Source: Hormiphora californensis (Eukaryota > Animalia > Ctenophora). From it: 64,000 nt of DNA. The stretch is from contig CM035353.1 of the NCBI GenBank assembly GCA_020137815.1, positions 1 through 64,000 of the forward strand, given 5' to 3'. The translations under genes and the position numbers were made by a program. The notes below the pieces were generated by a model. The model was not told where the DNA came from. It made no database searches and worked only from the letters and a program-made list of their open reading frames with translations. Shown here piece by piece: positions 1-64,000 of this stretch (position 1 is the first letter of the stretch; every line of letters starts with the position of its first letter).

Positions 1-3000
1 GTGTCGTACAGATCGAAAAGTGTAAGGCTCGTTTTATTATTGAAATTAGCATTTTTTGTGTAACAGTTTTGACGTCTCCATAAATACATTTTTAGAGAAG
101 GAGCATGAAATTTGGGGATTTGGAGAGGACATGGAGTGAATTGATGTGGAAAGATTTTGAATTGTTTTTGGTTTTGTTTGTAATTTGAGTATTTTCTATT
201 TGTTATACAGCCACAAGAATCATTGGTTTTTACAGATTTCCCAGAACACCTTGGTACACAAATCTAGCTCTGTAGGGTACATCGTTTGAGAGTTAACGCT
301 AATATTTTGTCAGTACGTAGGCAAGGGTAGACGGAACTTTTGACAAATTTTCATCACTAACGAAGTACCTATGCATTTTATGGGGTGTAAAAACAGTGAA
401 AATATCAATATATCAGGACCGGAAATCAGCTAGGATTTAAATAAAAATTTTTTGCGGCTGTTCACCTCCATGTCCTCTCCAAATCCCCAAATTTCATGTC
501 CTATCTCTAAAAAGATTATTGAGACGTCAAAAACTGTTACACAAAAAATGCTAATCAATAAAACGAGCCTTACACATTTTCGATCTGTACGACACACCTC
601 AATAAGGACGCGCCCAAAATTTATGGCCATATAGAGAATCGTTAGACGCAACTTTTGACCAATTACAGTTTCACGTATTTGCGGAACTTGGCCAAATATG
701 GCGTTAAAGTCAAAAAAAAAGAAATCCACCTCAGGCACCGGAAATCAAGCTCCGGATTCAAAAAAATTTTTGTGGCTACTCACCCCTTTGTCCTCTTCAA
801 ATCCCCAAATTTTTATGATCCTATCTTTACAAATGTATTTGAGATGCCAAAAACTCATTTTCAGTTCATTTTTCAAGCAGCTGTAGCAAAAATATGAATT
901 CGACTTGAGAGCTCAAATTGCATATTTGAGGTCTCCTTGGCATGGCCTACAACCCTACGGTGAGAGATGCCTGCACTCGAAAAAAAATTTTGGTTAGCGT
1001 ACCCTTAAGCACTGCGAATAGTCAGTCAAGTTTGACCGAGACGCAGTAAGTGCACCCGGAATAGAGTCAAGCAGTCAAAATCAAACCACACCCAGGGGTC
1101 CCCACACCAGGGAGACTCAACACAAAACCAAGTTGACCCTGGACTGACCCTTGAATTCGAATGCTCATCTAACTATATTAAATGCAAACTGTATGTGATA
1201 ATTTTCACGTGCAAATTGAGTAGTTGACTCGATGGTGTTTGTGAGTTTCTACCGAGCTAGTCTCATAATCGCGGCACAGGGACAGGGAACGAAGTTTTCT
1301 CAAATTTGCAATCGGTACGATCACCCCATGGTTCTCTATAGTTCTCCCAATACAATAAGCATCCTACAAAACATCGGTTAGATCAAATCATACAGATAAG
1401 TAGCAATTTAATACATCAATAGGATCGAAACACACAAAACAATTAATTACTAAATATTATACCTGAACCAGTAGAAAAAGTCCGGCATTCCAATCCCCTG
1501 GAAAACCTTGCTAAACCCAGAATGGTGAAAAATGGCCATGTTTGGTCAGTTAAGTCCACTAAACAGGTTGCAAGGTCGCCAACTCGGTACTGAGAGTAGA
1601 GGACACATTTCCACCGGATATCGTACTTCAAACGATGCAAGAAAAAGGCAGAAAGTCCATTGAAAGTTGAAGTGCTCGAGGACAAAACCTCCTGAAACAA
1701 TCTAAGTTCGAGAAATGCTCAAATTTATTATTTACTAGCGCACCCATTGGGTGCGCCCCCAGTGAGGGCTTTTTGAAACCCACAGGGCTTCGCCGTGTGG
1801 TTGTTTTTGCCACTTTTAACGGATTAACACGGTTGCCATGGCAACTGAAGTGGGAACTATGGGGAATGAATTGTTAAAACTCATTCGAAAATAATAAGAA
1901 AATTCCACTGGAAGTTCCCAAAAGTGTGAGCAACATGATAACAGCTTTGGTTCAAAATGTTTTATGAAGGAGCAACCATTCCTAAAAATTTTTGCTTGTC
2001 GATAATGAGTGGAACAAGACTGAAGGAATTAAATCAAATTCGGGCTCTACTAGATGAACATGGAATCCAGTACTCGCAGAGAATGAAGAAAGCCCACAAT
2101 GGATCTGCTAGGAGATATCTACCAAGACTCACAAAACAACATGGAGTCAGTGGAAAAATGTCCCGAGTGTAGTAAAACAGTAGACAACGGCGTCCAAGGT
2201 GATGGGTGTCAATTGTGGTTTCATTGCAATGTGCTAACACTCAACGATGCAACATTCAAAAACATCGGAAGGTACGGAACACACTGGGAATGTTCACTTG
2301 CGATCAGATTCCATCTTTTGACAAAGTTACTACAAAAATTGAGCTAAAGTGGGGAAATTTTCAAGGCAACCTAGAGTCAACATCAACGAAATTCACGAGA
2401 AGTGTCCTCTTTCCGATCCCCTACTGTTACATTACCCAATGGTAAGGCTTGGAAGAGACTACATTGAGATGATCAAAGATTTATGTGATAAAATGGACGG
2501 ACAAAACTGATCTACAGGGTATCGCTCTAACAGCCATTCATGTAAGTGGCGCCTGCGGTTACAGAAACCGCGAAAAAACAGTAAACACAAAGACAACTTT
2601 GACCTCTTGACCAAAAGATTGGAAAAATGGAAAGATGGGCATTTTATCAGCTATTATCAAGAAGCCACTGCCATTCAGGGTAGGCTAAACTCATCAACAG
2701 CAGGAAACAAAACCGACACAATCTTGCATTCTCAAGACTAATGTTGGTAGGGAGGTGGCAGCAGCTCTCAGACTACTCAGAACAGCACAAGAGGCCCACT
2801 GCAAGTAAACCTCAACTGATAACGACACTGAAGAAAAAACATCAACCGGCCAGAGAATTGCTGTATGTAGAACGATTAGTATCAACCACGATGCACCAAC
2901 ATGCGAACCTGGGAACATGAGCAAACTTGTGGAGGGAGGATACGAAGGGCAGCATGTATATAAGGAGGGTGCGGACCAAGTGGGATGGATAACAATCTAT

Positions 3001-3200
3001 GGAGACGCATGTTGACATCGAAATCTTTTGGACACAGTACGAACGAACTGAGCGAATCTATAGCAAGGATGACGAGACGATTATGCGTTGAATTTGTTGA
3101 TACAGGGACTCTTAATTCATATTAGTTGTAGATTGATAGGATTAGACAAGAAACCAGGTGTTAGAACCTATTGGAATGGGAGATTATGAGATCGTATTAT
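1..3200 (+). repeat. Indel-rich duplicate of 14969..~17934 (Kolobok-like MITE part, MFS exon, CRE element 5' half) continuing into the CRE RT domain
   Basis: Base 1 aligns with 14969 and colinearity holds to ~2917. Differences are mostly 1-bp indels. Beyond that it encodes, in broken frames, GPSGMDNNLWRRML...LDKKPGVR (CRE-type RT). Confidence 0.9.
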
Positions 3201-5408
3201 AATTTCTTTGAAGCAAACAATCGACTGAGTTCTAGAAAGTCAGCATATTTTTGGAGTTAATTATTGAATTGGAAAACTCGTTAAAGGTACTGTCCTTAAA
3301 ATTTGTTAAAACTCATCGAGTGCTTTTCAAATAACCGAATGCGACTCAAATGTTGTTTGATTCCGTCCCAGATTGTTTGTACAAACGTTCAAACTTGCGA
3401 GCGTGCTGATCTCGCACATAGATACATTCCTTGTAATTTAGTTTCAGGCTTTTTCACAAACTTTAGAAGTGTGATACTGTTGGTGAAAGGTTTCCGAATC
3501 TTTATCGCGCCATCTGCAGAGGGGTCATCTAGTGGATAATCCTCATCTTATCTGAGTTCTTTGGTCACCATACCTTCATTAATCGTAGGTTTTGTGATAG
3601 GGTCTGTATGGCTCAAGGAGTTGATAAATGAAAGGGGAACGATTGGTCACACAAGTCACAAGCTAACATTTGGTAAAAGAAATGAAGATAGTTGTCCCAT
3701 ATATACCATGGCATGACATCGAAAGAAATAGTTACTGCAGTTAGGACATTTATTTTCATAGGTTTCCGAGAAACAGCTTGGTTCGTAATATTATCAAACA
3801 TTTGGGTTCTGGTTTAGCATTTCAACGAATGTTCAATTAATGAGTTTGATTCCTAATGGCGTCCACAAGAAGGTTCTCGCGATCTGTTAGATCGCTTTGC
3901 TGATATCAGCGTCAATAAGATCATGCTTGAAAGCAACGCAGTGTAGCAAAGCATTGGTATGTATTTTCTCGGTCCGAAGATTCGCTATCAGATGAGATAT
4001 ATCTGAGTCAGACTCTGGATCTGAAAATACACTTAAGCCATTTTTCTTAGGACGACTCGTGACGCGTATAGATCTCGGCATAACTAAAAATGAATTGAAC
4101 GCAATAGCAATCTCTTTATAGTTCCAACTAGCTATTACTGTTCTGGTGTTGTTCCGGTGTTGTTCCATTGAATCACAATATGTTCCGTTGTTGTTCTTTG
4201 TAATTTCACTGTTTCCATTTCGTCCTTTTAATGAAAAGTCACCGGAACACCAAGAACACTACGAATGATAAAGTAACGACAAAATCATTTTTCAGAACAC
4301 CGGTGTAAAAATACGTTTCCTAGTTTATGTGTATCTACTGCATGTTTTCGTTTGTGAAACAATTTTACAATATTTTTACTGTTCCGCCGTTGTTCCGTTC
4401 TAATATCCATGTTCTTTTGTATTTCTCATATTCTTATTTAACGAAAAAAATGTTCCGTTGACGTTCTTTTTAATTTTCACCGTTCCCGTCTCGTTCCTTT
4501 CTGGTGGAAAGTCACTGGAATACCAAAGAACGGTAAGAATAACAAAAGAACACTAAAGGAACGCTGGAGTACATTTATTATTTGTATCAGAACACCTGGC
4601 ACGAGAAAAGAGAGAGAAGTTATATGCATTGTGTAGGAGTGTGATGTGGTAGGGGTGAGATCACTAACACACAGAAATTTCAAACAAAAATTGACAACTC
4701 CCAATCGTGAATGTGGGCCCTTGTCAGCGCCAAAATAAATTCCATGGCCCTTGCCGGCGCAGGTGGTATTCTACCAAACAGCTCTTGCCAGCGCCGCATA
4801 ATTTTGGTAATTAGAAGTCACGTGACATGCACATACAAAATGGTGCCCCAGTTAGGGCAAAAAAGGGGTCCCAACTGTGCACACTATACTACTCAATTAT
4901 TTTTGCATATTTAATCACATTCACAAAGCAATGGCCATAAATACCTAAGAGGGAGACAATAATATACACGCGATAGTAATTATTTCTCTGTTTCTTTGTT
5001 CTCTTAACAGCAGAGAGTTAATTCCCATATAGTATGATTCACAATAGTGTGAATCAATCACAATATGAAAGCTGGGTATAACGATCTCACAAAAGGACAA
5101 AATATAAACAAATCAATCAACAAATACCTAGTATACTAATTGTTGATTTGATGGTGTATAGTATAGTATCAGTAGTATCACCACTATAAAAGTTTGAAAA
5201 AAGAATCTGATTCTATTTAGAAAATGTTAGAAACGATATGTAAGTTCTCAGTCTCACGATCAATTTGCAAATTACAACTTTAGTTCGTGCTTCTCGATAA
5301 GAAACAATACCAGTTCTTAATGAAGCTGCACCAGCTGTACTTATGTATATTGAAATTTGTAGTTGGATGTTCCAGACACACTACCATGACAGAATCTGAT
5401 ATAGATAG

Positions 5409-5516
5409 CAGGAACCGACGACACAAGTAAAACAACCAATCAGAATCGTTATTTAGGTAACGTGACTGGTTATCAGCCAATCAGGGACCAGTATTTCCTG
5501 ATTCGGTCGGTTCCTG
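5409..5516. mobile_element. Short MITE-like repeat with CAGGAACCGAC terminal inverted repeats
   Basis: caggaaccgac...gtcggttcctg termini, ~108 bp; resembles a high-copy repeat I recall from ctenophore sequence. Confidence 0.65.
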
Positions 5517-6523
5517 GTAGATATAGACACTTGGATTACTAGCGAGACATGTAGAAAAATAATTTGAGAAGAAGGCAGTCGCCTAGTGAAATAAAAACTA
5601 GGGAGAAATGTCGACCAACAAAAAGGGGGGGGGGTCAGAGCGTATAAGAATGTGGGAAAATGAACCAGAGCAAAAGAGGCAACGGAGGTGGAGAAGAGAT
5701 AGAGGGGGGTGAACGGGAAGAGGAGAGAGAGACTAGAGAGAGAGAGAGAAAGATAGAGATAGAGAGAGCAGAAAAATGACAATATACCAGCACGTGTAAC
5801 GGAGGGAACACGCCTTAAGTGGAGCTCTCAACGATTTACACACTTGTATATAATGAAGGTGGTATACACGTTCCGGCAAGAGGCAGCAGGGGGAGAGCAG
5901 CTGCAAGGCAAAACTAAAATGATTCCGGATTCTTTGCTTTTCCAAGTCATATTAATTTAGTTGAATAAAAATATGAATAATTTAAGGATTAACGCCCGCT
6001 AGATGGACTGTGTGCAGAGAAGTTACGATTATAACCGCATATAAATATGAGTTGAGATTAGAGAGGGTGGGGAGAGAGAAAAGAAATCTGAACGTAGAAT
6101 GAAAATAAACCGAAATTGATGAAAAAAGGGAGAGAAATGCAAAAATAGGAGGGGGCGGAGGAGGATAGCGACAAAGGTTGAAACAAAAGAGAGCTAGATC
6201 ATGTAAACAGGAAGGATGAATCAGGGGATCGGAGCAACGGCATTTACATGGAGCAAGCGTGTGTGTTTGGTTGGGAGAGTAAAAATATGCTCAGATATTC
6301 ATGAGAGAAAGAAAATGAAAGAAAGAGAGACGTGAGAGAAAGAGAAAGAGAGATAGAGACGGATAGAGGGAAAATGAGCAATTACAGAATGCACCACCTG
6401 CAGCAGATGCTGAGTAAAACAGGGAAAACACAGAGTACACACCACATGCGGATGACACATGGGTCAAAAGGAGAGACACAAAATGAGAATTAGCATGATT
6501 CTAAGATAGAGAGAGAGAGGAGG

Positions 6524-6570
<47 letters not shown>

Positions 6571-9020
6571 AGAGACGAGAGAGAGGAGAGAGGAGAGAGA
6601 GAGGAGGAGAGGGGGGGGGGGGGGGGGGGGGGAGCGATGAAGCAGGAGAATCTGACATTAGCATCACACACAGCTGGGATCAGTGACTTATTATGAAGAC
6701 ACCGTAGGTACTGCAGGTGAGCACACATGTATTTCCTGAGACTCACAGACACATGCAATTGGGACCCCCGCAATCTCAATTCAAATAAAACTGTGTATTA
6801 AATGAGATTGGAGCAGGGAGCTACACAGCTATATATAGGGCTATATATGTAAGGTTATAAATTATATAGCTAGTTGTTTACTATCGAGACAATAAGAATA
6901 TTACGAGAAACAATTCTATGAAGTTCTCTGAAATCCATTCTTCATTGAGCGACTTGATCATGATCATCAATTGTATAATTGTAACCCTAAAAATTTCTAT
7001 TGACAAAATTAAACAGAGCAATTTAGTTATACACTATGATTCAGATAATTGGCAGTAAATGAAGTTCAACATAAACAAGTTATAGAATTATTCAGACCAA
7101 CACAACAAATCGCTGCTGATTCTTTAGCTGTCAAAGAAATCGATCTAATTTCTAATTTTATATTTGAATCTTACAATTGCTACGAATTATTCTATGGCAT
7201 TACAGAGCTAAATACATTCATATAGAGACTATAAATATAGCTGACTTGTCTTGTACGAGCTAGTCGGAGGACATTTTGCATATAATTGTACGTGCATGGT
7301 CGCATGGAATTCCTACTAGTAGGGGAAAAAACAATTATAAACAGAGGGAGGGAGCAACAAACATTTGGTCTATTCTAGTTGAAATTACAGGCCAGATCTG
7401 ATTTATTCTAGTTTAATCCGGAAACCAGAATGATCAAAGATCAGAAACATGTTCTAAAGAAAGGTTGGAATCTGCCTTTGATCTAGAATTGGAGAATGAT
7501 GAAAAATAGGCCATTATATATAAGAAAATATGTAACAAACTGTCAAACTAGCTAGTAGAGTGTATAGTATAATAGAACCAATCTCTATACTCCAAGTTAT
7601 TAATAATGATACTGGGTCAAAATACTAGAAATCACTATATAGATCAGCACACTATAAAAAATAGTCACCTCTCACTGGGGTAGATTTCCCTTAATTCTGT
7701 TTCATAGAGAGATGTTGAGTAAGTAGACTTACAGAGTACTTACTAATTATACTAACTATATTGTATAGGGCGGCACAGTACCTACCTGACGGGCAGGAAA
7801 CTAGTATATAGTGGACAGTGGTATAATGGTATATTGACTGTGAGATATACAACATGCTCCATGAAGCAGACCGGTTCACAAGTGTGCAGTGTATAATAGA
7901 GATTATTATATAAAGATTGCTGTAGCATACTCTCTCTATTACTATGGAAGTGATCTATTAGAGTGATATAATTGGAGAATCTTTCTTGACTCACTAGCCC
8001 TGTCTCTATATTCTCTCTCTGTTTTATCTGTCTCTCGCCGCGCTCTCTTCTATCTATATCTACCTATTATCTATCTTTCTTCCTTCCTCTGCATCTGCCA
8101 TGGAATCTTTGTGGTCGCACTCCGCGATTACGCAAGATTACTGGTAATCCCCTTCCAATACAGATCACAATGATTTAATCCGTAATTAAAAAAATTGCCG
8201 TGGAACATTCACGCCCAAATGGAACTGACTTCGAACGATTCAAGTACATTATATGAAATAACCATGCGCTAAAGTGGTGAACGTAATTGCCAATTCATTG
8301 AAAAAAATATGTTTATTAATGGACACGTGCAGCGTGCAGAGTGGCATATTACGAGAACCACGGAATTGTCTGTATTTGTAGAATTGCATGCACAGACAGA
8401 AACATACACACATGGATGAGGAGATCTCTCTTTACGAGATATTATAACTAACGAAAGAGTAGAAATCTAAGAGCCACACATGTGGTTGGGTGTTGTGTGG
8501 TGAAGATAGTGAAAATAGTGAGACAATGATTTAACGATAGAGAGAGACAGAGACAGAGAGAGATATAGAGAGATAGAAGGAGAGAGAGCGAGAGAGAGAG
8601 AGCGAGAGAGAAAGATTGTGAGAGAAAGACATGACTGAGCGAGACATTTGCAATCGAAGGAAATGAGATTTCCAATTATTCGCCAATGAGCCAATGACGT
8701 ACCTCTGATCAGATATCATGAACACATACCACATCTGCTCGTCAAAAAATGACATACTCATAGGCTGTTATCACACATTCTAATATGAGTCAAGATAAAC
8801 GACAGTGTCATAAAAATTTTGTAATGAATTGTTCGGAAGTCAACAATTAAGAAGAATATCTTCCTATGGAGGGCGTAGGTTAACTTTAAATATTCGAGTC
8901 CGAATTATGATTCTTTTCTTTACTGTTGTAATGCTAAAATAAAGAAAAATCATTAATGATGGCAATGATGATTGCACACTAAAATGTGTCAGTGTCAGTA
9001 CATATATCAGGACCACATCC

Positions 9021-10582
9021 TCACTTCACAAGACGGGGTACAATGAGAAGTACAGTCATCAACATCCAAGTACCAAGAGTAACGATCAGGGTGGCCCTTT
9101 CTGACCTCTCTGGTACTGTTACCCCGGAAATAGCACCACCAAGAATCGCAGAGATATTCATTACAAAGGCATAGACAATGGAGGACCTCTCTCCCAGACT
9201 CCTCATCTCCACGCCCCATCTTCTGTACAGTTCGAACTTGTATGTGATACACATGTTCACTATTGATGCGTCTCCGAACCCGGCAATTAGAGTCCCCAAC
9301 TCAAATGATCCGGGGAAGGAGTAGAAGGAGGTTGTACAGGAGTACATCAGGGAGGCACCGTTGTAAAAGAGGAAGTTTCCACCGAGCATCATCCAGAAGA
9401 CAGTGGAAATCTGACCGGATGTAACGCTTAGACCGATACTTGAAATAAGGCTGAACACATTGACCAAGTTCACCATTAGGGCAGTATTCGTGGTGTTTGT
9501 TTCACCAGCCAGGCGCATACGCTCCGGGATGGCAGTTATCAGCAAGATGAAGCAGAGGTTGTTTACAAAAAGTACAATGTCAGGCAGAACAAACGCCAAA
9601 GATTGAACAGTTGAAAGTTTATCTATCGGGCTCTCAACCAACAACTTCTCTTCCTCTGAGGAAGGCCTACTTTTCGTTGATTCTGAATCCACAATATCGA
9701 CTTTTGCATAGTTTTCGTCTGGAGACTTCGGAAGCCACGGTAAAAACAGGATTGGTAAAAGAAAGATACCTGGTTAAATTAACTCTATTATGGTCAAATA
9801 TTTGGTAACAGAAATTTGTTGGAAAGGTGACCACCATTGTTTTCAGAAAATTCTCGAAACTCTCTCCATCTCATGATATTAAAAGGGTTTCAAAACAAGG
9901 AATTGAAGCGTTTACCTGCCATTCCAAGGCCGACAGCAATCCACGAGTAGAGTTGGTATAACTCGGCTCCGATTAATGTTCCACCTATTGTTCCGATATG
10001 CATAGAGCCACTTATTAATCCGATTTCCATGGGCCGATCTTTGAAGTGTAAATCCACTATCTCGCCCTGACAAAACATTTGTTTTATGCGATAAAATCCA
10101 TGACCAGGTAGTATATTATATACCTGAACCAGTAGAAAAAGTCCGGCCATTCCAATCCCCTGGAGAAACCTTGCTAAACCAAGAATGGTGAAAATGGCCC
10201 ATGTTTGGTCAGTTAGGTCCACTAAACAGGTTGCAAGGGTCGCCACACTCGCTATTGAGCAGTAGAGGACACATTTCCACCGGATACTGTACTTCAAACG
10301 ATGCAAGAAAAAGGCGGAAAGTCCCATAGAAAGATGAAGTGCTCCGAGGAAAAAACCTCCTGAAACAAAGTTCGAGAAATGCTCAAATTAATATCAATAA
10401 GCATTATATATGCGTGTATAATGGCTCGGCAAGTGGAGTTACATACCAGCAACATCGTTCAGGTTCTGAGTTCGGAAATATTCAAGTTGAAACATGGCCG
10501 TGTGAGTACGGCATGAATTAACCACAACGTTACCAAAACAAGCAAACGCCAGATAAAATACATTTTCGGTTATAAACGGCAT
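9021..10582 (-). CDS. MFS-type multi-pass membrane transporter, paralog 1 (4 coding exons, ~423 aa)
   Basis: Exons 10582-10447, 10359-10124, 10066-9916, 9769-9021 with GT-AG introns. They join in frame (1272 nt). Many TM segments and the MFS motif LARFLQGIG. Confidence 0.8.
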
Positions 10583-11259
10583 GACTATAAATAAGGGAAT
10601 AGGATATAATTTCAGCCCCCAATTTTTGAGGGGTTTCTTGGAGAACAAAGGGTCAAACAAAGTTCGTATCACAGGTCGACTAGCTAACAGCTCGTCAGTA
10701 TTATATCCTTGGTTATTGTGTATTACTATAGTATCGGATTGGGAATGGGGTAAGGCTATAGTGCGGTTTTAGGTGGAATATTATCTCATTAGTCATTAGT
10801 GAGAAAGCATGTTGAGATGGGACAATCCGACTATTGGATGCTGCGATGGAAAGATAATAGCTCTCAATAGGGACCGTATTGAGAGCTATTATCTTATTAT
10901 GGCAGCATGCCGCCAAATTCAAACATAATGCTGCGGCGTCCAATTATAGTCGCATTGTCCCATGGATAGAGAAATCGGCACGTATGTTGAGAGAGATAAT
11001 ATATGTTATGAAACATTCGTCAGCGTCAGAGTTGAGGCTTGAACCTCAATTCAACAAAATTTGTAAATGTAATTTTGAAAGTGGTTTATGTGCATGTAGA
11101 TATAATATCAAAATTTTATTTTATCTTTAAATCACCACAAGCTCACCAAAATTGGTCAAAAGGTGTATTAGGACACCCTGAACAGTGAACACGTTCCTGG
11201 TCTTATCTCCATTTTGGTTGTATTGTTCATACAGCACAACATTTTGGCCTATCTACATG

Positions 11260-11326
11260 ATCAGATGTCTCAAATCAGGTGTCTCAAATCAGGTGTCTCA
11301 AATCAGATGTCTCAAATCAGATGTCT
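11260..11326. repeat. 14-bp tandem repeat (tcagatgtctcaaa)
   Basis: About 5 direct copies visible. Confidence 0.8.
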
Positions 11327-11931
11327 GGGGGGGGGGGGGGGGTCCAGCCCTAAAAAAGCTAAGCTATCGGCCAAAATCAGGGTACCTTTAGCTTTTTTTA
11401 GCTTTTTTTTAGCTTTTTTTTTAGCTTTTTTTAGCTTTTTTCAGCTTTTTTTAGCTTTTTTAGCCTTTATTTAGCTTTTTTAGCTTTTTTTAGGCTAAAA
11501 AAAGCTAAAAAAAAAGCTAAAATTGAGTTTTTAGTGGATTCATATAGGTTCGAATCCCGCTGACGCCAATTTTTTTTAAACTTTTATTATAACGTTTTTT
11601 GAACTTTTTTAAAACTATTTTTATCAAATTTGAATAATATTTTTATCGAAAAAATGTCTCCAGAAAATGGCAGTAGGGGTGGATACAGAAATTGCTATGT
11701 ATGGACATAAACGGTAGATTATGGTAAAAAATGTGCAGGAAATGAACAAATGCAGTCAATAGACGTCCGGAAGGATGAAAATTTAATGGAAAAGTGTCAA
11801 GATGAATGCTGAAAAAACATAAAAAGTAGGGCTAAAAAAAGCTAAAAAAAGCTAAAAAAAGCCAACATAAAAAAGCCATCGACCAAAATCAGGGTACCTT
11901 TAGCTTTTTTAGGGCTGGACCCCCCCCCCCC
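11327..11931. mobile_element. MITE with poly-G/TCCAGCCCTAAAAAAGCTAA TIRs
   Basis: G-run+tccagccctaaaaaagctaa ... ttagcttttttagggctgga+C-run; atgtct on both sides (possible 6-bp TSD); internal (ttagcttttt)n. Confidence 0.75.
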
Positions 11932-12492
11932 ATGTCTCAGATATACAGGGGTGGGCATAAAAAATGTCCGCCCTAGACTAGCATGGTTCCAGATATCGTA
12001 GAGCGCCAAAATTTGGCAGAGTTACTCTATGAGACAAATAAATAGGTTGACCAAAATTTCAGACTTTTAGCTCAAAGTTCATTTTTTGATCGGAATGAAC
12101 ATTGTCATTCATGTATCATGATGTGCCCTGGTACGAAAATGAGTGAAGAATGATATACGTCACCAACTGCTAGTGAATTGAAATTTCGTTTTGAAATTCA
12201 ATAGCAGATATTCTGTTAAACTGCAAATACAAAAATCATGATACATCTTGGGGTACATCTTTCAGGTCATCCTTTTCAATACCTCTTGAGTCATATGATA
12301 AGCGATAGTGTCATAAAAATTTTGTAATGAATTGTTCGGAAGTCAACAAAGAATATCTTCCTATGGAAGGCGTAGGTTCAATTATATTCAAGTTCGTTTT
12401 TAAAATAAAGAAAACTCATTAATGATGGCAATGATGATTGAATACTGAACTGTTTCAGTGTCAGTACATATTATATATCAGCACCATATACC

Positions 12493-15400
12493 TCACTTCA
12501 CAAGACGGGGTACAACGAGAAGTACAGTCATCAACATCCAAGTACCGAGAGTAACGATCAGGGTGGCCCTTTCTGACCTCTCTGGTACTGTTACCCCGGA
12601 AATAGCACCACCAAGAATCGCAGAGATATTCATTACAAAGGCATAGACAATGGAGGACCTCTCTCCCAGACTCCTCATCTCCATGCCCCATCTTCTGTAC
12701 AGTTCGAACTTGTATGTGATACACATGTTCACTATTGATGCGTCTCCGAACCCGGCAATTAGAGTCCCCAGCTCAAATGATCCGGGGAAGGAGTAGAAGG
12801 AGGTTGTACAAGGAGTACATAAGGGAGGCACCGTTGTAAAAGAGGAAGTTTCCACCGAGCATCATCCAGAAGACAGTGGAAATCTGACCGGATGTAACGC
12901 TTAGACCGATACTTGAAATAAGGCTGAACACATTGACCAAGTTCACCATTAGGGCGGTATTCGTGGTATTTGTTTCACCAGCCAGGCGCATACGCTCCGG
13001 GATGGCAGTTATCAGCAGGATAAAGGAGAGGTTGTTTACAAAAAGTACAATGTCAGGCAGAACAAACGCCAAAGATTGAACAGTTGAAAGTTCCCGGACA
13101 TGATCTATAGGGGTCTCAACCACCTTCTCCTCTGGGGAATCTTTACTTTTCGTTAATTCCAAATCCTTCAATTCTGCCACTGGGTTTGTCATAACAATAT
13201 CTACTTTTACAGAGTTTTCGTCTTGAGACTTCGGGAGCCACGGTAAAAACAGGATTGGTAGAAGCAAGATACCTGGTTAAATTATAACTTTTAGTAACTA
13301 CCATCAAATATTTGGTAACTGCTATTTGCCTATCGCTCGAAACTTTCTCAATCTTCTGATATAATAATATATATACCGCGAGTGCACATATCACTCCCGC
13401 TCCGCGCGACCATTTGCACGGTGAAATATGCACTCTGCTTCCGCGGGAGCGTGCAGATATAGGGGTAGCGGGATATAAGTAAGAACAGTGTCCCCTCAGT
13501 GTTTTTACACCTTATTCACACACAAACACACAGAATATGACTGACACAGTGCCAAGCGACACAAAGTCTGTCAAATTACACTCACTCTCCCTCTTTCTCT
13601 CACTAATTATCCCCTTATCGTGTTTTGTTGTTCACCATTTCCAAGAATTCCAATCTCTCTCTCTCTCGTATCTCTCCCTTTATCCCTCTCTTCTTTTCAC
13701 TAATTAAAACTAACAGAACGAGTTCCCTTGTGTGTAACAGGTGTAGAAGTGTATTTTTGTGTAGTTTTGCTTAGTTTGTACCTTGTTTTGTCACATCTCT
13801 CTGTGTGTAATCACCCAAAATTATCATTGTTTTGCTTGTCATGTGCTTTCTCGCGGAATATATACTCAATAACGTCCTGCACGGCATGTGCAAGCGCTCC
13901 TATATCGCACTCGTTACACTCGTGCAATATAGGTGTGAAATGCACTCCAGCTGCGCTGTCGTGCATTTCACCTCCATATACGCTCTGCAGTGCAGAGCGT
14001 ATATGGCGCGCTTGCACTGCGTGCAGAACGTTATGTACTATATAACAATGCGTATACCTGCCATTCCAAGGCCGACAGCTATCCACGAGTAGAGTTGGTA
14101 TAATTTGGCTCCGATTAATGTTCCAGCTATTGTTCCGATATGCATAGAGCCACTTATCAATCCGATTTCCATGGGCCTATCTTTGAAATGTAAATCCACT
14201 ATCTCGCCCTGACAAAACATTTGTTTTATGCGATAAATTCCATGACTGTAGGCACATATTAATCAGGAAAATACTGTGACTTATGGGGCTGTGGCATTGC
14301 ACCACAGAAGAATTTTAAGGGTCAGTGCACAGGGTCAACTGCAACTCGGAATGTGTTGAGTTTCCTTGATGTGGGGACCCCTGGGTGTGGTTTAGATTTT
14401 GGACTGCCCGATTAGTTTGGGCGGAACGTGACTCGGTCAAATCCACTAAGTATTCCGGGTGCACGTACTGCGTCTCGCTCAAACTTGACTCACTAATCGC
14501 AGTGCTTACAACGCGACCCTCTGTATGTGCATTGTGCAGACGTGCACGTTTTAAGGGTACGCTAACCAAAATTTTTTTTCGAGTGCAGGGCAATCTCTCA
14601 CCGTAGGGTTGTAGGCCATGCCAAGGAGACCTCAAATATGCAATTTGAGCTCTCAAGTCGAATTCATATTTTTGCTACAGCTGCTTGAAAAATGAACTGA
14701 AAATGAGTTTTTGGCATCTCAAAAATACATTTGTAAAGATAGGATCATAAAAATTTGTGGATTTGAAGAGGACAAAGAGGTGAGTAGCCACAAAAAATTT
14801 TTTTGAAATCGGAGCTGATTTCCGGTCCTGAGGTGGATTTCTTTTTTTTGACTTTAACGCCATATTTGGCCAAGTTCCGCAAATACGTGGAAACTGTAAA
14901 TTGGTCAAAAGTTGCGTCTAACGATTCTCTATATGGCCATAAATTTTGGGCGCGTCCTTATTTGAGGTGTGTCGTACAGATCGAAAAGTGTAAGGCTCGT
15001 TTTTATTGAAAATTAGCATTTTTTGTGTAACAGTTTTTGACGTCTCAATAATACATTTTTAGAGATAGGAGCATGAAAATTTGGGGATTTGGAGAGGACA
15101 TGGAGGTGAATTGATGTGGAAATTTTTGAATTGTTTTTGGTTTTGTTTGTAATTTGAGTATTTTCTATTTTGTTATACAGCCACAAGAATCATTGGTTTT
15201 TATACAGATTTCCCAGAACACCTTGGTACACAAATCTAGCTCTGTAGGGTACATCGTTTGAGAGTTAACGCTAATATTTTGTCAGTACGTAGGCAAGGGT
15301 ATGACGGAACTTTTGACAAATTTTCATCACTAACGAAGTACCTATATGCATTTTATGGGGGTGTAAAAACAGTGAAAATTATCAATATATCAGGACCGGA

Positions 15401-18400
15401 AATCAGCTAGGATTTAAATAAAAATTTTTTGCGGCTGTTCACCTCCATGTCCTCTCCAAATCCCCAAATTTTCATGCTCCTATCTCTAAAAATGTATTAT
15501 TGAGACGTCAAAAACTGTTACACAAAAAATGCTAATTTTCAATAAAAACGAGCCTTACACTTTTCGATCTGTACGACACACCTCAAATAAGGACGCGCCC
15601 AAAATTTATGGCCATATAGAGAATCGTTAGACGCAACTTTTGACCAATTTACAGTTTCCACGTATTTGCGGAACTTGGCCAAATATGGCGTTAAAGTCAA
15701 AAAAAAGAAATCCACCTCAGGACCGGAAATCAGCTCCGATTTCAAAAAAATTTTTTGTGGCTACTCACCTCTTTGTCCTCTTCAAATCCACAAATTTTTA
15801 TGATCCTATCTTTACAAATGTATTTTTGAGATGCCAAAAACTCATTTTCAGTTCATTTTTCAAGCAGCTGTAGCAAAAATATGAATTCGACTTGAGAGCT
15901 CAAATTGCATATTTGAGGTCTCCTTGGCATGGCCTACAACCCTACGGTGAGAGATTGCCCTGCACTCGAAAAAAAATTTTGGTTAGCGTACCCTTAAGCA
16001 CTGCGAATAGTCAGTCAAGTTTGACCGAGACGCAGTAAGTGCACCCGGAATAGTAGTCAAGCAGTCAAAAATCTAAACCACACCCAGGGGTCCCCACACC
16101 AAGGAGACTCAACACAACCCAAGTTGACCCTGTGGACTGACCCTTGAATTCGAATGGCTCATCTAACTATATTAAATGCAAACTGTATTGGATAATTTTC
16201 ACGTGCAAATTGAGTAGTTGACTCGATGGTGTTTGCTGAGTTTTCTACCGAGCTACGTCTCATAATCGCCGGCACAGGGACAGGGAACGAAGTTTTCTCT
16301 AAATTTGCAATCGGTACGATCACCCCATGGTTCTCTATAGTTCTCCCAATACAATAAGCATCCTACAAAACAATCGGTTAGATCAAATCATACAGATAAG
16401 TAGCAATTTAAATACATCAATAGGATCGAAACACACAAAACAATTAATTACTAAAATATTATACCTGAACCAGTAGAAAAAGTCCGGCCATTCCAATCCC
16501 CTGGAAAAACCTTGCTAAACCCAGAATGGTGAAAATGGCCCATGTTTGGTCAGTTAAGTCCACTAAACAGGTTGCAAGGGTCGCCACACTCGCTACTGAG
16601 CAGTAGAGGACACATTTCCACCGGATACTGTACTTCAAACGATGCAAGAAAAAGGCAGAAAGTCCCATTGAAAGTTGAAGTGCTCCGAGGACAAAACCTC
16701 CTGAAACAATCTAAGTTCGAGAAATGCTCAAATTTATATTTACTAGCGCACCCATTGGGTGCGCCCCAAGTGAGGGCTTTTTGATAACCCACAGGGCTTC
16801 GCCGTGTGGTTGTTTTTGCCACTTTTAACGGATATAACACGGTTGCCATGGCAACTGAAGTGGTAACTATGGGGAATGAATTGTTAAAACTCATTCGAAA
16901 ATAATAAGAAAATTCCACTGGAAGTTCCAAAAGTGTGAGCAACAGTTTAACAGCTTTGGTTGCATAAAATGTTTTATGAAGGAGCACCCATTCCTACAAA
17001 ATTTTTGCTGTCGATAATGAGTGGAACAAGACTGAAGGAATTAAATCAAATTCGGGCTCTACTAGATGAACATGGAATCCAGTACTCGCAGAGAATGAAG
17101 AAAGCCCAACTAATGGATCTGCTAGGAGATATCTACCAAGACTCACAAAACAACATGGAGTCAGTGGAAAAATGTCCCGAGTGTAGTAAAACAGTAGACA
17201 ACGGCGTCCAATGTGATGGGTGTCAATTGTGGTTTCATTGCAAATGTGCTAACATCAACGATGCAACATTCAAAAACATCGGAAGGTACGGAACACACTG
17301 GGAATGTATCACTTGCAGACAGATTCCATCTTTTGACAAAGTTACTACAAAAATTGAGCTAAAGTGGGGAAATTTTCAAGGCAACCTAGAGTCAACACTC
17401 AACGAAATTCACGAGAAGGTGTCCTCTTTCCGACCTAACTTGTTTACATTACCCAATGGTAAGGCTGGAAAGGACTACATTGAGATGATCAAAGATTTAT
17501 GTGATAAATGGACGGACAAAACTGATCTACAGGGTATCGCTCTAACAGCCATTCATGTAAGTGGCGCCTTGCTGTTACAGAAACCGCGAAAAAACAGTAA
17601 ACACAAAGATCACTTTGACCTCTTGACCAAAAGATTGGAAAAATGGAAAGATGGGCAGTTTTATCAGCTATTATCAGAAGCCACTGCCATTCAGGGTAGG
17701 CTAAACTCATCAACAGCAGGAAACAAAACCGACACTAATCTTGCATTCTCAAGACTAATGTTGGTAGGGAGAGTGGCAGCAGCTCTCAGACTACTCAGAA
17801 CAGCACAAGGAGGCCCACTGCAAGTAACACCTCAACTGATAGACGAACTGAAGAAAAAACATCCACCGGCCCAGAGAATTGCTGTAGAACGATTAGTATC
17901 AACCACGATGCACCCAACAGTCGAACCTGGAACACGTGTACTGATATCTAGGCGAGCTCCATCCGCCGTAATAGTTCCCTCCGGGAGACTCATTCCTCGT
18001 ACATTTAGCAGATGGGGTTCAACTTTCGTGTCGTGACACACATTACTGAACTCACTTGCGATAAAGTCTCTCACGTTGTTGTGGCGAAAGCATACAAAAC
18101 CGCCGATCTTACATGAAATTGAGTGATCGATACTATTTTCCTCTCCACACACGCAGTTGGTAGGCAGTGCTTCTCCTGTCAGCGGCAAGTTGTAACGTGC
18201 AGACAGAGCATCATGCCACTCTTGTCTGTTCAATGTAAAGTTCAGTGCTTGGAGGGGAAGACAAGTAAGCCAAGAAGATGCACCTTTCTCAGACAGGAGA
18301 TCAAGGTTCCTGCTTTCGGCGCTAGTCATTTTGCTTCGAATCTCCTCAATTTTCTGATGATGAATGTCATTTTTGGTACGGCGAATAATTGATGATTTCT

Positions 18401-21400
18401 CAGTTTGTTGGTTTTTGTCAACCTGAAATGTTTCGTGTTGGCCAAGAACCGCTGCAGACAAGTCTTCTGTGATGAACTTAGAAAAGCTGTACTCCGAATC
18501 CGCTGATAGTTCTGGGTTATCAATTCCCAATCCTCCAAATCTAACAGGGAGGGATGCAACTGATCTCAAGGTGTCGCTGATAACATGTTGGCCAGTTAGT
18601 ACAGGAAGAAGTTTTTGGTGGACGGTTTTCTCGATGACTCCAAGTTGTTGGGATATTCCTGGAGTTGTTCTCATGAGGTAGCTCCACCTTTTCGAGATCC
18701 CGATGGTGTATGCACTATAGGCTAGCTGTGGTTCGTTTACTGCAATTTCACAGAGTTGACTGATTTCCTCGTTCCATTTTGCAACCTCGTTCTGAACAAA
18801 TTCCCTCTGGCTCTCCTCTGTTCCGATGTATGATCCTAGGTAGCGTTGGCCGTCTGTAGTGATGTTGACGTCCGTGAACATTTCCCTTGCAGTTTCTTCG
18901 TATTGGGGTTTCACAATTAGCCACGATTTTCCGGGGTTAGGGAGGTATCCGTAGCCCGGTCCGTCACTCTTTATTTTTTCCCACCATGATTTTACTGACG
19001 AAAGTTTGCCTCCACCCAGGCCATCATCGGCATAGAATATTTGAGTGAGAGAGGAGTCCTTTAGGGAGCGAATGAGGGGCATGAGGCAACAAGCGTACAT
19101 GGGCATAGCAGCAGTGTCTCCCTGGGTTGTACCCTCGGCTGATTTCATGGTCTCATGGGTCATGCCATCGCATAGGAAGAGATCAGCTGTTAGTCCGTAC
19201 GTATTTTTCAAATATAATTCGAATTCAGGGCAAGTATAGTTAATATTATTCAAAGCTGACACACGATTTAACGAATTGAATGCATTACTAGCATCTACAA
19301 GCAAAATACATTCACAATTTTCACTCTCAAATAAATCTCTTGCTGCGTGAACAGCAGCCTCCACACCGCTTTCGAGTCCTGCACACAGTTGAATTGGTGC
19401 TGTGCATTCAATAATGTCCGGTTTGAGGGCTCGAGTGATAACTTTGCCCACCAATCGTCTGAGTATTTCACCAATCCCGATCGGTCTAATACCAGTTGGC
19501 TTCTTGCTCAGTGGAACTAGCCGGGAGGCCACATAGGATGTAATATGTTTCGGGTCGATTGGTTCTGTAGCTATCTTAACAGCAAAGGTGGCAATAGCCT
19601 GTGCTAACTCAGTTGACGACGGGCTCAGCTTCTTTGATAACAGTATGTGTTTCCATAAATCTGAGTTAGCTCCTGATGGACCTCCAGACCCTGTTAATGT
19701 ATTAGCAGCTTTGATGACAGCCGCTGCAGATATTTGGGAGAACATACAGTCAGTTTTTGGGAGGAGTGGGCCGTTCAGGAGCGTAGATGAATCTGAGCTG
19801 GGTGGGTGTTTCTTAGCCAGCTCCTGGACGACAGATGGTGTAATAGGAACTGGTGCTACATCACTTTCACGAATCGCTCGTAGTGCCTGTCCGACCTTTC
19901 CTTGCAGCATGAGTCGTGTAAAAGCTTTCAGTGCGTTTCTCGATTTTCCTTCATTGCTTGCCAGTCTGCTTTGAATCACCCTTCCCTCTCTCAGTAAAGA
20001 ATGAAAGTCTCCGTCCTGGAAGAGCTTGAGCCTTCTTTCAATGGCGATGGTGTGATCGCGGGATTTACTGTTGGCTGATGGTTTTTGGAGCACCAATGGA
20101 AAGAGTATAAACAGCAGCATGAGTGCAAAGGGCCTGTTACTCGTGTTGTTGTTGAAAGAGTTGAGGCAATTGGCCGCTTCACGGACAAAGTCTTTACCTG
20201 CACGACCAGAGGGGACCTGGCAGAGATTTTGCCTCCAGAACACTACCTCTTTGTAGGCATGGTTGATATCGCGGTGAAAGTCGGACACAAAACACTCTGA
20301 ATCGTCGCATTTAGGTGTAGTTTCGGCGATGTGATCTTCGAGAAGTTTTACCAGGTCAGCTTTCTTCGTGTTGGATTTGAATTTCACACCACGGTCACGT
20401 AGCTCGGTCCGGATTTGTTCAGCAGTTGTTTTCATGACCTCAAGAAACTTTCAAAAAAGTTTAAGCTTTTCAAGTAAAAAATATCATTCAACAAAAACTT
20501 GAGATAAACGATGTGGAATGGGCAGAGCAACAAGAAGAAATGAACGAAGAACACAAGAAAATATCCAAGAACAAGAAAAAAGAGTCATTGGAAAAACTAG
20601 AGAACATTATCTCCGAAGTCGATGGACCACTCAGACGCCAAATTGAAGATCTCAGGCAACCGGGAACTTCTAGTTGGCTCACCACTCTGCCTATCAGAGA
20701 GTATGGATTTGTCCTGAACAAGCAGGAGTTCAAAGATGCGTTAGCCATAAGGTACATGCTCCCACTTGCTGATATCAGTGAGACATGCGGCTGTGGGGAA
20801 TCAGCTACTATTGAACACTTGTTATCGTGCATGCGTGGTGGATACACAAATGCTAGACACAACCAGGTCCGAGACATCACCGCAATAATGATGAAAAATT
20901 CCGGATGCGGGGACGTAAAGATCGAGCCAACACTGTTGCCCCTTACTGGAGAGGAACTAAATAAAAACAGCAACACTAGGGAAATGGCAAGACTGGACGT
21001 GTCTGGAAGAAATTTCTGGTCTAAGGGAGACAAGATCTTTGCGGACATCCGTATATTTAACTCGTTGGCACCAACAAATCAAATTAACACCATCGAGAAA
21101 ACTGCGGAGATCCATGAAGGTCAGAAGAAAAGGGCCTATGGGGAGAGAATCCTAAATGTGGAACGAGCTACCTTCACCCCACTTGTGTTCTCAACAATCG
21201 GAACATTCGGACCAGAAGCAGAGCGGTTCTACAAGCGTCTTGCTGGCTTGTACTCGGTTAAGTCGAAACAAAGCTATAATGACGCCATTAGATACATTAG
21301 ATTACGATTATCATTTTGCATTCTCAAATCAGTACTCATTCAAATTCGAGGCTACCGAGGGTCTCTACCATTCTATCCTGATCTAATAGATATGAATCTA

Positions 21401-21862
21401 GTACCTTTATTCCTTTTATAAATCATGTTATTAGTATAACCTATTTCTATATATTTTGCGAGATGTTGTATAACATGACATTATAAATTTGTTCTATCTT
21501 TTCTTTTCTACCCGGTTATTATTTGTGGTTTTTTGATCTTTGATGTCGATTTTTTTTCAAAAACCCTACTTGGGATTAGATTAATTCTTTTTTTAATCGA
21601 CTAAGCTAATCCTGAGCTTTCGAAAACACACCCACCCTATTGATATAGATCTGATGAAAAATTATTTATATTTATAGGCATATTGTGACATGTGTATACA
21701 GTGGCTCGGCAAGTGGAGTTACATACCGGCAACATCGCTCAGGTTCTGAGTTCGGAAATATTCAAGTTGAAACATGGCCGTGTGAGTACGACATGATGTG
21801 ACCACAACGTTACCAAAACAAGCAAACACCAGATAAAATACATTTTCAGTTATGAAAGGCAT
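12493..21862 (-). CDS. MFS-type transporter, paralog 2 (4 exons, TE-expanded introns, one frameshift near 12811)
   Basis: Exons 21862-21727, 16700-16465, 14208-14058, 13272-12493. Exons 1-3 have the same lengths as in paralog 1 (136/236/151). An extra A near 12811 shifts the frame (pseudogene or sequencing error). Confidence 0.75.
14319..16143. mobile_element. Kolobok-like non-autonomous element (outer) in MFS intron 2
   Basis: TTAA|GGGTCAGT...ACTGACCC|TTGA; imperfect ~190-bp TIRs; RR..YY termini at a TTAA site. Confidence 0.65.
14555..15993. mobile_element. Kolobok-like foldback element with ~555-bp near-perfect TIRs (inner)
   Basis: TTAA|GGGTACGCTAACC...GGTTAGCGTACCC|TTAA; arms 14555-15110 and 15438-15993; the mirrored ORFs in the track reflect the palindrome. 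Confidence 0.85.
17017..17934 (+). pseudogene. CRE-clade retrotransposon A, N-terminal part (HeH/SAP-like, PHD finger, pre-RT region)
   Basis: ORF 16960-18036: QIRALLDEHGIQY...KKAQLMDLL, C4HC3 PHD, NLFTLPNGKAGKDY...LLLQKP (CRE-type); interrupted at ~17934. Confidence 0.8.
17935..20435 (-). CDS. CRE-clade retrotransposon B ORF (SAP/HeH-like, RT, CCHC, RLE truncated)
   Basis: 867-aa ORF: GSGGPSG, RPIGIGE, LLVDASNAFNS, GTTQGD, YADD, CVCG..H..SC, RHN, RLDI. The RLE is cut off after RLDISTR at the junction with element A. Confidence 0.9.
20483..21421 (+). pseudogene. CRE-clade retrotransposon A, C-terminal part (Zn knuckle + restriction-like endonuclease)
   Basis: SSWLTTLP, CGCG..IEHLLSC, RHNQVRD, RLDV..FW..DIRIFN, EGQKKRAY, FTPLVFSTIG; ends in a stop at 21421. 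Confidence 0.85.
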
Positions 21863-22595
21863 AACTAATTAAGGGAATACGATATACATTATAATACAGT
21901 CGTGCCCCAATTTTCGGGGAGTCAAACAAAGATAACAAAATACTTTGAAAATTTTGATTTTCGATTATCTAAATAGTCAGGTTATGCGAAGAGACACAGT
22001 CCACAGAACGACTACTATTAGTACCACGCGGCGGTATATAAATTTAATATTTTAATACTATTTTAACACGTATACGGTGCCGACAGTATTCTATAAATCA
22101 AAGATCCAGAGACCCAATATAATTCAAAATTAGGATACGTTATAACTTTACTGTTGGCATACGTATGAAAAAATAGCCAAACATACTGGTCCCCTGAGTA
22201 GCGATACTGCGATAGTAATATAATGGGATTGGGACACCGGGGGCAATGAGATTCTGCAAATCCATTTCCATGAGTAGCTGTTTTGATAATCGATACCCAT
22301 AGGATTAATGGATTGCGGAAGTGGTACTATTGCATTGTATTACAGCATAACAAACTCACGTGCATATATAAAGAATGATAAGGGTGAGGCTAGTTTAGCA
22401 ACACAGGAAAGAAAGATAACAACAGTCAGTGTTACAAGACAGGCTGAAAGAGAGCGAGAGAGATCAGTGACTGGCCCGGAAAATGAGGGAGAGTGAGAGA
22501 GATCTGTCCCTCTTCCCAATCTCAAACCGAAATCTTACATATGCGCTGATCAGTACCACCATATTGTCAATTCTTCGGATAGAAAGGGATTTTTG

Positions 22596-22700
22596 GTACG
22601 TGCTATTATAGTATTTTTATAGCAAAGACTCGAAGGAGACTCATATGTGATATATGAGTCTCCTTCGGGTCTTTCCTGTAAATATTATAAAAACACGTAC
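22596..22700. repeat. ~105-bp imperfect palindrome (mini-MITE)
   Basis: gtacgtg...gaaggagactcatat / atatgagtctccttc...cacgtac. Confidence 0.7.
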
Positions 22701-23515
22701 ACGGCCGACAGTTATAGCTGGCAGCTTAGTGGCAAGACTGCAATCATACCAAACTATAAACCAAACCAAAACAAACATAGATCGATAATAAAAAGCAACA
22801 AAAGTATTTAGAGTGTGACTGCAGAACAACACTGACTGCACAGAACTGACTGCAGAACAACAGTGAGGAAGAGAAACGTGATATATAATAGCATAAAGGG
22901 ACCGCTTATTAGTTCAAGATTTAAAACCCTTTTTATCTCTCTCTAAACTCCTCTACCCTTGGTATCACTGGTTTTAATACTGGTATTACTGGTATTATTG
23001 GTATCACTGATGTGGTGCCTAGGGCTCCTGTGAGACATTTCCAGTCGCATTTATAACACGCGTATTCATAGAGAAGAATGTAAAAATATATCATTTAAAA
23101 AAATAAGATTGTTGTCTGGTGATTTCTTTTAAATGCAGTGCAACAATGCAACGCAAACGCTCATAATTACCACACGAGACTGCGCTGAAGATTCAACCTT
23201 ACCAAACTTTTAATCAATTTCTTCTAAGATTCATTGATAACGATGAAGTAGCTAGGTTACTACAAGTACACAGACAGAAAACTTCGTGCCAGTACAGTTA
23301 AGTATAACACTTTCATCTTTCGTCTTTCAGTCTTTCACCTTCTGAACTGATTTGTTTCGCCTGGCCCTGCCAGTTCTTTTTTCAACTGTTCACCCCAAAT
23401 AAAAGTGTGTTTACAGGTGCACGCTGCAAAAATAGTAACCTAGGCACTAACATGGCTCACCAAACCACTCAACCACTTTGGCTAATTCAAAGATTATTGG
23501 ATAGGAAATCTCAAG

Positions 23516-23558
23516 CCCTAGCCCTAACCCTAACCCTAACCCTAACCAAGCCCTAACC
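23516..23558. repeat. Interstitial telomere-like (CCCTAA)n tract within a repeat element
   Basis: ccctaaccctaaccctaaccctaac; a diverged inverted counterpart with similar flanks lies at ~36570-36680. Confidence 0.6.
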
Positions 23559-24158
23559 ATGCTCACGGGTGACAACTAAAAATCTGGACAATTTTCTGTG
23601 AGCTCTACCCCCATAGAAATTTCGCGCGGAGGAACCTGCATTCTCCAGCCTTTTAGTCACACGAATGAAGGTAATTATCCAAGAAAAAACCAGCTAAATT
23701 CCTGGAGAAAACAGGCATTCGTGCAGTCATTGTCTACTGCTGCGTTCCCCCTTTCAACTTTGTCTGGTGTATCTCAGAAAATATTTAACTTACAGACTCC
23801 CAAAAAACGGGAGGTAACATAATATTGTAGAAAATATACTACTATCTGGGTTTATTTAGATTAATGCACAGATACATAGCTATAGTTAGTGACACTTGGT
23901 GTCATAATTTTCTCCCATTGTTGTAGGTATTCACTTGACAGCTACCCCCTCTTTCTCTCCCATTCTCGCCCCTCTCCAGCCAGACAGTGTTGAAAGGGGA
24001 AACGAAGCAGTATTATTTATTTTATTATTATTAAATCTTGTATACATAATACATAACGCTTCTTTCTTGTAAGCTATACGGAATTAACAACTGAAAAGAT
24101 TCACTGCTGATTAGATTCTATGCTCTTGAATTTTCTAAACTTAGTGATAAGTATATAT

Positions 24159-25250
24159 CACTGCGCTGGCAAGCGCAAAGGTTGCCATTCCCCCTCCCCA
24201 AAAAAGCGCCGCCAGAAACGCAGTTATACGTTTTATGGGTGTTTTGGCTGAAAACCCAGATTTCAAAAGGCTATAGCGTGGCTCTCTTTCATCCGTTTGA
24301 CTTGAAATTTGGAATGTATACCCGGCTTGGGGTCTTTGACTCAAGTTTAAAATTTGAAGTCTCTATCTCATCTGGAACAGAAGTTACAGACAGGTCCCAT
24401 TTGCCCTAAATTCAGTGTAACAGGCATGTGCGCGCGCGCGTACGCGCATAGGAGAGACGCTTTTTATAAGTGAATGTGACGCCAAACGAAAAGAGATAGA
24501 GACTTCATCTTTTCACAGCTGGTAGATCTACTGGATTTGTGTGCATTAGTCGTAGTGGGGTCCGTTTTCATCGCCAGGAACGTCCTACAGAACGTCTTAA
24601 GATCGTCATTTTTCAGACTCTGACCAAAATTCGTTGAGCTCAATTTACACCCTGAAAACGGATTCTAATCGAAAAACGAAGACTACATCATGGAAAGAGA
24701 ATTGTCTGAACTTTCAGAAACTATATCGCGAATTTTCAAAAATAGATGTATAAGGGTCTTAAAACGCGTCGGAAGTGTTATGACTGTTTAAAAACAGATA
24801 TGACTTTATGGGTTTTTCGCTATAGCGGACTCAAATCTCATCCAATCGATCTCAAACTTGGTCAGTATCTTCATCTAGGTGGGCCCGATAATATGCCGTC
24901 ATAATTTTGACGTTACAACGTCGTGACGTCATTTTATGACGTCAAAATGACGTCAAAAATGAAAATTTCTCAATTTCGCGATTCTAACCTCTCTGTACCT
25001 ATTCTACTAAATCTACATGGATAAAAAATCCCCAAAATGATGCATATTATACCAAAACTAATTGAAATTAGTAGGCCGGAAAGGTTGCCTTCAGATTTGA
25101 GCTACCTTTGGCACCGGTACATTCCCTTTCGAAGATAAACGAAGCATCTGTACCCTGTCTATACCCCGTGAAAGTTACGGTGCCTAAGGTAGCTCAAATC
25201 TTAAGGCAACCTTTCCGGCCTACTAATTTCAATTAGTTTTGGTATAATAT
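24159..25250. mobile_element. Non-autonomous DNA repeat(s) in the LINE-A 3' UTR, ending in a ~200-bp palindromic MITE (25044-25250)
   Basis: Bounded by TA runs; arms ccaaaactaattgaaattagtaggccggaaagg / cctttccggcctactaatttcaattagttttgg. Confidence 0.55.
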
Positions 25251-25286
25251 ATATATATATATGTATTATATTATATTAGTGCTGTA

Positions 25287-25913
25287 CAGTCGGACCCCGA
25301 TTTAGTGGCCCCCGATTTAGTGGCACCCCGATTTAGTGGCAGGATTTTTTTCCCCCAAAAATTTTTTGAAGTTTTTTGTGAAGTTTTTTTGAAATTTTTT
25401 TGAAAATTTTTCAAAGGAATACCAGCCACGTCCGAATCGTGTTTCGAATCAGTGAATCTTATCGCATGTCCTGCTGCTAATTAGACGGTTCGGAACGAAC
25501 CGATACGTGATCCCCATGGGGCCATTGAATCATAAGTTCACCAAGCGTCAAAATTTCGATTCGATGGGATCACGTTTCAATTCGTTCCGAACCGTCTAAT
25601 TAGCAGCAGGACATGCGATAAGATGTACCGATTCGAAACACGATTCGGACATGGCTGGTATAACTTAGAAAAATTTCCACAATTTTTTTGAAAAAGTTAT
25701 TTTATAGTTTTCTATTTCTAATCAGAAATGATCATGTCATCAATACATGAATATTGCATATAACAGTTAGAGGTGTCTTTAGTTTTAGTACAGCATTTTG
25801 GGCATAAAATAGGTTTTTATGGGCCAAATATGGCTCACCCCGATTTAGTGACACCCCGATTTAGTGGCAGGATTTCTTTCCCCCGAGGATGCCACTAAAT
25901 CGGGGTCCGACTG
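25287..25913. mobile_element. Tc1/pogo-like MITE (CAGTCGGACCCCGATTTAGTGGC TIR, TA TSD)
   Basis: TA|cagtcggaccccgatttagtggc...gccactaaatcggggtccgactg|TA; same family at 58018-58100 and a degenerate copy at ~40997-41146. Confidence 0.85.
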
Positions 25914-26296
25914 TAGTAATATAATAGTTGTAACAGATAATGATTAATAAAGTTAATAAAGTTAATAAATTAAGTAATGTAATAAGTTAATAAGATAACG
26001 ATAGTAATAATGGTTAATTAAGCTATGTAATGTAGTAGAGGAAAGCTACATTACTAGGCTATAGTAAAAATAGTAAAAAAAGATTATTTTCACGGAATCA
26101 CACGTAATTTAAATTTTAAGACGAAAATTTAAGATTTAGAAGTAGTAAACTTAAGACTAATTTAGGACTAATTTAAGACTTAATTAAGACTAATTCAAGA
26201 CTAATTTAAGACTAATTAGAGACTAATTTATGACTATGAAGCTTGGATAACTAATTTATCTACTAAATAAAGTATAAACTTACGATAGCTGCTACG

Positions 26297-29200
26297 TTAC
26301 GTCAATAGATTATCATCAAATGTAGAATTCTCTAATATATGTGCTACTAGCATTCTGAACTTGCGTTTCACGTTTTTGTCTTGACAAAATATTAAGGGGA
26401 TACGGTAGTTTAATTCGTAGATGGCTAAAGAGCTAAGCTCCTGTCTTAGAGCAGACACTGCCCCTGCAGATACACATTCAAATAGTTTGTGGTAAGATGA
26501 GTCGGGCAACAACCCACACTCTAGGCATGTCGGAACGGACACCGTGCTGTCATGCTGCAGATACCGGAACGCAAAGTTCTGAAAACGTAGATTATGACCG
26601 TGAGTGAAGTCGATAATCGCCGTAGATTCTCCTCTACTGAGAGCTCGATGGAGAAGAGGGGTGAGAACAACCTCCCTTGTGTTGACCAGTCTTCTCAAGT
26701 CCTCCACCGTGTGACTAGGTTCCAGCGTATATTCATCGGTTTTGAAAAGGTGTTCCATTTGTTGTTTGACGGTATCATCCCACAGTTTGTATCCGTAGTC
26801 GTCTATTTCTCCTTTGGTGTACAATAGCTGATCTCGCTCATAGTTTATCAAGTCACATCTTCTGAGAAAGCTCCTTCTTCTCGTAGCTGCCGGAACATTA
26901 GCATCTGTACTCTCCTGATCCTGGTCCTCCACCCATCGGAGATAGCATTTGGTCATGGTTAGATGATGTGCGAACTTATGGTACGGTTCCGAGTCAATTT
27001 GTAGAAGTTTGGCACTGATGCTATCCTCAGCTAGCAACCCTTTCAGCACAAATTTGATCGTCAGAATCCTCAAGGTGACTGCAAGAGGTGGTACTGTTGT
27101 GAGAAGGTCTCCTATCATGTTTGGGACATGAAACTGACTTCCCAGGATTTTCAGCTTGGCTCGAGCCATAAGGTCTTTAAAGCTTGATATCCGGTCTTCC
27201 AGCCAGAGAGGGGCCGCGTATAGTAGCTTCGTAAGCACCACTGTTTTGAAAAGTAAAGCCAACGAAGTACTATTCAGTCCATCCGTTCTAGTTGTGGATG
27301 TCGAGAGTCTACTCCATGCAAACCAGCATTTCTTTAAGGTAAAGGACGCATGTTGTTGAAAGTTCAGGTCTTTGTCTAGATAAACGCCCAAAACCTTGCT
27401 GGAATCTGCATGTAAAATTTCTTCATTGCCGAGGTAGAATTTTGAAAGTACTGTCGGTGGTTCTGATCTTTTAGGACGAACAACAAGGATTTCAGTCTTG
27501 TCTTTTCCACAGTTCACCACCAGCCGCCAAGTCCTACACCATTCGTGGATGTATTGTAGTACTCTTTGCATAGATGATTCACATTCTTTGTCTGTACCAG
27601 TGATAACTACAGTTCCATCGTCTGCAAATTTGAATGTTTCAGTGTGGTGACGAATATCAGTTGGTAAGTTTCTCGTAGTCAGAAGATCTCCGATGTAAAG
27701 GATAAATAGGAGAGGCGAAAGTACTGCTCCTTGTGGTAATCCTGTGGTTCCACAGATTCTGGCTCGTCCCACCTTTCCGTTTATCTTCAAACTGACCAAT
27801 CGGTTGCTAAGCATAGAATGGAGTAATTTCAGGATTCTGCCACGTACTCCTAAGCGATGGATTTTGTAGATGAGGAGAGGAATCGGCACACTGTCAAAGG
27901 CCTTCTCGAAATCTATCAGCAAAAGATAGGCGGTTGCCTTTCTCCTACGGTTTTCATGTAGAGTTGCCAGCATTCGGTATAGATATCGAGTACAGCTCCG
28001 GTTTGGTAGAAATCCTTCCTGTTCATCTTCGAGCAACGTTTCGCTATAGCAATGGTCCCTCATTCTTCGGTCTAACACCCTCTCAAAAAGTTTACCGATG
28101 TACATACTGATGGTGATAGGGCGGAAGGACCCCGGTTTGAGATATGAGCTCTTTCCTGCTTTCTTGATGAAGGAAACCGTTGATGCTCTCCAGGGCCATA
28201 CTGAACACTTCAAACACAAATCGAATAATTCGGCTAGAAAGTTTACTGCCCGACCTCCCATATGTTTCAGAGTTCTCGGGTGAACCCCATCTCCATCCGC
28301 TGCCTTTCCACTCCAATCCTGTGCTGAGATCGCCTGTTCCACTTCTCTTCGTTCCACTTTGCTATTCAGTAGGTTCTCCTCTCCAGGTTCCTCGTCCGTT
28401 AAATCCACTGATATGATGTCCTCCACTTGCCTGCATATCCGCCTGTACTCCTCTTCATCGAAGTCCCTGTTCTTGAGGTGTTCCCCTTCAAAGTACGTCC
28501 TAAACAGTATATCTTCTTTTTCTGATTGACTGTGTTTCAGGGTGCCTTCAAAATCCAAACACCCTATGAAATTTTCCTCTTGGGCCAAGAACAATCCTCT
28601 GTAGCGCTTCCAGAAAAGATTACTGTCGTGCACATTTAACCCTTGAAGTCGTTCATGTATCCACTTGTTCTTACTCTTAATCAGCGTCTCCTTGAAGATG
28701 GCTTTCGCTGCTTCCACGAGTTCTTTATTCCGAGTTGTTCGCCTGAATTGATAGTGTCGTAGAGCTCCTTGGAGATTTTTTGATAGTCCCGACAGTTCAT
28801 GTGTCCAGAATGGTTTGCTATATCGACAGATAGTCTTCTTCGAGATGAATAGTTCACATGCTTCTCTATGTATCCTCAGAAACTCCTTGTACAAGTCCTC
28901 TGGATCTTCAGTTCCACGTATTTCCGGAAGATGACGCTCTAAAAATTCCTTCCACTCGTCCCACTCTGCTTCCTCGTAGTTGAATACCCTCATCCGCTGT
29001 ATGTGTTTATTGACCTGACCAATTGTTATATGTACTGGTATGTGTCCTCGATCCGGCGCTCCAGTGAACAAACAAAGCCCTTCGTCCTGATCGACCCAAA
29101 GTCCCCTAAGTGGTCCAGAGTTGCCAAATATCAATGTGAGATCTATGACACTACCTCCTCCAGCGCATAGAAACGTATTCCTCATCGGTGATAAGATCCG

Positions 29201-29692
29201 GGCCCCCTGCTGGTTACAAAATGTCTCTAGTAGATGACCATTGCTGTTGTAAAGTCTATCGCCCCAAGCTTGTCCTCTCGCGTTAAAGTCCCCCATGACT
29301 TGGAGAGTAGCAACCCCGTTTGCATAACAGTATCTCCAAGCCTCTTGAATGGTGCTTAGTAGTCTGCTGAGGTCCGACGACGGGCTACTGTATACCGAAG
29401 CATACATCACAGGTCGCTTTGAAGGTGTTGCAATCACGAAAACAGCTGCAACACCCTTTACTTCTAAACTGGGAATTCTCTGAGGATAGAACGACTTATC
29501 AACCGAGATGGTGACACCTTGATCGTCTGCAACTCCAAAAGTTCGTAGGTTTTTGAAAACGTCCTCGTTTGGTACCGTACCGGTTTCCTGCAGTGCCAGT
29601 ACCGTGATGTTTCTATCGGAACAATAGTGGTCAATCGCTGTACTGGAATGAGAAGAGAGGCCCGAAATATTTAGTTGACAGATACTAACCAT
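26297..29692 (-). CDS. LINE-A ORF2: AP endonuclease + reverse transcriptase + C-terminal CCHC
   Basis: 1131-aa intact ORF: QLNISGL, LQET, GDFNA, IDLT, DRGH, IDFEKAFDSV, GLPQGAVLSPLLF, FADD, CLECG..YHKLFEC. Confidence 0.95.
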   Translation of the reverse strand: MVSICQLNISGLSSHSSTAIDHYCSDRNITVLALQETGTVPNEDVFKNLRTFGVADDQGVTISVDKSFYPQRIPSLEVKGVAAVFVIATPSKRPVMYASVYSSPSSDLSRLLSTIQEAWRYCYANGVATLQVMGDFNARGQAWGDRLYNSNGHLLETFCNQQGARILSPMRNTFLCAGGGSVIDLTLIFGNSGPLRGLWVDQDEGLCLFTGAPDRGHIPVHITIGQVNKHIQRMRVFNYEEAEWDEWKEFLERHLPEIRGTEDPEDLYKEFLRIHREACELFISKKTICRYSKPFWTHELSGLSKNLQGALRHYQFRRTTRNKELVEAAKAIFKETLIKSKNKWIHERLQGLNVHDSNLFWKRYRGLFLAQEENFIGCLDFEGTLKHSQSEKEDILFRTYFEGEHLKNRDFDEEEYRRICRQVEDIISVDLTDEEPGEENLLNSKVERREVEQAISAQDWSGKAADGDGVHPRTLKHMGGRAVNFLAELFDLCLKCSVWPWRASTVSFIKKAGKSSYLKPGSFRPITISMYIGKLFERVLDRRMRDHCYSETLLEDEQEGFLPNRSCTRYLYRMLATLHENRRRKATAYLLLIDFEKAFDSVPIPLLIYKIHRLGVRGRILKLLHSMLSNRLVSLKINGKVGRARICGTTGLPQGAVLSPLLFILYIGDLLTTRNLPTDIRHHTETFKFADDGTVVITGTDKECESSMQRVLQYIHEWCRTWRLVVNCGKDKTEILVVRPKRSEPPTVLSKFYLGNEEILHADSSKVLGVYLDKDLNFQQHASFTLKKCWFAWSRLSTSTTRTDGLNSTSLALLFKTVVLTKLLYAAPLWLEDRISSFKDLMARAKLKILGSQFHVPNMIGDLLTTVPPLAVTLRILTIKFVLKGLLAEDSISAKLLQIDSEPYHKFAHHLTMTKCYLRWVEDQDQESTDANVPAATRRRSFLRRCDLINYERDQLLYTKGEIDDYGYKLWDDTVKQQMEHLFKTDEYTLEPSHTVEDLRRLVNTREVVLTPLLHRALSRGESTAIIDFTHGHNLRFQNFAFRYLQHDSTVSVPTCLECGLLPDSSYHKLFECVSAGAVSALRQELSSLAIYELNYRIPLIFCQDKNVKRKFRMLVAHILENSTFDDNLLT

Positions 29693-30257
29693 GATGAAGA
29701 TCGTTTTGATGGGCAGTATATACTGGACAGGTTGTACTGTTGGAGTTGTGATTTCCTGTGCAGTGGATACACTTGGCCTCGGCTTGACAGGGATCCGCTG
29801 TATGCGTGCTTACCCTCTCACCACATTGAACGCAGGCCTCGTTGTTATTGCACCATGCGGTCCAGTGCCCGTATTTCCAACACTTTCGACATTGGAGCGG
29901 TTTGATCACCCGTCTGTCGATATACTCACGTATACGGAAGTGCCTTGTGTCTATGTTTAGTCCCATAGTTATAGCCTTATTCCTCAGATCTTCCGATTCA
30001 AAGATTAGCCGTACAGAGTATCTTGGGTTTCCATTGTTATCAGTGAATCTGTAAACTTTTGGCGTTGTTCCCAGTTCTTCCGAGCAGGCTTCCATAATCT
30101 CAGTATCAGAGACTTCTAGAGGAACATGATCCATAACTGCCTTTTGACTCGGACCTGTGTTAGCGAGGATGACGGCTGAGGTTTTAGTCCCTTCACCCCC
30201 AAAGAATTTAGGTTGCCACCCGTCAACCACCTTATGTGCATCTGCAGGGGATGTCAA
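29685..30257 (-). CDS. LINE-A ORF1 (gag-like, zinc knuckles), N-terminally truncated
   Basis: QCRKCWKYGHWTAWC, CVQCG..H..C, CIHCTGNH..C; overlaps the ORF2 start by 8 nt. Confidence 0.85.
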   Translation of the reverse strand: MTSPADAHKVVDGWQPKFFGGEGTKTSAVILANTGPSQKAVMDHVPLEVSDTEIMEACSEELGTTPKVYRFTDNNGNPRYSVRLIFESEDLRNKAITMGLNIDTRHFRIREYIDRRVIKPLQCRKCWKYGHWTAWCNNNEACVQCGERVSTHTADPCQAEAKCIHCTGNHNSNSTTCPVYTAHQNDLHHG

Positions 30258-30752
30258 TTGATTTGATTTGTAAAAGGATAAAAATCAATATAATACACAA
30301 TGTATATAATAAAGATAATATCCCGGCTGGCTCCTATTGACGGGATGACAATATTGATGGAGCGCTTACACCTCAAGTATAGATTTAAAACACACACCGA
30401 CAGCTCTCACATGCACACTCTACAGACAAACAAACTTGTAATACAGTATACTTTTTAATGATAAGGTAAGTTTAATAATTTAGTTAAATGGAATTTTAAT
30501 TTAAGTATATAAAAACCCCCAGAACCCTTCCAACCCCCGGTCATTTAGTTGTATGTCTTGGTTCTGTCTGTTCCTAATTTGTCTTATATGCTGAGATGAT
30601 TGTCCTAAACAAAACATGCTCCTCGGCTGTGTCGGCAAATTCCTCATCATCGTTTCAAACCCACCAGCACAACATCAAACAAGAAACCAGAATGAACTAA
30701 ACCATGCATTTCACCTAATTTTAAATTTTAAATTTGCCGACACAGCCGGGAA

Positions 30753-33700
30753 TTAAATATTCTCTAACAAATGCTCACCAAGCCTAGTACAAAAGTCATC
30801 ATGCTCTACAATATGTCGCATATCCGTGGGCAGCTTGTTCCACTCCTTATGACAGCGGTAGAAGTAACTGTGAACGAAAGTATCAGACCTAGGTTGTTCA
30901 GTACAGATTATATCTGTCGAGTCTCTGTTATTTTGTAGTCTTGTGCATCGTCTATAGTCAGAAATGTGGTCGTACTTGTGCAAAAATGATGGTAGTAATG
31001 TTGGCGTCGTGCCATAAAATATTCTGTGAAACAGTTTTAAATCACTAAATAGAAACTTCTCTGAGATAGGTAGTAAGTTACATTGTTTGAGCTTTGACAT
31101 GTATGTTTCATGGTCATAGCTAACATCTTCTTCATTATTAACCCATTTTACAGCCCTTTTTTGGAGCTTCTCAAACTTCATAAGCCCAGCATCGCTAACT
31201 GGACGCCAGACTTGACAGCAATGCTCAAAAAGCGACCTAACTAAACTAATATACAGGGTCCTACGCTTGTGACAAGAATCAATCAGTGTGCAGACTCGTT
31301 TCACTAATCCTAGTCGCTGTGAGAATTTTGAAAGTGTTTTGTTCTGGTGCTCAGTAAAAGATAGCTTCTGGGTAGTATGCACCCCTAAATCAGTTTCACT
31401 AGAGTGCCTATTTATTTCAGAATTACCCAAAAAGTACCTAATATCCAATGGGCTGCGCTTGTGAGTGCACCTAAGTAGTTTACATTTGTTAGGATGGAAT
31501 TTCATACGGTTCACCGCAGCCCACTGGAGGAGACTATCTATATCGACTTGCAAACTATCGTCTTCAGACTCAACAACCCTCCACATCTTAAGATCATCAG
31601 CATAGAGCATTACACTGGTACCATCCCTGACGGAATCAACTATATCATTAATAAATAATACAAACAAGAAAGGTCCTAAGATCGATCCTTGTGGCACTCC
31701 ACTATCTACGCTCGCCCAGTTAGAAAACTCACCATCTAGTAGAACTCTTTAGTCTTTGTTGTCTACCAGACAAATAAGCCATTAAAAACCTGAGCATCCT
31801 ACCATTAATATCAAACCTTTCTTTCAACTTTTTAATAATAACATCATGCGAAACACTATCGAAAGCCTTTTGAAAATCAAAAAATATTATATCAGTCTGA
31901 CACTTATTGTTGATGTTAAGTGCCATCTCACAGTTAAATTCAATCAATTGTGAAGCACATGATTTATGTGGAACAAATCCATGTTGCTTTGGAGTGACTT
32001 TTTCGAGGCAAGCTTTGTACAGCCGTTCTCGAATTAAGTCTTCAAATACCTTCATAACTAAAGATGTGAGAGAGATCGGGCGGTAATTTTCCACGTTTGA
32101 TCGGTCTCCCTTTTGTAGACGGGGACAACGTTTGCATTTTTCCATTCTTTTGGTATATCACCCGTACTATAAGCCTTATTAAATATAAGAGTCAAAGGAT
32201 AAGCCAATGACTGACTACAATTTTTCAAAACAATACCTGCAATATTATCAGGACCACATGTTTTTGAACTATCGATCTTCTTTAGAATACCAACAACTGC
32301 ATCCATACGGAATATCTCATGGTTGAAGTCGTTAGTATGATTTCTGAGTAAGTCGACCGACTCGTTGTACACACTGGGATCAGTAAACTGGTCACAGAAA
32401 AACTCATTAAACATCTCACACTTTCTATTGCTATCATTCTCAAATCTGCTAGATAGGTGGACAGAATCAGGGATTCTGGTGCTACTACTCTTAGACTTAA
32501 CGTGCTTAAAGAACATCTTAGAAACATGTGCGGAGGAAGGGTTCTCGTGTAGTGTTGAAACCTCAAGAAAACTTGCCTCCTTAGCATTAACTTCATCTCG
32601 ATACTGCGTCTCAAGAGTAGCGAATTCTCTTTTAAGCTCGCTATTTTCTGGGTGCTTAATAGACAACTTTCTAGACTTATCAAGTGATTTCTTTAGCTGT
32701 CTCAATTCATCATCGTACCATGGTGGTTGTGATCCAATTTTCACATTAACCATGGGCACGTGATTCCGAAGAGCAATGTCTAGTCTAGATTTAAAAAATT
32801 CAAGAGAACTCTCAGCTGACCTATTGGCCAACGAATTGAGCCAGTCTACGCCCAAAAGCTCCTTATTCAGACTTTTCCAATCAGCTTTTCTATAACAAAA
32901 CTTTTTAACCTTTTTGTATTTTGGTCTAGATTTCTTCACACTGATCTCAAACTTCAGGGCGCAGTGATCCGATCTCACCAACCCACCCTCCTCGATAGAT
33001 ATATTTGAGAAAGCAGAAGGTGTGTTAGTCAGTATCAGATCCAAAATGTTCCCATCCCTGTGCGTTGGCTCGTTTACTAACGAGTTCTGGCCCAGAGACG
33101 CAAACAGATGGATGAAGTCCTCATGCACCCCGACATTTGAAACAGGAGATTCCCAATCTTTAACAGAACTGAGATTTAGGTCACCCACAATAGTGAGATT
33201 TTTATATTTTCTAGTAAGTAATGTGTAGTAACGCTCCGCTTCAGAGCAGAAATCAGACCCAGAGTAGTCATATCTATACAGTGTTGATAGACATACCTGC
33301 GCCGAATTCCTAGGCTTCAGAAGGACTGAGACAGAGGGTAGCCAAGTCTTCGTCTTAACTTCCTCGACCTCTAAACCAATGTCATTCCTACACATTATCA
33401 TGACACCTCCTCCACCTTTCTTACAATACTTAGTCATATCTTCAACAGTCCTATCTTTTCTAAATATTGTGTAATACTTGTCAGATACAATTTCAGCATC
33501 CTGAACATACTTACTCAGCCAAGTCTCGTTTAGCACAACAATATCGGGAGAGTAAGTGAACAAGTAGGCTTTGATGTCTCTCAACTTAGGTTCCATAAGT
33601 TGAGGACTATCACTTCCTATCGAGTGCATCTTAACAAGTCCATTAACATTACAATACACAACATTCAGTTTTGATTTCATATCATTTGGCCCAGGATTTT

Positions 33701-34202
33701 TAACATCTGGGTGGTTCCTAACAAGTAAAGTTCTAGAAACTGAGGATACATACTTTGATAGTGTATCAAAACAGTATCTCAGTGACCTAGAAAATAACAA
33801 AACAATACTTTTACACTTACCGATACGCTTACCTACTTTGGTTGACATGAAATACTTCGCCATAACAATGGTAAACACACTGTTAGCGTACCACACAATC
33901 TGCATGCTAAACCAACATTCACTCTTATCTCTTCTGAATCTCAGACAGTTCTCAGAGGATGATGGTGGACTTAGTCCAATCATAGATCCTATGAGAGCAG
34001 TTATTAGCACACAATAGCAGGTGATGATAATCAATTGTGAGAGATTAGAATGTGATGTCTTTCCGTTAGGTCTATATGTTCTTGTCTTGTCAGGTTTTGT
34101 CTTAGTAGTCATACCTCTTCCCCCCGCAAACCTCCCAATACTTTGTCGATACTGCTCAGAGCTAATCAGTTTGGTACTTCTTATTGGGACAGTTGTAACC
34201 AC
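30753..34202 (-). pseudogene. LINE-B ORF2 (APE + RT), broken by two frameshifts
   Basis: Pieces 34202-32058, 32145-31729, 31697-30753: LNETWL, GDLN, RSDH, NYRPISLTS, DFQKAFDSV, PQGSILGP, YADD. Confidence 0.9.
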
Positions 34203-34447
34203 AGGTTCACGTCTCGCGGCAGGGATAGGAGATATAAGGGTAAGGGAAAAAAAGGGGGGTTGTTGTTGTGCTAAAAATGTTAAAAATGCTAAAAAAGGGG
34301 GGGGGGGGGGGTGGGGGCTGAGACGAGTAAAAATCAGTAAGACAATTTACCCGGTCCCCAATCTATCAATAAATTATTATTATCATAAATTCAGCTTGAA
34401 AACTATAAATTCAGCTAGAACATCAGCATAAAGCGGGAAAACGTACA

Positions 34448-35481
34448 GCTACACACACTCAATCGATATCAGATCTGTGAGTAGGGCATAACCATACTTG
34501 TTCAAGTGAACACCATCCCTGCTGAACAAAGACTCATTCTATGAGCAATGAACCCCTAGTGGTAGGTTTAAATTGGTCTACTGGCATGTTAGGATAATTT
34601 AAATTAAATTCAGTCAAGATTAAATGTCCCTGTGCTAAATATCTATTATAATTAACCACCCCTCTCACTTGTACAGTCCGTTTTGGATCACATCTCGACT
34701 TCCCTACTTCTCTCGTTCCCTCAGGCATCTTAGGCCTCACCGTTCCACCGATTGACTGTCCCATGGTGTTCACTCTTCCGGCATCTTGCCATGTTGAATC
34801 ATTGGCTGGTTCACGGATCGGGACGTCCCTGCGACGGGCTGGGCTGAATGTTACATTGTTTGAGCTCACAGCAGATGTTGTACTAGCAGTGTTCAAAGGA
34901 GGAGTCAAGTAACTCTTGTTCAATGATTTACCGACTTCCTCTACAATATTGGTGTTTATATCGGTAAGAAACGCGGTAACTTTGCCTATCATGGCCTGCT
35001 CAAAGTTTTCTAAACGATCGTCCAATATCTTCTGGGTAAGCAGTGAAGGCTCCTCGTTTTGAATCGTACAGTCAAGTTCATTCTTCCTACATTCAGGGCA
35101 GAACCATGCTAGTCCTTCGTGATCGGAAATAACTGCACATGTTCTGTCGTCCTCCAGTATCTCAGAGCATGCACTGTTTCGGCATTTGACGGTAAGGTCT
35201 CCACTAACAGTTGGCGGTGCAATGGGGGTGATGTCACGCTGATCGTCTATAAGTTCTTCAGTTAACTGGTACGCATTCTTCAGCACTTCCAGGATTAATA
35301 GCCTTGTGGGCTTGCCACTCGAAGGGATTGGAGTACCTTTGGTCACATAGGTCATAAGGTCAAGCGTTTCCAGGTTAGACTTCAGGGCCAAGAATTTGTC
35401 ATGGCGCAGTTGCAGCTCACCTGGGGTCCTTGATTTCATCGTCCCAGGCGTTTCGTTACTGCCCATAACGGGCGGGCCCAT
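34448..35481 (-). pseudogene. LINE-B ORF1 (PHD-like WFCPEC, coiled coil, RRM-like; SGNH esterase mostly deleted)
   Basis: First ATG at 35481. After the ORF stop a second frame reads SLFSRDGVHLNKYGYALL (esterase DxxH motif). Confidence 0.7.
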
Positions 35482-35497
35482 GTATTTGTTCCTAAAA

Positions 35498-35536
35498 CTC
35501 AATAAATAGTTTTACGTTGTAGTTGATGAAAGTTGT
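35498..35536 (-). other. Spliced-leader-like 39-mer (ACAACTTTCATCAACTACAACGTAAAACTATTTATTGAG) at the LINE-B 5' terminus
   Basis: Lies exactly between the insertion junction and a point 16 nt before the ORF1 ATG. It ends in TTGAG, is not followed by a GT donor, and resembles ctenophore SL exons as I recall them. Confidence 0.65.
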
Positions 35537-35628
35537 ATAGACAATGACTGCACGAATGCCTGTTTTCTCCAGGAATTTAGCTAGTTTTTTCTTGGATAAT
35601 CACCTTCATTCGCGTGACTAAAAGGTAG

Positions 35629-36479
35629 TAAAGTCCGTTTCAAGCGACTTGACCCGTAATTCTTGGAATTTGGCGCATTATTATTATTTTTATTAAATCT
35701 GTTTACAATAATTTGACACTGTCAATATTGCCCTCCTATTTGCGAGGAAAATGGAACTCTCTAGGTCTCTTTCACACTTTCTCAGCTGTCAGATCATACA
35801 AAAAATATAAAATGTCGATTAAAATACTGATTAGATAATGATTAAAATATATTGTAAATTGATTAAATAAGTTAGTTAAAAATTCACTCCGTGGAGTGCG
35901 ATTCGTACACAGTGTGTACGTCTCGGGTTGGTCAGTTATACATTTACAATTGATTAGAATATATACCCATTACACAAGCAGTTGATCCCCAAATAAAGAT
36001 TGTTCTATTACAGCTCTTACTAGCTTTCTAAAGTTCGATTTTACCTGCTTGTCTTTGGAGAAAATTAGTGGAAGATGGAAGTTCATTTCATAAGAAGATA
36101 TCACCCTTAGTTCCTCACGGGGCCCTTCCACATCTTTTATCGCAGAACATTCAAACAACTTATGGAATGTTGAATCTGGGAGTTGGCCACATTCAAGACA
36201 ATTGGGAACTGTAAGTGATCGCTCGTATCTCAGGTAACTGAAGCTGAAGTCTTGAAAACGTAAGGATCTGCCATGTACAAAGTCTAAGACCTGAGATGAG
36301 TTCTGTCGGGACATGTTTCTTGGGATTATGGGGAAATCCAAAGTGGCCTCTGAGTTGATAAGGTTGGCGAGTTCTTCTTGAGAGTGAATAGGAAGTATTG
36401 GCGCATTGCACGTGTATTTACAAAGGGGAAATCCTGAATTTCCAGGAATCTCAGGTCAAGTCGTTTGAAACGCACTTTA
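35629..36479. mobile_element. MITE with TAAAGT(C/G)CGTTTCAA(G/A)CGACTTGACC TIRs, interrupted by a LINE fragment
   Basis: Inverted termini at 35629 and 36479. Confidence 0.6.
35680..36397 (-). mobile_element. 5'-truncated LINE related to LINE-A
   Basis: ORF 35970-36341 is homologous to the LINE-A ORF2 C-terminus (CLECGQLPDSTFHKLFEC); (TAA)n tail; 10-bp TSD TTGGCGCATT at 35670-35679 and 36398-36407. Confidence 0.85.
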
Positions 36480-37861
36480 GCGCCGGCCCCGCTTGAGATA
36501 CATCTTCAGGCCAGTGATAGAACGGCCAGTGTTAAAATCCGGGTGTTTCGTGAGTGTTGACAAACGGTTTTTTAGGGTTAGGGTTAAAGTAGGGTCGGGG
36601 TTGGGGTTAGGCCTTGACAATTCCAATCAGATAAACTTTGAATTAGCCAAAACGGTTCAGTGGTTTGGCGGTTAGAGCCATTTTTATGATCGTAACGGCG
36701 CTGGCAGTCCTTGGTGACGCAAGACAAAACGGAATGCCGTTTCTTCTTGTGTCATATCATAATTCCTGTTTAATTCCTATCACCTTTCACCAAGGACGGT
36801 GTGCGCGCACAAATCGTAACACGCAGAAAATATTAAAACACGCTGCATGCGCGTCGCATTGGGCGTGCGTGTGGCGCGTCACAAAATATTTATGTTTTTT
36901 TTATAATTTTCAAACATTTTAGTTGAAAAGCGCTGCGCAGGCCAGCAACGTTTACCAAACATTTTAGATTTTTAAGTTTTGGAACGAGTTGAAAAGTTCA
37001 CGACTCCACCTCCCATCGCAATGTGTGATTTTACTGACTGACTTTTTATTTGTAATATTTATTGTTTATTTGAGTGAGTGGTTTTAAGATTTATTTATTT
37101 ATTACTAACCCCAACACCGGGGGCAAATGATCGAACCCAATGTGAATGAGACTCATCGCGATTAACTCTTCATACGGTTACCCCCTTTCTCTCTTCGGCA
37201 GCTTCTCTTCGGCTGTCGGAAAGTGATGCCAATCGGTGTTGGGGTTAGTGAATTTTCAAAAAAAAGTTGAAAAGCGCTGCCTTATCCCGCAGGGGCCAGC
37301 AACGTTTGCCAATGGAACGAGCGGCCAGGAAGATCTGTCATCTGTGACAGGAACAAGGAGTGTTACGCTGAAACCATGTCATTCATTCGTGAAAAGACAC
37401 GATTCAGCTTATTGAGATCAACACTTGTTGCGTTTAGGGGCACCAAGAGACGTGTGATCCCAGTCAGAGTGAAGACGTTGACTTTCGAGATACGCGAGCA
37501 GAGAGAGGGAGTATGAGTGTATGAGGGTGTGTTGGTTATTTATTGTTTTTCTCGATTTTTAAGATTTCAAAGAAGAAAGTTGCCATTTTTGAAATAAATA
37601 TTTGCTCAGGCGCTACAGTCCTCCAGGGTAGGACTGCAGCCCCCGCAGTGGTCCAGAGAGCGGAGCCCCGCAAGAAGGGTCTAGGGGCTTCAAACAGGGC
37701 TCGCTCCAGGGACCAGGGGGGTACTGAGCAGTGAGCCCCCCTCAAAAATTCATGGCAGCTTCGCCCGTCAAAATGCTTAAAATGTGTGACATTCGGTTAA
37801 AATTCTCAACTTTTTTCCGGGGCTTCGCCTCCATCAAGACATGCCGGTGCTTTGCAGACAG

Positions 37862-38416
37862 CATAGGGATCCCTAAAAAAGTTCAGTATTTACACAGCGT
37901 TTACACAGACATAAGATCCAGAGCACCCGTGCCGCTCTGGGTGTAACGACTGCATATTTTACACTCGATTTGCAGCGTTTTTTTCGCTGTGGCATTCAAT
38001 TGACTCTATTGTGCAGCACACAATCTAATAATTTCTTGAAAAAACTGCAAAACGCAGCATGCACCGCTCTGGGTGTATAGTCGGATAGTGTGTATAGTTG
38101 TCACCCCCTGGGTGGCGCACGAGTTTTTAAAGGCGTGTCGGAAACGTGTCGGAAGCTCGTGTCGGCACTTGGCTCTCACGCCTTTGTTTCTTGACCAATT
38201 TCGTCAAACAAAACTTTTACGGACTCACAAAATTTTGCTCTTTCTGATGATATGCGGCTTTTTGCCGGAAAGGTAGAGCAAGTGGGGGCTGTCATGCGCA
38301 AATACGACGCCGTGCGTAAAAAGGGGGGTGACAACTTCAAAAAATCCGTCTTAAACGACTGTGTAAAGACTGTGCAAACGCTGTGTAAATACTGAACTTT
38401 TTTAGAGATCCCTGTG
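37862..38416. mobile_element. MITE with ~45-bp TIRs (CAYAGGGATC..AAAAAAGTTCAGTATTTACACAGCG)
   Basis: Inverted termini visible directly. Confidence 0.7.
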
Positions 38417-38722
38417 AAGCTAAAGAAAGTTTGGAACAAGATTGCTTTCATTTTCTAAATGTTTCCGGAATTATAGATCCCGCTTCGGATTTATGAATGC
38501 CTGGAAACATTCTTGTTTCCTCAGGTTTTTTCTTGATTTTTATGCGCGTAAATATAGACACACATAATATAGATATAAAGATAAATTTCCCTGTACAATA
38601 GAGCCAGTTAGCGGAGGGCTGTAGACAGCGCTTACACCTATCAAGAGAAATATTAAGTCAATTTATAGCATATTAAGAGAAAATATGATATTTAAAGTAT
38701 TATGTATCATAGTTACATTGTA

Positions 38723-39357
38723 CAGGGTGTTCATATGGGATCTTTACAAGCGTTGGGCTTCACCCAGAAAAAAGTTAACAAGATTAGGTCATGAAACTTC
38801 ATACTTGGACTATTCTATACCCTCATTCAAGGTTCCTGGGGGTTTTGGAGCTCTAGCAACCCCGGAAGTGTGTTTTTGGCATCATAACTACCAGAAGGAA
38901 TTTTCTGCTGGTGCTGAGACTTTGCTAAAATGTTTTTTGGGTATTTTCTATGTCAATCCCAAAGTTTCATGGAGATTGGATGTGTTTTACGGACTCAAAA
39001 TTTCGTAAAAAGTTGCTGGAAAGGCTCGAAAACGGCTCAAAAACGACAAAAATTGAGTCTCCAGCAACTTTTTACGAAATTTTGAGTCCGAAAAACACAT
39101 CCAATCTCCATGAAAATTTGGGATTGACATAGAAAATACCCAAAAAACATTTTAGCAAAGTCTCAACACCAGCAGAAAATTCCTTCTGGTAGTTATGATG
39201 CCAAAAACACACTTCCGGGGGTGCTAGAGCTCCAAAACCCCCAGGAACCTTGAATGAGAGTATAGAATAGTCCAAGTATGAAGTTTCATGATCTAATCTT
39301 GTCAACTTTTTTCTGGGTGAAGCCCAACGCTTGTAAAGATCCCATATGAACACCCTG
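38723..39357. mobile_element. Tc1/mariner-like foldback MITE (TA TSD)
   Basis: TA|cagggtgttcatatggga...tcccatatgaacaccctg|TA; ~300-bp arms. Confidence 0.9.
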
Positions 39358-40523
39358 TATTAAACAATGAGACGTTCACAGTACCGAACTTTAATCAATA
39401 AATGAAATATGAACAACTAACAAGTTACTTTGATCTAGTGCTGTGTAGGAGTGACGTTCAATGTCATCCTAAACTACTGCTACTTTAACTGGAGATCCTT
39501 TAACCCAGGTGTTACCTCCACCTCTATGTACCCTAGGTTATCCTGGCTGGATCGGTGGACAATGCGTTGTGTTAATGAATACCTGCGTTAGGAGTGAGGT
39601 GTGATATTAACTAGTTTCAAATCAAAACTATCAAAAGACAAGATATAACAAGGCTTCGAACTAATCACTATAGTACAAGTGTGTACTTCCTCTAACATAT
39701 AAACCAAGTGTCTATACTCAAACTATGCAGGGACATCATAGTCCAATCAGATCAGGTTCTCCCAACCCACAGTAGGGTCCTCAGTGACTGATTCACAATC
39801 AAAGTCTGGTCAACGGGAACAACACTCAATCATAGTCCAAGGGTGGCCAAGTCAAGGCATCCAATCACGTGACTCCAAGTCCTTCTCCAGGTAATCCGTA
39901 TTTAATGACTCCGTTCCTGGCTCGTGTCTCCCTTGGTAAGATATTGTCACCAGGTCGAAAGTAGAACTGAAACTGCTGTAGCTCCTCTTCAGGAATAGAA
40001 GTATCATTGCATTTAGAGGCAGGAATGTCGATGAACTAGAAGCTCCGCCTTGATCCAAGTCGAATTATCTCCGACAGGTTCTCTACTCGAGATGAGTAAC
40101 ACCTTATTTACCTCTGTATGAACCAGGGTAATTTGCCCAATTACAAAATGGGACTCTACTGCAACCCCGTGCGGTTGTCAATCATCACATTAAACCAAGC
40201 TTGATGATTCAAGCCATGAGAGTATATCATGGTGCATAATGCAGTATATTCCAGATAACATGTGTATATCAAGAATTAATCAAGGGACACATATCAGTGT
40301 TCCCGCAGCTGCAGCATGCTGACAGCATGCTGCAGCATGCTGACACGATTTTAGTGTTTTTCTATTTCAATGATGATTTTTAAATGTTTTAAATTTTCTC
40401 ATGATCACAGATCATTTCAATCTCAACTTTTTATTTTCCGAATAACCCTCTTGCAGAAAACAGTTGTTGTAATTTTAATCAGCAATTAAAAACTCCCATA
40501 ACCTGATCTAGACAAGACAGAAG

Positions 40524-57844
<17,321 letters not shown>

Positions 57845-57943
57845 GGGTCAACAAGGGGACACTTGGGAAGAAGAGCTGTATTAATCAGGGTGTTAGTTAT
57901 TGGTAATATGGTGTTATTTAAAAAGAAGTTTCATATGTTCTGT

Positions 57944-58640
57944 CGGCACTGCTAGCCCGACCACTAACAAAAGCACTAACAGAACCACTAACAAAAGTGA
58001 TTCGGGAAAGCTTATTACAGTCGGACCCCGATTTAGTGGCCCCCGATTTAGTGGCAGGATTTTGTTCCCCCGAGGATGCCACTAAATCGGGGTCCGACTG
58101 TATTAGTACGAGACGATACGAGATATGGAATATGATTCGGGGAGCCTATTAGGAGTGTTAGACGACATGAAACACGATTCGGGGAAGATTGCCGTCTCTT
58201 TGCCTCCATATCCCCCTCTCCGTCTCGCTATATCTCGGTCCCTCTCTCTTTCTCTGATGTTGACGGTCCATGTAGAGGAACTACCAAAAAGGAGGTGGTG
58301 AACTAGTGGTCAGGGAGGTCAAGAAGATAGAGAGGGAGAGAGAGAGAGACAGAGGTAGAGGTAGGGAGGGGGGTAGGGAGGGGATAGGGATTGAAAGAGA
58401 AAGCAATCTTCCCCGAATCGTGTCTTATATCGTCTAATACTCCTAATAGGTTTCCCCGAATCGTATTCCATATCTCTTATCGTCTCACACTGCCCTAATA
58501 AGCTTTCCCGAATCACATGCTTAACATCCCGTATTGTCTCACATTGCTAATAAGGGGTCCCCGAATCGTGTCACATATCCATCCCCCTCATTAGAATTTG
58601 TTAGAGGTTTTGTTAGTGGTCGGGCTTTCCTAACAGTGCC
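57944..58640. mobile_element. Degenerate inverted-repeat element containing an 83-bp mini-MITE (58018-58100)
   Basis: ggcactg..gcccgaccactaacaaaa / ttttgttagtggtcgggc..cagtgcc; inner arms 58105-58190 vs 58400-58495. Confidence 0.6.
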
Positions 58641-58914
58641 GTTCTGTCAATAAATAATTCAAATCGGCCAGTTATTGATATTAATATTATATATTAAATA
58701 TATATTTATAAAAAGGAGTGAGTCAATAATATAAGCAGGGAGGTGGTCGGAGTTTGTTATTTGTTTTGTGCACAGGGAGTTGTCCGTTTCTCGCACCTTA
58801 AACTACTTTATTTTTAAACGTTTTTAACTGAAAAGAGAGGATTTACATTTAGCATGTATTGATCCCTACCGAGTACCGGTGTTTTATTATGTGCCATATA
58901 AGGAGAGAGATATA

Positions 58915-59032
<118 letters not shown>

Positions 59033-60725
59033 TGCTCAGAATGAAATCGGGTCGGCGCCCGGCGCCGCTAGACAGAGATGGCGAGAGTGAGACAGAGAGT
59101 GAGAGAGAGAAAAGGAAGAAGGAGAGCCAAATCGTAGTATTGACGTTTCCGTGTGTATGTGAAAATATTATTTTAAAACAAATCAGTAGTTTGTTTCTGG
59201 ACTGAGGTCATGCTTTCAGCTGCAATAAATCCAACTTCCATCAAACGGATTACCTCCAATCTCCATTTTATTAACAAAAAAGCGATCACGTGACTGTCAT
59301 GACAGGGATCGGGATTCGGAATGGCCAAGATTCAAAAGTCCGAGGAAGTTCCCACGGTCCACGCGCGCGCCATTACGTGACACATTTTGCGCACAGACCT
59401 CTACACAAAGGTCTGCGCGCCCTCCGTTCACTCACTCTAAACATTCGGTGCCGTGATTCCATGTCGCCACCAGAAAGAATTGACGTCCAGAAGAGGCCCA
59501 CATGTGGATCCCACTCCGGACCATTGAAGCACCACGTATTGGTCTCCCCCTCTCCACGTGAAGGCGACCAATACACCTCATGAGAAACCAGTTATCCAAA
59601 TGTTGCGTGTGAGCAAAATAAAATTCACAATTTATTTGTTTTGAAACTATAAAAGACTCAACAAAGAATTAAAAGAAACCACTAGGCTATAAGTACACTA
59701 AACAAGCATCCAAGTTTTTATGTCATTACCGTTCACACTTCATTCGCTAGTCCATGTTTTTTATGTACCAGTCCCAATCACAAAACCGGCCAATGTTCCG
59801 CTCAAATTCCATAAAAAGTTCCATTCTCTCTTCATTGACGTAGTGCATTAGGGTTATATCAGTGTCGTAGCAGAATTGTTGTGGCGAAAAAGCGTGGAAA
59901 TAGGGTACCAAGCCAACGGGTTCAAACTGAGAGAGAGGGGAGTGTTAGGGGTCATATTCGGGGAAAATACTGGGGGGGGGGTGTTAAATGTTATATGGGC
60001 GGAAGGGTGATGTTAGGGGTCATATTCGGGGAGTATTAGGGCAGTTTTAGGGGGTTGTTGTGGGTATTCAGGAGAAGAATCTTGTGATAGACATAATATA
60101 ATCGATGTGACAAGTATTTGAAAGTGATATTTTGTGTGTTGGTTTGTAATACAAAAATGGTTAACAGACCTTCAGATAGTTCGTCTTTATCAGCTACATC
60201 AGTACTGCTAGCAGGAAATTTATACAGCATCATTCCAAATCAATTACAGATGTATCTGCTGCATTAGGGTATTATATAATTAGTATATTTAACCATTTTT
60301 GCAGCGCCCAATTCTGAATCAGATGTTCCTTCTTTCTTGTTTTCAAAACTTAGTTTTGCAGTTGTCTGACCATTTGGCAGCGAAGCCACGTACAGGGGAT
60401 AGCGCGACGTGCCCAATCTGACCATTTATCCCTCCTTCCCAAGTTCAAAAAGTTAAAACATCATTTGTGATTTGGTCTGAAAGAGTTAACACACACACAA
60501 TCTAAAAGATCCCAAATAGTATGTACATGCACTGTCTTTAAAAAATAAAAATACTTTCATTTCTTAAATTAAAACACCGTCCTCATGGCAACAAATAGTT
60601 AGCAATTCAAAAGTTTAAATAACGTGTTACTATGTTAGAACCTGCAATTGTAATTCCCTCAACTAAATAAATAACAAACAGTTCCTTCTCTCTCCATAAC
60701 AAATTGATTCCCCAATATTCCCTAA

Positions 60726-62110
60726 TTATTTGATAATGTCTTTGTGGTCCACAACAAATTGTGCATCACAAAACCTTCCAATCCTCCTGAAATACTCCAT
60801 GTACTCCACCATGTAATTATCCAGGACGTAGTGTAGCAGTGTGGTTACCTCCTGGTCGCAGTATTTGTGGGGGTACCACGGCCGGAATGCTGGAACCAGG
60901 TCCACTGGATCGAGCTGGGAAATGGGGAACATGGGTTGAAGTGCAGGCTGGACAATGGGAACTGTATGAAGACACTGAGGTTATTATATGTATTCGAGTA
61001 ACATGGTGTTCACTAGTGCATGGATGATGGAAAGAAGCATCAAAAAAGTTTTGCACTGTTAAATGACTAAATGAGGTATTTGGAGTACCTTCACAAGGTA
61101 TCGAATCAAGAGTAGTGTGTATGTGATGAATCGCACAAAAAGTCAGCGTTGAGAAATAGCTCTGAATGAGACAGCGAGTTGCATGCATCAGATTATAAAC
61201 ACAATATATTAAGATCTAACTACGGCCCCTCCCCCCGCTAACTAATTAGTAAGCCAAGTTTTAGTAGTTATTTTATTTTCCTTGTGGTTGGTACTATCCT
61301 GGCTTATAATACCTTTATTATTACCCCCTCCTACTGACACCACAGTATAACACAACTCACCTCATATCCTCCTTAATTGGCATGGTCTAGGACACAACTC
61401 ACCTCATGTCCTCCTTAATTGGCATGGTTTAGGACACAACTCACCTCATATCCTCCTTAATTGGCATGGTCTAGGACACAACTCACCTCATATCCTCCTT
61501 AATTGGCATGGTCTAGGACACAACTCACCTCATATCCTCCTTAATTGGCATGGTCTAGTACACAACTCACCTCATATCCTCCTTAATTGGCATGGTCTAG
61601 GACACAACTCACCTCATATCCTCCTTAATTGGCATGGTCTAGGACGAACTGGGAACTACAGAAAGTATCACGTTCTCTGATGGACTCCATGAACGGCAAC
61701 ACCAACTTGTCCGCCTTTACATAGTGCATCAGCACTACATCTGGTTTATCGCATGTTTTGTGTGGGGCAAAGGCACGGAACGCAGGTTGAAGGGCGACTG
61801 GATCCAACTGTTTCAGGTGTATTGTTGTGTGTTGAGGAGGAGGTTAGCAGGGGGGTGGGGGTATTATTATACAGCTCTTTACTGGATCATGCGAAGCCAG
61901 GAGAGGAGGGATGCATAGCTAAGATCCTTACTACAGTTCCAAAATGTAGGGAGTGCATGGCGGTATAATATACTAGCCTCCCTATATTTTGATACTGTCT
62001 AGTTTGTGTTTGTATATATATACCTTTGCGTGGTATGCTAACACACCAATAAAGGCGTCTTCAACTAGGAAAAGAGGTTGAACTCCCGAATAATGGACTT
62101 CTAATAGTTT
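60726..62110 (-). CDS. 3' exons of a GT31 (beta-1,3-galactosyltransferase-like) gene; 5' part lies beyond the window
   Basis: Exon 62110-62024 encodes KLLEVHYSGVQPLFLVEDAFIGVLAYHAK (EDxxxG motif). Its phase-0 donor can splice to 61807-61625 (LDPVALQPAF..CD..LMHYV) or 60914-60726 (LDPVDLVPAF..CD..LLHYV). Confidence 0.7.
61351..61645. repeat. 42-bp minisatellite (7 copies) spanning the stop codon and a 5' splice site
   Basis: cacaactcacctcatatcctccttaattggcatggtctagga. Confidence 0.9.
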
Positions 62111-64000
62111 CTGAAAGGAAAAGAGGTTGGACTCCTGAATAATGGACTTCTAATAGTTTCTGAAAGGAAAAGAGGTTGGACTCCCGAATAATGGACTTCT
62201 AATAGTTTCTGAAAGGAAAAGAGGTTGGACTCCCGAATAGTGGACTTCTAATAGTTTCTGAAAGGAAAAGAGGTTGAACTCCTGAATAATGGACTTCTAA
62301 TAGTTTCTGAAAGGAAAAGAGGTTGGACTCCCGAATAATGGACTTCTAATAGTTTCTGAAAGGAAAAGAGGTTGGACTCCCGAATAGTGGACTTCTAATA
62401 GTTTCTGAAAGGAAAAGAGGTTGAACTCCCGAATAATGGACTTCTAATAGTTTCTGAAAGGAAAAGAGGCTGAACTCCCGAATAATGGACTTCTAATAGT
62501 TTCTGAAAGGAAAAGAGGTTGAACTCCCGAATAATGGACTTCTAATAGTTTCTGAAAGGAAAAGAGGTTGGACTCCTGAATAATGGACTTCTAATAGTTT
62601 CTGAAAGGAATAGAGGTTGCACTCCTGAATAATGGACTTCTAATAGTTTCTGAAAGGAAAAGAGGTTGAACTCCCGAATAATGGACTTCTAATAGTTTCT
62701 GAAAGGAAAAGAGGTTGAACTCCCGAATAATGGACTTCTAATAGTTTCTGAAAGGAAAAGAGGTTGAACTCCCGAATAATGGACTTCTAATAGTTTCTGA
62801 AAGGAAAGGAGGTTGAACTCCCGAATAATGGACTTCTAATAGTTTCTGAAAGGAAAAGAGGTTGGACTCCTGAATAATGGACTTCTAATAGTTTCTGAAA
62901 GGAAAAGAGGCTGAACTCCCGAATAATGGACTTCTAATAGTTTCTGAAAGGAATAGAGGTTGAACTCCCGAATAATGGACTTCTAATAGTTTCTGAAAGG
63001 AAAAGAGGTTGAACTCCCGAATAATGGACTTCTAATAGTTTCTGAAAGGAAAAGAGGTTGCACTCCCGAATAATGGACTTCTAATAGTTTCTGAAAGGAA
63101 AAGAGGTTGAACTCCCGAATAATGGACTTCTAATAGTTTCTGAAGGGAAAAGAGGTTGGACTCCTGAATAATTGACTTCTAATAGTTTCTGAAGGGAAAA
63201 GAGGTTGGACTCCTGAATAATGGACTTCTAATAGTTTCTGAAAGGAAAAGAGGTTGAACTCCCGAATAATGGACTTCTAATAGTTTCTGAAAGGAAAAGA
63301 GGTTGGACTCCCGAATAATGGACTTCTAATAGTTTCTGAAAGGAAAAGAGGCTGAACTCCCGAATAATGGACTTCTAATAGTTTCTGAAAGGAAAAGAGG
63401 TTGAACTCCCGAATAATGGACTTCTAATAGTTTCTGAAAGGAAAAGAGGCTGAACTCCCGAATAATGGACTTCTAATAGTTTCTGAAAGGAATAGAGGTT
63501 GAACTCCCGAATAATGGACTTCTAATAGTTTCTGAAAGGAAAAGAGGTTGGACTCCCGAATAATGGACTTCTAATAGTTTCTGAAAGGAAAAGAGGCTGG
63601 ACTCCTGAATAATGGACTTCTAATAGTTTCTGAAAGGAAAAGAGGTTGAACTCCCGAATAATGGACTTCTAATAGTTTCTGAAAGGAAAAGAGGTTGAAC
63701 TCCCGAATAATGGACTTCTAATAGTTTCTGAAAGGAAAAGAGGTTGGACTCCTGAATAATGGACTTCTAATAGTTTCTGAAAGGAAAAGAGGTTGAACTC
63801 CCGAATAATGGACCTCTAATAGTTTCTGAAAGGAAAAGAGGTTGAACTCCCGAATAATGGACTTCTAATAGTTTCTGAAAGGAAAAGAGGTTGAACTCCT
63901 GAATAATGGACTTCTAATAGTTTCTGAAAGGAAAAGAGGTTGAACTCCCGAATAATGGACCTCTAATAGTTTCTGAAAGGAAAAGAGGTTGAACTCCCGA
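62067..64000. repeat. 49-bp minisatellite (>=39 copies, runs off the window) containing a 3' splice site and exon start
   Basis: aggaaaagaggttgaactcccgaataatggacttctaatagtttctgaa. Confidence 0.95.

What the first reader, a model, noticed from the sequence alone, without database searches (positions are those of the whole stretch)
35498..35537. Spliced-leader-like sequence forms the exact 5' terminus of a retrotransposon insertion
Seen: on the - strand the insertion begins (T)ACAACTTTCATCAACTACAACGTAAAACTATTTATTGAG, then 16 nt, then the ORF1 ATG. No GT follows TTGAG, so it is not an SL RNA gene. Known: ctenophores use SL trans-splicing. From memory their leaders are ~40-46 nt, A/C-rich, contain ACTTT..CAAC..CTAC and end in TTGAG; I cannot verify an exact match here. 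Inference: the LINE RNA was trans-spliced and reverse-transcribed up to the cap. That would be a genomic fossil showing these LINEs use host trans-splicing, possibly in place of an internal promoter, which trans-splicing would remove.
Basis: partly seen in the sequence, partly recalled or inferred. Interest (0 to 1): 0.8.

Follow-up and report, generated by a model that had tools for sequence, protein, structure and literature searches.

The report
Comb-jelly LINE headed by spliced leader
A jumping gene (LINE) in a comb-jelly genome begins with 37 letters identical to the leader that this lineage splices onto its messenger RNAs, so this copy was most likely pasted back into the genome from a leader-spliced RNA, as already proposed for flatworm transposons.

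Summary
The leader is real. Window 35534-35498 (- strand, 37 nt) is identical to a ctenophore spliced-leader (SL) exon. Of 23 metagenome contigs holding its last 23 nt, 18 carry it at their 5' end before unrelated genes, and 3 are SL RNA genes with a GT donor.

(1) The copy is 37 nt, at least 5 nt short of the leader's 5' end, so it does not reach the cap.
(2) The ORF behind it belongs to an outer LINE (about 35534-25930; three CCHC knuckles, intact APE-RT ORF2), whose ORF1 is split by a nested 4.3-kb LINE.
(3) No significant target-site duplication was found, so 'exact terminus of the insertion' is unproven.

The SL joins the LINE exactly at the exon's last base, 16 nt before the AUG, as in host mRNAs. 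Trans-splicing before retrotransposition is the likeliest cause (0.85). Two more SL-headed LINE-like loci turned up. The idea is in print for flatworms; my searches found no ctenophore case. Whether SL replaces a promoter is untested.

The parts
35498..35534 (-). Genomic copy of the host spliced-leader exon, last 37 of at least 42 nt; ends at the exon's last base, no intron part
   Evidence: Exact match to SL RNA gene L012; same 3' end on 18 mRNA-like contigs
35535..35537 (-). 3 nt that are neither leader nor the upstream repeat; first 3 nt of a 7-nt candidate target duplication (35537-35531, copy at 25932-25926), not significant
   Evidence: (shuffle rate 0.31)
35538..35625 (-). 88-nt piece of an unrelated high-copy repeat (second copy at 23649-23736, 96.6%); either the 5' flank or filler at the junction
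   Evidence: loose ends show other copies continue differently on both sides
35482..35497 (-). 16-nt remainder of the 5' UTR between leader and ORF1 AUG; holds a second U-rich AG (35497-35492)
   Evidence: host mRNA spacing 1-63 nt, median 8, n=17
34537..35481 (-). ORF1 of the outer LINE, N-terminal 315 codons (PHD-like lead only)
   Evidence: aa 120-315 match aa 2-212 of Mnemiopsis leidyi P0020, a relative of the outer ORF2 (E 1e-7); Atlas leads 0.80-0.83, below threshold
30258..34536 (-). Nested, 5'-truncated second LINE (APE + RT, broken frames, short pentamer-repeat tail, 3-nt duplication) that splits the outer ORF1
   Evidence: Pfam APE and RVT_1; contigs of X1 and X3 skip it (loose end at 34536 matches 30227-30256 at 29 of 30 letters); inner-family contigs of X6 and X9 run on past 34538
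29685..30257 (-). ORF1 of the outer LINE, C-terminal 190 codons with three CCHC knuckles, in frame with the N-terminal part
   Evidence: zf-CCHC_3 E 0.021, below cut-off
26297..29692 (-). Intact ORF2 of the outer LINE (about 1130 aa; APE endonuclease, RT, C-terminal Cys/His cluster; no RNase H hit)
25932..26296 (-). 3' UTR and AT-rich repeat tail of the outer LINE; exact end not fixed
   Evidence: sequence; a MITE begins at about 25915

Best explanation
The 37 nt are an exact copy of the host's spliced-leader exon, joined 16 nt before ORF1 of a two-ORF LINE, most likely because the LINE's RNA was trans-spliced like a host mRNA and then copied back into the genome. Shown: the identity with the SL exon, the junction at the exon's last base, and the outer-LINE anatomy with a nested second LINE. 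Inferred: a source element was transcribed with upstream sequence ending in an AG acceptor, and the spliceosome replaced that sequence with the capped leader. The RNA was translated and used in cis for target-primed reverse transcription, which stopped or was joined 5 or more nt short of the cap. A later LINE insertion into ORF1 disabled this copy. Such a copy has no room for an internal promoter, so it is likely silent unless read through from outside.
For: 18 of 23 contigs carry the same leader end at their 5' end. 13 of the 15 of their ORFs that I scanned hit unrelated Pfam families above cut-off (tektin, PDH E1, kinase, NAC, DM10 and others). 3 of 23 are SL genes with a GT donor, two hairpins and a U-rich motif between them. 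PDH E1 of L021 is 80% identical to Bolinopsis and at most 61% to other named organisms among the 120 hits listed. The junction has no intron letter, and its spacing to the AUG lies inside the host range. The SL gene's 300-nt flanks have no real match in the window (best E 0.05). An independent DNA run (X3) has a contig with the same junction and 17 nt of leader, which argues against an assembly chimera. Two further loci have 42 nt of leader in front of ORF1-like frames: L020 (PHD, E 4e-6, 715 nt of DNA upstream) and L016 (repeat tail). In DNA runs, 17-19 contigs of X3 and 19 of X5 leave the leader's 3' end with mixed letters whose majority is not the SL-gene donor (agreement 0.45-0.47).
Against: No RNA contig or read joins the leader to this LINE: X22 and X15 cover only the leader. 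No copy showing the unspliced upstream sequence and its acceptor could be read. No significant target duplication: an 8-nt candidate proved to lie inside the inner LINE, and two 7-nt candidates compete, at a shuffle rate of 0.31-0.41 for the one tested. The X3 contig departs from the window after 17 nt of leader and the X6 contig after 3 nt; the letters beyond were not shown, so they cannot be assigned. The mRNA contigs come from environmental samples and may be from a sister species.
Confidence: 0.85

Rival explanations
1. The leader was added during reverse transcription or by RNA ligation (template switch onto SL RNA or another SL-headed mRNA), as in U6/LINE-1 chimeras, not by trans-splicing of the LINE RNA.
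For: Such chimeras are documented, with ligation or template switching as mechanisms (PMC11838501 passages). The 5' junction region is a patchwork of repeat pieces.
Against: The join is exactly at the splice donor position, with no intron and no foreign mRNA letters. ORF1 is complete behind it, at mRNA-like spacing. The same join recurs in X3.
Confidence: 0.05
2. The LINE inserted into an SL RNA gene or next to an older genomic leader relic, as the SL-targeting CRE/NeSL elements do.
For: SL-exon-targeting retrotransposons exist (PMC3636483 and PMC4640811 passages). Leader copies are frequent in this genome's DNA contigs.
Against: Neither the SL gene's upstream sequence nor its intron is found in the window. 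The element has an APE endonuclease and two ORFs, not one ORF with a restriction-like endonuclease.
Confidence: 0.04
3. The leader was captured once and is now simply the inherited 5' end of this subfamily, copied from element to element without new trans-splicing.
For: No unspliced head was seen. X3 shares the junction and 17 nt of leader.
Against: The window's leader equals the present SL gene with no change in 37 nt. The X6 contig carries 30 letters upstream of the same junction, of which only the last 3 match. Thirty letters is what a 31-mer assembly leaves of a branching high-copy head, so this may be a different leader (inference, letters not seen).
Confidence: 0.05
4. Assembly chimera between an SL locus and a LINE.
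For: Raised as a caveat for Schistosoma. No laid contig spans the whole 5' junction into the upstream flank.
Against: The X3 contig joins LINE and leader independently. A chimera with an SL gene would carry SL-gene flank, which is absent.
Confidence: 0.01

Closest known systems
SL-bearing mobile elements of parasitic flatworms (Boroni 2018, PMC5832876: six SL exons merged to transposable elements in Schistosoma mansoni; PMC12582326: 597 loci with partial leaders beside LTR and LINE elements)
   Same: Genomic leader without SL-RNA intron next to a retroelement; both papers propose integration of trans-spliced transcripts.
   Different: There these loci were discarded as by-products and, in the passages I read, not mapped to element ends. 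Here the leader is nearly complete, sits 16 nt before a full ORF1 start, and the phylum is Ctenophora.
Dinoflagellate SL-relic retrogenes (PMC12014239 passages)
   Same: Reverse-transcribed, leader-capped RNA leaves the leader in the DNA at the 5' end of the copy.
   Different: Those are host genes moved in trans and re-spliced, leaving relics. Here it is the retrotransposon itself, and re-splicing is not shown.
SL on transposon transcripts in Hydra (about 30% of TE Iso-Seq reads, PMC12220107) and SL1 on the spliced Cer1 RNA of C. elegans (PMC3315495)
   Same: Transposon RNAs are substrates of host trans-splicing.
   Different: RNA-level evidence only. The full-length Cer1 RNA did not appear to be trans-spliced. 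No genomic SL-headed LINE is described in those passages.
Ctenophore spliced leader of Hormiphora californensis (PMC8527503 passages)
   Same: By eye, the first 13 nt of the L012 exon equal nt 2-14 of the published leader, and both end in the same 5 nt; similar length.
   Different: The middle differs. That paper counts 718 genomic leader copies (491 in Mnemiopsis) without, in the passages read, linking any to LINEs.
SL-gene-targeting retrotransposons CRE, SLACS, CZAR and NeSL
   Same: A leader exon lies directly beside a non-LTR element.
   Different: They insert into SL genes and have one ORF with a restriction-like endonuclease; this element has APE, two ORFs and no SL-gene flanks.

Membership tests
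Ctenophore spliced-leader exon | Same sequence at the 5' end of unrelated mRNAs | tested here: met
   18 of 23 contigs; 13 of 15 scanned ORFs in unrelated Pfam families
Ctenophore spliced-leader exon | Encoded by separate SL RNA genes with a GT donor, hairpins and an Sm-like U-rich site | tested here: met
   L012, L013, L018; two hairpins kept despite loop-length changes, U-rich motif between them; fold z -2.3. No Rfam family at gathering score. Sm binding itself is inferred
Ctenophore spliced-leader exon | Carrier is a ctenophore | tested here: met
   PDH E1 80% to Bolinopsis microptera; closest hits of the outer ORF2 with a species name are Mnemiopsis leidyi
Ctenophore spliced-leader exon | Trimethyl cap and exact start site | not testable with these tools
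   Contigs cannot show RNA starts; length of at least 42 nt inferred from L016 and L020
SL RNA gene (the window copy itself) | GT donor and SL intron behind the exon; SL-gene upstream sequence | tested here: not met
SL-targeting RLE retrotransposons (CRE/SLACS/CZAR/NeSL) | Single ORF, RT followed by restriction-like endonuclease | tested here: not met
   APE before RT, two ORFs
SL-targeting RLE retrotransposons (CRE/SLACS/CZAR/NeSL) | Inserted in an SL RNA gene | tested here: not met
   No SL-gene flank in the window
APE-type two-ORF LINE (I/Jockey-like) | APE endonuclease N-terminal to RT | tested here: met
   PF14529 aa 137-227, PF00078 aa 548-809 of the stop-to-stop frame
APE-type two-ORF LINE (I/Jockey-like) | ORF1 with three CCHC knuckles (hallmark recalled, not from a call) | tested here: met
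APE-type two-ORF LINE (I/Jockey-like) | Placement in a named clade by RT phylogeny | not tested
   No labelled references held; distant hits carry RNase H, which this ORF2 lacks
SL-bearing retrocopy | Leader in sense at the 5' end, ending at the exon's last base | tested here: met
SL-bearing retrocopy | Target-site duplication or empty allele bounding the insertion | tested here: inconclusive
   Two 7-nt candidates, shuffle rate 0.31-0.41 for the one tested; no empty allele among the rows shown
SL-bearing retrocopy | Source locus with an AG acceptor at the junction | not testable with these tools
   No genome held; the heads of the X3 and X6 contigs were not displayed

The most novel reading that the evidence does not exclude
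Some comb-jelly LINEs have no promoter of their own. An SL-headed copy is read through from host transcription and trans-spliced again at the leader's own final AG or the U-rich AG 6 nt behind it. This cuts the element out of the host transcript, recaps it and regenerates a full-length template, so trans-splicing does the job that internal promoters or self-cleaving ribozymes do in other LINEs, in several unrelated families of an animal genome.
Probability: 0.25. Interest if true: 0.75.

Novelty: new member of a known kind. Interest (0 to 1): 0.45.

Why it matters
It is a clean DNA record that a LINE RNA went through host trans-splicing and still retrotransposed with a complete ORF1 start. It suggests that some of the hundreds of 'leader loci' counted in ctenophore genomes are retroelement 5' ends, not SL genes, which matters for annotation. 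It makes one question testable with existing long-read data: how LINEs keep a promoter in organisms whose splicing removes RNA 5' ends. Either unspliced masters carry the family and SL-headed copies are dead ends, or the element is re-defined by trans-splicing at each cycle.

Tried and rejected
1. An 8-nt target duplication (35538-35531 and 30554-30547) looked convincing. Rejected: high-depth contigs of three runs run through 30554, so it lies inside the inner LINE's 3' UTR.
2. Reading 35481-34534 as ORF1 of the adjacent APE/RT frames. Rejected: contigs skip the inner element, and the M. leidyi relative links this ORF1 to the outer ORF2.
3. 7-nt duplication candidates at the outer 3' end: not above chance.
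4. Leader pattern in viral contigs and prokaryotic genome contigs: 0 hits. Outer ORF2 in viral contigs: no relative.
5. Rfam on two SL loci: 12 weak matches, none at gathering score.
6. RNA runs X22 and X15 cover only the leader, not the LINE; absence in contigs proves nothing.
7. L003 was suspected to be a LINE ORF1 mRNA; it is a leucine-rich-repeat protein.
8. Contig depths were not used as copy numbers.
9. Papers that gave nothing on this point: PMC7986045, PMC4558846, PMC2566580 (passages).
10. Earlier-finding look-ups by place and by sequence were empty; 'ctenophore' occurred in no earlier finding.

Full report
1. Observation. The quoted letters are at 35537-35498 on the - strand, followed by 16 nt and an ATG at 35481; no GT follows. 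No whole genome is held, so I used a metagenome scan and contigs of public runs.

2. The sequence is a real spliced leader. A scan for its last 23 nt found 23 contigs. In 18 of 23 it sits at the contig's 5' end, and the sequences behind it are unrelated apart from two pairs. I scanned 15 of the 18 downstream ORFs: 13 hit Pfam families above cut-off, all different (NAC, LRR, PH, DM10, tektin, doublecortin, enoyl-CoA hydratase, TPR, dynein light chain, phosphoribosyltransferase, kinase, RIB43A, PDH E1); 2 had none above cut-off. L019, L022 and L023 were not scanned. Three of 23 (L012, L013, L018) are SL RNA genes: exon, GT donor, two hairpins that keep their stems while the loops change length, and a U-rich motif between the hairpins (fold z -2.3; no Rfam family at gathering score). 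PDH E1 of L021 is 80% identical to Bolinopsis microptera and at most 61% to other named organisms among the 120 hits listed. The closest hits of the window's outer ORF2 that carry a species name are Mnemiopsis leidyi proteins. By eye the exon shares its first 13 and last 5 nt with the Hormiphora leader.

3. How much leader is present. The window equals the SL gene for exactly 37 nt, 35534-35498; about 7e-17 such matches are expected by chance. L016 and L020 match it for 42 nt, and 25-26 DNA contigs in each of two runs continue upstream with those same 5 letters as their majority. The leader is therefore at least 42 nt, and this copy stops at least 5 nt before the cap.

4. What the leader heads. 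The frames at 34346-30753 (APE, RT, broken) are not its ORF2. Contigs of X1 and X3 match 34536-35040 and then continue with letters equal at 29 of 30 to 30227-30256. So 34536-30258 is a nested, 5'-truncated LINE; contigs of its family in X6 and X9 run on past 34538. The two halves of the outer ORF1 (315 + 190 codons) are in frame and end in three CCHC knuckles, and an intact ORF2 follows at 29692-26297. Independently, the N-terminal half matches the N-terminus of M. leidyi P0020 (E 1e-7), whose remainder is 40% identical to the outer ORF2. The copy looks young: 0 differences in 292 nt to an X3 contig and 3 in 505 to an X1 contig.

5. Is the leader the insertion's exact end? Not shown. An 88-nt piece of a high-copy repeat ends 3 nt upstream. 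Other copies of that repeat continue differently on both sides, and that continuation is not found at the LINE's 3' flank. The site was therefore either not a clean insertion, or the piece is junction filler. An 8-nt duplication candidate fell. Two 7-nt candidates remain; shuffles give such a match in 31-41% of trials for the one tested. No empty allele appeared in the rows shown; 89 and 90 loose-end rows were not displayed.

6. Other copies and other elements. An X3 contig carries the same junction with 17 nt of leader and then 23 other letters. An X6 contig shares only the last 3 nt and then has 27 other letters. The letters were not shown. Thirty letters upstream of the junction is what a 31-mer assembly leaves of a branching high-copy head, so a different leader is plausible, but an unspliced head is not excluded. 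L020 has 715 nt of DNA upstream (an RT fragment on the other strand), 42 nt of leader and a PHD ORF. L016 has 42 nt of leader, a 319-aa ORF whose nearest Atlas clusters are unnamed ctenophore proteins, and a hexamer-repeat tail. That both are LINE ORF1s rests on recalled domain patterns and is likely, not shown. Against a general rule: the intact esterase-ORF1 LINE at 53609-46275 has no leader.

7. Mechanism. The leader ends on its last exon base with no intron letter, 16 nt before the AUG; 17 host mRNAs have 1-63 nt, median 8. The SL gene's flanks are absent from the window. This is what trans-splicing followed by target-primed reverse transcription would leave (0.85). Template switching or ligation, insertion at an SL locus, a once-captured inherited head, and an assembly chimera each fit worse. 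No RNA joining leader and LINE was seen. Whether the family lives on unspliced masters or on read-through and renewed trans-splicing is open.

8. What is known. Six SL-transposon loci in Schistosoma mansoni (PMC5832876: passages, and supplement rows that say only 'Transposable Element') and 597 partial-leader loci beside LTR and LINE elements in flatworms (PMC12582326: passages and section 6) were already explained this way. About 30% of Hydra transposon reads carry SL (PMC12220107 passages). Dinoflagellate retrogenes carry leader relics (PMC12014239 passages). Cer1 has a trans-spliced short RNA and an apparently unspliced full-length RNA (PMC3315495 passages). I also saw passages of PMC8527503, PMC7986045, PMC4640811, PMC3636483, PMC4558846, PMC2566580 and PMC11838501. 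Derelle 2010 and Malik and Eickbush 2000 were not held, so nothing is taken from them. Nine searches (listings only, except the papers named) showed no ctenophore SL-headed LINE. Derelle 2010, Repbase entries and the unread supplements of the Hormiphora and flatworm papers could hold one. Unchecked earlier notes of this scan report the same pattern in dinoflagellates, Perkinsus and Euglena (59 findings in at least 3 genomes).

9. Verdict. Real feature, correctly recognised as a spliced leader, with corrected length and anatomy. New member of a known kind. Interest 0.45; the promoterless-cycle reading has probability 0.25 and would deserve 0.75.

Noticed in passing
window 53609-46275 (-): Intact LINE: a 1231-codon frame with a weak GDSL-esterase hit, then a 1212-codon APE/RT frame in the same reading frame behind a single stop codon. 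No leader upstream.
   Followed up: partly
window 16951-21421: Overlapping frames on both strands with weak HeH/LEM and PHD hits and an RT hit; look like two related CRE-like elements (recalled pattern), tail to tail.
   Followed up: no
window 35629-35679: 51-nt piece with extremely high summed contig depth and varied neighbours at one end. One X3 contig joins it to a leader 5' end (joint 35534-35629); another locus or an allele lacking the 88-nt piece.
   Followed up: partly
window 35040: The deepest contigs of the outer family (X1, X3) diverge here into a related but different ORF1 N-terminus: the family seems to have swapped 5' parts, and the 5' end of the main subfamily was not seen.
   Followed up: no
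L012:1480-1615, L013, L018: Ctenophore SL RNA gene with conserved upstream region, two hairpins and a flatworm-like U-rich Sm-type motif; not in Rfam at gathering score.
   Followed up: partly
L016 (whole), L020:716-1165: Two further leader-headed ORF1-like loci. L016 is a 1.25-kb ORF-only element with a hexamer-repeat tail, possibly a non-autonomous LINE derivative.
   Followed up: partly
L014, L022: Leader followed by GT but not by the SL intron; long coiled-coil ORF without a Pfam family above cut-off in L014.
   Followed up: no
window 9021-14262 (-): Two near-identical tandem copies of an MFS-transporter-like gene, one with a shifted frame.
   Followed up: no
window 61920-64000: 49-bp satellite array, about 97% identical units.
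   Followed up: no
window 14551-15997, 23737-24011, 25283-25915, 38721-39359, 55428-56917: Several MITE-like elements with long terminal inverted repeats.
   Followed up: no
window 23520-23550: Short run of telomere-type hexamer repeats inside a dispersed repeat.
   Followed up: no
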